Shown one piece after another: positions 1 to 64,000 of a DNA stretch of 64,000 bases (position 1 is its first letter; each line of letters opens with the position of its first letter). A program made the translations under genes and the position numbers. Origin of the DNA: Nitrososphaerota archaeon (lineage in GTDB: Archaea; Thermoproteota; Nitrososphaeria_A; Caldarchaeales; Calditenuaceae); contig JBEPYO010000001.1 in assembly GCA_041641295.1 (NCBI GenBank), positions 256,001 through 320,000 of the forward strand, read 5' to 3'. A model generated the notes under the pieces. It made no database searches and was not told the DNA's origin. It saw only the letters and a program-made list of their open reading frames with translations.

Positions 1-753
1 CTCCTGGCGCACGGGGACGGCTATGTTCTACCATGGAATGTCTCGGCGACAGAGTACCTCACCTTCGAGGGCCAGAAGTTCTCGAAGAGTAAGAGGATTG
101 GAGTGTGGCTTGATGAGGCGCTAGAGATACTGCCAAGCGACTACTGGAGATACTACCTAGTCAAGATAAGGCCCGAGACCAGTGACACCAACTTTAAGTG
201 GCAGGACTTTATCTCCACAGTAAACAGCGACCTAAACGACGATATAGGAAACTACATACACCGAGTTCTGACATTCATCTACCAATACTTCGGCGGCAGA
301 GTCCCAGAACCACACGAACTAGACGACGATGACAAGAGAATCCTTGCGAAAATCACCGAGACAAGAGACAGGATCGACGAGCTGATGGGCGAAGTGCGGG
401 AGAGACAATCACTGATAGAGGTGCTCACATTAGTTAAGGAGGCAAACAGCTACCTCAACCTTAAAGAGCCTTGGAAGCTTCAGAAAACAGCCCCCGAAAA
501 GGCCGCCACAACACTCTACACGGCCTCACAGATAGTGGCCTCCCTAGCTATATTCCTCGAGATCTTCACACCAGATACCGCACGCCATCTCAGAAACATG
601 ATCGGCATCGACTTCGACTTGAGCGGTAGCTGGAGACAACTCGGGGACATCATAATCAAGCCTAACACGAAGATTGCACGCCCAGAACCGCTATTCAGAA
701 AAGTAAGTGAAAAAGAGGTACTGCAGAAGAGTGAAGGGACTCATACCGGTTAA
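1..753 (+). CDS. metG: Methionyl-tRNA synthetase, 5'-partial
   Basis: The frame is open from base 1 and reads EYLTFEGQKFSKS (KMSKS-like), DYWRYYL and a class Ia anticodon-binding domain ending PEPLFRK. Confidence 0.95.
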   Translation, partial: LLAHGDGYVLPWNVSATEYLTFEGQKFSKSKRIGVWLDEALEILPSDYWRYYLVKIRPETSDTNFKWQDFISTVNSDLNDDIGNYIHRVLTFIYQYFGGRVPEPHELDDDDKRILAKITETRDRIDELMGEVRERQSLIEVLTLVKEANSYLNLKEPWKLQKTAPEKAATTLYTASQIVASLAIFLEIFTPDTARHLRNMIGIDFDLSGSWRQLGDIIIKPNTKIARPEPLFRKVSEKEVLQKSEGTHTG

Positions 754-867
754 ACCCGCCCCTTTTCACCACTTATCTCGGGAAAAGCTCAGCATACTTG
801 TCCAACCGCTCGGGCTAGCTTGACAATAGTTGTACATTAAGATAGATCCGAGCTGCAATGTATCGAC

Positions 868-2190
868 TTATGAAGTGTATAGCTGAGATAGAGACTTCCT
901 CTTATCATCATTAACAAACGATATAACAGGTCTGAACTTCGCTGCGTTATTCTCGAACTCCTCTACAATCTTCAAGGTATACGGCGTGTCGGGAAACAAA
1001 ATATTACATCTTTTTTCAACTTCACTTTTAACTGCTTCTTCAGACCACCCCACGCGAGGCTTTATGTACACCTCTATGACATAATCGCTCCTCTGAACCA
1101 CCTTGAAGCGATCAAGACCCTCAATATCGTGAAAAGAGTGAAGGATGGTCAACGGAAAAACCGGAAGACCATCCCTACGTACTATTACGTCAACCATCCT
1201 CCCATGTATCTTGCCTAAAAGGGGAAGACCCCTACCACATGAACATTCATCATCGAGCAAAGTTACAATATCTCCTAAGAGATATCGTATAAACGGAGTA
1301 GTATATCTATACAGCGAAGTGACACATATCTCACCCTCTTCACCCGGAGATACGGGATGACCGTCTCTGAGCACCTCCACAAACACCGTCTCCGCGTTTA
1401 TGTGATAGCCTTCACGAGCCGGACACTCCCAAGCAATGCTCCCAACTTCAGCAGCTCCATAGTTATCATAGACTTCAGCCTGAAAGAAATCGCTAACAGC
1501 TTTCCTAACGCGAGCAGTGAGAACTTCTCCTGATGATCTAACTATCCTGAATGCAGGTCGCCGGTCAATTTTTTCACAGTAATCCATCAGCGCTACTAGA
1601 TACGATGGAGGGGCGAATAAAATTTGAGGCTTCCATTTTTCAATAACCTCCAAATGAGCGTCGATTTGTGATGTAAGTGGGATTGGACGTGCCCTTCCCT
1701 TTCTGATAAATCCGTAGAACCTCTTCCTTTCAGCAAGCAGATAAAATTGTTGCTCTCCACCTACTGAAACGGGCCTCAACTGACAAACCTTATCAGTGAA
1801 CCTAGCACCCTGCGCCAGGATGGATCTTATTCGGAGCGCCTCGAAAATCGCTACCTCTCTCGAATCTTGTACTATTTTGAATGGCATACCGCTTGAGCCT
1901 GATGTGTATATTACATGGTGTTTTTTAGATATGATCCCTCGCAAAACTCGGCTTTCAAGTGGGACATTTCTTAAATCCTCTTTTGTCACAAATGGCAACT
2001 TCTCAAGAACTATAGGCTTATTTAATTCCACGCCAGCCCTAGAATATAGTTCCTTATAAAAAGCCACATTTCTGTAGGCATGTAGAATTACTTCGCGCAG
2101 TTTCTTAGATTGAATTTTAGAAATCTTCTGCCCATCAAACCATTGAGACCGTTGCAACGAAATAAAATTTTTTATGACGCTGACAAGCAT
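868..2190 (-). CDS. Phenylacetate-CoA ligase (PaaK/CapK-like) adenylate-forming family protein
   Basis: Motifs TSGSSG, DNYGAAE, RYLLGD, CSCGR and GR..D. The gene is visibly AT-richer than its neighbours. Confidence 0.85.
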   Translation of the reverse strand: MLVSVIKNFISLQRSQWFDGQKISKIQSKKLREVILHAYRNVAFYKELYSRAGVELNKPIVLEKLPFVTKEDLRNVPLESRVLRGIISKKHHVIYTSGSSGMPFKIVQDSREVAIFEALRIRSILAQGARFTDKVCQLRPVSVGGEQQFYLLAERKRFYGFIRKGRARPIPLTSQIDAHLEVIEKWKPQILFAPPSYLVALMDYCEKIDRRPAFRIVRSSGEVLTARVRKAVSDFFQAEVYDNYGAAEVGSIAWECPAREGYHINAETVFVEVLRDGHPVSPGEEGEICVTSLYRYTTPFIRYLLGDIVTLLDDECSCGRGLPLLGKIHGRMVDVIVRRDGLPVFPLTILHSFHDIEGLDRFKVVQRSDYVIEVYIKPRVGWSEEAVKSEVEKRCNILFPDTPYTLKIVEEFENNAAKFRPVISFVNDDKRKSLSQLYTS

Positions 2191-2191
2191 G

Positions 2192-2209
2192 ATGCTTTCA
2201 ATAAAGCAT
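2192..2209. promoter_or_regulatory. Perfect inverted repeat ATGCTTT-caat-AAAGCAT, candidate operator of the PaaK-like gene
   Basis: Read directly. It lies between the start codon (2190) and a TATA-like element at about 2216-2225. Confidence 0.4.
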
Positions 2210-2382
2210 ATTACGTATATAATTTTTTACTTAAACTTTGCACACCGCATGGGTAAAACGGCTGAGACTTATAGTTTTGTGCCTCCCCCTGCATTCTGAC
2301 TTGGCGCTGCTCTCAAATCATAGATAAAAGGGGGAGATCCGTCCACTACGAGTTGTCTATAAACTGTGTCTCTTTTGGATTT

Positions 2383-3549
2383 TTATAGTGTTGCTTTCTC
2401 TGTTTTGAGCCTCTTTATGCCGAGTTCGGATATTATTTTGTCGAGCTCGTCCTCTTCTCTCGTGGTGGCTTGGAGAGGCTCGGTGGCCTCCTTCTTTGGT
2501 GGTAGGTCTTGCGCTGGCTCGCGTTTGAAGAAGCGTTCGTCTATGGTTTGTACGGATGCCTCCATCTCTCTGATGTAGCTCTCGGTCTCCAGCCCTGCGA
2601 GTATGAGGGATACCTGGATAGTCGAGTTGTAGTAGTTGTCGACCCTTGCCCCCCAGACTATTAGGCCGTCGTCTCCCATTAGCTCGTATATTATTTCAGG
2701 GGGCCTAGAGGCTTCTTTCAGCTTCATGTCTTCTCCGCCCGTAACATGGACTATTGCGGCGGATACCCCCTCTAAACCTACGCTGCCCTCAAAGAGTGGT
2801 GATTGGAGGGCGTTGAATGTGGCTTCTTCAGCCCTGTTGGGCGAGCTGCTCCTGCCTATACCGAGTGTCGCGAGGCGGCCCCTCGATACTACAGTTTTGA
2901 AGTCCTCGAAGTCGATGTTTATGAGGCTTGGCTTCACTATTGACTCCGTTATGCTCAGTATCATGTTGTTGATTACTTCGTCTGCGAGGGCGAAGGCGGT
3001 CTTCAAGTTGTACTGGGGGTAAAGTTCTAGCAGCCTGTTGTTGTCTACCACGACGACCGTGTTCACGTACTGCTGAAGCTCTGAGAGGCCTCTTAGGGCG
3101 ATCCTCTTTCTAACTCCTCCCTCAAACCTGAAGGGCATTGTGACGACGCCAACGACTATGGCTCCAAGCTCTCTCGCGACCCTAGCACAGACGGGTGCTG
3201 CGCCGGTTCCAGTTCCCCCGCCAAGTCCGGCGGCAATAAATACTAGGTCAGAACCCTCCAAGGCTTTTCTAATCTCTTCTATGCTTTCTTCGGCCGCTAG
3301 CCTCCCTACCTCCGGGTTTCCACCTGCGCCGTGGTCTCTAGTCGTCTTCGGGCCTAGGAGGATTTTGTGATGCGCGTTTACTGTGTCTAAGTGCTGCCTA
3401 TCAGTGTTTGCGGCTATCGCCGTCGCCCCATAGAGCCCGGAGGAGACGAGCCTGTGGACAGTGTTGCTTCCAGCACCGCCTAAGCCTATTAGCTTGATCT
3501 TGACGCCGAAACCATCCTCATATCCTGCCGAAGCCTCTTGGCTACTCAC
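2383..3549 (-). CDS. ftsZ: Cell division GTPase FtsZ
   Basis: GLGGAG, NTD, GAGGNP, the GGGTGTG tubulin signature, PFRFEG, T7 loop INIDFED, and a disordered C-terminal tail. Confidence 0.97.
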   Translation of the reverse strand: MSSQEASAGYEDGFGVKIKLIGLGGAGSNTVHRLVSSGLYGATAIAANTDRQHLDTVNAHHKILLGPKTTRDHGAGGNPEVGRLAAEESIEEIRKALEGSDLVFIAAGLGGGTGTGAAPVCARVARELGAIVVGVVTMPFRFEGGVRKRIALRGLSELQQYVNTVVVVDNNRLLELYPQYNLKTAFALADEVINNMILSITESIVKPSLINIDFEDFKTVVSRGRLATLGIGRSSSPNRAEEATFNALQSPLFEGSVGLEGVSAAIVHVTGGEDMKLKEASRPPEIIYELMGDDGLIVWGARVDNYYNSTIQVSLILAGLETESYIREMEASVQTIDERFFKREPAQDLPPKKEATEPLQATTREEDELDKIISELGIKRLKTEKATL

Positions 3550-3688
3550 TCGACCTAGCCTCCTCCTTTATGAAGTCGCGGACCGCCATGCGGATAGCCT
3601 CAGCCCTGTTCGGGTATAGCCGTCTCTTAACCAGCTCATCTATAGCTTCAAGGTATGCTTCAGGAAGGTGAACAGTCACAACCTTCAC
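3542..3688 (-). CDS. CdrS-like ribbon-helix-helix (CopG/MetJ) regulator, 48 aa, not in the ORF track
   Basis: Hand translation from GTG 3688: MKVVTVHLPEAYLEAIDELVKRRLYPNRAEAIRMAVRDFIKEEARSSE. The 3' end overlaps the ftsZ start. Confidence 0.9.
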   Translation of the reverse strand: MKVVTVHLPEAYLEAIDELVKRRLYPNRAEAIRMAVRDFIKEEARSSE

Positions 3689-3846
3689 TCCACCACACCT
3701 CGGAGAGGCATCTGAAAGTGAATCTCAAATAAAGCTTCGTAATACGGTGATTAATATCGCGTGATGACCCTCCACCGAAAAAAGGGGATTTCTGTTGCAG
3801 AAAATGATAATATTAAATAGGTGAGGCGGATACATTTTGTCGGATA

Positions 3847-4218
3847 ATGAAGATTTTGAGGGGGCGCGAAGACGAGGAAATCGATGAGATTGTCAGGTAC
3901 ATCAATGAAGAGTGTGATAGGGGTGCTGGCATACTGGTTGAGGGTGTAAGCGATCGGGAGGCTCTTCTTATGAGGGGTGTTAAGGGTAGGATTTTCACCC
4001 TTCACGAACTCTATAGGGCTGTGAAAAATGATTTGGGTGGTTTGAGGCTGATAACTTTGCTGGACTTGGATAGGGAGGGTGAAAGTATTTTAAGACGGCT
4101 GGAGGAGAGGTTCTCTAATCTTCTAAGACTGGACCATAGTGCGAGGTTGAGGTTGAGGAAGACGCTGAAATACAAGAGAGGACTGAGAACCATACATCAG
4201 ATATTTATGTCCCCGTAG
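3847..4218 (+). CDS. Small Toprim-domain protein
   Basis: LVEG..D and LLDLDREG (DxD) Toprim motifs. Confidence 0.8.
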   Translation: MKILRGREDEEIDEIVRYINEECDRGAGILVEGVSDREALLMRGVKGRIFTLHELYRAVKNDLGGLRLITLLDLDREGESILRRLEERFSNLLRLDHSARLRLRKTLKYKRGLRTIHQIFMSP

Positions 4219-4232
4219 ATAACTCGGCTCTG

Positions 4233-6578
4233 GTGTCGGAGACTATTAAGCTTGAGCCGAAGTTGAGGGAGACGCGGTGGGAGCCCAAGCTGGAGGAGGA
4301 GCTTCTCGCGAAATGGGATTCTGAGAAACTCTACGCCTTCAGGAAGGATTCGAGGAGGAGGTTATTCCTGATCGATACTCCTCCACCATATCCTTCAGGG
4401 AGGCCTTGGCACATAGGAGCTGCAGCTCACTATACCCAGATCGACATGATAGCGAGGACGGCCCGGATGATGGGGTATGAAGTCTACTTCCCAATCGGTA
4501 TCGATAGGAACGGGATACCGGTGGAGAGGTTTGTGGAGCGCGAGATGAAGATTAGGCTGACTAGCCTTCCTAGGGAGGAGTTCTTACGCATCTGCTCCCA
4601 GACTCTGGACGAGCTTGAGGCAGAGATGCTCTGGATCATGTGGAGGGCAGGCCTCTCGGGGGACTTCAAAAACAGGTATAGGACAGACTCTGAGGAGTAT
4701 AGGTCCCTCACACAGGCCACTTTCATCGAGCTATTTAGAAAGGGGCTGATTTACAGGGCGTCTAGGCCGAACAACTTCTGCCCTGACTGTGGGACAACTA
4801 TAGCAGACGCGGAGGTGGACTATGCCGAGATGCCGACAGACCTCGTCTACATGCGCTTCGACCTAAAAGATGGTGGAGAGATTGTCGTGGCCAGCACCCG
4901 GCCAGAACTCCTGGGAGCGTGCAGGGCAGTCATCTACAACCCCTCAGACGAGAGGTACCAGCACCTAGAGGGTCGAAGCGCGGTTGTCCCCATCTATGGC
5001 AGGGAGGTTCCAATAATTGCTCACAGCGCTGCGAGACCCGAGTTCGGTACAGGACTTGTAATGGTCTGCAGCTATGGGGACAGGACGGATGTCATGCTCT
5101 TCCGAGAACTGGGCCTTGAAGAGGTCATATTAATAGGATTGGATGGCCGCATGCTTGAGACTGCAGGGCCGCTTAGAGGGCTGACTGTCGAGGAAGCAAG
5201 ACGTAGGATTGTCGAGCTGTTGTCTAGTGAAGGCAGAGTCGTAAAAATTGAGAAGATAATGCACCAAGTACCGATATGTGAGCGGTCGAACACACCCATA
5301 GAGATCATCCCCATGGAGGAGTATTATCTGACACAGTTGAGCTTGAGGGAAGAGCTACTCGAGGCCGGTTCGAGGATGACCTTTTATCCAGAGTTCCATA
5401 GACAGCTACTCGTCGACTGGATAAACTCCCTGAAATTTGACTGGCCAATCTCTAGGCGGAGGTACTACGCGACCGAGATACCTATCTGGTATTGTAAGTC
5501 TTGCGGCTGGCCAAACCTCCCACCGCCAGGCAAATACTACCGCCCCTGGAAGGAGAGCCCACCCTTCAGCAAGTGCGAGAAGTGTGGTGCCGGAGAGTTC
5601 GTAGGAGAGGAGAGAACCCTCGACACGTGGGTCGACTCTAGCATTTCTCCCCTATTCATCTCGGGATACATGAGGGATGAGAGGCTCTTCCGCCGCGCAT
5701 ACCCAGTAGCTATCAGGCCTCAGGGGAAGGACATTGTGAGGACTTGGCTGTACTACACCCTCCTCAGATGCTATCAGCTGACAGGGAAGCCGCCCTTCAA
5801 GGGTGTCTGGGTCAGCGGAATGGGGCTTGACGAGAAAGGTGAGAAGATGAGTAAGAGTAAGGGAAACGTGATTGACCCCCGTCCAATACTCGAGAAGTAT
5901 GGAGCCGACATCTTCAGGTTCTGGTGTGCGCAGGAGGCGAGCCTCGGTTACGACTTCAGGATCTCAGAGGCGCGGATACAGTCCGCAGGCAAATTCTTAA
6001 CTAAGCTCTGGAACGTTGCTAGGTATGTCTCACAGTTTCCCCAGCCTCGGGGAGCGAAGCTGCTGCCCTCCGACAGGTGGATCCTCTCAGAGCTATCGGC
6101 TCTAATTGAAGAGGCATTGGAGGGCTACAGGGAGTACAACTTTTTCATCCCTGCCACGAAGGTTAGAAACTTTCTCTGGAACCTCTTCGCCAGCCACTAT
6201 GTGGAGATGACGAAGATGAGGGCTCTCGGCAGGTCGTCGGACAAGCAGGGCGCAAGGGCTGCATGGTACACTCTACACACCGTGCTAAAGTCCTGCCTAC
6301 TGCTCCTTGCGCCTATAACGCCGTTCGTGACAGACTATATCTGGCGGACCCTATACTCCGAGAGGTCCATACACTTGGAAAGGTTCCCGAAGCCTAGGTG
6401 GGACAAATCTTACACAAAGTATACCGAGCCGCTGGTTTCCTTTAACAGTGATGTCTGGCGTCGGAAGAAGGAGATGAACCTATCTTTGAGGGACCCAATA
6501 AGGATTAGCGTGCCCGAAGAACTCGCGCCCTTCAAGGAAGACCTTGTTGCAATGCACAACATAGTAGAAGTGGGATAA
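4233..6578 (+). CDS. valS: Valyl-tRNA synthetase
   Basis: IDTPPPYPSG, HIGA (HIGH-like), DWPISRRR, QGKDI and KMSKS. Confidence 0.95.
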   Translation: MSETIKLEPKLRETRWEPKLEEELLAKWDSEKLYAFRKDSRRRLFLIDTPPPYPSGRPWHIGAAAHYTQIDMIARTARMMGYEVYFPIGIDRNGIPVERFVEREMKIRLTSLPREEFLRICSQTLDELEAEMLWIMWRAGLSGDFKNRYRTDSEEYRSLTQATFIELFRKGLIYRASRPNNFCPDCGTTIADAEVDYAEMPTDLVYMRFDLKDGGEIVVASTRPELLGACRAVIYNPSDERYQHLEGRSAVVPIYGREVPIIAHSAARPEFGTGLVMVCSYGDRTDVMLFRELGLEEVILIGLDGRMLETAGPLRGLTVEEARRRIVELLSSEGRVVKIEKIMHQVPICERSNTPIEIIPMEEYYLTQLSLREELLEAGSRMTFYPEFHRQLLVDWINSLKFDWPISRRRYYATEIPIWYCKSCGWPNLPPPGKYYRPWKESPPFSKCEKCGAGEFVGEERTLDTWVDSSISPLFISGYMRDERLFRRAYPVAIRPQGKDIVRTWLYYTLLRCYQLTGKPPFKGVWVSGMGLDEKGEKMSKSKGNVIDPRPILEKYGADIFRFWCAQEASLGYDFRISEARIQSAGKFLTKLWNVARYVSQFPQPRGAKLLPSDRWILSELSALIEEALEGYREYNFFIPATKVRNFLWNLFASHYVEMTKMRALGRSSDKQGARAAWYTLHTVLKSCLLLLAPITPFVTDYIWRTLYSERSIHLERFPKPRWDKSYTKYTEPLVSFNSDVWRRKKEMNLSLRDPIRISVPEELAPFKEDLVAMHNIVEVG

Positions 6579-6580
6579 GA

Positions 6581-6636
6581 GGGTCAGACTGCCCATCGAC
6601 GCCTCACTTCTCGGCGTGGACGTTGGTCATCATCCC
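6581..6636 (-). ncRNA. Box C/D methylation-guide sRNA
   Basis: Minus strand reads GGG-ATGATGA(C)-CCAACGTCCACG-CCGA(D')-GAA-GTGAGGC(C')-GTCGATGGGCAGT-CTGA(D)-CCC. It has a terminal stem, 12-13 nt guides, and a TATA-like GATATAAT at about 6660-6667. Confidence 0.85.
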
Positions 6637-6724
6637 AATAATGAGGCTCTGGACCGTTGATTATATCTTTTGTCGCACTCACCGTTATACAGTTAAATGA
6701 GGCGACGTGGGCTGGGCCTTGGCG

Positions 6725-7111
6725 ATGGCTAGGTATGTGAGGGATAGGTCGCTTGAGGAGTATGTTAAGGAGATTGGGTCTCGTGCTGGGCTCGTCTATC
6801 TCGACTACACGAGGATTAAATGTGTGAGGAGCTATGAGACAAGGTCTAGGAGTATAGCCGCTCGCGTCCACTCAGGGAGTAGGGCGCTCTGGACAGGCCT
6901 CGGACTCAGCCCCCACTACGTGATCGAGTTCGTCTCAGAGATTTTTGACAGACTGTCGAGTGAAGAGAAGGTGGAGGTCATACTTCACGAGCTACTTCAC
7001 ATCCCGAGGACGATGGGGGGCGGGTTGATCAGCCATGGCAGACTAGACTTTAGGGGAGAGGTCAAGAGGCTTTCCAGGAGGCTTAGGGGTCTTCAAGACC
7101 TTAATCGGTGA
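6725..7111 (+). CDS. Small putative zinc metallopeptidase (HExxH)
   Basis: ILHELLHIP motif. ATG 6725 is preferred to GTG 6707. Confidence 0.75.
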   Translation: MARYVRDRSLEEYVKEIGSRAGLVYLDYTRIKCVRSYETRSRSIAARVHSGSRALWTGLGLSPHYVIEFVSEIFDRLSSEEKVEVILHELLHIPRTMGGGLISHGRLDFRGEVKRLSRRLRGLQDLNR

Positions 7112-7763
7112 TTCCGAGGACGGTGCAGGGTGCGCTGTCGACCTCTTCTAAAAGCAGTGGGGCCAAGATGACGTACCTGTAGGCAGCCGGTTTGCCTGCT
7201 AGGTCCATATCCTCAACTATTAGGAACCGGTTGTCTGAGAGAAGTATTCTGTGGCTTTCTCGCCCCTCGCTTCTCCGTAAAGGCGTGGAGACGCTGATTG
7301 CGTCTATTCCGATACCCCTGAGGTTTGGGAACGAGTCTTTGAGGAACTTGGCTGCTGACGGCGAGAATAGGAGGCCCTTGGAGGAATATGCATCCGGGTC
7401 CGTGTCCCTATAGGATTGGAGGCCGGTCCGTATTAGGAGCAGGCTACAGGACTCGATGATGTGACTGTATGGCTTCAAGTCCTCGGCCAAGACTTCTCCA
7501 CCGGGCTGCTTCGGGACATCAATCAGCCGGACGTTCTCAAAGAGGAGCTCCTCCGCCGCGTACTCGGATATTTTTCGGCCATTCTTGTAGAAGTGGTTTG
7601 GCGCATCGACGTGTGTGCCGGTGTGATTGGCCATGCTGATGACCCAGAGGTTGCTCGAGTCTCCACGCTCTATGCTTCTATAATGTGTGAGCTGTATAGG
7701 GGGTGTTCCGGGGTAGAGTGGGGTACTTCTCCCCACCCTGTGTGAGAGTAGGACGAGCCTCAA
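7101..7763 (-). CDS. Cyclase/kynurenine formamidase-family metallohydrolase
   Basis: HTGTHVDAPNHF, LIRTG, GIDAIS and H..LL.....VE motifs. Confidence 0.9.
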   Translation of the reverse strand: MRLVLLSHRVGRSTPLYPGTPPIQLTHYRSIERGDSSNLWVISMANHTGTHVDAPNHFYKNGRKISEYAAEELLFENVRLIDVPKQPGGEVLAEDLKPYSHIIESCSLLLIRTGLQSYRDTDPDAYSSKGLLFSPSAAKFLKDSFPNLRGIGIDAISVSTPLRRSEGRESHRILLSDNRFLIVEDMDLAGKPAAYRYVILAPLLLEEVDSAPCTVLGITD

Positions 7764-7854
7764 AGACTTTCCACCTGCCCACCTCTACCCTCATGTATTT
7801 TGTTTAATTACTCTGCCGCTCCAAGCGGATTATAGATATATTGGGCATGGGAGA

Positions 7855-8901
7855 GTGTATCCCCGGATGAGGGGTATAAGCCTCGGCTACTGGGTAGCAC
7901 AGGAGCAATATCCGCCCGACAGGCTGATGGAGTTCGCAATACACGCCTCAATCGTGGGCTTTGACACCATAGTAACCAGCGACCACTTCCACCCCTGGAG
8001 GGACAAAGGAGGCCACTCAGCACACCCCTGGATATGGATGACGGCGGTTGCGGAGAGGTTGAAGGGTGTTGAGGTTGGGACCGCCGTCACCACCCCTCTT
8101 TTCAGGTATCATCCCGCCATCGTGGCCCAGGCCTTCGCAACTCTTGACTACATGTATCCTGGCCGCATCTTTCTAACAGTGGGCACCGGGCACGCCATGA
8201 ATGAAGTACCCCTAGGGTTTCAGTGGCCGAGCTATAAGGAGAAGGTTGAGAGGCTGAAGGAGGCGGTTGAGATAATTCAGCTCCTCTGGCGCGGAGACTT
8301 TGTTGACTACGAGGGGAAATACTACCGCCTAGTAAAGGCTAAGCTATACACCAAGCCGAAGAAGAATATCAAACTATACATCGCCACAGCGGATAGAAAG
8401 GTGGCTGAGATAGCCGGGCAATACGCCGACGGGATACTCACGAATCCCCGGGGGCTTGAGAACTATGATTTGATAGTGAAAGCACTTGAAGAGGGGGCTA
8501 AGAAGGCGGGAAAAGACATCTCAACTCTCAGCAAGTGTATGGAGTTTAAAGTCTCTTACGACCCAGACTATGGAAAGGCGCTGGAAGGCGCCCTGTTCTG
8601 GGCCCCCACAGCTATTCCTAGGGAGAAGAGGGAGAGGGTTGCAGACCCGCGGGAACTTGAGGCGATGGTAGGCGAGAGCGAGGTTGAGAAGATTAAGAAG
8701 ACTTGGCTAATAACAAGTGATCCAGACGACATCTACAAGGCACTCGGAGAATTCCTCAAGCTTGGCTTCGACAGGGTATTCATCCACAGCTCCTCACCCG
8801 ATGAGGAGAAGTTCCTAAACCTGCTGGGCAGGGAGATACTGCCCTGGGTGAGAGAGTACTACGAGAGCCTCCGGATACCCATAAGAATCACATCAGAGTG
8901 A
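7855..8901 (+). CDS. F420-dependent glucose-6-phosphate dehydrogenase-like LLM oxidoreductase (Fgd family)
   Basis: EQY.P, SDHFHPW, RYHPAIVAQAFAT, GTG.AMNE, EFKVSYDPD and FWAP match recalled mycobacterial Fgd. Alternative start ATG 7867. Confidence 0.85.
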   Translation: MYPRMRGISLGYWVAQEQYPPDRLMEFAIHASIVGFDTIVTSDHFHPWRDKGGHSAHPWIWMTAVAERLKGVEVGTAVTTPLFRYHPAIVAQAFATLDYMYPGRIFLTVGTGHAMNEVPLGFQWPSYKEKVERLKEAVEIIQLLWRGDFVDYEGKYYRLVKAKLYTKPKKNIKLYIATADRKVAEIAGQYADGILTNPRGLENYDLIVKALEEGAKKAGKDISTLSKCMEFKVSYDPDYGKALEGALFWAPTAIPREKRERVADPRELEAMVGESEVEKIKKTWLITSDPDDIYKALGEFLKLGFDRVFIHSSSPDEEKFLNLLGREILPWVREYYESLRIPIRITSE

Positions 8902-8907
8902 GCCCTC

Positions 8908-9261
8908 ATGAGTATAATCTTCTATGGCTACAAGCGGTGTAAGACGAGCCGGGAGGTTGAAAGGGCCCTAACCTCGCAGGGGCTGAGCCTTAATTTTATA
9001 GACATAGTCAAGAATCCTCCTGATAAGAAAGTTCTGAAAGAGCTTGTGGAGAAGTATGGTGTTGAGGGTGTTGTTAGGGTCGGTAAGTCTGAGGCGAGGA
9101 AAGCCCTAGAGAAGGAGGGTCTAGAGAGGTTTCTGGAAAAGCTGAGGCTCGAGCCTAAGAGGCTTATACGCCCCGTCGTCATCGCGGGAGATGAGGTCTA
9201 CGCTGGTAGGGATGCCTTAAAGATAGTAGGCCATCCCCGAGAAAGGAGGGTGGCTCATTAG
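8908..9261 (+). CDS. ArsC/Spx-family thioredoxin-fold protein
   Basis: N-terminal CKTSR, IDIVKNPP and P.RLIRPVV. Confidence 0.8.
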   Translation: MSIIFYGYKRCKTSREVERALTSQGLSLNFIDIVKNPPDKKVLKELVEKYGVEGVVRVGKSEARKALEKEGLERFLEKLRLEPKRLIRPVVIAGDEVYAGRDALKIVGHPRERRVAH

Positions 9262-9264
9262 GGA

Positions 9265-10665
9265 ATGAATGGACTCGATGTAGGAGTTTACGGCCTGGGC
9301 GTGATGGGTGAGGCGTTCGCCCTCAACCTCGAGAGCAGAGGCCTCACCGTAGCCGTCTACAACAGGACTGCCGAGAAAACAACACAGTTTCTCCAAGGCA
9401 AAGCCAAGGGAAAGAGGATACAGGGCTTCACCGATCTCAAGGAGTTTGTAGATTCCCTCTCAAGGCCTAGGATGATCGTTTTATTCGTGAAGGCTGGGAA
9501 GCCGGTTGACGAGGTGGTCGAGACCTTAACACACATGCTTGAGAAGGGCGACATCATCATTGACTGTGGCAACTCTCATTACAGGGACTCTGACAGGAGA
9601 TTCGCCGAGCTTAGCGGCAGGGGTATAAGATTTCTGGGAGTGGGTGTGAGTGGTGGCGAGGAGGGAGCGTTAAAGGGCCCCTCCATGATGTTCGGAGGAG
9701 ATTTCTCCGCCTACATCGAGGCCGAGAATAAGATAGGGCGCGCCGCAGCTGTCTTCGAGAACTCCAAGTGCGTCAGCTACTTCGGCGAGGGCGGGGCCGG
9801 ACACTTCGTCAAGATTGTACACAACGGGATTGAATATGCTATAATGCAGGCGATAGCCGAGGTCTACGACTATCTCTTGAGGGGTGTAGGCCTATCGAGC
9901 GGGGAGGTGGGCTCGGTCTTTGAGGAGTGGGGGAAGGGCGTGCTCCGCTCATTTCTACTTGAGGCGGCGGCCAGGGTTCTCAGATACATCGACCCTGAAA
10001 CTGGCAAGCCACTGGTCGAGCTAATCCTAGATGAGGCTGAGCAGAAGGGTACAGGCAGGTGGGCGGTCGAGGCCGCCATGGAGCTGGGAGTCTCAGCCCC
10101 CACCATAGCCGCCGCAGTGGATGAGAGGACCCTCACGACCCTCCGTACACTCAGGAGGCCCGCGCAGGAAGCTGGATTTAACGGGGATAGGAATGTGGGA
10201 GAGGCCGTGGAAGCGGCTAAGAACTCGCTACTCGCCACCACACTCCTCTCCTATATCCAAGGCATATCACTCCTCCAGGCTGGGGCGCGGAACTATGGCT
10301 TCAGGGTTTCAGAGGCCCTCAGAGTATGGCGGGCAGGCTGCATAATAAGGTCCAGAATCGTTGAGGAGCTCTACAAGGAGCTTTCATGGACCCCTGGCGA
10401 GCCTACGGCTGTTGCTTTCGATAAAATCATACCCCAGCTTGAGGAGCTGATGCCCCAATGGCTCCAATTCATCACAAACGCATCTAGGATGAGAATCCCC
10501 ACCCCAGCCTCCATGAGCGCCCTCTCATACTACCTCTCCCTAAGGTCAGATAGGCTGCCCGCAAACCTGATACAGGGAATCAGAGACTATTTCGGCGGAC
10601 ACATGTTCAAAAGAGTGGACAGGGAGGGCTACTTCCACTCAGACTGGGGACGCAGCAGTGAGTGA
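9265..10665 (+). CDS. gnd: NADP-dependent 6-phosphogluconate dehydrogenase (decarboxylating, long form)
   Basis: GLGVMG, YNRT, SGGEEGA, GHFVKIVHNGIEY, QKGTG, WRAGCIIRS and RDYFG.H. Confidence 0.95.
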   Translation: MNGLDVGVYGLGVMGEAFALNLESRGLTVAVYNRTAEKTTQFLQGKAKGKRIQGFTDLKEFVDSLSRPRMIVLFVKAGKPVDEVVETLTHMLEKGDIIIDCGNSHYRDSDRRFAELSGRGIRFLGVGVSGGEEGALKGPSMMFGGDFSAYIEAENKIGRAAAVFENSKCVSYFGEGGAGHFVKIVHNGIEYAIMQAIAEVYDYLLRGVGLSSGEVGSVFEEWGKGVLRSFLLEAAARVLRYIDPETGKPLVELILDEAEQKGTGRWAVEAAMELGVSAPTIAAAVDERTLTTLRTLRRPAQEAGFNGDRNVGEAVEAAKNSLLATTLLSYIQGISLLQAGARNYGFRVSEALRVWRAGCIIRSRIVEELYKELSWTPGEPTAVAFDKIIPQLEELMPQWLQFITNASRMRIPTPASMSALSYYLSLRSDRLPANLIQGIRDYFGGHMFKRVDREGYFHSDWGRSSE

Positions 10666-10671
10666 TAAGGG

Positions 10672-11682
10672 ATGGAGTATTGGATCCCGTGGGGCAGCAC
10701 CGAGGTCTTCTTCGAAGCCCCACCCGAACTATCAGTCACAACCCCCAGTCCAACCCCTCTAACCTACGAAGAAGTATTATCTAGAGTCTCAGCCATACCT
10801 GACACGCCCTGTGTATTCATCGACTACCTTCCTACACCCACCGCTTATAAAACACTGCTCGCGAGGTTGGCTGAGACTTGTAAGATCGCCTACGTCTCAT
10901 CTTGGCGACTTGGGATTGAGAGAGTAGGCGAGGCTGTCGCAGAGCTTGAGAGCTTGGAGAAGAAGCCTCCACTCGCGCCGTTGAAGGAGTTCGCAGATGA
11001 AACTTCAAACCTAGAATCAGCCACCTTCATTTATCCTCTCACTTCGAGGCTGCTCCTAAGCCGAGTCGCCACAAGCACGAATGAATATCTCGCATGGCTA
11101 TTCAAAATCCACGGAATCAGCGGCCTCGATCCTTTTCGAATCAATCTCTTTCCTGTGGAGATTTCTTACAGCATCGACGGCTCGATTCACGGAATCTGGA
11201 CACAAAACCCCAGGCCAGACCATAAGCCCCCCGTGTTCGACTCGGTCATAGTCTCGCCCGGTAAGGCACCCCTAGACTCCACCCTCTACCTAGCAGCCCA
11301 GTCCATCATCCTCTCATCATCGGCCTGCGGGGATGAGACGACAATACTCGCGGTCTCAGAGTGTAAAGAGGGGCTGGGGCCACCTGAGTTTGTACGTCAA
11401 CTCTATGAGAGCCTAAAGCCTGATCTAGAAGGCGAGCTAAGCCCTGATGCCGATCCATACAAACTCATAGCTGCGGGGCTAGCGACCGCTCTTCGAAGCT
11501 ACAGAACCTACATGGTAACCTCCCTTCCCCGCAGCCTTGCCAAGCTACTTATAGGCATCAAGACGTTCGAGACAGTGCAGGAGGGGTTTGCCCAGATACT
11601 AAGGCTTCATGGACGGGGGCACAGAATGCTGCTAGTCAGAGAAGGCCTACACATCGACCCAGGGATGGTGGCAACGGGCTAG
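10672..11682 (+). CDS. Divergent lactate racemase (LarA/DUF2088)-like protein
   Basis: N-terminal IPWG and C-terminal VIVSPG..PLD.TLY.A and ECKEGLG resemble LarA. The central part is degenerate. Confidence 0.55.
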   Translation: MEYWIPWGSTEVFFEAPPELSVTTPSPTPLTYEEVLSRVSAIPDTPCVFIDYLPTPTAYKTLLARLAETCKIAYVSSWRLGIERVGEAVAELESLEKKPPLAPLKEFADETSNLESATFIYPLTSRLLLSRVATSTNEYLAWLFKIHGISGLDPFRINLFPVEISYSIDGSIHGIWTQNPRPDHKPPVFDSVIVSPGKAPLDSTLYLAAQSIILSSSACGDETTILAVSECKEGLGPPEFVRQLYESLKPDLEGELSPDADPYKLIAAGLATALRSYRTYMVTSLPRSLAKLLIGIKTFETVQEGFAQILRLHGRGHRMLLVREGLHIDPGMVATG

Positions 11683-12803
11683 AAGCGTAGCAGTGGAGAG
11701 AGGAGTCCTAGGAGAGGCCCAGGAAGGATAACAAACGTAACAACCAGCATCAGAACTACACCTATGAATGAAATTTTTCTGAACTTTGAGAGGGGTGAAA
11801 CCATGTCCAGCGGCGCAAAATCTATCGGCGTCATCAGGAAGAAGAGTAGTAGGAGTGATAGATAGTAGTAGCCTGTCAAGAATAATATTCCGACCGAGAT
11901 GAAGGAGAGTAGCCTGTAACGCTTGAAGCTTGTGAGGCTTCTGAATATCCTACCTCCGTCCAGCTGCCAAACGGGCAGGAGGTTCAGGCTGGTCACCACC
12001 ATTCCTAGCCATGCGGCGAATCCCACAGCGGGGAATATGGGGACGAGATTGCCTGGTGAGAAAATGTTGTTGGCTAGGTTGAAGATGAGGGGGGAGGGTA
12101 GGAGGGAGACCTCGCCCCGCCGGACCAGCTCCTCGACAACCCTCCTCTCAACCCACTCAGCCTGCTGGAATGCAAACACCATAACGACCAGGCTCGCAAG
12201 AAAACCGGCTATGGGCCCACTTACACCCAAGTCAAACAAGTCGTCCCTATTCCGTATCGGCCCACGCTGGAATATTATAGCCCCGAACGTCGGCATGACA
12301 CCGGGAATGCCCGGTATAAAATAGGGCAAGCTGGAATCGATCCTATCTTGCCACGCAGAGATCTTGTGCCCAAGCTCGTGTATTCCTATTATTGAGAGGA
12401 CGCCGACAGTGTAGGCGACCGCCTCCCAAAATCTGGGCCCGGCTGGGAAGGCACCAATCCCACCCGACCTTATCACACCATCTATGAATACCGTGAAGAC
12501 AGTGATGATAAATAGGACTAGCGGCCACCTGCTCCTACGCCTCTCCGGTGCGGTGTAGGGATAGACCTTTAACAATACTTCACCCTCGATATCTTGGGCG
12601 ACGGGGACAAAGCCTATGCGGGAAAGCTCCGAGTATATTTTCTTGAAGCTTTCCTTAATTTCCCTCGTCATTATCTTGAATGTCAAGACACCTTCAACAT
12701 AGACTGCCTCGCGGACAGGAAGGTGTGCTCTAACTATGTTGTTAATTGCTTCGAGCCTATCTCCGTAGGATTCAGGGCCGAGTATCAAGTCGTTTATTGA
12801 CAC
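11679..12803 (-). CDS. Site-2 protease (M50 family)
   Basis: HELGH, GPIAG, NLLP..QLDGG and multiple TM helices. Confidence 0.92.
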   Translation of the reverse strand: MSINDLILGPESYGDRLEAINNIVRAHLPVREAVYVEGVLTFKIMTREIKESFKKIYSELSRIGFVPVAQDIEGEVLLKVYPYTAPERRRSRWPLVLFIITVFTVFIDGVIRSGGIGAFPAGPRFWEAVAYTVGVLSIIGIHELGHKISAWQDRIDSSLPYFIPGIPGVMPTFGAIIFQRGPIRNRDDLFDLGVSGPIAGFLASLVVMVFAFQQAEWVERRVVEELVRRGEVSLLPSPLIFNLANNIFSPGNLVPIFPAVGFAAWLGMVVTSLNLLPVWQLDGGRIFRSLTSFKRYRLLSFISVGILFLTGYYYLSLLLLFFLMTPIDFAPLDMVSPLSKFRKISFIGVVLMLVVTFVILPGPLLGLLSPLLRF

Positions 12804-12912
12804 TCTAGATGCTTAGGCTGGTAAAAAACCCTATTCCCACTGCTTTAGAAGTGTATCAGCCTCGAAGTCATGTGTAAAGCATAAGTATCTCTCGCATAGA
12901 CGATATGTAGCC

Positions 12913-13203
12913 ATGGACATTAGTGTAGAGGGGCTGCTGGTTAACGTAGTTCTGCTGCTGGCCGGGGCGCTCATAGGGCTCGGCGTTGCTAGGGCAGTTA
13001 AGGGCCTGCTACTCATCATATTCGCGTTAATAATACTGTTCTTTTTCGGATTCACAATCGCAGGCCTCATATCTCCCACAGCAGTTGCATCACTCTTTGG
13101 CCCCTTGGCGAGCCTGATATTGGAGTTTCTATCACTACTCGCAAGGTATCCCGCTATAGCAGTGGGATTGCTCTTAGGCCTAATTATAGGAGCTATCAGG
13201 TAG
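12913..13203 (+). CDS. Small integral membrane protein (FUN14-like)
   Basis: About three hydrophobic helices with a GALIG..VAR.VK pattern. The family call is tentative. Confidence 0.6.
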   Translation: MDISVEGLLVNVVLLLAGALIGLGVARAVKGLLLIIFALIILFFFGFTIAGLISPTAVASLFGPLASLILEFLSLLARYPAIAVGLLLGLIIGAIR

Positions 13204-13942
13204 TTCTTCTCAAGATTCTTTTCCCCAGCTGCCTAAAACACCACCAAGCGAAGCTTGCAAGCTCCCCTACCCCCAGCTTGCTCTTCCCCCCAGCCCTCTC
13301 GTAGAAGTCTATTGGAGCCTCGATGATCTTGTAGCCCAAGAGGTGGTATTGGTGGAGGGTCTCCACCTGAAAGATGTACCCTGACTCGTATTTCCTATCC
13401 TCTGTGAAGGCCTCTTCCAACACTTTTCTGGAGATGGCTCTGTAGCCGCTCGTGGCGTCCTTCACCTTTAACCCTACAGTAAGCCTGACTAGCAGGTTTG
13501 CACCCCGGCTGATCAGCTTTCTCCAAACACTTCCACCCCTCCACCCTCCACCACGAATATATCTTGAACCCACCACAACTTGGGCCCTACCCTCAAGTAT
13601 CGGCTCAACTAGCCTGGGAAGCTGGCCCGGATCATGGCTCCCATCAGCATCCATCTCGACAGCTGCCACGAAGTCGCCTAGATTCTTCAGGCACCATCTA
13701 AAGCCATCCACATATGCGGAGCCCAGACCCAGTTTGCCAGGCCGCCTCATGACGGAGACATTCCCAAACCTTCTCCCAAAATCCTCCACGATCTCAACCG
13801 TGCCATCCACACTGCCATCATCAACAACCAACACATGAATGTCAAAGTCCACAAAACTGGACATGGACTCCAGTGATTCGAGCACCCTCCCTATGTTCGC
13901 AGCCTCATTATAAGTCGGGATAACAACAGCCACCAGCGCCAT
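13196..13942 (-). CDS. Polyprenol-phosphate mannosyltransferase (GT2, DPM1-like)
   Basis: VIPTYNE, VDDGS.DGT, GLGSAY, EMDADGSH, D.TSGYR and R..G.SK. Confidence 0.92.
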   Translation of the reverse strand: MALVAVVIPTYNEAANIGRVLESLESMSSFVDFDIHVLVVDDGSVDGTVEIVEDFGRRFGNVSVMRRPGKLGLGSAYVDGFRWCLKNLGDFVAAVEMDADGSHDPGQLPRLVEPILEGRAQVVVGSRYIRGGGWRGGSVWRKLISRGANLLVRLTVGLKVKDATSGYRAISRKVLEEAFTEDRKYESGYIFQVETLHQYHLLGYKIIEAPIDFYERAGGKSKLGVGELASFAWWCFRQLGKRILRRTT

Positions 13943-14098
13943 CTAACACCATCCCCAAGAAAGTCCAATTAGAATCTTTCCAGCCCAAGAGATGTGTGAA
14001 TCCCTCCGATGGTTTTAGGCGCTTAGCCTGAGACTATGGCATTCCTATAAATACGACCCACTGAAATTAAGGCGGCAGGAAAGAGAGGAAAAGAGAAG

Positions 14099-15364
14099 TT
14101 GGGCAGGCGAGTGGAGGTCGAGTTTAAGCCACCGTTCATACTCGTCAAGTCTCAATCATTTTCAGCCCTCTTCGATAGGCTCGCCAAGTACAGAGTTGTA
14201 GGCTTTTTCAGCTGGTCATCGATTGCTCTAATCCCCGCGATAGCGGGGGCCGGCCTGTTCCTGCTTCTATTGTCACTCCAAGCCCTCCTGAGCAGGCCCG
14301 AGGTTCAGGAGGCTCAGCGGGAGGCCGGACCCCAGAGCCTCCTACTCATACCGGGACTCAACCCCTACCTCCCCATCATTTACGGCTGGCTTGGGCTCGT
14401 GGTGGCTCTAATAATTCATGAAGGCGCCCATGGAGTCTTGGCGCGCAAGCTCGGGTATAATGTGAAGTCGAGCGGTCTCATATTCTTGGCTGTCCTGCCT
14501 ATAGGTGCATTTGTTGAGACGGATGAGGAGGAGATGAAAAAGGGTAGGGGAAGGGATGTCGTAAGAATACTTGCGGGTGGACCCGCGTCAAACATCCTGA
14601 TAGCTATACTCTCGCTTGGGCTGCTTATTGCAGCAACCAACGGGTTACACCCTATAACCATGATAACTGTTGAGGAGGTCATCAGAAATTCTCCCGCAGA
14701 GGCGGCGGGACTCCAGCAAGGCGACATCATAGCCAGCGTCAACGGCCGTCCAGTAACCAGCCTCTCGGTCCTATCAGAGGCCATTAACTCAGCGGGCTAC
14801 GGTGGTTCGATAAGCCTCGAGGTTATAAGGAAAGATGTAGGGGTTCTTAGACTCACTGTTGGTGTTGCTGAACTGGGGGCTGGGAGGCCGATGATTGGTG
14901 TGAGATTAGCGAATGCAGAGATGCAGGAGTGGGCCTCTGACTACTTGGAGAGATACAAATCAGCCAGCATCGCGAACCCCCTCATCTACCTCCTCCCACC
15001 AACATTTCCAAACTCTCTCCACCCCTTCTCCGAGGCCCAGATATGCATTGACTCCACAGCACCCTCACCACGCTGCTTCACAGTATCGGGCCTATACACA
15101 CACCCGATACTAGGCAGCTCATATCCGGTCATAGCGAACATGCTCTACTGGATATGGTTCGTAAACTTCAACGTAGGTATCTTCAACGCACTACCCATCT
15201 ACCCACTGGACGGAGGACAGATATTTAGAAGGACACTGTCCACATTACTCGGCGCGTCGATAGGAGAGAAGGGCGTTAGGGCTGCCACCCTAGCAGTTAG
15301 CCTCGCTCTGGTTGGGCTAGTCCTCTCCCTCTTTATGATACCATACCTCGCACTATTGGTCTGA
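14099..15364 (+). CDS. Site-2 protease (M50) with PDZ domain
   Basis: HEGAH, GAFVE, PDZ-type SPAEAAGLQ.GD and FNALP.YPLDGG. Confidence 0.92.
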   Translation: MGRRVEVEFKPPFILVKSQSFSALFDRLAKYRVVGFFSWSSIALIPAIAGAGLFLLLLSLQALLSRPEVQEAQREAGPQSLLLIPGLNPYLPIIYGWLGLVVALIIHEGAHGVLARKLGYNVKSSGLIFLAVLPIGAFVETDEEEMKKGRGRDVVRILAGGPASNILIAILSLGLLIAATNGLHPITMITVEEVIRNSPAEAAGLQQGDIIASVNGRPVTSLSVLSEAINSAGYGGSISLEVIRKDVGVLRLTVGVAELGAGRPMIGVRLANAEMQEWASDYLERYKSASIANPLIYLLPPTFPNSLHPFSEAQICIDSTAPSPRCFTVSGLYTHPILGSSYPVIANMLYWIWFVNFNVGIFNALPIYPLDGGQIFRRTLSTLLGASIGEKGVRAATLAVSLALVGLVLSLFMIPYLALLV

Positions 15365-15372
15365 ATGGCCCG

Positions 15373-16221
15373 TTGACAACACCCTTTAAAAATTCGGAGA
15401 GACAAGATTATGTGGGCGTGTGGGGAGGCATAGACCTCGTCGTAAAACCGCCCCTCAGACGAGCCGACTTCGAAGCAATCACGTTGATCGGTGCGGGCGA
15501 GTATGAGGCGATATTCCTCAACCTGCCCCGATGCCTCCAACGACACGTCACCAAGCTAGCCGAGACCGGAGACGTCGAAGGCTTTATTGAGGGGGCAAAA
15601 ACAGGCTCGGGGCTGTCTGAGAGCTACCTCACATCGCTTATTAGGGGTCATGAGACCTTTCTCAGACTCCTGCCCAGGGTCTCGGCGGGGAGGGAGATTA
15701 TTTGCTATTCACCTAACCCCACCGATGAAGAGATACGGGCTACCCTAGAGCTGCCTTCGCTCATACTGCGAGACTCGGTTACTAAGACGGTGAGCCTAGA
15801 GCAGTGGCTGAGCATAGTAGAGGAGATGGTTGAATTCGGTAAAAGCAAGCTCGAAGAGGAGGTTGAGTTCATTCTGAGGGAGGCGGGCAGGTTCAAGTCT
15901 TCCGCATGCATCTGCGACCCAGGAGCCGCTGTCAGCCTCAAGAAACACCTCCAGAAAAAGACGCTCACGAGGATACTATACACCGTCCTCCCCTACAGGT
16001 TCACCCCCCTACAAACCCTACTAAGACTCTACCAACAAAAACCCCTACCAGCGAGCGAAGTAGAAGAGCACGTCAAACAACACATAGGATTCGTGCAAAA
16101 ATACATAGTCCCGCTAGGACTCGAAGAAGGGCTTGAGGCTTGGACTGAAAAAGAGCTTAGATGGCTTCAAGGAAGGCCCGATAAGCCTCCAGCCCACCCC
16201 CCAACCCCCTCTGAAACTTAA
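15373..16221 (+). CDS. Hypothetical protein
   Basis: 282-aa ORF filling the gap between the S2P gene and the tRNA. No motif recognised. Confidence 0.7.
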   Translation: MTTPFKNSERQDYVGVWGGIDLVVKPPLRRADFEAITLIGAGEYEAIFLNLPRCLQRHVTKLAETGDVEGFIEGAKTGSGLSESYLTSLIRGHETFLRLLPRVSAGREIICYSPNPTDEEIRATLELPSLILRDSVTKTVSLEQWLSIVEEMVEFGKSKLEEEVEFILREAGRFKSSACICDPGAAVSLKKHLQKKTLTRILYTVLPYRFTPLQTLLRLYQQKPLPASEVEEHVKQHIGFVQKYIVPLGLEEGLEAWTEKELRWLQGRPDKPPAHPPTPSET

Positions 16222-16248
16222 ATTATCGGACATACATCTTCACAGCGA

Positions 16249-16322
16249 AGCGGGGTAGGGTAGCCAGGAATCCCGCCGGGCTCATAACCCGGAGATCGGT
16301 GGTTCAAATCCACCCCCCGCTA
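16249..16322 (+). tRNA. Initiator tRNA-Met(CAT), intronless, CCA not encoded
   Basis: AGCGGGG/CCCCGCT acceptor stem (A1:U72), CCGGG-CT-CAT-AA-CCCGG anticodon arm with 3 G:C pairs, GGTTCAAATCC T arm, and upstream TTAAATTA. Confidence 0.96.
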
Positions 16323-16500
16323 CAATTCAAGCTCTTACCCCCACACATATGTCTGAAGTATAGAGCAACCATTTTTAGAGCTGCCAATGCGTTTTGAAGA
16401 GGCATTAAATGGATTATGAAAAATCTACGAAAAGAAGGGCGCGCTTATTTGCATAAAATTGACCACAACACGCATATACTGAATTTTATTTAGGTTGCAT

Positions 16501-17121
16501 TCAAAGAGGGGGCCGTGTTTCCACAACGTCTTTCTTACTACAGATTGTTATGATTATGCAGCCAAGGTTCGTCTTTTTATGCTCGACTACCTTGAACCTT
16601 TTCTCCAAGATTGAGAATAGCTGCCGTTCAGACTTAAACTTGAATAGATGGGTATTCTTCCACCTCCTCCCCCACGAGCGCGTCCACAACCACCAGATAA
16701 CTCTGAATAGCAGCGTCTCTAGGGGCACTATGACTATCAATAACCCATTCTCTGTCAGTAATTTCTCTGCAATGTCCAGGACTCTTTCAGGGTTGTTTAC
16801 ATGTTCGAGACTCTCCATTAATACAATTGTTCCATACTGCCTGTTGAGAATCTCTGTGGGCGGGTCCTCGATGCTACCTAGATATACTTTGTCTAACCTC
16901 TTTTTAGCGAACTCAACCATCTCGGGGTCAATGTCCACGCCATGTATTTCCACCGAGTCTCCGAGTATCATCCGTACTCTGACACCGTCTCCGCACCCTA
17001 AATCAAGAGCCGGCTCAGAGATTTTATACCCATTAATCATGCTTTTAGTTGCTTTGACAATTCTTCTGTGCCAATATTTGCTGGGAAACCTGCTTGTTGA
17101 TATCTCGTAGTAGCTTTTCAA
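16501..17121 (-). CDS. Class I SAM-dependent methyltransferase
   Basis: LDLGCGDG, GVDID and ESLEHV.NP motifs, in an AT-richer context. Confidence 0.88.
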   Translation of the reverse strand: MKSYYEISTSRFPSKYWHRRIVKATKSMINGYKISEPALDLGCGDGVRVRMILGDSVEIHGVDIDPEMVEFAKKRLDKVYLGSIEDPPTEILNRQYGTIVLMESLEHVNNPERVLDIAEKLLTENGLLIVIVPLETLLFRVIWWLWTRSWGRRWKNTHLFKFKSERQLFSILEKRFKVVEHKKTNLGCIIITICSKKDVVETRPPL

Positions 17122-17181
17122 CTTTCGCGGGGGTGAATGATGAATTAGGGCTGATATATGCGTTTTTGGCGGGGCAGCTGG

Positions 17182-18291
17182 CTATATTGTTAGGAGATGT
17201 ATGTTGCCAATCTCAACCCTTTTTAGATGTCTTGTCGCCGCTCTATAGCACTCTATGACCTGCTTCCAAGGGGTTATCGGTAGGTCGTCCATCATGAAGT
17301 GGGGGTAGAAGACTAGGAGGCTGTAGGGTATGGTCTCGTCGAGGGAGGCTATGAACTCGGCAATGGCCGAGACCTCTGCGGCGTCAACATAGCCTGGGAC
17401 AAGCAACGTTGTTGCAGCCAAGACCGGTAGGTCAGGCCTCTTATCGTAGAAGGATCGGTGGACCATTTCAAAGTTTTCCAGTATCCTCTTGTTGTCGAGG
17501 CCTGTTAGTGCTTTGTGGATGTTGGGGTTGAAGGCTTTGAGGTCGAATTTGACATTCCCGCCGCTCTCCAAGACTGTCTCGACAGCCCTCCTAACTAGGG
17601 ATGGGTTGCCGTCTCCATTCCACTCATAGCAAATCCTCAACACTCTTCCAGCTGGTTTCTCCTCATGAACCCTCCTAGAGGCCTCTATTGCGAAGGGGAG
17701 TTGAGGCTCGGGCGAGCCGCCGAACCAGCACCAGCAGGAGATTCTATCGTTCGATAGCGTTAGGTTGACAATCTCTTCCACGGACACGTGTGGCGCCTCC
17801 TGCACGTTTTTATGTGACCAGTTCTGGCAGAAGAGACAGTTCAGGCCGCAGCCATAGAAGAATAGGGCGAGGTTGTAGTATCCAAGCTCTGGGCCGATCC
17901 TACACGCGTATTTTGGATAGCCAGCCCCTGTCCCGGCTGGGCAGAAGTATGCGTTGCAACAATTGGTTACGTGTGGGTCGAGATAGTAGTGGAGGAGGGC
18001 CTTTCCATGCGGAGCCAGCGTATACATCTTGCCTCCGCGGTTTCCACGTATTCCGCAGTAGCCGACCTCGCCCTCACCAATGATGCATCCCGCTGCGCAG
18101 AGGCTGCAGGGTATGCCTCCTCGAGTCTTCGGAGGAGTGGGGGGTAGCCCGAACCGTCTCCTACTCAGAAGATGCCCCTGCATCGCTATCTCAAGGGCCT
18201 CCTCAGGCCTCTCCCTCAAACATCTGACGCAGACCTTCAACCCCCTCGAGACCGGGAGCCCGCCTGAGCAGAGAGCGCAGCTTATCGACAA
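17182..18291 (-). CDS. Radical SAM protein (PflA/AmmeMemoRadiSam-like) with Cys-rich N-terminus
   Basis: CGLNCLFCQN (CxxxCxxC), GGSPEP, FDLKA and TTLLVPG. Confidence 0.9.
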   Translation of the reverse strand: MSISCALCSGGLPVSRGLKVCVRCLRERPEEALEIAMQGHLLSRRRFGLPPTPPKTRGGIPCSLCAAGCIIGEGEVGYCGIRGNRGGKMYTLAPHGKALLHYYLDPHVTNCCNAYFCPAGTGAGYPKYACRIGPELGYYNLALFFYGCGLNCLFCQNWSHKNVQEAPHVSVEEIVNLTLSNDRISCWCWFGGSPEPQLPFAIEASRRVHEEKPAGRVLRICYEWNGDGNPSLVRRAVETVLESGGNVKFDLKAFNPNIHKALTGLDNKRILENFEMVHRSFYDKRPDLPVLAATTLLVPGYVDAAEVSAIAEFIASLDETIPYSLLVFYPHFMMDDLPITPWKQVIECYRAATRHLKRVEIGNIHLLTI

Positions 18292-18432
18292 AAGGCTCCC
18301 CTGTTTAACATTTAAGTGAGCATCATTAAAAAATGTTGGCCAGCTATTGTGGGGTTCCTTTCTAATTAGTTTGTCATCAATCTCAACAGTTCTGTCGGGA
18401 GGCGTTCCTGATCGTGTGGCCGCCTTTATGCG

Positions 18433-18729
18433 CTAGGTCTTTTTCTCAGACAGCTTTTCGACAAATTCTCTAGTCTGTATTGCGGGGAGGCTTGTGATTT
18501 TCACGGTTCCACGGCTTCCGAGCCTAACGGAGAGTTTAGCCACTGTCGCATCGTCAGGAGCCTCAATAATTGTTACAAAATCATACGGTCCCAAGACGGC
18601 GTATTGGTCGATTATCTTTATGCCCATTGCTTCGACCTCTCTGTTAACCTCGAGAATTCTTGCAGGGTTTTTGCTGATCGTCTCCAATCCTTCACACGTC
18701 ACATTTGAGAGTAGGATGTATCTCGGCAC
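18433..18729 (-). CDS. GYD-domain protein
   Basis: YAVLGPYDFV motif and typical size. Confidence 0.85.
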   Translation of the reverse strand: MPRYILLSNVTCEGLETISKNPARILEVNREVEAMGIKIIDQYAVLGPYDFVTIIEAPDDATVAKLSVRLGSRGTVKITSLPAIQTREFVEKLSEKKT

Positions 18730-18885
18730 GTCTAGATGGTGTGGGGCATCGTATTTATAGGCTCTGGGGCGCCAGACCGGGTGTTTGTACTGGTTTTCAG
18801 CCTCAGCATAGGTATGATGCCATCTTTGGTCGATGAGTCAAGAATATATATCGTGAGAGGGTTTATGAAGGCGTAGGCCTAGAGG

Positions 18886-19212
18886 GTGCGAGAGTTGGGC
18901 TGGACTCTGAGCCGTGAGCCAACCCCTATCTGCAACCCACTCTGCAGGTTTTTCCGCTGCAAGAAGATGCTCTCAGCCGGGAGATTTGCCCTAGACATAC
19001 ATAGAGACCCGCCCTGGTGCCACTGGGTCAACGCCCCCTGCATCGGCTATAAATGCCCCTACGCAAGCTGCGTCCAAGTAAAGCTACTCCCAGACGGCAG
19101 GTGTGGAATATTCGTGAAGAGGAAGACGGAGGAGAAGATGCCTGAAGAGGTTGTACCCCGGCTAGGGCTGACGGACAAGAGCAGAAAGAGATTGGAGGAC
19201 TTGGGGCTTTAG
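18886..19212 (+). CDS. Cys-rich hypothetical protein
   Basis: Eight Cys: CNPLC..F.C and C.W....C.GYKC.YA.C......PDG.C. TATA-like TATATAT at about 18845. Confidence 0.7.
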   Translation: MRELGWTLSREPTPICNPLCRFFRCKKMLSAGRFALDIHRDPPWCHWVNAPCIGYKCPYASCVQVKLLPDGRCGIFVKRKTEEKMPEEVVPRLGLTDKSRKRLEDLGL

Positions 19213-19284
19213 CCCCGCCGCCATCCTCCAGAGGCGATATTGTTTTTAGTTCGGGGAGATGTTAGCGATATCTGGGTCGATGGC

Positions 19285-20028
19285 TTGATCCAGATCATCC
19301 CTGTTGAGGGGATGAAAATTATAGCGCCGGGGGATAGGCTGGGGGTTGAGATTGTAAATGCTTTAGCGGGGCGCGGGATTCGGCCGGTTGATGGAGACAT
19401 AGTCGTGGTTAGTCATGTGGTGGTTGCAAAGGCGGAGGGCAGAATATACCGGCTCTCAGAGATAACGCCCAGCCCCCAAGCAATAGAGCTGGCCCGCATC
19501 ACTAACAAGGACCCAGCACACATAGAGGTCATTCTGAGAGAGGCGAAAAGAATAGTCAGGGTCAGGGGCGAGGTCTTGATCACCGAGACTAGACACGGCT
19601 TGATATGCGCGAACAGCGGAGTAGACCTCTCAAATGTAGGCGAGGGGTGGGCGGCTACACTACCCGAGGACCCTGACGCCTCTGCAAGAAGAATCAGGAA
19701 AGAAATCGAGGAAGCTACTGGCGCGAAGGTTGCGGTGATAATTTGTGACTCGCATGGCAGACCGTTTAGACGCGGAGCAGTGAACATCGCGATAGGTTGC
19801 AGCGGCATCGAGCCGATATGGGATAGGCGCGGAGAGCCCGACCTCTTCGGCCGCATACTCAGGAGTAAGCAGATCTGCGTAGCGGATGAGCTGGCTTCTG
19901 CAGCTGAGCTGGCCATGGGGCAGGCGGGTGAGGGAATACCTGCCGTACTCATACGCGGATACAAGTATAAGACAGGTGAGACGGGAGCCTCTCAAATAAT
20001 TAGGCCCAAGGAGGAGAGCCTATTCTAG
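19285..20028 (+). CDS. cofE: Coenzyme F420-0:L-glutamate ligase
   Basis: VVAKAEG, CANSGVD.SN, LPEDPD.SA, DSHGRPFR.G and ADELASAA. TTG 19285 gives MIQIIPVEG; the track start is 19240. Confidence 0.93.
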   Translation: MIQIIPVEGMKIIAPGDRLGVEIVNALAGRGIRPVDGDIVVVSHVVVAKAEGRIYRLSEITPSPQAIELARITNKDPAHIEVILREAKRIVRVRGEVLITETRHGLICANSGVDLSNVGEGWAATLPEDPDASARRIRKEIEEATGAKVAVIICDSHGRPFRRGAVNIAIGCSGIEPIWDRRGEPDLFGRILRSKQICVADELASAAELAMGQAGEGIPAVLIRGYKYKTGETGASQIIRPKEESLF

Positions 20029-20047
20029 GCCTTTTGACCGAGGCTAG

Positions 20048-20767
20048 ATGAGGCGAGACAACATGCCCGCGCTAACCACCATAGACTTGAGAGTCTTAAG
20101 AGCGGTCCTGAAACACAACACCATCAATCCGTCAACAATATCCCTTGAGACTCAACTAGCTGAGGGGATAGTTAGAGAAGCTCTACAACGCTTGGGCTTA
20201 ACGGGGGAGGGTGGACTAAATAGGGATAGAATGGTGGAGGTGGCAGTAGAGTGGCTGGAGAAGAACCGGTCCTTCGAAGAGGTTTCCAAAAGCCTTACGT
20301 GGGACCTTTTCGAGACCCTCATAGCCAGGATATTGGAGGCGGCAGGCCTGTACGCTAAGAGAAATATCACGGTAACCGTCGGTAGAAGGAGGGCTCAGCT
20401 GGACGTGATTGCCTTGAGAGATTATACCGTGTATCTGCTCGAGTGTAAGAGGTGGATGAGGAGCGTGTCGGGAAGCCTAGCCCAGACTGAGGCTAAAAAA
20501 CTGAGGGAGAGGGCTGAGATCTTCTGCCAAGCCCTCTTAAAACTCCACGGCACGGGGCCAGTTACACACTATGTAGTCCCTGTACTAGTCTCGCCCTACG
20601 CATCCCCCACCGTCTCTGATGTATTCATATCCCCCTTCAGGTCTCTGGTCAGCCTCTTCTCTGAGCATCCTGCAACACTCCCCTCACCCCCCACCACCGT
20701 ATTGAAACTAGGGCGAAGACTATCGCCCCAACACCTGGATTCTGGGAGGATAAAGGCCGACCCCTAA
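20048..20767 (+). CDS. HTH plus PD-(D/E)xK (Mrr/restriction endonuclease-like) protein
   Basis: W..FE..IA.IL, QLDVIA and LECKRW, with a helical N-terminus. Confidence 0.75.
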   Translation: MRRDNMPALTTIDLRVLRAVLKHNTINPSTISLETQLAEGIVREALQRLGLTGEGGLNRDRMVEVAVEWLEKNRSFEEVSKSLTWDLFETLIARILEAAGLYAKRNITVTVGRRRAQLDVIALRDYTVYLLECKRWMRSVSGSLAQTEAKKLRERAEIFCQALLKLHGTGPVTHYVVPVLVSPYASPTVSDVFISPFRSLVSLFSEHPATLPSPPTTVLKLGRRLSPQHLDSGRIKADP

Positions 20768-20838
20768 TAGACAGGCTGCAGCGTTAAACAATCTACTCAT
20801 TTAAACACATATATAATGAGGCGAATACGTATTGTTGG

Positions 20839-21417
20839 ATGCAGATGTACCGATCCACACTCTCCGTTAATGGTGAGATAGCTAAGGAGCTGCTTGCACT
20901 GGCTAAGGAGAAGAACATGACTTTATTCGCCCTCACCAACCAGATCCTCGAGACAGCGATACTTCTTATGAAGATGGGTGTGGATTTTCAGGCGTTAAGA
21001 AACCTTGTGAGTGTGTTGAAGATTTTGAGGGATGTTGATGCAGTAGTCATACCATCAGACTTTCTCGACAAATTGATCTACGAGCTTTACAAGAATAATC
21101 AAAAGGAGCTTCTAAACTCCTTCAAACAGCTCGGAATGGAATTGGCCGAATACTTCAAGCTAGAGGCGATGGATATTGAGAAGCTAGTCACTCTAGCCCA
21201 GACACTCTCAACCCTCCTACCCCTAAAGAGGGTTAGTCTGCGACGGCTCAACCACACAACATACGAGCTGAGCGCCGTCGGCGTCGGAGGTAGGATCGAG
21301 TCCACAAACTGTGTCTACCACTTCATAGAGGGCGTGCTAGAAAAGTACGGACTCGAGATCCAAGACAAGACCATCAGTAAGGGCCTAGTTAATGTAAAGT
21401 TCGCTGAGAAGTTTTAG
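20839..21417 (+). CDS. Hypothetical regulator: N-terminal RHH-like plus V4R-like domain
   Basis: STLSV......L...A......L.......L pattern; C-terminal G.ELA and FIEGVL pattern. Inferred. Confidence 0.55.
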   Translation: MQMYRSTLSVNGEIAKELLALAKEKNMTLFALTNQILETAILLMKMGVDFQALRNLVSVLKILRDVDAVVIPSDFLDKLIYELYKNNQKELLNSFKQLGMELAEYFKLEAMDIEKLVTLAQTLSTLLPLKRVSLRRLNHTTYELSAVGVGGRIESTNCVYHFIEGVLEKYGLEIQDKTISKGLVNVKFAEKF

Positions 21418-21442
21418 CCTCTGCTCCTCCCACCACAGTTTA

Positions 21443-21865
21443 TTAGACCGCTACCCTGTGGGCGCCTATAATGTCTAGCAGAGCCTTAATACAGTTTCTT
21501 TCAGTTATTATACCCTCAAGCATTCCATTACTTATTACTGGAACTCGTCTAATATTTTTCTCAACCATCTTGGCTAGCACTTCAACGAGTGGTGTTTCAG
21601 GTGTGCAAGTAATGAGTTCTTTACTCATCACGTCCCTGACTAGGGTGGAGAGGAGGTCTTCAGGCCCCTTCCCCCATAGCAGGCTTCTCAGAATGTCCCT
21701 CTCGGTTACTATGCCCACAGGCCTGTTCCCTTCCACGACAACTAAGGCACCAATACCCCTAGACATCATGAGTTCTAGGGCGGTCCAAGCGGTATCGTCA
21801 GGCCGAACGGTGACTACGAAAGGATTCATTACATCCTTTGCCTTAATTATATGCTCCCCAACCAC
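21443..21865 (-). CDS. CBS-pair protein
   Basis: Two CBS repeats (GIVTERD, GIITERN, IRRVPV). Confidence 0.92.
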   Translation of the reverse strand: MVGEHIIKAKDVMNPFVVTVRPDDTAWTALELMMSRGIGALVVVEGNRPVGIVTERDILRSLLWGKGPEDLLSTLVRDVMSKELITCTPETPLVEVLAKMVEKNIRRVPVISNGMLEGIITERNCIKALLDIIGAHRVAV

Positions 21866-21950
21866 TTCAATAATGGCACACTAGGGAGGCTTAAAAAGAT
21901 TCTCTGCCACGATTAATTTAAGTAGGGAGACCCACAGGGGTAGTGGACAG

Positions 21951-22790
21951 ATGCATGTTAGGGTCGCGCTTATCCAGATGAGGATGTCAGAGGACGTTGG
22001 AAAGAATATTGAGAGGGCTATGCTCTTCCTCGAGGAGGCCGCCAAGGATGGGGCGGATATTGCCTGTCTACCAGAGCTATTCACCACAACTTATTTTCCT
22101 CAGACACTCGGTGTCGAGGCCCCCCACTGCGAAGAGGTTCCGGGCAGATTGTCGGAGACTATATCGGAGCTGGCGAGAAAGCATGACCTTGTAGTCGTGG
22201 CAGGCTCAGTACCAGAGTCAAGCGGCGGCGCCCTGTATAACACGTCCTTTGTCATTGACTCGGCCGGACGATACGTGGGCAAGTACAGAAAGATGCATCT
22301 CCCGGACGATGAATGCTTCTGGGAGGCCCACTACTTCACAGCAGGCGACCTAGGATACAATGTATTTGAAACATCTCTCTGTAGGGTTGGTGTGCTGATC
22401 TGTTATGACCAGTGGTTTCCTGAGCCAGCGCGGATACTCGCTCTAAAGGGTGCGGAGATTATCTTCTACCCCTCAGCCATCGGCTCAGTCTCGGGAATAT
22501 CTCAGGAGGAGGGAGACTGGGCTGAGGCTTGGGAAACCGTCCAGAGAGGGCATGCGATAGCCAACGCACTGCCCGTGGCCGTCACCAACCGCGTAGGGGT
22601 GGAGGGCAGGATAGAGTTCTGGGGCAGGTCACTCCTCATAGATGCTTTCGGAAAAGTTGTAGTCAGAGCTGACAGGGAAGAGGGCGTCTTCACAGGCAAG
22701 ATAGACTTGGAGCAGGGGCCGGCCATCAGGAGGGGCTGGGGCTTCCTTTCTAAGAGAAGGCCCGAGACCTATGGTGATTTAACGCGATGA
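21951..22790 (+). CDS. aguB: N-carbamoylputrescine amidase (nitrilase family)
   Basis: E-K-C triad (PELF, YRKMH, ICYDQWFPE), RGHAIAN and RRPETY. Overlaps aguA. Confidence 0.88.
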   Translation: MHVRVALIQMRMSEDVGKNIERAMLFLEEAAKDGADIACLPELFTTTYFPQTLGVEAPHCEEVPGRLSETISELARKHDLVVVAGSVPESSGGALYNTSFVIDSAGRYVGKYRKMHLPDDECFWEAHYFTAGDLGYNVFETSLCRVGVLICYDQWFPEPARILALKGAEIIFYPSAIGSVSGISQEEGDWAEAWETVQRGHAIANALPVAVTNRVGVEGRIEFWGRSLLIDAFGKVVVRADREEGVFTGKIDLEQGPAIRRGWGFLSKRRPETYGDLTR

Positions 22791-23830
22791 CACGAGGCGA
22801 GGGGGATAGGTTGAGAGCCCCCGCAGAATGGGAGAGGCATAGCTGCACTTGGATTGCCTGGCCCCACAACGAGTCGACCTTTCCACCCCAGCTGATTGAG
22901 AAGGTTGAGGAAGCTTACTGCGAAATGGTCTACGAGGTCGCGAGAGGTGAGCTCGTCAAAATCCTCGTAAATGACGAGAGTGAGGCAGAGAAGGTTCAGA
23001 AACTCCTAGAAGAGGCTGGACCCTCGATGGGGAATGTGGAATTCCATAAAGTCCATACAGAGGATGTCTGGGTAAGAGATTATGGACCTATATTCGTTCG
23101 GGATGAGGGCTTGGATGTTCTAGTAGGCGTCAAGTGGAAGTTCAACGCGTGGGGAATGAAATATCCTGAACTCGCAAAAGATGACGAGGCCGGACGCCAA
23201 ATTCTCAACCTCTCAGGAGCCGAGCCCATATACCGCGAATACGTGGTTGAGGGAGGAGCTATTGAAGTCTCGGGCAACGGGATACTTCTAACCACTGAGA
23301 AATGCCTCCTCGACCCAGCCAGAAACCCGGGGCTAAGCCGGGAGGACTTGGAGCTGGAGTTCAACAGATATCTCGGAGTACGTGATGTAATTTGGTTCGA
23401 AGAGGGGCTGGTGGGGGACGACACGGATGGGCATGTGGATGTCTTCTGCAGATTTGTCTCGCCGGAAAAAGTCGTGTTAGCCGAGGAGGAACGGGAAAAT
23501 GTGAATAAGAGGATTCTTGAGAGGGCGTACCGGAGACTCGCCGAATATATGGAGAGTAGGGAGGCCGGTATAGAGATTGTGAGGGTTCCATGCCCACCTC
23601 CTCTCAAGATATTAGACCAATACGTCCCCGCCACCTATCTCAACTTCTACATCTCCAACTCCGCCGTCCTGGTACCGGTTTTCGGCGTGGAGGAGGATGA
23701 GACAGCGTTGTCCATCCTAGCCGACTGCTTCCCCCATAGGCGCGTAGTCGGGATTCTGTGCAAGGAGCTTTTCTACGGTTTGGGCGGGATACACTGTGTT
23801 ACGATGCAACAGCCCTCAATAGAGGGTTGA
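22787..23830 (+). CDS. aguA: Agmatine deiminase
   Basis: PAEWE, WVRDYGP, FNAWG, EGG, DDTDGHVD, TY.NFY and GGIHCVT.Q.P. Confidence 0.93.
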   Translation: MTRGEGDRLRAPAEWERHSCTWIAWPHNESTFPPQLIEKVEEAYCEMVYEVARGELVKILVNDESEAEKVQKLLEEAGPSMGNVEFHKVHTEDVWVRDYGPIFVRDEGLDVLVGVKWKFNAWGMKYPELAKDDEAGRQILNLSGAEPIYREYVVEGGAIEVSGNGILLTTEKCLLDPARNPGLSREDLELEFNRYLGVRDVIWFEEGLVGDDTDGHVDVFCRFVSPEKVVLAEEERENVNKRILERAYRRLAEYMESREAGIEIVRVPCPPPLKILDQYVPATYLNFYISNSAVLVPVFGVEEDETALSILADCFPHRRVVGILCKELFYGLGGIHCVTMQQPSIEG

Positions 23831-23836
23831 AAATTC

Positions 23837-24556
23837 CTAAGAAGAGAATGTGACGAGGCTCTTTAGTACGCCGGAGGGTGGGAGGAGCTGCCCAATCCTC
23901 TCTTTCACCTCCTCGAGCATCACGATTGTGAAGACACCAGCCAGTTTTGCCCCCGCCCTATTCACTATACGAATCATTCCATGGATTGTTTCACCGCTAC
24001 GGGCCACGTCGTCAACAATCAATACAACGTCGCTCTTCCTCAAAGCCTGCCTAGGCACGTAGAGGTACTCCACCAGCGCTGGCGTACGCTTTATCGGCTC
24101 CTCAATGTAGCTCTTAACGTTCAGGTCCTTTCTCTTCTTAGCGATTATTAGGTCGGCCCTCAACTCGGTGGCAACTTGGACCGCAAGTGGTATGCCGTCA
24201 GTGGCTACGGTGAGCAGCTTGTTTATTGAGAAGACGTTGAACTCGGCGCTTACTACCTTTGCGATGAGGCGGAGCAGACCCACATCCGCTACTATGGCGG
24301 ATAGGTCGTAGAATCCATCCTCCGTTCTGGTCAGCCTCTTCTTTACTATCTCGGAGAGCAGGGACTCGTTGAATAGCCTGACAATCTTCTCGGCCCTAGC
24401 TGTGTTTGGTAGGACATGACCGTTTATGTATCTGCTGAGAATAGAGACTTGGAGGCCGAGCATCTCGGAGAGCGACTTGTATCCATACCTCTCCCGAAGA
24501 TAGGCTAATACCTCAACTGCGCTTAGCCTCAGATACAAGTCCGAAATCTTTGTCAA
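23837..24556 (-). CDS. HTH-phosphoribosyltransferase (PurR/Apt-like) regulator
   Basis: N-terminal HTH (LSRYINGHVLP) followed by ATDGIP and the PRPP loop IVDDVARSGET. Confidence 0.85.
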   Translation of the reverse strand: MTKISDLYLRLSAVEVLAYLRERYGYKSLSEMLGLQVSILSRYINGHVLPNTARAEKIVRLFNESLLSEIVKKRLTRTEDGFYDLSAIVADVGLLRLIAKVVSAEFNVFSINKLLTVATDGIPLAVQVATELRADLIIAKKRKDLNVKSYIEEPIKRTPALVEYLYVPRQALRKSDVVLIVDDVARSGETIHGMIRIVNRAGAKLAGVFTIVMLEEVKERIGQLLPPSGVLKSLVTFSS

Positions 24557-24571
24557 CCACCGACCGACTCA

Positions 24572-24602
24572 TCATGAAACTCGGATTTAAGCTTTCATGA
24601 AA
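24572..24602. promoter_or_regulatory. TCATGAAA and TTTCATGAAA motifs flanking the TATA box of the HTH-PRT gene
   Basis: Copies at 24572-24579 and 24593-24602 (the second is a perfect palindrome) flank minus-strand TTAAATCC. Confidence 0.45.
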
Positions 24603-24669
24603 TACTGGTCAATTCGCAGAGAACACTATACTCGAAAGATAATTATGCTGCCTGATTCTTAAAAAATGT

Positions 24670-25575
24670 GTGAAGTTAGAAGGGTTCAAGGGTGTAATAG
24701 CCGCGATCATTACCCCTAACGGCGTCGAAGATGCGGATATCGAGGCATATCTGAGGTTTCTACATGAGAGGGGTGTGGGCGGGATATTCGTGCTGGGGAC
24801 GATGGGTGAGGGCGCGAAGCTCTCAGTCCAAGCTAGGGAGAACGCGGCTAAAAAGATCGTCTCTCTCGCAGGGGACAGATTCTTAAAAATAGTTCACGTG
24901 GGCTCTTCAGACTTGGAATCATCCTTGAGACTCGCTAAACACGCGCAAGAAATCGGGGCCGATGCCGTCTCCGCCGTCGCACCATACTATTACAGGTATG
25001 ATGCGGAATCCCTAGCAAATTTCTACACGGCTCTCGGATCCTCCACAAATCTACCAGTACTATTCTACAACAACCCCGGCAGGCAGGCCTACCCGATAAG
25101 TCTTCAGGAGATTGCGAGGCTTTTCGAGCTGGCCCCAGCTGTACGAGGCGTCAAGGATAGCAGTGGAGACCCTGACCTGATTCTTGAGCTCCAGTCCAGC
25201 TTCGGGTCCAGCCACTTCATAGCATGTGGTGGAGACAACCTCCTCTACTACGCTTTCTCGATCGGCATCAGGGCCCACGTGAGCGCCTTAGCATCCATCT
25301 ATCCGGAGCTGGCCGTGGGTGTCTTTAGGGCGGTTGCGCGTGGAGACCGCGAAGAAGCGCTGAGGCTTCAGCTGGCCGTTAACAGGGCTAGGCGGTTGTT
25401 GAGGAGCGTAGGGCCGGACACGGCATCCTACCGCTACGCACTCACACTGAGAGGCTTAAACATGGGTCCACCCATACCGCCCACGAGGCATCTACGACAG
25501 GAGGAGATGGAGCAACTGTCCCGGGGGCTCGCTCCCATTAACAAGTTGGCGGAGGATGTGGCTAGACTTGGCTGA
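24670..25575 (+). CDS. DHDPS/KD(P)G aldolase family protein
   Basis: GTMGEG, APYYY, YNNP and GVKDSSG (Schiff-base Lys). Adjacent to the KDG kinase. Confidence 0.85.
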   Translation: MKLEGFKGVIAAIITPNGVEDADIEAYLRFLHERGVGGIFVLGTMGEGAKLSVQARENAAKKIVSLAGDRFLKIVHVGSSDLESSLRLAKHAQEIGADAVSAVAPYYYRYDAESLANFYTALGSSTNLPVLFYNNPGRQAYPISLQEIARLFELAPAVRGVKDSSGDPDLILELQSSFGSSHFIACGGDNLLYYAFSIGIRAHVSALASIYPELAVGVFRAVARGDREEALRLQLAVNRARRLLRSVGPDTASYRYALTLRGLNMGPPIPPTRHLRQEEMEQLSRGLAPINKLAEDVARLG

Positions 25576-26521
25576 GCTAGTCGCGATGGGGGAGGCCCTC
25601 ATACAGTTTAACGCCCTCACCAAGGGACCGCTTAGACACGTTACTTTGTTTGAGAAGCACGTTGCAGGAGCAGAGGCGAACGTGGCGGTCTGCGTGAGCA
25701 GGCTGGGAAGGAGCTCAGCCTTCATCGGAAGAGTAGGTGATGACGAGTTCGGCAGGAACATCGAGGCCTGGCTGAGGGCTGAGAAGGTCGATACGAGGTG
25801 GCTTAAGACGGATCCCAGCGCGCCGACTGGAATCTACTTTGTGCAGCGAGGATACCCAATACCGGCAAGAAGTACCATGTTTTATTACAGGCGCGGCTCT
25901 GCCGGGAGCAGGCTCTCGCCGGAAGACGTCGAGGAGGAGGCGTTTAAAGACTCGAGAATATTTCACTTCACTGGAATCACACCTGCGCTGAGCCAGTCGG
26001 CGAGGGAGGCGTGCCTCAAGGCCCTGCAGCTGGCGGAGAAAAACGGTGTCCAAGTCTCCATAGACACCAATATCCGTCCAGCCTTGTGGCCCAGCCTAGA
26101 GGAAGCTGCTAGGGTTTTGATGCCAATGATTGAGAAGGCGAACATTCTTTTCACAGACCCGACAGACGCCGAGATTCTGGTGGGTGAGAGCGAGCCCGAG
26201 AAGATATTGGAGGTCTTTAGAAGCCTCGGCATAGAGACTGTAGTGGTAAAGCTGGGGGAGAGGGGGGCTGTTGCCGCATCTGGAAGTGAGAAGGCTCGTG
26301 CCGAGGCAGTCCAAGTCAACGTAGAAGACCCCATAGGCGCTGGAGACGGGTTGGCTGGGACGTTCCTAGCATGCTTGCTGGCGGGCCGAAACCTGTTCGA
26401 ATCCTTGAGAAGGGCCACTCTTGTCGGCTCACTAGTCACTACCGTGAGAGGTGACCAAGAGATGATTCCCATACTCAAGGACCTTGAGGCCGTCTACCGA
26501 TACTACTATCCCTATCCCTGA
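25556..26521 (+). CDS. kdgK: 2-keto-3-deoxygluconate kinase (PfkB family)
   Basis: AGAEANVA, YYRRGSAGS, TGITPALS, D.NIRP.LW and DPIGAGD. Confidence 0.85.
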   Translation: MWLDLAELVAMGEALIQFNALTKGPLRHVTLFEKHVAGAEANVAVCVSRLGRSSAFIGRVGDDEFGRNIEAWLRAEKVDTRWLKTDPSAPTGIYFVQRGYPIPARSTMFYYRRGSAGSRLSPEDVEEEAFKDSRIFHFTGITPALSQSAREACLKALQLAEKNGVQVSIDTNIRPALWPSLEEAARVLMPMIEKANILFTDPTDAEILVGESEPEKILEVFRSLGIETVVVKLGERGAVAASGSEKARAEAVQVNVEDPIGAGDGLAGTFLACLLAGRNLFESLRRATLVGSLVTTVRGDQEMIPILKDLEAVYRYYYPYP

Positions 26522-26574
26522 ACACGAGCCTCGCGGCGACTAAAAATAGTCGTCTAACGTTTTTCACCACAGAG

Positions 26575-27984
26575 TTGACAAGGCTACAGGAGGTTTTAGC
26601 CAAGGCGGCGGAGCTGGTAGAGCCCACTGAGCCGGAGAGGAGCCGCGTCTCTGAGCTGGCGGCCAAGCTCCTCTCAGCCTGTAGGCAGGAGTTCTTGGGA
26701 CGGGAAGGGGTGGTTGATGTCTCCATAGAAGGGTCGGTGGCAAAGGACACGTGGGTCAAGGGGAGGGAGGAGGTTGACGTCTTTATCCACTTCACACCCA
26801 GTGCGGGTAGGGAGAGGCTGGAGTCAACTATTCTGGAGCTGGGGCGCAGGGTTATTGAGGCGCTCGGCGGAAGGCACTGGCTCAGATACGCCAGCCATCC
26901 ATATGTTGAGGGCATGGTTGAGGGTATCCGCGTCAACATCGTCGGATGTTTCAAGACCGAGCCTGGCCGCTGGATTAGTGCCGTCGACAGAACCCACTAC
27001 CACACAGAGTTTGTAAGGTCGCGAATAACCCCCCAGCTCAGACGCGACATACGTCTCTTCAAGGGCTTCTTGATGGGGTGTGGACTTTACGGGGCGGAGA
27101 TCAGGGTTGAGGGCTTCAGCGGATATCTCTCAGAGCTCCTAGTCATTAGTCATGGCGGATTCGTCGAGTTGTTGAAGAAAGCCGCGGAATGGCGAATACC
27201 GGCTTTCGTCGACTTGACCGGTAGAGTCAGGCGTGAAGACGCGCTCAGGCTCTTCCCCAATGCCGCCCTTATATTCCCTGACCCAGTAGACCCCGCCCGA
27301 AACGTAGCAGCAGCCGTGAGCAAGACAAAGCTCGCAGAGCTAATTCTGGCGTCCAAGCTCTTCCTGAGAGAGCCAAGCATCCAATACTTCATGCCCGAAG
27401 CCCTCAAACCCCCATATGAGGGGGACTGGCGCGACAGCCACGAGCTCCTCGGAATCATCTTCCGAGTTGAGGAGCGGCCTCCTGACATACTTTGGGGGGA
27501 GATCAAGCACACCCTTAACGGGGTTTCGAGGCGGCTGGTGAAGGAGGGGTTTCAAGTCTACAGGGCAGCGGCCGCCCAGTCGGGCGAGGAGGTTCTTCTA
27601 CTCTTCGAGCTCTCGAGCCTCTCTCTTCCACCACTCGAGCTGCGGATGGGACCACCCGTCTGGCTTGACAACGCAATAGACTTTGTGAGGAAGACTCTCA
27701 GCAGGGAGGAGAGGGTTGCGGGACCGTGGGTAGATGGTGAGAGACTTTACGCCCTCTTCAGGAGGAAAAACGTCAACGCCGATGAACTATTGAGGGAGTG
27801 GATTAGGAGAGGGGAGGTAGCCATATCGCGCGAGTTGGCAGACAGTTTGAGGGAGGCTGAGATACTGACCAGTAGAAGCGGCCTAATCGACAGAATTAGA
27901 CATAGCGAGGATTTTAGAGTGTTTCTGAAAAACTTCCTCGACGGTGTAGCTACACCTCTCAGACACTTCGCGAAGAAATGCTAA
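26575..27984 (+). CDS. cca: Archaeal class I CCA-adding enzyme
   Basis: GSVAKDTW...EVD, YASHPY, SAVDRT, YGAE, GFSGYLSELL and DPVDP.RN. Confidence 0.95.
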   Translation: MTRLQEVLAKAAELVEPTEPERSRVSELAAKLLSACRQEFLGREGVVDVSIEGSVAKDTWVKGREEVDVFIHFTPSAGRERLESTILELGRRVIEALGGRHWLRYASHPYVEGMVEGIRVNIVGCFKTEPGRWISAVDRTHYHTEFVRSRITPQLRRDIRLFKGFLMGCGLYGAEIRVEGFSGYLSELLVISHGGFVELLKKAAEWRIPAFVDLTGRVRREDALRLFPNAALIFPDPVDPARNVAAAVSKTKLAELILASKLFLREPSIQYFMPEALKPPYEGDWRDSHELLGIIFRVEERPPDILWGEIKHTLNGVSRRLVKEGFQVYRAAAAQSGEEVLLLFELSSLSLPPLELRMGPPVWLDNAIDFVRKTLSREERVAGPWVDGERLYALFRRKNVNADELLREWIRRGEVAISRELADSLREAEILTSRSGLIDRIRHSEDFRVFLKNFLDGVATPLRHFAKKC

Positions 27985-28706
27985 AGATCGAAGAACTGAG
28001 AAGAAATCACCACCTCTTGCTACAGCTCTCCTACCCATCTCCAGACCCCGACTACGCAGCGCTAGTGTTGGGAGCGCTCGAAGAGCTTGGTGTTGAGGCC
28101 CTGGAGCTGGAAAACCCTGAGAGACTGAGACTGATCGGTAAAGGGTTCAGAAATATTGTCTTGGTCGGGTTTAGAGGTATGGTGAGGGTGGCTCTTAAGG
28201 TGAGGAGACTCGACTATGCCGTTAAGTCAACCTTTCGTGAGGCGTATATGCTTGAACAGGCTAACAGGGTGGGTGTTGGCCCCAAGCTCTTAGGGCACAG
28301 AGATCCAGTCTTAGTCATGAGCCTAGTCGAGGGTGTAGACCTGACCAAGTGGCTACTCCACTCAAACCCACCCAGCAGTGCCGCCAGGCACACACTATTG
28401 GAAGTTGCGATGCAGTGCCACAGGCTCGACAGGGCTCGGATAGACCATAGAGAGCTGAGCGACGCAAGCAAGCATGTGATAGTCACGCAGGGTGGGCCTG
28501 TCATTATAGATTTCGGCTCAGCCGGATTTTCAAGCCGTCCAAAAAACCTGACCTCATTCATAAACTACATCAGCTCAAAAGAGCTTGAGAAGGTGAGGCG
28601 GGACCTCGGTCTGGGCTGGGTGGAGAGGCAGACCCTAAGGCGGTATAAGGAGACATATTCGGGTGAGGATTTCGAGGAACTCCTCTCAGAAATGAAGCTC
28701 CTCTGA
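27978..28706 (+). CDS. Atypical Ser/Thr protein kinase (RIO/Bud32-like)
   Basis: IGKG, ALKVRR, GVGP.L, DH.ELS and IIDFGSA. Confidence 0.8.
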   Translation: MLKIEELRRNHHLLLQLSYPSPDPDYAALVLGALEELGVEALELENPERLRLIGKGFRNIVLVGFRGMVRVALKVRRLDYAVKSTFREAYMLEQANRVGVGPKLLGHRDPVLVMSLVEGVDLTKWLLHSNPPSSAARHTLLEVAMQCHRLDRARIDHRELSDASKHVIVTQGGPVIIDFGSAGFSSRPKNLTSFINYISSKELEKVRRDLGLGWVERQTLRRYKETYSGEDFEELLSEMKLL

Positions 28707-28791
28707 CTACTATGAGTCTCTTTTTTGGTGAAGGAGACTAACAGCTAAATAGGACGCTAGGTCATGGGTTTTCGAGGTGCCCTAATTTATT

Positions 28792-29709
28792 GTGTATCGC
28801 GTCCTGCGCAGAGGCGTTCTCCAAACCGTCGCGGATGCAGTTGGAAACACTCCGATAGTAGACCTTACAGAGCCACTCTCGATCAAGAATGGGTCAAGGG
28901 TCCTTGCTAAGTTAGAGTTTTTCAACCCTAGTGGCTCTGTCAAAGATAGACCCGCCCTATACATCGTCAGAGACGCTATAGCTCAGGGGCTGGTAACACC
29001 AAATATGACAATCCTTGACGCTTCATCCGGAAACATGGCTGTAAGCCTATCCCTGATGGCCGCCTGCTTCGGTCTAAAGACGAAGATAGTCGTCCCAGAA
29101 AACATCAGTCGAGAGAAGATAGGACTGCTCCGGATACTGGGCGCGGAGATAGTCTACACAGACCCGCTTGAGGGGATAGACGGCGCCATAAGGGAGGCGA
29201 GGAGGCTGGCAGAATCCGACCCCAAGAAATACTACTATTCAAACCAGTATGATAACCCCTCCAACGTCAGGGCCCACTATGAGACAACCGGGCCTGAGAT
29301 TATACGCCAGACGCGGGGCAGGGTAACCCACTTCGTGGCAGGCGTAGGGACTTCGGGAACCCTGATGGGGGCTGGCCAACGTCTACGCGAATATAACAAG
29401 AGGATAAAGATCATTGAGGTGCAGCCCGACGGCCCGCTCCACGGGATTGAGGGCCTCAAGCACATGGAGAGCTCGATAAAGCCGAAGATATACGATCCAT
29501 CCTTCGCGGATAGCCTGATACAGATCTCGACTGAAGAGGCTTACCAGCATTCTAAGCTCCTAGCATGTCGTGCGGGTGTTCTGGCGGGGCTGTCGGGGGG
29601 AGCAAACGTGGCAGCCGCGCTCCGAGTTGCACTAGAGAATCCGGGCTCTGTTGTCGTAACTCTGATCCCCGACGGCGCTGCCAGGTATGTAAACCTGCTG
29701 CTGGGCTGA
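28792..29709 (+). CDS. Cysteine synthase (PLP-dependent, CysM/CysK family)
   Basis: GNTP, KLE..NP.GSVKDR, SSGN, GTSGT and IEGL. Confidence 0.92.
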   Translation: MYRVLRRGVLQTVADAVGNTPIVDLTEPLSIKNGSRVLAKLEFFNPSGSVKDRPALYIVRDAIAQGLVTPNMTILDASSGNMAVSLSLMAACFGLKTKIVVPENISREKIGLLRILGAEIVYTDPLEGIDGAIREARRLAESDPKKYYYSNQYDNPSNVRAHYETTGPEIIRQTRGRVTHFVAGVGTSGTLMGAGQRLREYNKRIKIIEVQPDGPLHGIEGLKHMESSIKPKIYDPSFADSLIQISTEEAYQHSKLLACRAGVLAGLSGGANVAAALRVALENPGSVVVTLIPDGAARYVNLLLG

Positions 29710-29750
29710 GAATGGTTTATAAGACTAAAGGTAGAACTGTTATTCCGGTA

Positions 29751-30458
29751 TTGCCGGTCAACGAGTCTATAGTTGTCTATGAGGAGGGGATGGAAGACTT
29801 CTATCTCGAAGACGCATCCCTAATTGAGGGTCTTCCTGGTATTGGTCTTGTTTCGAAAATCAGTGTAGCCTACATTTTGGGGAAGGTAAAGCCTGTAAAG
29901 CTTTGCAGGGTCTACTCGCCCCATTTCCCCTCTTATGGATTCATATCAGAGGGAAAACTCCTGCCACACTTTCTCGACATATACGCCGTTGAAGACCCTT
30001 CACCCACGCTGATAGTGTACGGCACCTCCCAGCCCTCAAGCAGCTACGGTCAGCACGAACTGTGTGGAAAGATAATAGATATAGCCGCCAAACACGGTGT
30101 TAGGCGCGTCTTCACACTCGGCGGCTTGGGTGGGAAGGAGGACGTAGCGCAGAGACGGAGGATATACTGCTCCTCAACCAGCAAAGCCTACCTCGAGAAG
30201 TACATGGGGCTCGTGGGAGGGGAGGTTTATGGTGGACAGATTGTAGGTGCTGCGGGGATAATGATGGTTATGGCGGGGCAGAGAGGCCTTGAAAACATGG
30301 GCATGCTGATTGAGATTGGAAATTCTATGCCGGACTATTATGCAGCCCAGAGGGGTGTAGAGGCTCTCTCAAAGCTTTGTTCGCTCGGATTAGAGGGGGT
30401 TGGGGTAAGCGAGCTAATAACCGTCTCGAGCAGGAGCATCGCTAGGCTTGAGGCATAA
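29751..30458 (+). CDS. PAC2 (proteasome assembly chaperone) family protein
   Basis: IEGLPGIGLV, VFTLGG and IVGAAG. The start is placed at TTG 29751, downstream of TTTATAA; the track start 29565 overlaps cysteine synthase. Confidence 0.85.
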   Translation: MPVNESIVVYEEGMEDFYLEDASLIEGLPGIGLVSKISVAYILGKVKPVKLCRVYSPHFPSYGFISEGKLLPHFLDIYAVEDPSPTLIVYGTSQPSSSYGQHELCGKIIDIAAKHGVRRVFTLGGLGGKEDVAQRRRIYCSSTSKAYLEKYMGLVGGEVYGGQIVGAAGIMMVMAGQRGLENMGMLIEIGNSMPDYYAAQRGVEALSKLCSLGLEGVGVSELITVSSRSIARLEA

Positions 30459-30466
30459 AGAATGGC

Positions 30467-30889
30467 TCATCCTGTCTCGCGCTTCCACTCCTCCCAGATC
30501 CTCTGAATCCTCTCGGCTGCCGGTCCCGATCCCTCAATAACACCGTCCTTAGTCACCCTAATCCTATCCATCACAACTATCACCCCGGCCTCCCGTATGT
30601 ACCGTGCCATGTTCGGGAAAAGGGCGTTTATCCTTTCGAAGAGTGAGGTTAGGTCGGGGCCAGCCTCCACCACCTCGATCGTAGAGACGCTGCGGCCCGA
30701 GATGAAAATCCTTGAGACAGGCTTACCATCATCCGTCGTGGCGTCTACTAGCCATAGGCTGTAGTCTGTAGGATTATATGCCGCAACCCTCCCTGTAACC
30801 CTTCTCCCATTCGCCATTAAAACAGTCACAACTCTCTCAAGCACTGAGGCGAACTCCTCACCAAACTTTCTCGAAGCAAGCGCGGACAT
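30467..30889 (-). CDS. Sm-like protein with C-terminal domain (SmAP3/Lsm_C)
   Basis: Sm fold followed by a DRIRV...GV.EGSGP.A.R extension. ATG 30889. Confidence 0.85.
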   Translation of the reverse strand: MSALASRKFGEEFASVLERVVTVLMANGRRVTGRVAAYNPTDYSLWLVDATTDDGKPVSRIFISGRSVSTIEVVEAGPDLTSLFERINALFPNMARYIREAGVIVVMDRIRVTKDGVIEGSGPAAERIQRIWEEWKRETG

Positions 30890-30984
30890 AAAATATCTGA
30901 AAAAACATACAAAAGCCAGCATTTAAAGACTATCACCCCTCAAGGCAGCACAAGGGCTGTCTCGCCCAAATCCCCCGCCTACTC

Positions 30985-31680
30985 CTATCTGTTACCTGCC
31001 TCCACCAGCTCCAGCAGACATAGAATCCTAGAAGCGGCGACCCATGCATCCAGCGTGTGCTCAGAGAGCCTGACCTCCCTATGGGCGATCGATCTTATCT
31101 CTGGAGAAAAGTCTCCGTGGGGGAAACATCCTACTACAAAGACAGTTGGCTTAGGACTCTTAGAGAGCTCTTCCAGCACCCTCATCTCCACACGAACTCC
31201 GGTCTCTGAGAGGAGGACCACGCTCCCAGCCCCTAAGCCCCTCACCCAACTCTTGAGGTCCGAGTCCAATACGCGGAGCAGAACCTCACCTGCATCAGAC
31301 TCGATCACTTTCTCGGCCAGGAGCTTCTCAAAAAGACTTTTGAAGCGGTCATAATTTCTCGGGAGTCTAACCTTGGGGTTCACCCAGATCATGTGGCCTT
31401 GCTGGGTGTGAATGTATACCTCCAGCCTCTCAGCCTTGTTGAGCGGTGAGCCGAGAACCTCTAGGATAGTGAAGTGGAGTATGTCGGGCCGTCCCCTCCT
31501 TTCTCTCCCTGGAAGACCTCTCATCGCCGTATGATGGTATGAGGAGTCTAGTAGAGTCCTCGCAGGGCTCTTTCCCCTCCTTCGACAATAGGAGGCCACA
31601 GCCGGGTGGCTCCAGATCTCTCGAGGGATAAACTCGACCGCGGAGTCTGCGAGAAGAACTATGTATTTGGGAGTGGCCAG
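30985..31680 (-). CDS. nep1: 16S rRNA pseudouridine N1-methyltransferase Nep1/EMG1; probable CTG start
   Basis: LLDSSYH, RGRPDI.H, R.PRNY.RF and G.FPHG. The conserved N-terminus YIVLLADSAVEFIP lies in frame upstream of GTG 31599. Confidence 0.92.
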   Translation of the reverse strand: MATPKYIVLLADSAVEFIPREIWSHPAVASYCRRRGKSPARTLLDSSYHHTAMRGLPGRERRGRPDILHFTILEVLGSPLNKAERLEVYIHTQQGHMIWVNPKVRLPRNYDRFKSLFEKLLAEKVIESDAGEVLLRVLDSDLKSWVRGLGAGSVVLLSETGVRVEMRVLEELSKSPKPTVFVVGCFPHGDFSPEIRSIAHREVRLSEHTLDAWVAASRILCLLELVEAGNR

Positions 31681-31720
31681 CTTGCACTCACACTCTTAAA
31701 ACAAACCTACGAGTAGATGG

Positions 31721-32695
31721 CTAGTCGACCCTCGCCCCTTCAACTCCGTCGAGAGCGCAGAGCGCTGCACCATATAGTGGTGCAAGATCTCCGTGTACTG
31801 GCTTGGCTATGCGGGGCTTATCGAGTAGAAGGAACTTGTCTATACGTGGAAATACCTCGCTTTGGAAGAAGGTCTCGTGCCCGAGATAGATGGCCCCACC
31901 TATCACCAATACTTCCGCGTCGAAGGCGTTGATTACACCTGCGAATCCTGCAGCGTAAAAGTCCTTTAGCAGCTCAAACAGCCCCAAGGCCGCCCTGTCT
32001 CCAACATAGTATAATTCAAAACACTTCTTGGCATCAAGACTTTTATCAATGTACGCCCTCTCCAGGCCCGTCCCCCTTTCCAGTCGCCCATCCCTAAGAA
32101 GCCTCTCAGCTAGGCGGGGTATATTCGCACCCGAACAATACGCCTCCCAGTGGCCCCGCCCACCACACCCGCAGTCCATGTATCCAGCCGCATCGATGAC
32201 TATGTGGCCTATCTCAGCCCCATTCCCAATTTTTCCTAGGATTAGGTGCCCATTGTCTACAACCCCGCCTCCAATCCCGCTGCTGATTGTGATGTATATA
32301 AGATTCCTGACTCCCTCCTCCTTTCTTGACCACCATTCTCCATAGGCGGCCGCGTTACAGTCGTTTAGGAAGTAGTAATCAACGTCCAGCTCCTCCTTCA
32401 GATAGGCTAGGAGGGGGATCTCGCGCCCCTTGTCGGCAATGTTGGGGGCCTTCAGGATCACCCCCCTCTTTGAATCCAAGGGTCCGATTGAGGCCACACC
32501 ACACCTCCAAATCGCGGACCAGTCCTGGCCCGCCACCTCCCTAGCCAAGTCCAAGAGCGCCCTCGGGACAGACTCAGGAGAGTTGGTTTGTGGGGTTTTC
32601 CCACTCTTAAACCGGAGCAGCCTCCCCTCCTCGTTGAACACCCCCACACGCATATTCGTCGCACCCACATCCGCAGCGAGAATAAGCCCGCTCAC
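31721..32695 (-). CDS. ROK-family sugar kinase (glucokinase-like)
   Basis: ADVGAT, NDCNAAA.GE, SSGIGGG, AEIGH and CGCG..GHWEAY. Confidence 0.92.
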   Translation of the reverse strand: MSGLILAADVGATNMRVGVFNEEGRLLRFKSGKTPQTNSPESVPRALLDLAREVAGQDWSAIWRCGVASIGPLDSKRGVILKAPNIADKGREIPLLAYLKEELDVDYYFLNDCNAAAYGEWWSRKEEGVRNLIYITISSGIGGGVVDNGHLILGKIGNGAEIGHIVIDAAGYMDCGCGGRGHWEAYCSGANIPRLAERLLRDGRLERGTGLERAYIDKSLDAKKCFELYYVGDRAALGLFELLKDFYAAGFAGVINAFDAEVLVIGGAIYLGHETFFQSEVFPRIDKFLLLDKPRIAKPVHGDLAPLYGAALCALDGVEGARVD

Positions 32696-32757
32696 AATTC
32701 TAGCACTATTTAACGAGGATTAAAGATTACCGCCCTTCTCGAGCGATGGGACACACT

Positions 32758-33168
32758 TTAACCACACTCAAACTCTATGGAGAGCGTCAGGACTGTATCG
32801 CCTATCCTTAGGATGATGGGGTCGTTGAACGGGTTGACTCCCTTGGACTCCAACAGCTTAACAAGGGATACAATCCTGTCCCTAGGCACAAGGGTTACAA
32901 CAGGTTCTGGGACCGCGGACAGGAACTCTCTCCCGAATCTGTTCAGCGCATCCAACCGCTCCTGCCCCTTTTTCACAGCCTCCCCTACGGCCTCCAAAAG
33001 ACCATAACCGCCCACCTCCTCCAAGGATAGCTCCAGAATTGGCGTAAGATCCGGTGCATAGCCCAGCTTCACTCTCACCATCTCTGGGAGCTGCTCCAGA
33101 TATCTGCCCATCGCCCATGAAACCCTTTTCCAGTTCTCAACAAATAGGTTTTGCCCGCTGGACACCAT
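32758..33168 (-). CDS. Hypothetical protein ending EFECG
   Basis: 136-aa ORF divergent from the Mo-oxidoreductase gene. Confidence 0.7.
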   Translation of the reverse strand: MVSSGQNLFVENWKRVSWAMGRYLEQLPEMVRVKLGYAPDLTPILELSLEEVGGYGLLEAVGEAVKKGQERLDALNRFGREFLSAVPEPVVTLVPRDRIVSLVKLLESKGVNPFNDPIILRIGDTVLTLSIEFECG

Positions 33169-33232
33169 CTCTTTTAAACCGAGTAGTGGAGATATAGTTA
33201 ATTGAGCCGCCCCTCACCGTACATCTTGAGTC

Positions 33233-33841
33233 ATGGAGACAGTGCTTCCACCCGGCCAGAGATATGTGAGAGGATTCATAATCTATGCGGCACTTGGCTT
33301 ACCTGAGGTCGATATTGAGAGCTATAGGCTGAGGGTTACCGGCAGCGTCGATAAGGAGCTGGAGTTCTCATACGAGGCGCTCCTAAATAATCCTGTAAAG
33401 ACAACCTATAGGTCAGACTTCCACTGTGTCACTAAGTGGTCTGTGCGGGATGTTTTGTGGGAGGGTATCCCTGTTAGATGGTTCGCAGAGCAGGCTGGAG
33501 TGAAGAATGGTGCTGCGTGGGTATTTTTCCGCTGTTTAGACGGCTACATGGCTCCAGTCCCCATCGAGGACGCCCTCTCGGAAAAGGCGATTGTGGTCTT
33601 GAAGATGAATGGAGAGCCGCTGAAACTGGAGAATGGATACCCATGCCGGGCCTTCATCCCCCATCTCTATGGCTGGAAGTCTGCTAAGCACCTCTGCGAG
33701 ATAGAGTTCTCAGACACTTATATGGATGGGTTTTGGGAGGCTTATGGCTATCACGAGAGGGGGAATGTTTGGGAAGAGGAGAGGTTCAAGCAAGGTTTTA
33801 GCAGACACGTAAGGAGGAACCCACTTGTCACCCATAAATGA
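33233..33841 (+). CDS. Sulfite oxidase-family molybdopterin-binding oxidoreductase
   Basis: LPPGQ, DFHCVT.WS, G.P.R, YGWKSAK and GFWE..GYH.RG. Confidence 0.9.
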   Translation: METVLPPGQRYVRGFIIYAALGLPEVDIESYRLRVTGSVDKELEFSYEALLNNPVKTTYRSDFHCVTKWSVRDVLWEGIPVRWFAEQAGVKNGAAWVFFRCLDGYMAPVPIEDALSEKAIVVLKMNGEPLKLENGYPCRAFIPHLYGWKSAKHLCEIEFSDTYMDGFWEAYGYHERGNVWEEERFKQGFSRHVRRNPLVTHK

Positions 33842-33844
33842 TAA

Positions 33845-34564
33845 CTACAGGCCGCCATAGAGGAATAACTGTTCGCTACCAAAGGATGGGATAAAGACTT
33901 TCCGAACTCTTACACCCTTGAGAAATTTCCCAGCCGCTTCGAGGTGCCTCCTCCTTCTTTCAGGACCACCCGTCTGAGGCGAGGCGGGTCCAATGTAGCA
34001 CGAGCAGCGACCACCGCACCTCGCAGCTACAAACCGGTAGAGCTCCTCCAGCCCAACTCCTCCGCCTAGCCACTCCTCTGTTAAATCGAGGACTAATGCG
34101 TCATAATACCCCTCATCATCCCTGATGAATCTGAAGGCATCACCTATCACAAGCCTAGTCCTAGGGTCCTCTAAGGCCTCCTTTACGCCGGGAATATGGA
34201 GTCGACATGCCTCAACCACAAGGGGGTCAATCTCTACAATGGTTACCCTCTCTATACTCGGGCTACTGAGAAGCGCTTTCAGTGTCTGACCGCTACCACC
34301 GCCGAGAACTAAGACGTTTTTCAACCCGCGCCTCAGAACCGGCCCCACTAAAGCCCTGTTGAAAATGTGCGCGTCAAACTCTGTGTGCTGAAGGTTCCCG
34401 TCCAAGAGAAGCATGACGCCGTAGGCCTCATTCTCTATGATGTCTATCCGCTGAAACATTGACCGCCCTCTGAACAGCACCTTCTTAGCATGATATACGA
34501 CGTGGAGGCCGGGGTATGGTTGATAAACAATATACTCCGAGTCGTCGAAGCATATCTTAGGCAT
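33845..34564 (-). CDS. Divergent spermidine synthase-like protein
   Basis: S.FQ.I, LLDG..Q, LVLGGGSG, VEIDP, GDAF.F and IPSF. Several canonical residues are altered. Confidence 0.75.
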   Translation of the reverse strand: MPKICFDDSEYIVYQPYPGLHVVYHAKKVLFRGRSMFQRIDIIENEAYGVMLLLDGNLQHTEFDAHIFNRALVGPVLRRGLKNVLVLGGGSGQTLKALLSSPSIERVTIVEIDPLVVEACRLHIPGVKEALEDPRTRLVIGDAFRFIRDDEGYYDALVLDLTEEWLGGGVGLEELYRFVAARCGGRCSCYIGPASPQTGGPERRRRHLEAAGKFLKGVRVRKVFIPSFGSEQLFLYGGL

Positions 34565-34620
34565 CCACTACACCCATTCGGATAGACTATATAATCCGTT
34601 TAGGTTTTAATGACCACGAG

Positions 34621-35424
34621 TTGAGAGGCACCATACGACCACTCTACAACGAGTTGGCGGAGCTCTACGAGACGATAGAGGAGAGGAATTACAGGGCAGA
34701 GATCTCGCTCATAGATAGGGTGTTCAGGGAGAATCAAGTCAAGAGTGTAATAGATCTTGGGTGCGGAACAGGCATCCACGTGAGGGAGCTGGCAAGACTA
34801 GGGTACAGCGCAGTAGGGATAGACCTCTCTCCATCAATGATAAGGGTGGCTAAGAAGAGGGCGCGCGGCATAAAACGTGCAAAGTTCGTAAAAGCGGACT
34901 ACTACACCTACAACCCTAAGACAAGGTTCGATGGCGCCCTCTGCCTAAACTGGTCAATCCCAGTCACCCTGAGAGACGTGGAGAGATTCTTCTCTAACAC
35001 GGCCCGCCTCCTAAGAGAGGGGGGCATCCTGATAATAGACTACGAAAGGCCAAGCGATATAGTGTGGGGGGATGTAGGCAGGCCGGTTATCGACTCTTGG
35101 AGGTTTAAGGGAGGCCAGATAGTCCGTGTCTCTGTAGGAGAGATTAGACGAAACGTGATGAAGAGTAGGGACGTCTACATCGTCTTCGGGCAGCCTAGAG
35201 GATTCAGCCCGCCAAGCGAGCGGGAGAGATACTTGGGTAGGTGGAGAGGAGAGAACGTGGTAGTTTTCCTAGATGTATCGCATGTCAGGTTCTATGAGCC
35301 TCGAGAACTTGCGAGAATAGCCTCAAAACACGGTTTCAGCTCCCAGAGAATCTTACCGTTAAAGACGAAGCGAGGATATGTACGGCTCTACAACATATTC
35401 GTCAAGAGGGGGAAGAAAAAATAG
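34621..35424 (+). CDS. Class I SAM-dependent methyltransferase
   Basis: IDLGCGTG, GIDLSP.M and L.EGG.L. Confidence 0.88.
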   Translation: MRGTIRPLYNELAELYETIEERNYRAEISLIDRVFRENQVKSVIDLGCGTGIHVRELARLGYSAVGIDLSPSMIRVAKKRARGIKRAKFVKADYYTYNPKTRFDGALCLNWSIPVTLRDVERFFSNTARLLREGGILIIDYERPSDIVWGDVGRPVIDSWRFKGGQIVRVSVGEIRRNVMKSRDVYIVFGQPRGFSPPSERERYLGRWRGENVVVFLDVSHVRFYEPRELARIASKHGFSSQRILPLKTKRGYVRLYNIFVKRGKKK

Positions 35425-35457
35425 TGTTAATATCTGACTCAAGCACATGGATTTGTA

Positions 35458-35676
35458 ATGTCACAAATAAAGGAGCGAAAAGCCAGAATCCCCGACCATA
35501 GACACTGCATCATATGTGGACGGCCGGTTCCTCCTAAGGAGGAGCTATGCTCTGACGAGTGTAAGAATGTCTATGAGGGGAGGCTCAAGAGGGAGAGAAG
35601 AACCCGCCTCCTACTCCTAATACTCTACATAGCCCTGCTAGGCTCTCTCTTCTTTTTCTTCTTCCTCCCCAGATGA
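35458..35676 (+). CDS. DUF2116-like Zn-ribbon membrane protein
   Basis: HRHC..CG.P......CS.EC followed by a C-terminal TM helix. Confidence 0.85.
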   Translation: MSQIKERKARIPDHRHCIICGRPVPPKEELCSDECKNVYEGRLKRERRTRLLLLILYIALLGSLFFFFFLPR

Positions 35677-36678
35677 GTGGATCGTGATGGGGGCGACATC
35701 CCTCTCGCTATACAGCCCCCACTTCCCCCCCTCAAGGACAAAAGAGTACACCACACCGGGGACAGGGTCGGCGATGAATTCGCGCATATTCAAGGCATTC
35801 AATAGCTCCCCTAGCCGCCTAGACCCGTTAAGGATAATCAACGCGTCCTCTCCACTATATGTTCTCGGGTTCCAAACACCCCAGTCAACCTCCCCACTCC
35901 TCACATCAGCCAACACCTCCTCGTGTTTTAGGTTTAGGGCACCGTGATTGAGTATTCTTGAGAGTTTCAGCCTGACTTTTCCTGAGAAGAACTTGCCGGC
36001 TCTCTCCGCTGCAGAGAGTAGGTAGTTGATGCCCCCCTTTGAGCCGTAGCTTAGCGAGCATTGGGCGCCTTCAAGATGTAGGTAGGATTTCTCGAGGCCG
36101 ATTTTTAAGAGGCCGCCGGAAGACTTGACCCAAACAACATACAGCTCCGGACCGTGGGTTAGGGATATCTTCAGGGCTGGGCATTTGAGGATTCCCTTAG
36201 CATTCTCGCCGCGCCCTATCAGAAGACCGACCACTTGGCCACGTGGCAAGGCAATGTGTAGGTTAGCCACCGAGTGTAGCTCCATTTTTGAGCTGGGAGT
36301 AAAATCAAAAGACGTTCGTAGTGACTCGCCGATATGATATTCAGTCGCGGTGAGTTCTCCAACTTCTAAGACTCCACTAATCGGTCTCTTAAACTCAAGG
36401 CTGACACGTAACTGTTCTCCTCGGTCTCCGGACACGGCACTTACCGATCTTAGGGGAGTCTTGCCTGTGCTTAGGGCTAAAAGGATCAGGATGACTGCTG
36501 TTACAAATATCAAAAGTGCGGGACTGGGTCCTTGCGGGTTGAGGGGGTCCTGAGGCTTAATAATCATTAGTAAGAGTGAGAGGGCTGTAATTATGGCGCC
36601 GGCTATGATTACTTTCCTCCTACTCACGGGTAAAAATGCCTTGTGTGAAAGCTCGGGGGATAGGTCGACTATCCGCAC
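35638..36678 (-). CDS. Hypothetical membrane protein (2 N-terminal TM helices, beta-rich domain)
   Basis: 346-aa ORF overlapping the DUF2116 gene tail-to-tail. Confidence 0.65.
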   Translation of the reverse strand: MRIVDLSPELSHKAFLPVSRRKVIIAGAIITALSLLLMIIKPQDPLNPQGPSPALLIFVTAVILILLALSTGKTPLRSVSAVSGDRGEQLRVSLEFKRPISGVLEVGELTATEYHIGESLRTSFDFTPSSKMELHSVANLHIALPRGQVVGLLIGRGENAKGILKCPALKISLTHGPELYVVWVKSSGGLLKIGLEKSYLHLEGAQCSLSYGSKGGINYLLSAAERAGKFFSGKVRLKLSRILNHGALNLKHEEVLADVRSGEVDWGVWNPRTYSGEDALIILNGSRRLGELLNALNMREFIADPVPGVVYSFVLEGGKWGLYSERDVAPITIHSSGEEEEKEERA

Positions 36679-36712
36679 TCTATGGTTTAGAGCTTCTCAC
36701 ATGCTTATAAGC

Positions 36713-37051
36713 TCAGCGCGATGAATATTGCTTAATTAGCCGTTTACGAACAATAGTCCCCCAAATAAGTGATACTGCGGCAACCGCTCCAAGAAGTTGA
36801 GCCGCAAAGATATTCCCGGTCAGTAGAGAAGCTATCGCTGAGAGGGAAGACGCTGCAAAGGCGAAGAAGTATAGTGGCGCCCTTCTCTCCGACTGCTCGA
36901 GATACTCGCCATGACACCCCCTCAGATGCTTCGAGTTTGTGATTCTGAGGCAGGTTGTCAGGCAGGGGAAACGGGCTGTGAGAGCGTCTACTATTGGGAG
37001 CTGCTCACCACAAAGTACACATTCGCTCATCACATGCTTCTTCGAGGACAA
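36713..37051 (-). CDS. Hypothetical membrane protein with CxxC...HxxxxH motif
   Basis: CVLC ... HLRGCH followed by two TM helices. Confidence 0.6.
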   Translation of the reverse strand: MSSKKHVMSECVLCGEQLPIVDALTARFPCLTTCLRITNSKHLRGCHGEYLEQSERRAPLYFFAFAASSLSAIASLLTGNIFAAQLLGAVAAVSLIWGTIVRKRLIKQYSSR

Positions 37052-37119
37052 TTGCTGGGGTCAGTACCTTCGGGATGGATATATATTTTCGGTTTCTACT
37101 TGTAGTCTCGCGATAACAC

Positions 37120-38328
37120 ATGCTTATCATATCCCTTTACAAGGCTGTGCCTGCGAGAACAACTAAGATTGTGACTGTGGGGGGTGTCTTGCGGAGGGAG
37201 GAGATGGATCTTGTTATGAACCCGTTCGACTACAAGGCTATAGAGGCGGCGGACTACCTGAAGAGGGCGTTTGGCGGCAAGGTAGTCTCGCTGACGATGG
37301 GGCCTGATTTCAAGCTTAAGCCCATAGCTACAAGCCTCTATGAAGCTCCTGTCGAGGGTGTTGACGAGTCCTACATTCTCAGCGACAGGAGGATGGCGGG
37401 TGCCGATACTTGGGCTACAGCCTATACCGTCAGCCTAGGTGTCAAAAAGATTGTCGAGACACATTTAGCGGCTGTTGACGAGCTTGTAACTCTTCTGCAA
37501 GCGGGTGTAAGCCCTCAGTCTTTTGCAGAGAAGGCGAAAGAACTCTATGAAAAGAACCTAATCCCAAACATTGTCTACTCTACACTGCCTACGCTCAGGG
37601 GCGAGACTCTGACTGAGAGGTTGTTGAGGGGTGAAATAAGTAGGGAGGAGGCGGTGAGAGTGTTGGAGAAGGTTAGGCAGGAGGTGGGGAGATTCGTAGT
37701 TATTGCTGGTATCAAGACTAGCGACGGAGAGACAGGGAGTACTGGTCCGCAGGTTGCTGAGGCCCTTTCCGGAATGCTTGGCAGATTTATACCGAGCGTC
37801 ACATATGTCAGAGATCTAGAGGCCGACCCTGAGGCAGGGTTCATCTACGTTGAGCGCAAGCTCGGCGATATAGTCCAGAAGCTCCGCGTACCTTTACCCT
37901 GTGTGATAACGATTTCTACCGACTATCGTCCCCGCACTCCGCAGCTAAGGCTGAAGAAGAGGGCTCGCCTATACAATTATGCAAAGAAGGTCCTGGAGAG
38001 CGTGGTCTGGAACGCGGATATGATCGGTGCCAACCCGCAGTTAATCGGGTTGGCAGGTTCTCCGACGATAGTAGGGCCTGGTATAGATATTGGTGGCCCG
38101 CCTGTTCAGAAGTTCGTTGGGAAGACACTTGTGTTCTCAACCCGCGTGGAGGAGTTTGAGTTTAATGGTAAGAAGTATGGACCTTTTGAGAGGCTGAGCA
38201 AGGCTGATGACCTGCCCCCAGATGTTTTAGACCATCTAAAGGAGCGTGGCGTAATCAAGGTGTTTGGTCTTGAGGACCTTGTTGAGGAGTTATTTGGGGT
38301 GAGGGTGAGCATTGCAAGAGAGCAGTGA
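37120..38328 (+). CDS. fixA: Electron transfer flavoprotein beta subunit (FixA), extended
   Basis: NPFD, TMGP, SDR..AGADTWAT, DGETG.TGPQ.AE and GL.GSPT.V. Confidence 0.9.
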   Translation: MLIISLYKAVPARTTKIVTVGGVLRREEMDLVMNPFDYKAIEAADYLKRAFGGKVVSLTMGPDFKLKPIATSLYEAPVEGVDESYILSDRRMAGADTWATAYTVSLGVKKIVETHLAAVDELVTLLQAGVSPQSFAEKAKELYEKNLIPNIVYSTLPTLRGETLTERLLRGEISREEAVRVLEKVRQEVGRFVVIAGIKTSDGETGSTGPQVAEALSGMLGRFIPSVTYVRDLEADPEAGFIYVERKLGDIVQKLRVPLPCVITISTDYRPRTPQLRLKKRARLYNYAKKVLESVVWNADMIGANPQLIGLAGSPTIVGPGIDIGGPPVQKFVGKTLVFSTRVEEFEFNGKKYGPFERLSKADDLPPDVLDHLKERGVIKVFGLEDLVEELFGVRVSIAREQ

Positions 38329-39418
38329 GTATAGGGACGTTTGGGTTTATTGCGAGGTCCAAGACGGAGAGCTTACCCGTCCGACAACTGAGGTGATCGC
38401 CGGGGCGCGGAAGATTGCGGACAAGGTGGGTATGAAGGTCGTGGGCGTACTATTAGGATATAATCTCGGGAAAGTGGCTCGAGAGCCGATCTACTACGGC
38501 GCAGATAAGGTGATAGTATGTGATACTCCTTTGCTGAAGAGCTATCAGGCGATACCTTACGCCTACGTTTTGTCAGACATGGTGCTTAAGCTGAAGCCCT
38601 GGGCCTTCCTCTTTATCGCAAACGAGATGGGTAGGGAGCTCGGCGCCCGTGTAGCATTTAGGACAGTTACAGGACTAGCGGCAGACTGCATAGACCTCCT
38701 CGTTGAAGACTTTGTAATGCATACGCCCCAGGGGACTAAAGTCTTCAAGGACTGCATCGCACAGGTACGCCCAGACTTCGCCACCCGTATAGCCAAGATC
38801 TTCACCCCGAGGCACAGGCCGCAGATGAGCAATATCAGGCCCGGCTCGTTTACACCGCTACCGCGGGACGAGTCTAGGAAGGGAGAGGTGGTTGAATGGG
38901 AGGCTGAAATACCACCAGAGGCTTTCGCCGTCGAGGTTATAGAGGAGTGGAGGCTGCCTAAGAGTCCTGTAAAGCTTGAGGAGGCGAAGGTGATAATCAG
39001 CCTTGGCTTGGGAGTCTTGAAGGATGCTAAGGGAAATCCGAGGAACCCGGCGGAGGCGTATAGATATGCGGAGAAGTTGAAGAATGCAGTTGAGAAGCGT
39101 CTAGGAGTTGTGGCGGAGATAGGTGCGTCGAGGGCTCTAATCTACTCAGGTATCAAGGAGCTTGAAGGCCTGATCGTCAAGGATAGGCAGGTGGGGCAGA
39201 CAGGGAAGACCGTCGCACCAGATATTTACATCGCTGCCGGGATAAGTGGCGCGATACAGCACAGGGTAGGCATCATGAGGGCCAAGAAGATAGTGGCTAT
39301 AAACACGGACCCCGCAGCCCCCATATTCCAGATCGCCCACTACGGCATAGTAGGAGACCTATACGAAGTTCTACCCAAGCTCGCAGAGTACCTCGGAGGC
39401 GGTGGGAATGAAGCCTGA
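38312..39418 (+). CDS. fixB: Electron transfer flavoprotein alpha subunit (FixB)
   Basis: GLAADC, RPQM, GASR, QVGQTGKTV.P and GISGAIQH. Confidence 0.93.
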   Translation: MQESSEYRDVWVYCEVQDGELTRPTTEVIAGARKIADKVGMKVVGVLLGYNLGKVAREPIYYGADKVIVCDTPLLKSYQAIPYAYVLSDMVLKLKPWAFLFIANEMGRELGARVAFRTVTGLAADCIDLLVEDFVMHTPQGTKVFKDCIAQVRPDFATRIAKIFTPRHRPQMSNIRPGSFTPLPRDESRKGEVVEWEAEIPPEAFAVEVIEEWRLPKSPVKLEEAKVIISLGLGVLKDAKGNPRNPAEAYRYAEKLKNAVEKRLGVVAEIGASRALIYSGIKELEGLIVKDRQVGQTGKTVAPDIYIAAGISGAIQHRVGIMRAKKIVAINTDPAAPIFQIAHYGIVGDLYEVLPKLAEYLGGGGNEA

Positions 39419-41111
39419 CTATGATGTTATAGTTGTGGGCGCAGGCCCAGCCGGTTGCGCAGCGGCTAACTACCTAGCCAGACAGGGGGTTGACGTAGCC
39501 CTAGTTGATAAGGCGCAGGTCCCCGGGCAGAAAAACGTTACGGGCGGAGTGATATACACTCAGTATCTACCCGGGTATAGTTTTGACGACGCATTCCCTG
39601 GATTTCGGGAGGAGGCCCCACTGGAGAGGAAGATAGTTTCCCACGAAGTGGCTGTCTTATCGTGGCCCGAGACAAGGAATGGAAGTGTGGTGTATAGGAG
39701 GGCGCGGATAGGGGAGGACTCGTTCCTAAACAAGATGGGTGTTACAGGCTTTGACCTGACCGGATCGGAGGGGTATTCGGTTCTGAGGGCGAAGCTGGAC
39801 AAGTGGATGGCTAGGAAGGTCTCTGAGAGCGGTGGAGTAGTGGTCACGTACAAGGCGGTGGAAGACCTCTACCTCGAGGGTAACCAAGTAAAGGGAGTCA
39901 TCACAAGTTCTGAGACAGTCACATGTAATCTGGTTATCGATGCCTCGGGTGTAACCTCTAGGCTAGTAGACAGGGCTGGGCTTAGGCCTCTTCTCACCCC
40001 TGATAAAGTCTATCATGGTGTTAAGCATGTCTACAAGCTTTCGCCCGAGAAGATAGAGGAGAGGTTCGGCCTCAAGCCAGGGGAGGGGAAGGCGATCTTC
40101 TACATGGGTGATGTCATGCAGGGCGTGAATGGTGGCGGCTTTCTCTACACTAACAAGGACACGCTTAGCGTCGGGATAGTCATCTCTCTCGACTCATTCC
40201 TTAAACGTGCGCTAGAGGAGATGGAGACCCTCGGTAAACCACTCGACATTCTCGAGAGACTAGAGTCCCACCCAGAGGTTGCACCCCTCCTCGAGGGTGG
40301 TGAGCTAGTAGAGTACTCCGCACACAATATCCCGAAGGGCTATAAAACGATGCTTGCGCAGCCCTACACTTCAGGCTACATAGTTGCGGGGGATGCGCTG
40401 GGCGCCTTTGTCAAGATTGGAGGCCTTATAGATGGGATGAGGCGGGCCGTCGCAACGGGGATTATGGCGGCCCAGGCCTATCTTAGAGCCGCAAAGGAGG
40501 GGGACTTCAGCGCGAAGACACTAGCAATATACAAGGATTTGCTCGCCCCGATTTACAGGGATGTCCAGAAATCGGGTAGGAACGCGATGCTCACGGAGTC
40601 CTCAATCGCATACAGACTTGCGCCGAGGCTTATGCTCAGTCTAACTGGGGAGAGGGTAGAGGCCAAAGTCGTCCAAAGGGAATCAAACCCCCTAGACATC
40701 GACGCGATTAAAAGGGTGCAGGAGAGGACAGGACTTCTGGACTATGATGAGGACAAAGAATACAGCCACATAAAAGTAGATACAGCTAAGGCCTCTGCAC
40801 AAAGGCTGAAGATGTGGGTACCGGCCTGCCCCGTGAACTGCTATACTCTCGTTCTGGAGAAAGGAGTTTTCGCCTCTTTGAAGGACCTCTACAAGTACAA
40901 CCTGGCGAGAAAAATTGCAGAGGGAGTGTCTGAGGAGAGGGCAAAAGCTTTGGCAAGGGCTGAAACGCTACAAGATATGGCACGTGCTAGGCTGAACTTT
41001 GACCACGTAGCATGCGTGGCATGCGGTACATGCGGAATTATCGGTCCGCCAGATATAGTAGACTTCGGCCATGAGAGGGACGGACACGGAGTCAGATTCA
41101 AGTACGGGTAG
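39408..41111 (+). CDS. fixC: ETF:quinone oxidoreductase, FixC fused to a FixX-like ferredoxin
   Basis: GAGPAG, G.KNVTGG, GGGFLYTN.DT.S.G, EYSAH and GDA, with C-terminal CPVNCY...CVACGTC...GV.FKYG. Confidence 0.88.
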   Translation: MKPDYDVIVVGAGPAGCAAANYLARQGVDVALVDKAQVPGQKNVTGGVIYTQYLPGYSFDDAFPGFREEAPLERKIVSHEVAVLSWPETRNGSVVYRRARIGEDSFLNKMGVTGFDLTGSEGYSVLRAKLDKWMARKVSESGGVVVTYKAVEDLYLEGNQVKGVITSSETVTCNLVIDASGVTSRLVDRAGLRPLLTPDKVYHGVKHVYKLSPEKIEERFGLKPGEGKAIFYMGDVMQGVNGGGFLYTNKDTLSVGIVISLDSFLKRALEEMETLGKPLDILERLESHPEVAPLLEGGELVEYSAHNIPKGYKTMLAQPYTSGYIVAGDALGAFVKIGGLIDGMRRAVATGIMAAQAYLRAAKEGDFSAKTLAIYKDLLAPIYRDVQKSGRNAMLTESSIAYRLAPRLMLSLTGERVEAKVVQRESNPLDIDAIKRVQERTGLLDYDEDKEYSHIKVDTAKASAQRLKMWVPACPVNCYTLVLEKGVFASLKDLYKYNLARKIAEGVSEERAKALARAETLQDMARARLNFDHVACVACGTCGIIGPPDIVDFGHERDGHGVRFKYG

Positions 41112-41147
41112 AAAAATTTAATACACAGCCCAACCAGAAAATAGAAC

Positions 41148-41666
41148 GTGGCGTTAACATCAGTTACAAATGTAATACGGACCAAGCTAGACGTGCGAAA
41201 CTTCTCACCTAAAGATGTGCCGTGGGAGGATAAGATCAGCATACTTGATGCGGGTAGGATGGCAGGGTCTGGCATGAACAGCCAGCACTGGCGCTTCATA
41301 CTCCTAGATAAGCGCGAGGACCTCCAGAAGCTCGCAGACCTAAGCATTACGGGTAAATGGGTGAGTGGCGCAAACTTTGCTGTAGTAGTTCTTACCGATT
41401 CGAGATACGCTTGGCACCTCCTCGACGCCGGGCGGGCTATAACAAATATGATGCTAGAGGCTTGGAGCCGGGGCATAGTCTCATGCATCTGTACAGGCTA
41501 TAACGAGGAAGCCCTGAGGAATTGGCTGAAGATTCCTCCTAACTATGCTATTGCGGGGTTCGTCGGATTCGGCTATCCCGTGAAGAGGATTATAGGCAGG
41601 AAGAATAGATTACCTCTGGAGCAGATTGCCTATTATGGACGGTTCGGAGAGCCACTCAAGAAGTAA
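41148..41666 (+). CDS. Nitroreductase family protein
   Basis: R.F, A.S..N.Q.W.F, DAG...NMML.A...G..SC and GYP. Confidence 0.88.
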   Translation: MALTSVTNVIRTKLDVRNFSPKDVPWEDKISILDAGRMAGSGMNSQHWRFILLDKREDLQKLADLSITGKWVSGANFAVVVLTDSRYAWHLLDAGRAITNMMLEAWSRGIVSCICTGYNEEALRNWLKIPPNYAIAGFVGFGYPVKRIIGRKNRLPLEQIAYYGRFGEPLKK

Positions 41667-43230
41667 GGTTGCTGAAAAGCTGGCGGAGGCCCTACTTAGG
41701 GAGCCGCAACTCCTAAGCACAGGCATCTCAGCCACGAAATTAATTTTGGCGAGGAGGCTTGACGTTAAGGAAATACCGAGCAACACGGAGCTTATACAGG
41801 CGTTAAAGGAGCGTGGAGCTCCATCCACACTGCTTAGACAGCTTCGCCGCAAGCCAGTCAAGACAAGGTCGGGCGTCACCATAATAACAGTCGTGATCCC
41901 CCTCTTCAACTGCCCACACGGCCGATGCATATATTGTCCAGGCGGAGGCCAGACGGGGTTCCCCCAAAGCTACACAGGGGCTGAGCCAGTAGTCAGCTTC
42001 GCGCGGAGCGTCGGATATAACGTGGAGGCACAGGTCAGAAACTATCTAAGGAGACTGGAGAATATGGGGCATGAGGTCGATAAGGTCGAGATCATATTCA
42101 TCGGAGGCACATACACGTCAGCAAGCCCTGAGGCACAGAGATCATACATTAAGGCGGCCCTCGACGGGCTTCACGACTCCAAGTCAAGTAGTGTTGAGGA
42201 GGCGGTGAGGAGGGCGGAGTGGGCCCGCCCCCGTCTGGTAGGCATGATGATAGAGACGAGGCCTGACTGGGTAAGACCGGAGATTGCAGATGAGCTGGTT
42301 AGGCTGGGTGTGACGCGGGTTGAGCTGGGGGTACAGGCACTTGATGACGAGATCTATCGCCTCATAGCTCGCGGCCATACTGTCCAAGATGTTGTAGAAG
42401 CAACAAGAATACTCAGAGATAGGGCCTTTAAAGTCGGGTACCACTTTATGCCCGCGCTACCAGGCTCAAACCCTGAGAAAGACCTAGAAATGTATCGGAC
42501 ACTCTTCCAAGACCCACGCTTCAGGCCGGACACCATCAAGATTTACCCAACCATGGTTCTGCCCGACACACCCCTCTACCACCTCTGGAAGAGGGGCGAG
42601 TATAGACCATACGATGTTGAGACACTGATTGACCTCCTAGTCCGGATGATAGAACACACACCCCCGTACGTCAGAATACAGAGAATTAGGCGCGAGATAC
42701 CCGGCGAGACCGCTGTAGATGGTAGATACCCCGGCAACCTGAGGGAGCTAGTTGAGAGGGAGGCTGAGAGGCGCGGCATAAGGTGCAGGTGTATCAGATG
42801 CCGAGAGGTTGGGAGACAGTCATCGCTTAGCGAGGAATATATCCAGTCTATGGAGGTTAAGGAGCTATGGTACGACACGCTGGGAGGCCGAGAAGTCTTC
42901 ATATCTTATGAAACCAGTGATGGATGGGTCTTGGCCGGCTTGCTGAGGCTTAGGCTCCCTGAGGAGCCCGCAAACCAGCTGCTAGATGGGGCAGCCTTAG
43001 TCAGGGAACTCCATGTCTATGGGGAGATGATACCGGTGGGAAGCAGACCCGACCGCGGAGTTTGGCAGCATCGAGGCATAGGCGCCAAGCTCCTGAGAAG
43101 AGCTGAAGAAATAGCCCAGAAACAGGGTTATCGGAGGGTCGTAGTGATTAGCGGGCTCGGAGTCAAGGAGTATTATGCCAAGCAAGGCTATGAGAGGCAT
43201 GGGCCCTACATGGCTAAAATGCTAGTGTAG
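41626..43230 (+). CDS. elp3: tRNA uridine(34) acetyltransferase Elp3
   Basis: CPHGRCIYCPG, PQSYTG.EP, ETRPD, VELGVQ, KIYP, VRELHVYG and QHRGIG..L. The start may be ATG 41635. Confidence 0.96.
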   Translation: MPIMDGSESHSRSKVAEKLAEALLREPQLLSTGISATKLILARRLDVKEIPSNTELIQALKERGAPSTLLRQLRRKPVKTRSGVTIITVVIPLFNCPHGRCIYCPGGGQTGFPQSYTGAEPVVSFARSVGYNVEAQVRNYLRRLENMGHEVDKVEIIFIGGTYTSASPEAQRSYIKAALDGLHDSKSSSVEEAVRRAEWARPRLVGMMIETRPDWVRPEIADELVRLGVTRVELGVQALDDEIYRLIARGHTVQDVVEATRILRDRAFKVGYHFMPALPGSNPEKDLEMYRTLFQDPRFRPDTIKIYPTMVLPDTPLYHLWKRGEYRPYDVETLIDLLVRMIEHTPPYVRIQRIRREIPGETAVDGRYPGNLRELVEREAERRGIRCRCIRCREVGRQSSLSEEYIQSMEVKELWYDTLGGREVFISYETSDGWVLAGLLRLRLPEEPANQLLDGAALVRELHVYGEMIPVGSRPDRGVWQHRGIGAKLLRRAEEIAQKQGYRRVVVISGLGVKEYYAKQGYERHGPYMAKMLV

Positions 43231-43235
43231 ACGAC

Positions 43236-43985
43236 TTGATCAGCATCGACGAGGCGGTTGATGAGATCAAGTCGGCAATTGCTGCCGGCAGACTAGTCAC
43301 ACTAGTAGGCGAAATGGAGGTCTTCTACGAGGGGCGATCCATCAGCTGGCTAGGCAGAGGCGAAAGACTCCTAGTCATTAAACAAGATAGGAGCGTCCTC
43401 GTCCACCGGCCTACAGGCTACGAGCCCACAAACTGGCAGCCGGCCGGCAGCCACATAGACGTATGGAGCGAGGAGGGCAAACTGGTGATAGTCTCAAAGC
43501 GCACCTCACCACCTGAAATGCTGAAAATCACTATCACGCGGATACTCCACCTATCATCCTTCGGGCTGAGGGATGAGGCCATGTTCCAGATACACGCCCG
43601 CGAAGAGGATATGAAGCAGGCGATCATTGCTGAGCCCAGCATAATTGAGGACGGATTCAGAGTTGTTGAGAGCGAAAGGAAGACCAAGAGCGGATACATA
43701 GACATACTGGGAGTTGACAGGGAAGGTAGGCTGGTGGTGATAGAGATAAAGAGGGAGAAGGCAGATGTCGGAGACGTCGAGCAACTCGTCAGGTACTCTG
43801 CTCAGATAGAAGAAGAGTTTGGGTCTAAGCCTAGGCAGATGATAGTCGCCCCACTCTTATCAAGCAGAGCGGCGAGAAAGGCCAGAATTTTGGGGGTAGA
43901 GTTTAGACAGCTCTCACCACGCAAGGCACAGGAAATCATAAGGAGGAGGAAAGGACTCGACAGGTTCCTATACCAGGAAGACTAG
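43236..43985 (+). CDS. nucS: Endonuclease NucS/EndoMS
   Basis: YEGR, K.D.SVLVH, P.NWQP, IDILG.D, IEIKR and QL.RY, with a PIP-like C-terminus GLDRFL. Confidence 0.93.
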   Translation: MISIDEAVDEIKSAIAAGRLVTLVGEMEVFYEGRSISWLGRGERLLVIKQDRSVLVHRPTGYEPTNWQPAGSHIDVWSEEGKLVIVSKRTSPPEMLKITITRILHLSSFGLRDEAMFQIHAREEDMKQAIIAEPSIIEDGFRVVESERKTKSGYIDILGVDREGRLVVIEIKREKADVGDVEQLVRYSAQIEEEFGSKPRQMIVAPLLSSRAARKARILGVEFRQLSPRKAQEIIRRRKGLDRFLYQED

Positions 43986-45217
43986 AAGAGGCGGACCTCA
44001 CCCCGCAGAATTAGGTCAGTCAACATGGTGATGTTTTTTAATTCATAGTGTACTATCTCCTTCACCTCGTTCCTCACGTTCGAAGTTATCTTCTCACTCG
44101 AGATGTATTGGATGGATGCGATGAGGGGTCTATCGATCCGCCGCCCAATCTGGGCCAAAAGTTTGACGTATACCTCGTCAAACACGTTGCACTCGTTGTA
44201 GATCTTGTCGGCGATTCTATAGGCTGCCACGTTGTATATTTTGCCCACATGTGAAACTGGGTTTTTTCCGGCCGTAGCCTCTAGTGACATCTGCCTGCAG
44301 GGTGTGATCAGTCCAGAGGCCCTGTTACCTCGCCCCGTGTTCCCATCATCACCATGCTCCGCCGAAGTACCTGTAACTGTCAGGTAGACGCTACTCTCCT
44401 CACGCCTCTCGAGATTGATCATGTCGCCCGTGTTTACATCTACTACTACATCCATGCCATCCGACATCTTGACTGCCAAGTCGAGAACCCTATCTCTAAT
44501 CTCCTCCTTGACTGAGATGTAGTGGTCTAGGTCTGGTGTGAGGTGAGAAACTATACCATCCGCTATGGTTAGGTGGATTTTGTTCCCCTTCCTCAGCCCC
44601 ATCACCTTACAGTCCTCGCCGCTCTCCTTCAAAGTCTGTTTGAAGGAGGGGCTGTTAATTTCCCTCTCCACACTGTACACTATTTTCTCTAGGGTTGTGA
44701 ATGGGGCGTAGCCGACTCCGAAGGATGTGTCGTTTGAGAGGGGCGCCTCGCCCTTATCATACTCTACTATCTTCACTAGGTCAGCGCTTCCAGGCCGTAT
44801 CCTGCTGTCCGCAATTATGTGCTTGTCTGGGTCGAGGAACCTGAAGTTGTTCTTAATGAACGATCTAATTGCCTCCTTCATCAATTCATCCACTGGAACT
44901 ACATACTTGTTAGTGGGGGTTTTTATGACGGTTGTCGCCCTGCCGGCTATCAGGATGTATATTGGCTCGTCTAGTGTCCCCCCTCCGAACACGGGAGTAG
45001 CCCTACCTCCCACAAGCAGGCCCTTATCCAAGTTGTGGTGGTAGATCTTGCCAAAGTGCTCCAAGTAGTATTTAGAGAGAGCGACGCTGGCGGCCTCGCA
45101 CACCGAGTCTATAATGTAGTCGGGGTGGCCCAGTCCTTTTCTCTCAACAATCTCGACGTATTGCTTGCCAGTAGGCAAACCCTTTATCCTTTCAAACACG
45201 ACCGATGTCTTCTGCAT
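43982..45217 (-). CDS. mat: Archaeal S-adenosylmethionine synthetase
   Basis: [37 protein letters not shown] and [10 protein letters not shown]. Confidence 0.97.
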
Positions 45218-45296
45218 CGATTAGCCCACTGTAAAGCCTGTATTTAAAAGGAACCCCCCCTTAACACCGTTGGATTTGTGGCTCCGAAGCTTTTCC

Positions 45297-45542
45297 CTAT
45301 TCTTCAGAATAGTCGAGCTGTATGTATAGTACGTTGTTCCCCCTCACCAGTATGTAGGGGTAACTCGCCTTTTTTACGTCATTCTGATACTCTACCCCTC
45401 GGTTTATGACGAGGTTCATGTAGTTGTCAGCCTCGACGAGTGTTCCAACATAGGATATGTCGTTCTTCAGCATTACCCGTACTTGTTTGCTGAAGCTGTT
45501 CATTATGAGACTGAGTGGTCTAACCCCTGTCGCGGTGCTCAA
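45297..45542 (-). CDS. Sm/Lsm protein
   Basis: RPL, V.LKN...Y.G.L...D.YMNL and VRGNN. TTG 45542 lies downstream of a TTTTATTT box. Confidence 0.9.
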   Translation of the reverse strand: MSTATGVRPLSLIMNSFSKQVRVMLKNDISYVGTLVEADNYMNLVINRGVEYQNDVKKASYPYILVRGNNVLYIQLDYSEE

Positions 45543-45745
45543 GACCCAATAATGTGTTGCTGGGCCCAAATAAAAGTCTGACTCTGAAATGTCGCAAATA
45601 TGCGTTCAGATGGTTTAGAGAGGTTGGGGCTGTGGGCGTAGGGCTTTGTAGGTCAATTCGCAGGCCAGGTGTAGGGTTACGCGTAGCTACATGTAGTGGG
45701 GCGTCTTCCGTAGTGTGGCAAAAGGATATATGAGGCTTAATTGTT

Positions 45746-46063
45746 GTGTATGCCGCTAAGTTGGCCGAGAGACCTGCCGTCACACTGAGCAAAAGGGCCC
45801 GCATCGCCCTAGTCATTGCATTGGTAGGCGTGGCCATAAGCATAGTCCCGACCGTGCTTTTCCTACTCGTCATCGAGAATAAGCGTAACGATCCTTTGGG
45901 GTGGGAGATATTCGCTGATTTCCCCCTCCACCTCTTGACGGCTTTCATCGGCGCGGTTATCGGCTTCACAGGTGCACTCTTGTTTAGATCTGCAGTGAGA
46001 AAGGAGTTGGAGGTTTCAAGGCATGAGGAGAAGGCAGAGAGCGTTTTGAGGAGGGCTGTCTAA
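45746..46063 (+). CDS. Hypothetical two-TM membrane protein
   Basis: Two hydrophobic helices and an upstream GATATAT. Confidence 0.6.
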   Translation: MYAAKLAERPAVTLSKRARIALVIALVGVAISIVPTVLFLLVIENKRNDPLGWEIFADFPLHLLTAFIGAVIGFTGALLFRSAVRKELEVSRHEEKAESVLRRAV

Positions 46064-46070
46064 CCCACCT

Positions 46071-49000
46071 TCACATATATCTCTTCAGCGAGAGTTGTCG
46101 AGGGCTCCCTGTGGGTGATTGCTTGAAGACAGACTGTATGTTCTCGACGGCGTTGATAGACCCCTCCCTCAGGTATGGATTTTCAATATACTCCTCCAAC
46201 AGGAGCGTTGCTAGTTCAACATATTTTTCGACCGCCCCCCTATACACTGTCTGGGTCAGCTCCGAACCACAGATCCTGCACACCCCCCTCAACAGCATCC
46301 TCCTATAGCGGGCTCCACACCTCTTGCACCTGTATGACTGTGAGAAATATGTGCGTAGATTACCTATGATGTCTGGGAGGACGTGATGGGCCATAACCCG
46401 TTCAGCCACAAATCGAGGATCAACAGCGCTCAACATGTTACAAAGTTCTAGCTGCGCAGTAACCCTCTCAAGCATGGTACTCTTCTTAGTATAGGTGGAC
46501 TTGTTCACATATCCATGGAGTATGGCCACGTGGTTCATGCACTTTACCCCCCTTAGATTAGGCCCCATGTTAACCAGCTCCCTCAGTAGTTTAATCCTGT
46601 CAGCCAGCTGCACTGCAGGCTCACCACGCTCTGCCGCTCGGTAGAATTCGAGGGGGAATCGTGAGACTACTTCAACATTGTGGGATTGTTCATCAACCTC
46701 TCTCGGATCTACTATCACGTTGAGGAGGAGGGGGGTATCCATCATCCCGCCAATCCTGTCTGGCAGATATTTTCTACTAAAGTTCATGAATACGTCGAGG
46801 AGGAGCATGACGCTGTCCTCGTCTCCGTCGCAGTCTCGCCGCTTCGCGGCATGTAGGAGGGGGTGGGCATATACGACCCTCGCCTCTGTTATGCCTATCA
46901 CTCTGCAGACCACAGCTCCATAGGTGTGGGGGGAAAGCGTGGCGACGAGGATGCCTATTACATCTCTGGGCGAGTTGAGTTTGTAGTATTCTGGAAGGCC
47001 TGCACAGGCTAGGAGTCTGTCTATGAACTTGGATGTCTTATAGAGGTGGGCTGCTAGCTCAGAGGGTATCACTATGTCTTGGATTTTCAGTTCGAGAAGC
47101 TGGTCTGAGCTACGGAGTGGTTCCCCGTTGATGTCATGAGTATATCCTAGGGCGCGTAGTTTTTCAGGCTCTACTCCGATCTGGCTTGGTGTGAAGTGTG
47201 TGAGAGGTGCGTTTGTGCTATCGAATCTTATTGTTCCATCCTTGTAGACATAGAGTCCCTGCCAGGCACGGAGAATGCCCTTAACCATGTCCTCAGGCTG
47301 TTTAGACCAGCTCGTCAGCTTCTTAACACCCTTCAATACCTTCACCGAAGCACCTGCCACACCCTCCGCTCTCCGGAGCTCTTCTTTTAGGTCCACCACC
47401 CACTTCCGAGAGGCTTTAAGTGTGTGTCCGCATCGGGGGCAAGTCTTGCTCTCGGGCTCCATATACTCGGAACCACATTGGTCGCAGTCGGCAACTAGCA
47501 CGGTTGGCTTCTCACACCTGCTGCAGATGCCGCGCCAAGTCCTTTCACCACAGGCCGTACATATCCGCGATACGAGTTCCAGTGATATGTTTTCGTGCTC
47601 AGCCGCCTTCACTACGTCTCGCGTCGCGCCGCCCGCCAGCCCTAGGGGGTAGAGGAGGTGTACTGGTGGTTTTAGGCGCCTCTGCCTAGCCTTCTCGGGC
47701 CGGCCAACCCTCACCGTGAGGACGGTACCCATCCTCGGGCGGTGTGGAGTCCCCGAGAGTTTTTCAACAGCCTCGCCCAGGCCCATGCCCGAGACATCAA
47801 TGTTCTTGAAGGGTCTGAATAGAAAGATGAGCGCCTTAACCCAATCTTTCGAGAGCTGGATCCTGTTACCTTGGATCCTGTGTTCTATGAGCATTGATTC
47901 GAGGATTCTCTTGGCGTTGCTGTCTATGGGTAGTTGGAAGTAGCCTGAACTTCTAGTGGAGTATTGGATGGCTGTTCTCAGCCATCGTCTGAGGGCTTCG
48001 ATGTCTCCTCCTGTGGCCCTGTCCCAGAAGGGCATGTATCTTGGATGGATTGGAACGCCCAGCTTTGCACTGATTTTACACGCATCTTCGACTTTGGGGG
48101 TGTGGGTGAAGGGGTTAGCTAAGACCTTCTCAACCTCAACAACTTCATCTCTAGAGAGAATATCACGCCACCTCTGATTTGATACTACCTCCTCTAACCA
48201 ATACTCCTCACAATAGCCTGGCTGTTGCAGCTTTACATTGTTCTCCACACAGTCGCCGAAGCTGACCAGTATGTCGCCGTTGAATAGTATCTTACTGAGC
48301 CTCTCCTCTGCCTCTGCGAGCTTCTGCTCCGAGTCCACCCTTATGACAGAGGTGTCTGAGAGCATGACTACGGGAGGTTCAATGGTTGAGACCGCCATCG
48401 CCACCCCGCCCTTCCCGGGATAGTCCGTCTTCAGCTGGGTCCCTATCGCGACATAGCCCCTCAGAATCTTCATCGTGTAGGGGTGGATGCCGAGCGCCGC
48501 CATAGATGTGTTGGGTGCGCGGCCGTATCGGAGGCGGAACCCCCCGAACATATTCTCCATAGAGAGTACGGGCCTTCCACCCACAACCTCCTCTAACACA
48601 GACCCTTTCCGGGCTGGCGCGTATCTTTTCAGCATCTCTGGAACCGCTCGAAGCCACTCCCAGCCCTCAAGCCCTGCAGTCTCGATCAGCCTCAAGAGTT
48701 TCCGCGCCCTACCCACAACTCCATCGTTGACAACCCTTAGAGCTCCACCCCTGAGATAGGGTGTTTCAACCCTCTTCAGGTCTCTGAAGCTTGAAACAGG
48801 AATATTATCGGTCGCGATGCCGGTGATCTCTATCGGAAGCCTGTGGAGAACATATCGTAAAACATCTTCAGGCACATTGTATTGAAAATTGCCAACCTTT
48901 CTCCTGTAGGTCCTGATCTCTTCTATGAAACGCATCACCTCCTCCTCAGTAGCCTTGTAGGGTGAGAGCCCCGCCACCTTCCTCAGATAGTCTGCTAGGA

Positions 49001-49463
49001 CGACTGAGCCTGCGATCTCTGTACCTCCAGCTGACCTTATTGGGCCTGCGTAGTAGACGGCCATGTAGCTTGTGCCGTCGTTGTTCTGCTTTATCTTGAC
49101 GCCGACTATGCCCTCGTTGGGTGCGGCTGTTGTCCCGGGCGGTGTCATCACGGCGAGTGCGGCGCGGAGGATTTGGGTGAGCTTAGACGGGTCGGACCCG
49201 CCGGAGTCGCTGTATAGGCGGTCTATGAGTCGGAACGGCACTATCTCTGGGTCGCAGCTCTGTTTGAGCTCTCTGATGATGGAGGCTACACCGGGTGGCC
49301 CTACAAGAAGCTCGATCCTCTCAGCCATGTCATAGGCTATCTTGACCTCGACGTCCCCAGTGGGCTGCTGTACCCTCCGCCTAAACTCTCTCGCAACCTC
49401 GTACTCTCTCTTAACCCTCTCCATTATTTCGGAGAGGTATGAGGCCCCGTAGTCCTCCGCCAA
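46071..49463 (-). CDS. polC: DNA polymerase D large subunit DP2
   Basis: AGPIRSAGGT, GGFRLRYGR, GRPEKA, KDGT.R.D, catalytic CDGDED, Zn fingers and a PIP-like QLSLKRYM. No intein evident. Confidence 0.97.
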   Translation of the reverse strand: MAEDYGASYLSEIMERVKREYEVAREFRRRVQQPTGDVEVKIAYDMAERIELLVGPPGVASIIRELKQSCDPEIVPFRLIDRLYSDSGGSDPSKLTQILRAALAVMTPPGTTAAPNEGIVGVKIKQNNDGTSYMAVYYAGPIRSAGGTEIAGSVVLADYLRKVAGLSPYKATEEEVMRFIEEIRTYRRKVGNFQYNVPEDVLRYVLHRLPIEITGIATDNIPVSSFRDLKRVETPYLRGGALRVVNDGVVGRARKLLRLIETAGLEGWEWLRAVPEMLKRYAPARKGSVLEEVVGGRPVLSMENMFGGFRLRYGRAPNTSMAALGIHPYTMKILRGYVAIGTQLKTDYPGKGGVAMAVSTIEPPVVMLSDTSVIRVDSEQKLAEAEERLSKILFNGDILVSFGDCVENNVKLQQPGYCEEYWLEEVVSNQRWRDILSRDEVVEVEKVLANPFTHTPKVEDACKISAKLGVPIHPRYMPFWDRATGGDIEALRRWLRTAIQYSTRSSGYFQLPIDSNAKRILESMLIEHRIQGNRIQLSKDWVKALIFLFRPFKNIDVSGMGLGEAVEKLSGTPHRPRMGTVLTVRVGRPEKARQRRLKPPVHLLYPLGLAGGATRDVVKAAEHENISLELVSRICTACGERTWRGICSRCEKPTVLVADCDQCGSEYMEPESKTCPRCGHTLKASRKWVVDLKEELRRAEGVAGASVKVLKGVKKLTSWSKQPEDMVKGILRAWQGLYVYKDGTIRFDSTNAPLTHFTPSQIGVEPEKLRALGYTHDINGEPLRSSDQLLELKIQDIVIPSELAAHLYKTSKFIDRLLACAGLPEYYKLNSPRDVIGILVATLSPHTYGAVVCRVIGITEARVVYAHPLLHAAKRRDCDGDEDSVMLLLDVFMNFSRKYLPDRIGGMMDTPLLLNVIVDPREVDEQSHNVEVVSRFPLEFYRAAERGEPAVQLADRIKLLRELVNMGPNLRGVKCMNHVAILHGYVNKSTYTKKSTMLERVTAQLELCNMLSAVDPRFVAERVMAHHVLPDIIGNLRTYFSQSYRCKRCGARYRRMLLRGVCRICGSELTQTVYRGAVEKYVELATLLLEEYIENPYLREGSINAVENIQSVFKQSPTGSPRQLSLKRYM

Positions 49464-49516
49464 CTACTGGAGGCCTTGTAGGTGGTGAGTTATAAAGAAG
49501 GCCGGGCCTCTGGGGG

Positions 49517-50329
49517 CTACAATCGCGCATCGATATATCTTGATAGGGCCGGCGGCCTCTCCTTGGCCGCTTCTCTAGAGTATTCCACTACCTCGGCCAG
49601 CTTTTGGGGGTCCTGCTCAGCCAATGTGCCGGTTACAATGATGTCGGCTCCAGCCCGTATGGCCTCTGCGGCCGCCTTGCCAGACCTGATGCCTCCGCCC
49701 ACGATTAAGGGAATATCCACCGTCTTCCTAACAACGCGGATGAGTTCTGGGGGTATTGGGGACTCTGCCCCCGACCCAGCCTCCAGATAGATTAGCCGCA
49801 TGCCCAGCATTTGGGCAGCCAGGGCATAGCTCGCAACTATGTTGGGCTTATTCTCGGGGAGTGGGAATGCCCTACCCACTGCTGCAACACTCGTCTCGCC
49901 CTTAATCACTACGTATCCGACAGGTATCGGCTCAAGGTTGTATTCCTTGACCATGAAGGAGCCGTGAATCTGGGCCCCCAGTATAAACCACCACTCCAGA
50001 GAGTTGAGCAGAGACATGTAGAAGACCGCGTCGGCGTAGGGGCTTAGAGATGTGATGTTGCTCGGGAAAATTATAACCGGCAGGTCGGAGACAGACTTTA
50101 TGGCTTTAATTGCCTCATCCATCATCTCCTTGAAATATACGGTTGAGCCTCCCACCATGAACCCATCCGTGCCCATCTCCTCAGACCTCTCCGCGAGCTT
50201 CGCCAAGTTCTTAGTATCCAATACCTCGGGATCGAAGAGTGTCAGATGTACGAACCCCTTCTGCCTGAGCCTATTTACCAGATAGTTCTCTGTCTTTCCA
50301 ATCTTGAATCCTGTCTCGCCGCGGCTCAT
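49517..50329 (-). CDS. Geranylgeranylglyceryl phosphate synthase
   Basis: HLTLFDP, MVGGS, FP.N, SLLNS, YLEAGSGA and VGGGIR. Confidence 0.94.
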   Translation of the reverse strand: MSRGETGFKIGKTENYLVNRLRQKGFVHLTLFDPEVLDTKNLAKLAERSEEMGTDGFMVGGSTVYFKEMMDEAIKAIKSVSDLPVIIFPSNITSLSPYADAVFYMSLLNSLEWWFILGAQIHGSFMVKEYNLEPIPVGYVVIKGETSVAAVGRAFPLPENKPNIVASYALAAQMLGMRLIYLEAGSGAESPIPPELIRVVRKTVDIPLIVGGGIRSGKAAAEAIRAGADIIVTGTLAEQDPQKLAEVVEYSREAAKERPPALSRYIDARL

Positions 50330-50712
50330 GTCTCCCTGTTTTCCTCGCTACTCTCGCTAGAGTCTGGGGCTTCGAGTTGACTACCCTCCTCCGAGGCCTC
50401 AACTGGCTCGCCAGACTCTGCTTGAGAAGCCTCAACCACTACGGCCTCAAGCCTCTCAATCTTCTCTCTAACCTTCTCAGGACTAACCCGGCCCGTTACA
50501 ATGTCGTACCATGTAGAGTAAGCGTCGACGGGCAGATAGCTCTTCAGCCATGGGACCTCGTGGCTAACACCGCATTTGCCGCAGGAGACAACGGCCCTGA
50601 ACCTCATGACCTGTGTTACAGTGACGGCCTGAGCGCCGCATAGGGGGCAGACGAAAACTTTCGGCGGTGCTCGAGCAGTTCTACGTATTATCTTCCTCCT
50701 CTTCCTCCCCAA
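50326..50712 (-). CDS. elf1: Transcription elongation factor Elf1 with acidic C-terminal extension
   Basis: MGRKRRK, F.CP.C, C..C and VD.YS.W.D. Confidence 0.9.
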   Translation of the reverse strand: MGRKRRKIIRRTARAPPKVFVCPLCGAQAVTVTQVMRFRAVVSCGKCGVSHEVPWLKSYLPVDAYSTWYDIVTGRVSPEKVREKIERLEAVVVEASQAESGEPVEASEEGSQLEAPDSSESSEENRET

Positions 50713-50791
50713 CCCTAGTTACACCTAGGTTTAAAGGGGATAGGCGCTGCTAATTACCTTTCCCACACCACCAATTTTGCCGGATATCATG

Positions 50792-50884
50792 TGCGGCCGC
50801 CGGGATTTGAACCCGGGACTTGCGGGCGTGCCCGCCAGAGTTGGCTCGGGGCCCCGCCGTCATACCTGGCTAGACCACGGCCGC
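50792..50884 (-). tRNA. tRNA-Gly(CCC) with 19-nt BHB intron at 37/38 (50828-50846)
   Basis: GCGGCCG/CGGCCGC acceptor stem, GGGTTCAAATCCC T arm, and a perfect BHB GCGGG-GCCC-CGA-GCCA-ACTC-TGGC-GGGC-ACG-CCCGC. The mature form is 74 nt. Confidence 0.88.
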
Positions 50885-50920
50885 CTACAGTCTCGGCGGA
50901 TGGATTGGGGGTGGCTGTCT

Positions 50921-51544
50921 TCAGATATTCTCAGAGGTTGCTTTGAAATAAATCTTGAGCGCTGATTCCTCGTCTGGGCTTAGGCCCTTAAACTCTGGCC
51001 CTGTCCCGTCGTCGGGCAGGACTTGGATGGTGGCTGTGGGGTATTGTTTTTTGAGCCTTGCTACGAGTTCGTGGGTCAGTGCCTCGGGCCTATATCCGAT
51101 GTAGAAGGCGAGGCGCCTATTCTCTCCGAGGCATTTAACAGTCATCCTGCAGTCTTCCTCGAAGGCCTCAATGCTTGGGTAGGTGTGGGTCTTCACCACG
51201 TAGCCGTCCACCACGTAGGCGACTCCCAGCCTGCGGCCCGGGTCTATTGCGATATCGAGGGAGGTTGGCGGCCTGTTTGGCCCAAGGTTTGAGGCCGCTT
51301 GGAGGGCTATACACTCGGGGGAGGGGTAGTCTTCCAGGTAAAGCGTTTTCAGACGACTGGGAAGGGACAGCCCCTCCTCCCTGCTGGCCACAGCCACCTT
51401 CACGGTGAGCGGAATCTCTTCGAGAGCCGTCACCCAAAGAGCCTGGATGCCGATACGCCGACAGGCCTCCAACACTTTTAACGCCTTCGCGTTATCTCTC
51501 AAGAGAACGGCGACAACACCCTTAATCCCGCCCCTCAACCCCAC
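50921..51544 (-). CDS. Hypothetical protein with RNase H-like (YqgF/RuvC-type) motif
   Basis: IAIDPG...GVA first-strand motif and D..SA..I near the C-terminus. Confidence 0.6.
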   Translation of the reverse strand: MGLRGGIKGVVAVLLRDNAKALKVLEACRRIGIQALWVTALEEIPLTVKVAVASREEGLSLPSRLKTLYLEDYPSPECIALQAASNLGPNRPPTSLDIAIDPGRRLGVAYVVDGYVVKTHTYPSIEAFEEDCRMTVKCLGENRRLAFYIGYRPEALTHELVARLKKQYPTATIQVLPDDGTGPEFKGLSPDEESALKIYFKATSENI

Positions 51545-51647
51545 TATTGACTTGTGGGCTGGCTTATAACAGGAGGATGGGGGAGGGCGTCCATTGCCGG
51601 TGAAAATATTTAAAGCATGGCGGGCCGCCTCAATCTGAAGGGATTAA

Positions 51648-53099
51648 GTGGCGTCCTTCTGGGAAGGCCCGGGTTTAACGTTTGACGATGTACTGCTGGT
51701 GCCTAGGTTCTCGACACTAAAGTCGAGGAGCGAGGCGTCCACTGTAACAAAGCTGACCAGGAGGCTCACCATCAACATCCCGATAGTCTCTGCGGCAATG
51801 GACACTGTTACTGAGAGCAAAATGGCCATAGCCATGGCGAGGGAGGGAGGCCTCGGCGTTATACACCGATTTATGCCGATTAGACAGCAGGTGGCTGAGG
51901 TCCTTAAGGTGAAGAGGGCCGAGGGGATAATCATCGACGACCCCTACACCATATTGCTGGGCTCTACGGTCGGAGAGGCGCGGCGAGAGATGGAGGCTAG
52001 GGGCGTGTCAGGCTTAATCGTTGTGGACAACGAGAGGCGGGTGCACGGCATAGTCACTGCGCGGGACATAATGTTTGAGAGGGATGATACCCGCGTGGAC
52101 GATGTGATGACCCCGAGGAGCAGGCTAGTAACAGCTCGCGAGGGAGTCACGACAGAGGAGGCAGTAGAGCTCATAAGGAAGCATAAGGTCGAGAAGATCC
52201 CAATCGTGGATGAGGACTGGAGGGTTAAAGGTCTGATAACGGCCAAGGATATCAGGTCTCGAGGACTCTACCCACACTCCTCGCGGGATGCTAAGGGGCG
52301 GATGATGGTTGGGGCTGCCATCGGTGTCAAGGGAGACTTCCTAGAGAGGGCTCGCGCCCTAGTCGAGGCTGAGGCCGATGTACTGGTGGTGGACGTGGCG
52401 CACGGGCATACAGAACTGGTGATAAACGCCCTCAAAACGCTGAGAAGAGAGCTCGGCGATGACGTACAGATAATAGCTGGGAACGTCGCCACGCCTGAAG
52501 GGTTCGAAGACCTAGCCGCTTATGCCGACTGTGTAAAGGTCGGTATAGGCCCTGGAGCCGTATGCACGACAAGGATAGTTGCGGGCGTGGGTGTTCCGCA
52601 GCTCACGGCAATTCTGAGCTGTGCTGAGGCATCGGAGAGGACGGGAGTTCCCATGATGGCTGACGGTGGTATCAGGAGCTCAGCCGACCTGGTGAAGGCT
52701 TTGGCGGGCGGAGCCTCCACAGTGATGATTGGCATGCTGCTAGCGGGTACAGATGAGAGCCCAGGCGCTATTGTGGTGAGGAACGGTAGGAAGAGCAAGG
52801 TCTACAGGGGCATGGCCTCCTTCTACGCTATGCTGAGCAGGGAGACAAAGTCAGCAGGGGACGTGCCACTCGACGAGGTTGCCGACTACTCCTACATGGC
52901 GGAGGGTGTTGAAGCATACGTCGACTACAAGGGCTCGGCATCAGACGTCATAAAGCAGCTGGTGAATGGTCTAAAGTCTGGGATGAGTTACCTAGGTGCG
53001 AGGACGATACCGGAACTGAGGCGGAACGCAGTGTTCATCCAGATCACGCATGCCTCATACCTCGAGTCGCTACCGCACGACGTCGAGCGGATAGGCTAG
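51648..53099 (+). CDS. guaB: IMP dehydrogenase
   Basis: LTFDDVLL.P, SAAMDTVT, CBS pair, GIGPG.VCTTR, ADGGI and YRGM.S. Confidence 0.97.
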   Translation: MASFWEGPGLTFDDVLLVPRFSTLKSRSEASTVTKLTRRLTINIPIVSAAMDTVTESKMAIAMAREGGLGVIHRFMPIRQQVAEVLKVKRAEGIIIDDPYTILLGSTVGEARREMEARGVSGLIVVDNERRVHGIVTARDIMFERDDTRVDDVMTPRSRLVTAREGVTTEEAVELIRKHKVEKIPIVDEDWRVKGLITAKDIRSRGLYPHSSRDAKGRMMVGAAIGVKGDFLERARALVEAEADVLVVDVAHGHTELVINALKTLRRELGDDVQIIAGNVATPEGFEDLAAYADCVKVGIGPGAVCTTRIVAGVGVPQLTAILSCAEASERTGVPMMADGGIRSSADLVKALAGGASTVMIGMLLAGTDESPGAIVVRNGRKSKVYRGMASFYAMLSRETKSAGDVPLDEVADYSYMAEGVEAYVDYKGSASDVIKQLVNGLKSGMSYLGARTIPELRRNAVFIQITHASYLESLPHDVERIG

Positions 53100-53100
53100 C

Positions 53101-54354
53101 ATGCCGGGAATAGTAGTGGTTGGGCTGCAGTGGGGGGACGAGGGAAAAGGCAAGGTATCAGCATACCTAGCGAGGGGGGCGTCGCTAGCCGTAAGATTCA
53201 ACGGCGGGGCCAACGCGGGCCACACCGTCACGCTACCCGATAGGACACTCAGCCTCCACATGCTACCAGCCGCTACCATCTCAACCAAGTCGGCCGCAAT
53301 AGGCCCCGGCGTCTACCTCGACCTAGAGGAAATGCTCCGCGACATAGCTAAGCTGGAGGAGGCTGTGGGGAAGGTGGGAGTAGTTGTGAGCCCGCGAGCC
53401 CACCTTGTAACCCCTCTTCAGGTAGGACTTGACGCAAAGATGGAGGAGCTTAGAGGTGGAGGTTCGATAGGCACTACGCGGAGGGGAATTGGTCCGACAG
53501 CCCTTCACAAGTATGGTAGGCTCGGGCTGAGACTGTGCGACGTTCTTGAAGAAAGCGGTGCCGATGAGCTAGTCAGGCTCTGGGAGAGGCTTTGGGGTGG
53601 TGTGATACCATTTAACCCCGCGGAGGTCTTGGCGAGGGTTAGGGAGCTTGCCGAGCAGGTCAGAGGTATGGTGGGAGATGTCTCTTCACTGATTAGGACA
53701 CAGCTCTCGAGTGGTGGGACGGTCGTTTTCGAAGGGGCTCAGGGAACCATGCTAGACATAGACCACGGCACATACCCCTACGTCACCTCCAGCCACACCA
53801 TCTCGGCCGCGGCTGCAATAGGCTCTGGCGTGGGGTTAAGGTCCATAGATAGGGTGGTAGGAGTAGCTAAGGCATATACAACTAGGGTTGGGGCAGGACC
53901 CTTCCCCACCGAGATATCGGGACCAGTAGCAGACGTGATTAGGGAGCGGGGAGGCGAGTATGGGGCAACGACGGGCAGGCCGCGGAGGATAGGTTGGCTC
54001 GACCTACCACAGCTCAGATACGCTTGCATGCTCAACGACACTGACCAAATATTCCTCACAAGGGTCGATACACTCTCGGGGCTAGAAAGGGTGAAACTCT
54101 GCGTGAAGTATGAGGGTGTGGGGGAGTCTTATCCAGAGAGGGTCGCTGTTCTGAGGGGTGTGGAGCCAGTTTATCTGGAGCTCGAGGGGTGGCCTCGGAT
54201 AGATGATGCTGAGAGGGAGAGGCTGAGGCGGGAGGGGTATGGAGCCCTTCACAGAGCCGCCCGTCGATACCTAGAGAAGGTCGAGGAAGAGCTTGGAACA
54301 CCCATCAAGTATATCGGCATCGGCCCGGGCGTATTGGACGTCATCGTGAAATAG
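53101..54354 (+). CDS. purA: Adenylosuccinate synthetase
   Basis: GLQWGDEGKG, GGANAGHT, GTT.RGIGP, EGAQG, GTYPYVTS and TTGRPRR. Confidence 0.97.
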   Translation: MPGIVVVGLQWGDEGKGKVSAYLARGASLAVRFNGGANAGHTVTLPDRTLSLHMLPAATISTKSAAIGPGVYLDLEEMLRDIAKLEEAVGKVGVVVSPRAHLVTPLQVGLDAKMEELRGGGSIGTTRRGIGPTALHKYGRLGLRLCDVLEESGADELVRLWERLWGGVIPFNPAEVLARVRELAEQVRGMVGDVSSLIRTQLSSGGTVVFEGAQGTMLDIDHGTYPYVTSSHTISAAAAIGSGVGLRSIDRVVGVAKAYTTRVGAGPFPTEISGPVADVIRERGGEYGATTGRPRRIGWLDLPQLRYACMLNDTDQIFLTRVDTLSGLERVKLCVKYEGVGESYPERVAVLRGVEPVYLELEGWPRIDDAERERLRREGYGALHRAARRYLEKVEEELGTPIKYIGIGPGVLDVIVK

Positions 54355-54391
54355 GGCTAAACAGCCTCCTAGTCAGGTCTCTCACAGGGAC

Positions 54392-55741
54392 ATGTTGGGA
54401 TGTGGGGAGATAGAGAGGGCGATCGGGGTTGAGGGCTACTACACCTCTACCCGTGGAATAGGAGGCGTCATAAAGAAGCAGCCTGAAGACTTCCTAGTCT
54501 CCGAGATACTTGAGGGCGGGCTCGACGCCCAAGCCCTCTGGCTTAAAGACCCTCTCCCCATAGAGCCCACACGCTACACGCTCTGGATACTGAAGAAAAG
54601 GGATATGGAGACGGTCTCAGCGTTAGCCGAGCTGGCTCAAATAATTGGAACCAAACCCTCCAAGGCGAAGATATGCGGGATAAAGGATAGAAGGGCCATA
54701 ACCTATCAATACGTGGCCCTACCAGTGGCTAGGGTCTCGGAGGGTAGCGGCCACTACGCATCAAGGGGTTGGGAAGCATGGAGAATAGGGTTCATCGACG
54801 AACTCAACTCCTCTAGGCTGCTCGCGAATAGATTCGACATAACAATTTGGACGACTAGTGATGTAGACTCTTCACTCCTAACACAGTTTAAACAAGCTGT
54901 TCAGGACAGTGGAGTCCCCAACTTTTTTGGGCATCAGAGGTTCGGCCTCCTAAGACCCATAACACACCTTGTAGGCAGACTGATAGTGAAGGGAGATCTG
55001 CGCGGCGCTGTAGACACCTTCCTGGGATTCACCACAGAGTTTGAGCCTGAACCAGTTAGGACTGCCCGGAAGACCTTTTCTGAGACTGGCGACTATGGAG
55101 AGGCGTTAAAGAATTTCCCGCCAAGCCTGACATACGAGAGGAGGATACTGCGACACCTTTCCCGAGTGCCCGGAGACTACTCCGGCGCCCTCAGAAGCCT
55201 CCCACTACGCATAAGGCGGCTATTCGTCGACGCCTACTCCTCCTACCTCTTCAACAGGGCTCTAAGCCTCACACTTAGGGACGGCCTCCGTCTTGACGAG
55301 CCTTGCATAGGAGACCTCTTCGTCAGGATAGATAGGCATCACCGCCCATATGGCAGGCCGCTACAGGTTACTAGCGCGAATCTTGAAGAGATTGGTGTGA
55401 GAATCAAGAGAGGAGAGGTGGCAATAGTCCTACCAACCCCCGGATACCTCTCATGGATTCCCAGCGGCCCGCGAGGCAGCGCATTGAAAAACGTGCTAGA
55501 GGAGGAAGGGGTCTCGCCTAGGAGTTTTAGAACTAAGCTTATGCCTGAAGCCTCATCGACAGGAATGTATAGGCCCATATTATTGAGACCGCTCAAGCTC
55601 GAGCTTGAGAAGCTGCACGACTCCAGTGTTAAACTCTATCTTACACTGCCACCCTCGAGCTATGCAACATCCCTGCTGAGAGAACTCATGAAGAGGAGAT
55701 GCGCGCTGGCATACATTGGTAAGGAGCACTGCTATGCTTAA
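54392..55741 (+). CDS. truD: tRNA pseudouridine(13) synthase
   Basis: PEDF.V.E, G.KDR.A.T.Q, N.F, PN.FG.QRFG and YAT..LRE. Confidence 0.95.
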   Translation: MLGCGEIERAIGVEGYYTSTRGIGGVIKKQPEDFLVSEILEGGLDAQALWLKDPLPIEPTRYTLWILKKRDMETVSALAELAQIIGTKPSKAKICGIKDRRAITYQYVALPVARVSEGSGHYASRGWEAWRIGFIDELNSSRLLANRFDITIWTTSDVDSSLLTQFKQAVQDSGVPNFFGHQRFGLLRPITHLVGRLIVKGDLRGAVDTFLGFTTEFEPEPVRTARKTFSETGDYGEALKNFPPSLTYERRILRHLSRVPGDYSGALRSLPLRIRRLFVDAYSSYLFNRALSLTLRDGLRLDEPCIGDLFVRIDRHHRPYGRPLQVTSANLEEIGVRIKRGEVAIVLPTPGYLSWIPSGPRGSALKNVLEEEGVSPRSFRTKLMPEASSTGMYRPILLRPLKLELEKLHDSSVKLYLTLPPSSYATSLLRELMKRRCALAYIGKEHCYA

Positions 55742-55765
55742 ATCCGAGAATCCATAATCAATGAC

Positions 55766-56431
55766 TTGTTGTACATCGCAAGAGAAGAGCGGCCATTGGC
55801 TACATTCACGATTATAGCCATAAACTTGATAGTCTTCGCCCTCACCTTCATTTTTGGCAGAGTGTTCATGATCTCTAACTTTGGGCTGGTCCCAGTAACA
55901 ATTATGGCCGCACCAGACCTCTACACCCTCCTATACGGAGTGTTTACCATCTTCACATCCATGTTCATCCACGATGGATTCCTTCATATCTTCTTCAACA
56001 TGTGGGGGCTGCTGATTCTGGGGAGGGATGTTGAGATTCTGCTGGGCAGGTCTAGGTTCATCGCGCTCTACTTCGCTAGCGGCGTGGTAGGTGGGTTGTC
56101 GTACGCGTTCACCAGCTATTACTTCCCTTCAAACAGATTCGCACCCTACATTCCAGCCGTCGGAGCCTCTGGAGCGGTGTTCGGAGTTATGGGGGCATTC
56201 GGCGTCTTATTCCCGAGAAGACCATTGGCCCTATTCCTCTACCTGATACCCATCGTCGCGCCAGCATACATCGTCATACTCGTTCTGGCACTCCTCCAGA
56301 CGCTACTAGCCTTTACAATGCCTTTCAGCTCGATTGCATATAGTGCACACATCGGGGGCCTCCTCATGGGACTTGGTCTCACCGCCGTGTGGGCTTCAGG
56401 CCTAAACCGGTATAGGGTCTATTATTGGTGA
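55766..56431 (+). CDS. Rhomboid intramembrane serine protease
   Basis: SMF.H...H..FNM, GASG and AH.GG. Confidence 0.94.
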   Translation: MLYIAREERPLATFTIIAINLIVFALTFIFGRVFMISNFGLVPVTIMAAPDLYTLLYGVFTIFTSMFIHDGFLHIFFNMWGLLILGRDVEILLGRSRFIALYFASGVVGGLSYAFTSYYFPSNRFAPYIPAVGASGAVFGVMGAFGVLFPRRPLALFLYLIPIVAPAYIVILVLALLQTLLAFTMPFSSIAYSAHIGGLLMGLGLTAVWASGLNRYRVYYW

Positions 56432-56442
56432 GTCGAGTCTTC

Positions 56443-56592
56443 CTAGGCGACTCCGAGCAATATGGCGCCTATAGCCCTCCCCAACGCCCTGAACAGATCG
56501 GCGATAAAAACCGATGATACGGCTACCAATAGGAAAAAGAGAAACAGGGCTATCACAGAGGCCAACTCTCTTGGCTGCACCATGGATCCCAT
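56443..56592 (-). CDS. Small membrane protein, 49 aa, not in the ORF track
   Basis: Hand translation: MGSMVQPRELASVIALFLFFLLVAVSSVFIADLFRALGRAIGAILLGVA. A TTAATATA box at 56612-56619 precedes it. Confidence 0.6.
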   Translation of the reverse strand: MGSMVQPRELASVIALFLFFLLVAVSSVFIADLFRALGRAIGAILLGVA

Positions 56593-56692
56593 GATAGCGG
56601 GGGGATTCCACTATATTAACGGATTCCGCCACGTGAAGAGCAGGATGCAGATTTTTTTGTGGAAGTCCTATCTCTTCGCGACCGCTGGGTGG

Positions 56693-58432
56693 CTACCTTT
56701 GGCGGACGTTAGCTAAGTGCATGGCTAGGCGCTCACCTATTCGGTCAATCTGCGTCAGACAATTCTGTAGGAGGGGCCTGTATATGTCGAGCGCAGCGGA
56801 GAGGGCTACTTCAAGCTGAACCTCACCCCTCTCTACACTCTTCATAAACCCCTCCACAATCCTCCGGGTCTCAGGTGTGACGAGTCTCTCATCCACCTGT
56901 TTCAGGGTCTCGATTAGGGCCTCTCCCAGCCCTGTGGGCTTAAGACTTTTCTTCTCTCTTACTACGAATCCTCTCTCGACGAGTAGGGACGGGTATAGGG
57001 GCCGCGTAGCGTCGGTGCCTAGCTCGTTAGACTCCATTATCCTCAGGAGGTCGCTCTCCGACAGCCGTGAGGGCGGGCGGGTCTCATCCTCAACCAATCG
57101 GGCTTCGACCACCTCAACCACCGCTCCTACCGGGAGCTTAGGGAGCGGTTCTTCACGGGGCTTAAAATAGGGGAAGACAGTGTAGAAGCCTGCTGACTCC
57201 AGATATCTTCCCGCTGCCCTCAACTCTACGCCGCCCACCTTGACCACGGCACTTTGCCGGACGACTAAAGCATCATCGGTGAAGGCGTTTGCAACGAATC
57301 TCCTCGCAAAATACTCCCACACAGCCCTTTCAACGCCTCCACCAGTGTAGGTGCCCGTGGGGTAAATGGGAGGATGAGCACCATCGCTCAGCTTACCGTT
57401 TCTAGGCCTAGGCTCCGCGCGAAGCTCAACACCAGCCAGCACTCCTGAATCCATGACGGTCTTCAGACGTTTCTTAAAGTCGAAACCGTCCGGATACTTG
57501 TTGGTCTCCGTCCGGGGATAAGAGAGGTAGCCCGACTGATAGAGCTGCTCCATGATTCTCATAAGGCTGTATGAAGACCTCCCCGTGATTTTTACCAACT
57601 CACGGAGAGAATCATCTGTCCTAGCGGGTAATGGCCGCGCCACCCTAACCCTCTCCTCACTGTACTCCAAAACCTCTCCGAGATTAGCCGATGAGACATC
57701 CCTGATGAGGCTCTCTGCAAGAGCCTTGTCCCAAACCTCGTCGCTACTAGCCTTGAAGACCACATCCCCATATTTCAGGATACACGCCACGTACCAGTAC
57801 TTCCTAGGCTTGAACCCGCGAATCAGCTGCTCCCTATCAACTACGAACTTTAGGCAGGGGGATTGTACCGGCCCCCAACTAATCACGCCTGAGCCATTTA
57901 CTCTACGCCGGGCAGATAGTGTTAGTAGGCGGGTAAAGGCTGCGCCGGTGATGAGGTCGAAGGTCCTCCGTAGCTGCGCCTTGTATACCCAGCCCCAGTT
58001 GAGGTCGCTTTCCAGATTCTGCCAAGCCCTGATTATCTCGTCTTCTTCAAGTGAGTTGAATCTCATTCTCCTGAATTCTGCCTTTTCTCCCCGGATGCTC
58101 CGGTAGAGGATCACCAGCTCGTATCCGATCAACTCGCCTTCGTGGTCATTATCCGTCGCCACAACCATCAATCCTTCGCGGAGATTTGAGAAGGCCCGAA
58201 CTACACGACTATAAGCATATTTGTCAGATACGACCAGCCTAGTGTTCTCGGGTCTGAAAAGCTCTAACAAGTCGGAGAGACGCCACCTCGCATACCTCTC
58301 GACTAGGTCGCAGTCCATTAGGTGGCCGCTGACGCTAGTTACTGTAACTGACTCCCGCGCATATTTCTTTAGGACCCTGTAAATCGCCTCTGCAACCGAC
58401 TTCTTCTCGGCCACCACCACGTAGCGGGGCAT
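56693..58432 (-). CDS. topA: Type IA DNA topoisomerase lacking C-terminal Zn ribbons
   Basis: AEKKS.A, GHL, ATD.D.EGE.I, G.VQSP, catalytic SYPRT, AHPPI.P and GT.ATR. Confidence 0.93.
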   Translation of the reverse strand: MPRYVVVAEKKSVAEAIYRVLKKYARESVTVTSVSGHLMDCDLVERYARWRLSDLLELFRPENTRLVVSDKYAYSRVVRAFSNLREGLMVVATDNDHEGELIGYELVILYRSIRGEKAEFRRMRFNSLEEDEIIRAWQNLESDLNWGWVYKAQLRRTFDLITGAAFTRLLTLSARRRVNGSGVISWGPVQSPCLKFVVDREQLIRGFKPRKYWYVACILKYGDVVFKASSDEVWDKALAESLIRDVSSANLGEVLEYSEERVRVARPLPARTDDSLRELVKITGRSSYSLMRIMEQLYQSGYLSYPRTETNKYPDGFDFKKRLKTVMDSGVLAGVELRAEPRPRNGKLSDGAHPPIYPTGTYTGGGVERAVWEYFARRFVANAFTDDALVVRQSAVVKVGGVELRAAGRYLESAGFYTVFPYFKPREEPLPKLPVGAVVEVVEARLVEDETRPPSRLSESDLLRIMESNELGTDATRPLYPSLLVERGFVVREKKSLKPTGLGEALIETLKQVDERLVTPETRRIVEGFMKSVERGEVQLEVALSAALDIYRPLLQNCLTQIDRIGERLAMHLANVRQR

Positions 58433-58519
58433 GATGCTAAACAGTGGAGTGGCCCCTCGCTATTAACCCCTTCAGTCCTTCCAAGTAGATAAGACGCCCC
58501 TCAGTAGTGTTAGAGAGGA

Positions 58520-58954
58520 TTGTGTGGCGCGGGACACTGCATTGCATTCATCGACGGGGCTTCCAGCGGCAATCCCGGACCCTCTGCGTACGCCTACTTG
58601 ATCATGCGGGGGGAGAGTGTCTTGAGGGGGGCCGGGTATCTAGGCCAAGGCACAAACAATTACGCCGAGTATCAGGCGCTTCTCCACTGTCTGAGACGGG
58701 CAATCAGACTGGGATGCAAGTCAATCAGAGTGTATAGCGATAGTCAGCTGCTCGTGAGGCAGATTCTGGGCGAGTATAGGGTCAGAGACCCGCGGCTAAA
58801 GCGGCTAAGAGAAGAGGCATTGGAGCTCATAAGCCGCTTCCAATCCTTCGAGATAAAACACATACCGCGGGAGCTGAACCCGGATGCAAATAGGCTGGCT
58901 GCCAAGGTCCTATCTAAGATTCTGAGGGAGAAAGAAGATAGAGTAGATGGATGA
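58520..58954 (+). CDS. Ribonuclease HI family protein
   Basis: DGAS.GNPG, TNN.AEY, SDSQL and HIPRE.N..A..LA. Confidence 0.9.
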   Translation: MCGAGHCIAFIDGASSGNPGPSAYAYLIMRGESVLRGAGYLGQGTNNYAEYQALLHCLRRAIRLGCKSIRVYSDSQLLVRQILGEYRVRDPRLKRLREEALELISRFQSFEIKHIPRELNPDANRLAAKVLSKILREKEDRVDG

Positions 58955-58987
58955 GGTAGAAATATAGCACCATTAAATCATCAAATC

Positions 58988-59374
58988 GTGATGAAGTATA
59001 TCATCGGAGCCACTGATGTCAAGATAATATCCCTCGGCCTCTCACTGTATAGAGAACTCCTCCTCGAGACTGCACGCCGATTCCTATCGGGATACAACGT
59101 GAGTTATGAGGTGAAGGAAGCTATACATATGGAGGTTGAAGCGTTGGAGAACCTTCTTAACAATATGAGACCTGAGACGGAGTTCGTACTGCAAAATCCC
59201 GATGAGGCGACAAAGCAGGTCTTGCTGAGCGGCTGTAAAGTCTTCGCCGCAGTCTTCGAGGTAGTCAAGGCTAGACTAGCCCAGAGGGGTGTGAGAACCG
59301 ACATAAAGGAGCTAGATTATGTCGAGAAGCGGCTTAAGGATTTGTTGGAGTCGCCTATTCTCTCAGAGTCTTAG
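58988..59374 (+). CDS. Hypothetical helical protein
   Basis: 128-aa ORF filling the gap. No motif recognised. Confidence 0.65.
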   Translation: MMKYIIGATDVKIISLGLSLYRELLLETARRFLSGYNVSYEVKEAIHMEVEALENLLNNMRPETEFVLQNPDEATKQVLLSGCKVFAAVFEVVKARLAQRGVRTDIKELDYVEKRLKDLLESPILSES

Positions 59375-59380
59375 AAGTGT

Positions 59381-60403
59381 CTATCCACCCAGAGTGTGCA
59401 TGGGCCTGATGTGCTGGGGCAGCTCACCAGTTTTTAGCAACGTTTCCACTCCTCTAAACTTACGGCTGAAGGCCCATTTTATGAACTCGCTTATCTCTTC
59501 GTCGGGGGCTCCGGACCTTAGCAGCGGCTTAAGGTCGTATTCGTCCCTGCTAAACATGCATGGCACGAGTTTCCCATCGGCTTTAACCCGCACCCTGTCA
59601 CAATCGGAGCAGAAGGGCTCTGAGATGGAGGATACCAGGCCAATCTCCCCCACTTGGGAATCCTTGAAGCCATAGTATCGGGTTGTTGAGCCATGCTCCC
59701 TAGGCTTGGGGTAAAGTTGATATCGCGTAGATAGAATTTCAAGTATCTCGGACGCCCTCACCACTCTCTCAATATTCCATAGCCTCTCTCCATCGAAAGG
59801 CATAAACTCGATAAACTTGACCGTAATTCCAGTCCTCCTAGAAAGCTCTGCAAAGTCGAAAAGCTCATCATCATTGCAGCCCTTGACCACGACGGCGTTA
59901 ATCTTTACCCTCAGCCCCACATCTCTCGCGGCAGCTATGCCCTCAACGACCTTATCGAAGACGCCCCTGACTCCCACGATTTCCTCGAACCTTTCCGGCT
60001 TGAGGCTGTGGAGGCTGACCGTCACTCCCCTCAGCCCCGCCTCCGCTAGCGCATTTGCAAAAGACTTTAGGTGGAAGCCGTTCGTCGTCATAGTGATCTC
60101 CTCGATTCCTGGGATTGAGGCTATAGCCTTGACTAGCTTCTCCACTCCTCTTCTGACAAGGGGCTCTCCACCGGTTAGCCTGACGCGAGACACGCCCATG
60201 GATGCAAGAATCTTCACCACGCGGGCGAGCTCCTCAAAACTTAGCACTTCGTCTCTGGGTATCCAGACAGGCTCCTTAGGCATGCAGAAGTTACACCTGA
60301 AGTTACACCTATCAGTTACTGAGAGTCTAAGCTTCTTGGCTACGCGCCCATATCTGTCAACCAGCTTACTCAACAGGCTACATTCCGCGTATTGAGTAGT
60401 CAA
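59381..60403 (-). CDS. moaA: GTP 3',8-cyclase MoaA
   Basis: LRLSVTDRCNFRC.FCMP, TGGEP, FC..C.R......G...PC and C-terminal GG. Confidence 0.96.
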   Translation of the reverse strand: MTTQYAECSLLSKLVDRYGRVAKKLRLSVTDRCNFRCNFCMPKEPVWIPRDEVLSFEELARVVKILASMGVSRVRLTGGEPLVRRGVEKLVKAIASIPGIEEITMTTNGFHLKSFANALAEAGLRGVTVSLHSLKPERFEEIVGVRGVFDKVVEGIAAARDVGLRVKINAVVVKGCNDDELFDFAELSRRTGITVKFIEFMPFDGERLWNIERVVRASEILEILSTRYQLYPKPREHGSTTRYYGFKDSQVGEIGLVSSISEPFCSDCDRVRVKADGKLVPCMFSRDEYDLKPLLRSGAPDEEISEFIKWAFSRKFRGVETLLKTGELPQHIRPMHTLGG

Positions 60404-60537
60404 CTTATATAAACCTCACACTTCTAGCCATTCAGGGTTGGGGTCCTAACGGAAACAATCAAGCCAAATGGGTTCACCGGTTATGGTGAGATAGATTTAA
60501 ACGATGCCTTTGGAGCTTATAAACGTAGGTGGTGTGA

Positions 60538-61266
60538 TTGGCTGCTCTTGGGATGGCTGGAGCATATGACAGGGCGATTACTGTCTTCTCGCCTCAAGGC
60601 CGCCTATACCAAGTAGAGTATGCTCTTGAGACCGTCAAGTCAGGCTCAACAGCCGTTGGGATCTGTGTGAATGAGGGCGTGGTCCTCGCCGTAGAGGAGA
60701 GGGCCTACAGCAAACTTCAGAACCCGAACTACACGCAGAAGCTCTTCCAGATTGACGAGCACATAGGTGCTGCGAGTTCTGGGCTGATCTCGGATGCGCG
60801 GATTCTTGTTGATAGTGCGCGGGTCTACGCCCAGATATACAGGCTAACATATGATGAGCCTCCAAGCGTTGAGGCTATAGCTAAGAGGGTGGGTGATACT
60901 ATGCAGCTTTATACCCAGCATGCCGGCGTGAGACCCTTCGGAGTCGCCTTCCTGATAGGTGGTGTAGGAAGCGACGGGGCTAGTCTCTTCTACACGGAGC
61001 CAAGCGGCGTCGTTATGAAGTATGGCGGCTGGTCAATAGGTAGGGGTAGCGAGAAGGTGAAGGAGATTCTAGAGAACCTCTACGACCCCAATATGACACT
61101 CGAAGAGGCTAAGCTGTTGTGTGTGAAGGCGCTTGTCCAGAGTATTGAGAAGACTGACGAGAGATGGTCAGCTAAAATAGTCGTGATACCGACCAGCACG
61201 CGGCTCTATACGCCCCTGAGCCAAGAAGAGGTCAACAGGCTGGTAGAACAGGCCCTCAAAGGGTAG
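60538..61266 (+). CDS. psmA: Proteasome alpha subunit
   Basis: YDRAITVFSP.GRLYQVEYA and RPFGV. Confidence 0.97.
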   Translation: MAALGMAGAYDRAITVFSPQGRLYQVEYALETVKSGSTAVGICVNEGVVLAVEERAYSKLQNPNYTQKLFQIDEHIGAASSGLISDARILVDSARVYAQIYRLTYDEPPSVEAIAKRVGDTMQLYTQHAGVRPFGVAFLIGGVGSDGASLFYTEPSGVVMKYGGWSIGRGSEKVKEILENLYDPNMTLEEAKLLCVKALVQSIEKTDERWSAKIVVIPTSTRLYTPLSQEEVNRLVEQALKG

Positions 61267-61317
61267 GGGTAGCCAAGAATATAAATAACATTCCCCATAA
61301 ATGTAGTTGATAAAACG

Positions 61318-62016
61318 TTGAGCAAGCGATATACCGTTGCGAGGATATCCAAGAGTGGTAACACCTTTGAGGTATTAGTTGACCCTGAGGCAGCATTAAG
61401 GGTAAAGATGGGTGAAAATCTTCCCCCCTCCAAGTTCTTGGTGTATGAAGAGGTTTACAGAGACTCGAAAAAGGGTATTAGAGCCAACGCAAACGAGCTC
61501 ATGAAGTCCTTCGGAACCACCAACATCCAAGAAATAGCATTGAAGATAGTTAGGGAAGGTGATCTGCAGATAACAGCCGAGCAGAGGAGAAGGTTGATTG
61601 AGGAGAAGAAGCGGCAGATCATCGATTTTCTTAGCAAACACGCAATAGACCCTAGAACTAACACTCCTATCCCGCCCCAGAGGCTTGAACTCTCACTTGA
61701 GGAGGCTGGGGTATCGATTGATCCTTTCCTTGACGCTAAGAAGCAGGTGCCGAAGGTTTTGGAGAAGCTGAGGATGGTTCTGCCCATAAAGGTGGGCCTT
61801 TCTACATTCGCGATACGGGTGCCAAACGATGCTCAGCCCGCTGTCTATAGACACTTGAAGCCCTTGGGCAAGGTTCTGAAAGAGGAGTGGGGACAGGATG
61901 GCTGGTGGAGATGCGAGTTAGAAGCGCCTGCGGGGATGATCACAGATTTGGTGGAACTGGTGAACAGATATACCGCTGGGAGGGGCGAGGTAAAGCCCAT
62001 AGGTGAGGCCAAATGA
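61318..62016 (+). CDS. Ribosome assembly factor SBDS
   Basis: FE.LVDP, G..Q.TAEQR and DPRT..P.PP.R. Confidence 0.95.
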   Translation: MSKRYTVARISKSGNTFEVLVDPEAALRVKMGENLPPSKFLVYEEVYRDSKKGIRANANELMKSFGTTNIQEIALKIVREGDLQITAEQRRRLIEEKKRQIIDFLSKHAIDPRTNTPIPPQRLELSLEEAGVSIDPFLDAKKQVPKVLEKLRMVLPIKVGLSTFAIRVPNDAQPAVYRHLKPLGKVLKEEWGQDGWWRCELEAPAGMITDLVELVNRYTAGRGEVKPIGEAK

Positions 62017-62687
62017 GCATATATGTCCGTGAAAGAGAGATTGTTACGCCAGGACAGCTACTGTCAGATGAGCCGCGCTCAGCAGGGGCCTATACATACG
62101 TTTACAACGGAAAAGTGTACGCAGCTGTCGCCGGAATCATACAGTTCAGGGACTCGAAAGTAAACATTCTACCGGCAAAGGCACCATATAAGCCGAGCGA
62201 GTCAGACACCATAGTAGGTATAATAACCGACTTAAAGCCGAGCCACTATGAAGTGGACTTGGGCTGGCACCTAGTAGGCTTCCTTCACACCGCGGGGAGG
62301 AGGGCGCGGACACGCCTCCAGATCGGCGACGTCATATACACCCGTGTCAAATACTCGGGGGTCAGGGGCGTGTTCCTAGAGGGGGGACGCGAGTTAGTGA
62401 AGATTGACCGAGGCCTCTTGATGCGTGTCAGCCCTGTCAAGATCCCCCGCATCATAGGCAAGAAAGGCAGCATGCTCCAAGTTTTGAGCAGCGAGTCAGG
62501 CTGCAGACTCTACGTTGGTAGGAACGGGCTAATAGCGATCGTTGGTGATAGTCCCGAGAAGGAGTTTGCCGTCGCCTCGGCAATCAAGATGATTGAGAGT
62601 GAGAGCCACCTCCCCGGCCTCACGGAGCGTGTCACGCACCATATAAGAAAGAAGATTATTGGTGGTGAGGTTGTTGGAGAAGGTTGA
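62013..62687 (+). CDS. rrp4: Exosome RNA-binding subunit Rrp4
   Basis: V.PG, S1 domain, KH motif P.K.PR.IGKKGSM and G.NG. Confidence 0.94.
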
Positions 62688-63411
62688 ACATAGACTAATC
62701 ACGGAGGATGGTAGGAGGATAGACGGCCGAGCATTAGACGAGATGAGGCCAGTCCGCATCGAGGCGGGAGTACTGGACAGGAGCGACGGCTCAGCCTACA
62801 TCGAGATGGGTAAGACCAAGATATACGCGGCCGTGTATGGACCGAAAGAAGCCCACCCGCGACACCTAGCACAACCACACAAGGCAATACTCAACTGCCG
62901 ATACCACATGGCCGCCTTCAGCGTTGAAGGTAGAAAAGCGCCGGGAATGACGAGGAGAGAGATAGAGCTGAGTAAAGTCATACGTGAGGCCTTGGAGAGT
63001 ATAGTGATTCTTGAGGAGTTCCCACGATCAGCGATCGACATATTCATAGAGGTTATACAGGCTGATGCAGGAACGAGGACCGCAGGCCTCACAGCCGCCT
63101 CACTAGCCTTGGCCGACGCAGGGATACCAATCCTCGACCTCTGCGCCGGGATAGCCGTAGGCAAGGTGGAGGGCAGGATTGTTTTGGACCCAAGTGAGGA
63201 GGAAGACAAGAAGGGTGAGGCGGATATGCCAGTGGCCATGGCTCCTCGGCTTGGATCGATAGTGCTACTACAGCTTAACGGAAGGATGACCAGCTCAGAG
63301 TTCATGGAGGCCTTAAACTTGGCCAAAAAAGGGATCGGGGTACTCTATGAGCTTCAGAGAAAGGCGTTAGGGAAGAAGTTTACAACCTTCACGCCGATTG
63401 GGGAGGAGTGA
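62659..63411 (+). CDS. rrp41: Exosome catalytic subunit Rrp41
   Basis: R.DGR...E.R, DGSAY, YGP.E.HP, RRE.E.S, ADAGTR and DMP. The start may be a few codons downstream. Confidence 0.96.
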
Positions 63412-63417
63412 TTAGAC

Positions 63418-64000
63418 ATGTATAGGATTGGTGAAAAACCCTACCCCACCAAGATAATGCATGACAAGCTATACGAGCTCATTATTAGGGGGGAGAGGCT
63501 GGATGGTCGAGGCCCATACCAGTACCGCCCACTCGAGCTCAAGACATCAATCATAGAGAAGGCTGACGGCTCCGCCATGGTAAACCTAGGCGGGACAAAG
63601 ATCATAGCAGGGGTGAAAACGGCCCTCGGTCAGCCTTACCCTGATACTCCAGACCAAGCCAACATAGTTGTCAACGCAGAGCTCCTCCCGCTCGCGTCAA
63701 GCTTCTTCGAGCCGGGGCCGCCGGATGAGAAGGCGATAGAGCTTGCACGCGTTGTTGACAGGTGTATTAGAGAGTCTAAGATGCTGGAGCTCGATAAGCT
63801 CGTCTACATACCGGGTAGAAGCGTTTTAGTGATATACATAGATGTGTACGTGCTCGACTATGATGGTAACTATTTCGACCCGTCAGTCCTAGCTAGTGTA
63901 GCGGCCTTGGCTACAGCCAAGATTCCACTGTACGAGGTCAAGAATGGCGATGTTGTCATGAATCCCGATATACGCACGAGCCTACCGATCCGGAAGTTCC
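63418..64000 (+). CDS. rrp42: Exosome subunit Rrp42, 3'-partial, not in the ORF track
   Basis: Hand translation: ...GERLDGR...YRP...IEKADGSA...PYPDTP...FEPGPPDE.AIELARVVDR...VLDYDGN. Confidence 0.95.
   Translation, partial: MYRIGEKPYPTKIMHDKLYELIIRGERLDGRGPYQYRPLELKTSIIEKADGSAMVNLGGTKIIAGVKTALGQPYPDTPDQANIVVNAELLPLASSFFEPGPPDEKAIELARVVDRCIRESKMLELDKLVYIPGRSVLVIYIDVYVLDYDGNYFDPSVLASVAALATAKIPLYEVKNGDVVMNPDIRTSLPIRKF

Follow-up and report, generated by a model that had tools for sequence, protein, structure and literature searches.

Conserved neighbours of a luciferase-like dehydrogenase gene suggest a candidate F420-linked oxidative pentose phosphate route in an archaeal lineage

The locus lies in a 64-kb stretch of DNA, referred to here as the window. 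Its archaeal origin, as originally proposed, is supported by genes for PolD DP2, FtsZ, exosome, GGGP synthase and archaeal SAM synthetase found in a family scan, and by the closest database proteins, which carry the names Nitrososphaerota, Aigarchaeota, Caldarchaeum or Calditenuaceae. The arrangement described in the original prediction was also recovered: four tightly packed, co-oriented genes encode an FGD-like luciferase-like (LLM) dehydrogenase, an ArsC-like protein, a 6-phosphogluconate dehydrogenase (Gnd) of the long NADP type and a LarA_C-like protein, with gaps of 6, 3 and 6 nt in the list of open reading frames, and a cyclase-family hydrolase gene diverges from them (Table 1). The divergent spacer contains an AT-rich TATA-like box (TTATAGATATATT, 7829-7841), whose position suggests a promoter role. 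Since alignments of relatives begin only at query residue 4-8, the real LLM start is likely the ATG at 7867 (M5).

Table 1. Features of the locus and other window genes considered in the text.
Feature	Position	Strand	Basis or remark
Cyclase-family (PF04199) metal-dependent hydrolase, 220 aa	7101..7763	-	divergent from LLM gene
Divergent spacer between cyclase and LLM genes, 91 nt	7764..7854		sequence inspection
F420-dependent luciferase-like (LLM) dehydrogenase, 348 aa, TIGR03557 family	7855..8901	+	profile matches
Small thioredoxin-fold ArsC/Spx/glutaredoxin-like protein, 117 aa	8908..9261	+	weak matches
Gnd, decarboxylating 6-phosphogluconate dehydrogenase, long NADP type, 466 aa	9265..10665	+	profile matches
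LarA_C-like protein, 336 aa, fast-evolving	10672..11682	+	partial PF21113 match
M50-family membrane metallopeptidase, 374 aa	11679..12803	-	PF02163, 59 bits
cofE (F420-0:gamma-glutamyl ligase)	19240..20028	+	TIGR01916 289.6 bits; PF01996 259.9 bits
DHDPS-family aldolase	24670-25575		dapA 132 / KDG aldolase 130.7 bits
PfkB KDG kinase	25556-26521		NF040938 382.4 bits
ROK-family sugar kinase	31721..32695	-	PF00480 176.8 bits

In a profile scan the LLM protein matched PF00296 (168 bits) and TIGR03557 (236.6 bits, cut-off 210.4). The top-scoring model was that of FGD (TIGR03554), at about 314 bits, yet this is under the equivalog cut-off of 420; of the two profile searches suggested with the original prediction, one thus places the protein in the wider family and the other stops short of FGD itself. 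The best PDB relatives are also FGDs (5lxe, 304 bits; 3b4y, 295 bits), with Adf (1rhc, 253 bits) third. The window protein is the most FGD-like of the four LLM paralogs in its genome (TIGR03554 score 313.8, vs 274.6, 261.1 and 250.7). The description of the enzyme as Fgd-like therefore holds, with TIGR03557 as its family and FGD as both its best model and its best structural relative.

The active site departs from that of FGD. Aligned residues H44, W48, H113, R199, R259 and K/R281 are invariant in all 17 rows of the LLM clade, and the equivalents of FGD His40 and Trp44 are retained. The loops that carry the phosphate-binding lysines of FGD remain basic (R199, R259 and K/R256 each 17/17; K/R258 16/17), with Arg at the K198 and K259 positions. 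However, the equivalent of the catalytic Glu109 is His in 17/17 clade rows and in 0/67 other rows, and Thr or Ser takes the place of Arg283 throughout the clade. As read from the alignment, the FGD phosphate pocket is kept only in part. In the accessible part of the work on Rh-FGD1, three pocket residues are described as strictly conserved among active FGDs, and the mutation R282Q nearly abolished activity (Nguyen 2017). The sub-cut-off score, the His at Glu109 and the missing Arg283 equivalent together weaken the identification as FGD proper. One further position, which is Gly177 in FGD, Ser175 in FSD and Met175 in Adf according to the available part of Mascotti 2018, is Ser in 12/17 and Ala in 5/17 clade rows; these residues are small, and at this position the clade resembles the sugar-phosphate enzymes, and FSD more than Adf.

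The LLM orthologs form a distinct archaeal clade (SH-aLRT 100). In the maximum-likelihood tree this clade joins uncharacterised archaeal lineages (SH-aLRT 95) and lies apart from the bacterial FGDs, so that a phylogeny, as called for by the original prediction, did not place it among them; a sister position to bacterial FGDs is nevertheless compatible with the data (p-AU 0.19). The trees were built from a set excluding FSD and Adf sequences.

Gnd scored over the cut-offs of both NF006765 (524.4 bits, cut-off 413) and TIGR00873 (497 bits, cut-off 426.7), in agreement with its original assignment to the long NADP type, and its top PDB match was 2w8z (407 bits). After the Rossmann motif it has 'YNRT', a putative site for the NADP 2'-phosphate. 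Across 76 genomes of the class, 39 have both the LLM ortholog and Gnd, one has the LLM ortholog only, six Gnd only and 30 neither. The two genes lie within 1.4 kb of each other in 18 of the 39 genomes with both (18 of the 40 with an LLM-clade ortholog). By genus (numbered here, with g1 the genus of the present genome), linkage was found in 8/8 genomes of g1, 2/2 of g2, 1/1 of g4 and 7/7 of g14; none was found in g3 (0/4) or in family f2 (0/17). Linkage unique to this genome, named at the outset as a possible refutation, is thus not what is observed: it covers 18 genomes, four genera and two families. Outside the class, Gnd is also present in 5/6 genomes carrying an LLM-clade ortholog, and it lies within 7 kb of the LLM gene in 0/8 orthologous loci from other lineages. 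A Gnd within 7 kb was found in 1/29 sampled bacterial loci passing the FGD cut-off and in 1/72 LLM loci of other lineages (<50% identity). The last figure, set against 18/40 at 1.4 kb in the clade itself, indicates that the linkage exceeds chance.

The hydrolase encoded divergently from the LLM gene is a clear PF04199 member (85.5 bits). Its PDB relatives are 1r61/3krv, the kynurenine formamidases (KynB) and isatin hydrolase, with which its metal-binding motif (the HxGTHxDxPxH stretch) and a later His and Glu align. The original prediction was right about the divergent gene but missed its conservation as a partner of the LLM gene: in 29/40 genomes no more than 600 nt separate its ortholog from that of the LLM gene, and in 33/40 the distance is at most 5 kb. 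Two further, paralogous LLM-cyclase pairs were found, one in the same genome (L024) and one in family f3 (L108), where it stands beside a KDPG/KHG aldolase gene. A canonical lactonase gene of the Pgl type (PF01182) was not found in the present genome, which is 93.8% complete. The conserved neighbours of the LLM gene therefore suggest a candidate for the missing enzyme of the pathway, and we tentatively propose the cyclase-family hydrolase as a 6-phosphogluconolactonase, although this reading is somewhat less likely than its alternatives taken together. It would be a lactonase of another kind than Pgl, to which it is unrelated. Isatin hydrolase opens a ring amide, a chemistry close to lactone opening. 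To our knowledge no PF04199 member is a lactonase, and among literature titles and the opening lines of abstracts no relevant report was found.

A second conserved partner, a double-SIS phosphosugar isomerase-like protein of 385 aa, is encoded outside the window in the present genome. Its gene lies tail-to-tail with the LLM ortholog in 27/40 genomes and adjoins it in 6/8 orthologous loci from other lineages. Gnd is linked in fewer cases (18/40 and 0/8), so that the double-SIS gene is the neighbour kept most widely. The original prediction thus missed two more strongly conserved partners, this one and the cyclase hydrolase, the latter noted there only as divergent. A structural model (pLDDT 88.7) matched the double-SIS hexose-6-phosphate isomerase/deaminase domains over its full length in Foldseek (GlmS isomerase domain, NagB-II and PH0510; E 1e-10 to 1e-11). 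The C-terminal half resembles PHI (TIGR03127, 74-90 bits; PDB 9lj9, 1vim and 1jeo) but is under the PHI cut-off of 160 bits, and an HPS partner was not found in families f1 and f2. At the sequence level no family was found for the N-terminal half, and an hhalign comparison of the two halves was not significant. A separate PGI/PMI gene is present (L027), so the double-SIS protein would be dispensable as a PGI.

These observations can be joined into a route. The LLM enzyme would oxidise glucose-6-phosphate to 6-phosphogluconolactone with reduction of F420, its substrate, direction and cofactor all being predicted. Ring opening would then give 6-phosphogluconate, which the NADP-type Gnd would decarboxylate to ribulose-5-phosphate, and RpiA, whose gene scores over cut-off in the genome, would convert this to ribose-5-phosphate. 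The double-SIS protein may supply the aldose-6-phosphate from fructose-6-phosphate, and F420H2 could pass its electrons to NADP+ through Fno, also encoded in the genome. The neighbourhood favours the LLM enzyme as a hexose-6-phosphate dehydrogenase supplying Gnd, and we consider it reasonably likely that it is an F420-reducing enzyme of this kind, probably acting on glucose-6-phosphate and feeding lactone opening, Gnd and then RpiA. Because hexulose-phosphate synthase (HPS) and transketolase (Transketolase_N) were not found in the genome, the route appears to be the lineage's biosynthetic source of pentose phosphates. HPS is largely complementary to the LLM gene across the class (f1 0/19 and f2 0/18, vs f3 4/4, g11 2/3 and g12 3/3); in g14 it occurs alongside the LLM gene in 4/7 genomes. 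The F420-linked oxidative pentose phosphate pathway originally put forward thus gains from the FGD-like LLM protein, the recurring Gnd linkage, the F420 genes and the failure to find Zwf in the genome, but loses from the missed FGD cut-off and the altered catalytic residues.

A different substrate is the most serious alternative, though an unlikely one. The LLM enzyme would then be an F420-dependent dehydrogenase of another anionic compound (such as a different sugar phosphate, a phosphosugar acid, or a hydroxy acid that the double-SIS protein produces or consumes), the tie to Gnd would be loose, and 6-phosphogluconate would come from elsewhere, for example from gluconate, phosphorylated by an FGGY-type kinase in a step after the branched Entner-Doudoroff genes of the window. 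Two clade-wide changes, His for Glu109 and the missing Arg283 equivalent, are consistent with this, as is the wider conservation of the double-SIS gene. Conserved basic residues are also more numerous in the clade than in FGD (R199, K/R256, K/R258, R259 and K/R281), and these could bind a doubly anionic substrate. FGGY-family kinases, all under the gluconokinase cut-off, occur in 8/8 genomes of the genus, so 6-phosphogluconate could derive from gluconate; however, the GntK-type gluconokinase TIGR01313 was found in 0/8. A KDG kinase and an aldolase are present in the window as first described, but only as families, since all specific models fall under their cut-offs: the kinase slightly so (cut-off 400), the aldolase ambiguously between dapA and KDG aldolase. 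The ROK kinase likewise belongs to its family, but its best NCBIfam model, the ATP-dependent glucokinase NF045551, scored 191 bits against a cut-off of 500; about 20 kb from the cluster, it is a possible ATP-dependent glucokinase. Against another substrate stand the close phyletic match of the LLM gene and Gnd, their recurrent linkage in two families, the top rank of FGD among models and structures, and the fact that neither Zwf nor another recognised G6PDH was found in the genome.

The use of F420 by the organism is supported by cofE, already named in the original prediction, which scores well over its cut-off (180.65), and by cofD and Fno, both over cut-off in the genome. Across the class, cofD matches over cut-off follow the distribution of the LLM ortholog (f1 17/18, f2 17/18 and g14 7/7), and none was found in f3, g11, g13 or g15. 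The FO synthase gene cofH was found in 1/76 class genomes and cofC was not found in the present genome, so F420 supply would depend on uptake of the deazaflavin head group. The same gaps are consistent with an LLM enzyme that works in vivo with FMN, free FO or another flavin, or that consumes F420H2 as a reductase fed by Fno and NADPH, Fno being present. We regard this as improbable. The FMN 'revert' family (TIGR03885) is the second-best NCBIfam model of the LLM protein, and the Glu109 position is also altered, to Gln, in one of its representatives (P0209); but the score is far under the cut-off (245.6 vs 398.7 bits), the FMN-revert clade is separate from the LLM clade in both trees, cofD and cofE argue for F420, and the setting of Gnd, hydrolase and isomerase fits the oxidative direction.

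The two remaining genes of the forward-strand run do not appear to belong to the route preferred here. The ArsC-like protein has the motif C11-K-T-S, and its best PDB match is a putative arsenate reductase (3rdw, E 2.4e-5); its ArsC/Spx-like label is correct as a weak similarity, but both scores are under cut-off (PF03960 22.4 vs 24; TIGR01617 39.6 vs 75). The gene is a genus-specific insert that separates the LLM gene from Gnd: the interval of about 360 nt is found in 8/8 genomes of g1, including the most divergent, where the motif is CRTC (L022:4283-4618), and no such gene lies between the two in g2, g4 or g14. Its product is a possible thiol-redox accessory. The LarA-like label holds for one part of the protein only, residues 190-250, which matches LarA_C (PF21113) at 27.9 bits (cut-off 25), but the LarA model NF033504 scored 30.8 bits against 460, and no Lar_N match was listed in the profile scan. 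The protein is probably not a nickel-pincer racemase; its ten homologs found are each unnamed or 'hypothetical'. The gene lies downstream of Gnd in g1 (8/8), g2 (2/2), g4 (1/1) and two g3 genomes (G023 and G027). Its conserved partner is the M50 peptidase gene, which is convergent with it and overlaps it, a pairing repeated at four loci (L010, L011, L022 and L023); the g14 homolog adjoins M50 peptidase, nitroreductase and cofD genes, not Gnd. The LarA-like gene is probably outside the pathway core. With ArsC confined to the genus and LarA paired with the M50 peptidase, both genes look non-core and are probably accessory or unrelated passengers. The original view of the four genes as one pathway operon is not supported as a conserved unit, since the ArsC-like gene is found at this position only in its own genus and the LarA-like gene, outside family f1, accompanies the M50 peptidase gene and not Gnd. 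Racemases and epimerases of 2-hydroxyacids occur among LarA homologs, and a dedicated four-gene operon, for example with a LarA-type epimerase acting on 6-phosphogluconate, would suit the short gaps on a single strand, the gene order conserved in 8/8 genomes of the genus and the recurrence of LarA after Gnd, but it is rendered very doubtful by the lack of the ArsC-like gene at this position outside g1, the undetected Lar_N domain, the rapid divergence of the LarA-like protein (38-79% identity inside the genus, vs 86-98% for LLM) and the failure to find it in f2 (0/18), which has LLM, Gnd, cyclase and SIS genes.

The route can be compared with several known systems. The oxidative pentose phosphate pathway of Haloferax volcanii, which uses a short-chain NAD-dependent G6PDH and GndA, supplies ribulose-5-phosphate. 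The proposed route is likewise archaeal, has a 6-phosphogluconate dehydrogenase as its last enzyme and yields the same product, but the haloarchaeal first enzyme is of the unrelated SDR type with NAD, whereas here an F420-type LLM enzyme would precede an NADP-type Gnd. With FGD, the window LLM protein shares the TIM-barrel family, the His40 and Trp44 equivalents and the basic K198/K259 loops; it differs in its archaeal host, its separate clade in the maximum-likelihood tree, its sub-equivalog score (314 vs 420) and the His, Thr/Ser and Arg replacements of Glu109, Arg283 and K198/K259. Its neighbourhood resembles that of the Rhodococcus Rh-FGD1 gene, which, in the accessible part of the report, has putative genes for 6PGDH and G6P isomerase on its flanks (Nguyen 2017). 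The F420-dependent enzymes FSD (sugar-6-phosphate dehydrogenases of Cryptosporangium arvum and Nocardioidaceae) and Adf (alcohol dehydrogenase) belong to the same dehydrogenase subfamily as the LLM enzyme, but FSDs are bacterial and retain the FGD phosphate residues, as far as the available text indicates (Mascotti 2018). The closest precedent comes from the same archaeal order. For the aigarchaeote Calditenuis aerorheumensis, the available part of the genome description has F420 used by the G6PDH of an oxidative pentose phosphate pathway complete except for the lactonase (Beam et al. 2016, PMC4681859), so the route, not known to the original prediction as described in archaea, has already been put forward there from a genome. 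That proposal is the same as ours, with the gluconolactonase missing, but is an annotation-level statement, and its G6PDH may or may not be the ortholog of the window LLM enzyme. Gene linkage, a cyclase hydrolase, a double-SIS partner, an altered active site and a lack of FO synthase are not mentioned in the accessible part of that article. Further leads are the rarity of FO synthase (1/76 genomes), the Glu-to-His change, the isomerase partner and the lactonase candidate.

The tight, co-oriented four-gene run reported for this window was confirmed. The genes for the luciferase-like, FGD-like and putatively F420-dependent dehydrogenase (LLM), a small ArsC-like protein, Gnd and a LarA-like protein all lie on the forward strand, separated by gaps of 6, 3 and 6 nt. 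A cyclase-family hydrolase gene is divergent from LLM, and the 91-nt spacer between the two contains a TATA-like element, TTATAGATATATT. Because relatives of LLM begin to align only at query residue 4-8, translation of LLM probably starts at the ATG at 7867. PolD, FtsZ, exosome and GGGP synthase genes mark the window as archaeal, and its closest database proteins are named Nitrososphaerota, Aigarchaeota, Caldarchaeum or Calditenuaceae. It corresponds to G000:C1:256001-320000, where G000 is a 1.56-Mb genome (5 contigs, 93.8% complete). For this gene set, an F420-linked oxidative pentose phosphate route, in which LLM would oxidize G6P to 6-phosphogluconolactone with F420 and Gnd would convert 6-phosphogluconate to Ru5P with NADP, is the best explanation; we lean towards it, though it is unproven.

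Coordinates of the cluster genes and of the other features discussed (window positions unless a contig or locus is named)
Feature	Position	Strand	Remark
134-aa ORF, PF18894 match	6707-7111	+	
Cyclase-family hydrolase	7101-7763	-	ORF listing
TATA-like element	7829-7841		cyclase-LLM spacer
LLM	7855-8901	+	ORF listing
Small ArsC-like protein	8908-9261	+	ORF listing
Gnd	9265-10665	+	ORF listing
LarA_C-like protein	10672-11682	+	ORF listing
LarA_C-like gene and M50 membrane peptidase pair	10672-12803		convergent, overlapping
cofE	19240-20028		
ETF beta-like, ETF alpha-like, ETF-QO-like and nitroreductase-family genes	37120-41666	+	
Double-SIS gene in G000	C1:534352-535506		outside window
Locus L024	G000:C1:346000-352500		second divergent pair
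Cyclase gene in L024	1673-2542	-	locus positions
LLM paralog L003 in L024	2613-3617	+	locus positions
Locus L025	G000:C1:1462000-1468500		LLM paralog L002
FGGY-family kinase	C1:1468757-1470241		
Locus L108 (family f3)	G038:C8:40500-51500		
KDPG/KHG aldolase gene in L108	3772-4458	+	locus positions
Cyclase gene in L108	4514-5233	+	locus positions
LLM in L108	5214-6215	-	locus positions

The identification of a long Gnd was borne out. The protein scored above the cut-offs of TIGR00873 (497 bits, cut-off 426.7) and NF006765 (524.4, cut-off 413), is a full-length, two-domain protein (PF03446 plus PF00393) and has 2w8z as its best PDB match (407 bits over residues 5-461); the preference for NADP is a prediction from its sequence. 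Linkage to LLM was surveyed across the class (76 genomes, one order, four families), with at least 67% identity taken to define an LLM ortholog. An LLM ortholog was found in 40/76 genomes and Gnd in 45/76; 39 genomes carry both and 30 carry neither, one has LLM without Gnd and six have Gnd without LLM. The fgd-gnd synteny is not unique to this genome: in 18 genomes LLM and Gnd are found within 1.4 kb of each other (8/8 in the window's genus g1, 2/2 in g2, 1/1 in g4 and 7/7 in g14), and no such linkage is seen in g3 (0/4) or family f2 (0/17). These counts are not independent events because the genomes are related to one another. Eight loci from outside the class, labelled Bathyarchaeia, Conexivisphaerales or Thermoproteota, carry LLMs that are 63-72% identical. 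A SIS gene adjoins 6 of these and a cyclase gene 1, and Gnd lies within 7 kb of none, despite being encoded in 5/6 of the genomes with these outside orthologs. The baseline, taken from loci of more distant LLMs, was Gnd within 7 kb in 1/72.

Naming LLM an Fgd-like enzyme held at the level of the family. Its TIGR03557 score (236.6 bits) exceeded the cut-off of 210.4, and the NCBI names of close homologs agree with that family. The FGD equivalog model TIGR03554 (EC 1.1.98.2) was the best-scoring model for LLM, at 314 bits, despite the cut-off of 420 being missed; other members of the clade, that is, the archaeal orthologs of LLM, scored 266-297 bits. The best solved relatives were Rh-FGD1 (304 bits) and Mtb FGD1 (295 bits), followed by Adf (253 bits). 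Three further LLM paralogs are encoded in G000, at 40-43% identity to the window copy, which is the most FGD-like of the four (TIGR03554, 313.8 vs 274.6, 261.1 and 250.7 bits). LLM belongs to the TIGR03557 family, and on sequence criteria it would not be certified as an FGD.

Two maximum-likelihood trees of 84 and 96 rows were built by quick methods, with SH-aLRT support only and with neither Adf nor FSD sequences. In the second, bacterial FGDs were labelled by the NCBIfam cut-off, which was passed by 29/38 bacterial loci scanned. The LLM clade (17 rows) had a support of 100 in both trees. The bacterial FGD clade of the second tree (16 rows, support 100) fell inside a 32-row group (97) that also contains fHMAD-like, TIGR03557-core and FMN-revert lineages, and the window's clade fell apart from it, inside a 28-row archaeal group (95). 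A constraint joining these two clades, a grouping named post hoc, cost 19.3 lnL and was not rejected (p-AU 0.19). The backbones are poorly resolved, with 31/81 and 32/92 inner branches open. A member of the Adf cluster was also sought by PDB searches of two representative LLM proteins, P0084 (FGD 319/313 vs Adf 306) and P0137 (Adf 232), and none was found. Five bacterial or archaeal loci whose LLM frames contain internal stops in a public contig scan (L042, L064, L068, L081 and L083) were left out of the NCBIfam scan and the second tree. The frames of L064 and L068 extend to 590 and 667 aa; pseudogenization, recoding or faulty assembly are possible causes of such interrupted frames.

The active site was read from an L-INS-i alignment of 84 rows and from a pairwise alignment to 3B4Y. 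The FGD catalytic residues, which we take to be His40, Trp44 and Glu109 in Mtb numbering, are partly kept: the first two have equivalents throughout the clade (H44 and W48), and the Glu109 column holds His in 17/17 clade rows and 0/67 other rows, 62/67 of which have Glu. LLM thus departs from the FGD set of catalytic residues at one position, where Glu109 is replaced by His113. The clade also carries an invariant Arg in the K198 loop (R199, 17/17, in the stretch TNPRG) and another at the K259 column (R259, 17/17, within an R/K-x-K-R stretch). The Arg283 column is Thr or Ser, and an invariant K/R stands two residues before it (K/R281, 17/17). The text of Nguyen et al. (2017) on the FGD phosphate pocket names Lys198, Lys259 and Arg283, three residues strictly conserved in active FGDs, and gives an R282Q variant as nearly inactive. 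At one further position, which the relevant section of Mascotti (2018) gives as Gly in FGD, Ser in FSD and Met in Adf, the clade has Ser in 12 rows and Ala in 5.

The candidate for the step from 6-phosphogluconolactone to 6-phosphogluconate is the cyclase hydrolase. No more than 600 nt separates its gene from the LLM ortholog in 29/40 genomes, and no more than 5 kb in 33/40. Together with the double-SIS protein, a 385-aa phosphosugar isomerase-like protein, the hydrolase is a more constant partner of LLM than Gnd is, and the genes for all four proteins share one phyletic profile (families f1 and f2 and genus g14). Kynurenine formamidase and related enzymes share a metal-binding motif that the hydrolase retains. 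Whereas the canonical 6-phosphogluconolactonase, Pgl, belongs to PF01182, the candidate belongs to PF04199 and is not a Pgl family member; no PF01182 (Pgl fold) match was found in G000, at its 93.8% completeness. Because the LLM-cyclase pairing recurs beside enzymes of 6-phosphogluconate-type acids, we infer that the hydrolase could open the lactone made by the dehydrogenase. At locus L108, in a genome of family f3, a KDPG/KHG aldolase gene is followed by a cyclase gene that is convergent and overlapping with the gene for an FGD-like LLM (48% identity), a hint that such a dehydrogenase-hydrolase pair may also serve an Entner-Doudoroff-type route. A limited literature search on PF04199 lactonases or a missing archaeal 6-phosphogluconolactonase found nothing relevant, which does not establish absence from print. 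Family f3 is without Gnd, cofD and an ortholog of the window's LLM. A second divergent pair is present in G000 at locus L024, where a cyclase gene adjoins the LLM paralog L003, possibly a further dehydrogenase of sugars or sugar phosphates that has a dedicated hydrolase. In this paralog Glu109 is kept, the K259 column holds Lys and the R283 column Arg.

The double-SIS protein is encoded next to the LLM ortholog, tail-to-tail, in 27/40 genomes; in g1 and g3 the two genes lie apart. The C-terminal half of the protein is similar to 6-phospho-3-hexuloisomerase, with a score below the cut-off (74-90 vs 160 bits). An AlphaFold model based on 40 sequences (pLDDT 88.7, pTM 0.90) matched double-SIS hexose-6-phosphate enzymes over its own full length (Foldseek E 1e-10 to 1e-11, TM 0.5-0.6), including GlmS isomerase domains, NagB-II, PH0510 and putative tagatose-6-P isomerases. 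A comparison of the N-terminal and C-terminal halves by hhalign gave no significant internal duplication (probability 0.2%), the motifs nonetheless being in register. The double-SIS architecture of the predicted structure is settled by the fold search and not by the half-against-half comparison. A separate PGI/PMI is also encoded in G000. HPS (TIGR03128) was found in 0/18 genomes of family f2 at E <= 1e-10, and the PHI-like double-SIS gene in 17/18. Published RuMP annotations in this group may rest on that PHI-like gene; a RuMP route is among those listed for Caldiarchaeum in the pathway account of Nunoura et al. (2011).

Profile searches of G000 for Zwf, HPS, Transketolase_N, cofH and cofC found none, and each of these absences means 'not found with this model' because the genome is incomplete. 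RpiA, cofD and cofE were over cut-off in G000, as was Fno, both there and in 8/8 genomes of the genus. Across the class, cofD was over cut-off in 43/76 genomes and tracks LLM, and HPS was present in 15/76 and is largely complementary (f1 0/19, f2 0/18, f3 4/4, g11 2/3, g12 3/3, g13 0/8, g14 4/7 and g15 2/14). G000 does not hold a complete F420 biosynthesis set (cofG/H, cofC, cofD and cofE), of which cofD and cofE were found. The FO synthase subunit cofH (TIGR03551) was detected in 1/76 genomes of the class and not in G000, where cofC was found neither with TIGR03552 nor among the ORFs flanking cofE. The deazaflavin head group may reach these archaea by scavenging, or unrecognised enzymes may be at work. 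Gluconokinase (TIGR01313) was found in 0/8 genomes of the genus, and the FGGY kinases present fall well short of the score required for gluconokinase (285.6 vs 648.55 bits); a gluconate kinase route may or may not operate here. One such FGGY-family kinase gene (285.6 bits) lies about 3 kb from the LLM paralog L002, which at locus L025 stands among two SDRs and a GFO/IDH/MocA oxidoreductase; the genes of this region may serve to oxidize sugars or polyols.

Two names given to genes of the run in the original prediction were not borne out as family memberships. The protein called ArsC/Spx-like scored below the cut-offs of PF03960 (22.4 vs 24) and TIGR01617 (39.6 vs 75), and its weak PDB matches to putative arsenate reductases agree with the fold only. 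Its gene occurs throughout genus g1, as judged by direct checks in G000 and in a second genome, G033, and by a gap length that fits in 8/8 g1 genomes; at the LLM-Gnd position outside g1 it is absent. The protein called LarA-like failed the LarA family test, for which Lar_N and LarA_C are both required (NF033504, 30.8, cut-off 460), and gave a partial LarA_C match only (27.9 bits, residues 190-250). This gene is fast-evolving, with 10 detectable homologs, and its atlas leads were Nitrososphaerota clusters automatically named 'putative transcriptional regulator' or LarA-like (scores 0.92-0.95). In f1 the gene comes after Gnd, and its constant partner is a convergent M50 peptidase gene; in g14 the pair adjoins a nitroreductase-family gene and cofD instead (locus L023, G057:C6:130500-137500). 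The overlapping convergent arrangement with the M50 membrane peptidase gene in the window is conserved. At the other end of the cluster, the cyclase gene shares the 11 nt at its 3' end with a 134-aa ORF that has a match to PF18894 ('putative phage metallopeptidase', 74.8 bits), and homologs of this ORF adjoin the cyclase gene in g2 and g4 too (loci L010 and L011). Elsewhere in the window, ETF beta-like, ETF alpha-like and ETF-QO-like FAD oxidoreductase genes are followed by a nitroreductase-family gene.

The refined gene set that emerges consists of LLM, the cyclase hydrolase, the double-SIS isomerase and Gnd. The analysis further adds the lactonase candidate, the clade-wide Glu-to-His change, the HPS complementarity and the apparent lack of FO synthase. 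A more far-reaching reading, which we put forward tentatively and consider rather doubtful, is that Caldarchaeales and some related TACK archaea possess an independently evolved, four-gene oxidative pentose phosphate module. It would comprise a double-SIS hexose-phosphate isomerase, an F420 hexose-6-phosphate dehydrogenase with His for Glu, a kynurenine-formamidase-like metallohydrolase that would be the long-missing archaeal 6-phosphogluconolactonase, and an NADP-type Gnd. The module would have replaced the RuMP pentose route in two families, and hosts without a deazaflavin head group of their own would scavenge FO from neighbours. If this were true, nucleotide synthesis would be tied to a shared community cofactor.

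The making of pentose phosphates in many archaea beyond the haloarchaea is known mainly from genome annotation. The four proteins form a compact, testable set that could show a physiological role for F420 in a non-methanogenic archaeon and could tell whether the F420 LLM family acquired sugar-phosphate oxidation on more than one occasion. The same set could reveal what fills the 'missing lactonase' step printed in the pathway description of Beam et al. (2016). The near absence of FO synthase, with cofD, cofE and Fno yet present, poses a testable question of cofactor dependency.

The original prediction knew of no archaeal description of this route; it is already in print at the level of annotation. 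The pathway description of Beam et al. [quoted passage not shown] Fgd is listed under 'Thaumarchaeota?' by Grinter and Greening (2021), whose remarks on TACK archaea describe F420 production or roles there as lacking definitive experimental evidence. The relevant text of Sheridan et al. (2023) reports up to 12 K15510 copies in Gagatemarchaeum, and that of a 2023 study (PMC10547907) an 'incomplete oxidative PPP' in some Caldarchaeales MAGs. The basic pathway idea is therefore not new, and the present comparison is of value for the enzymology and for its refined gene set.
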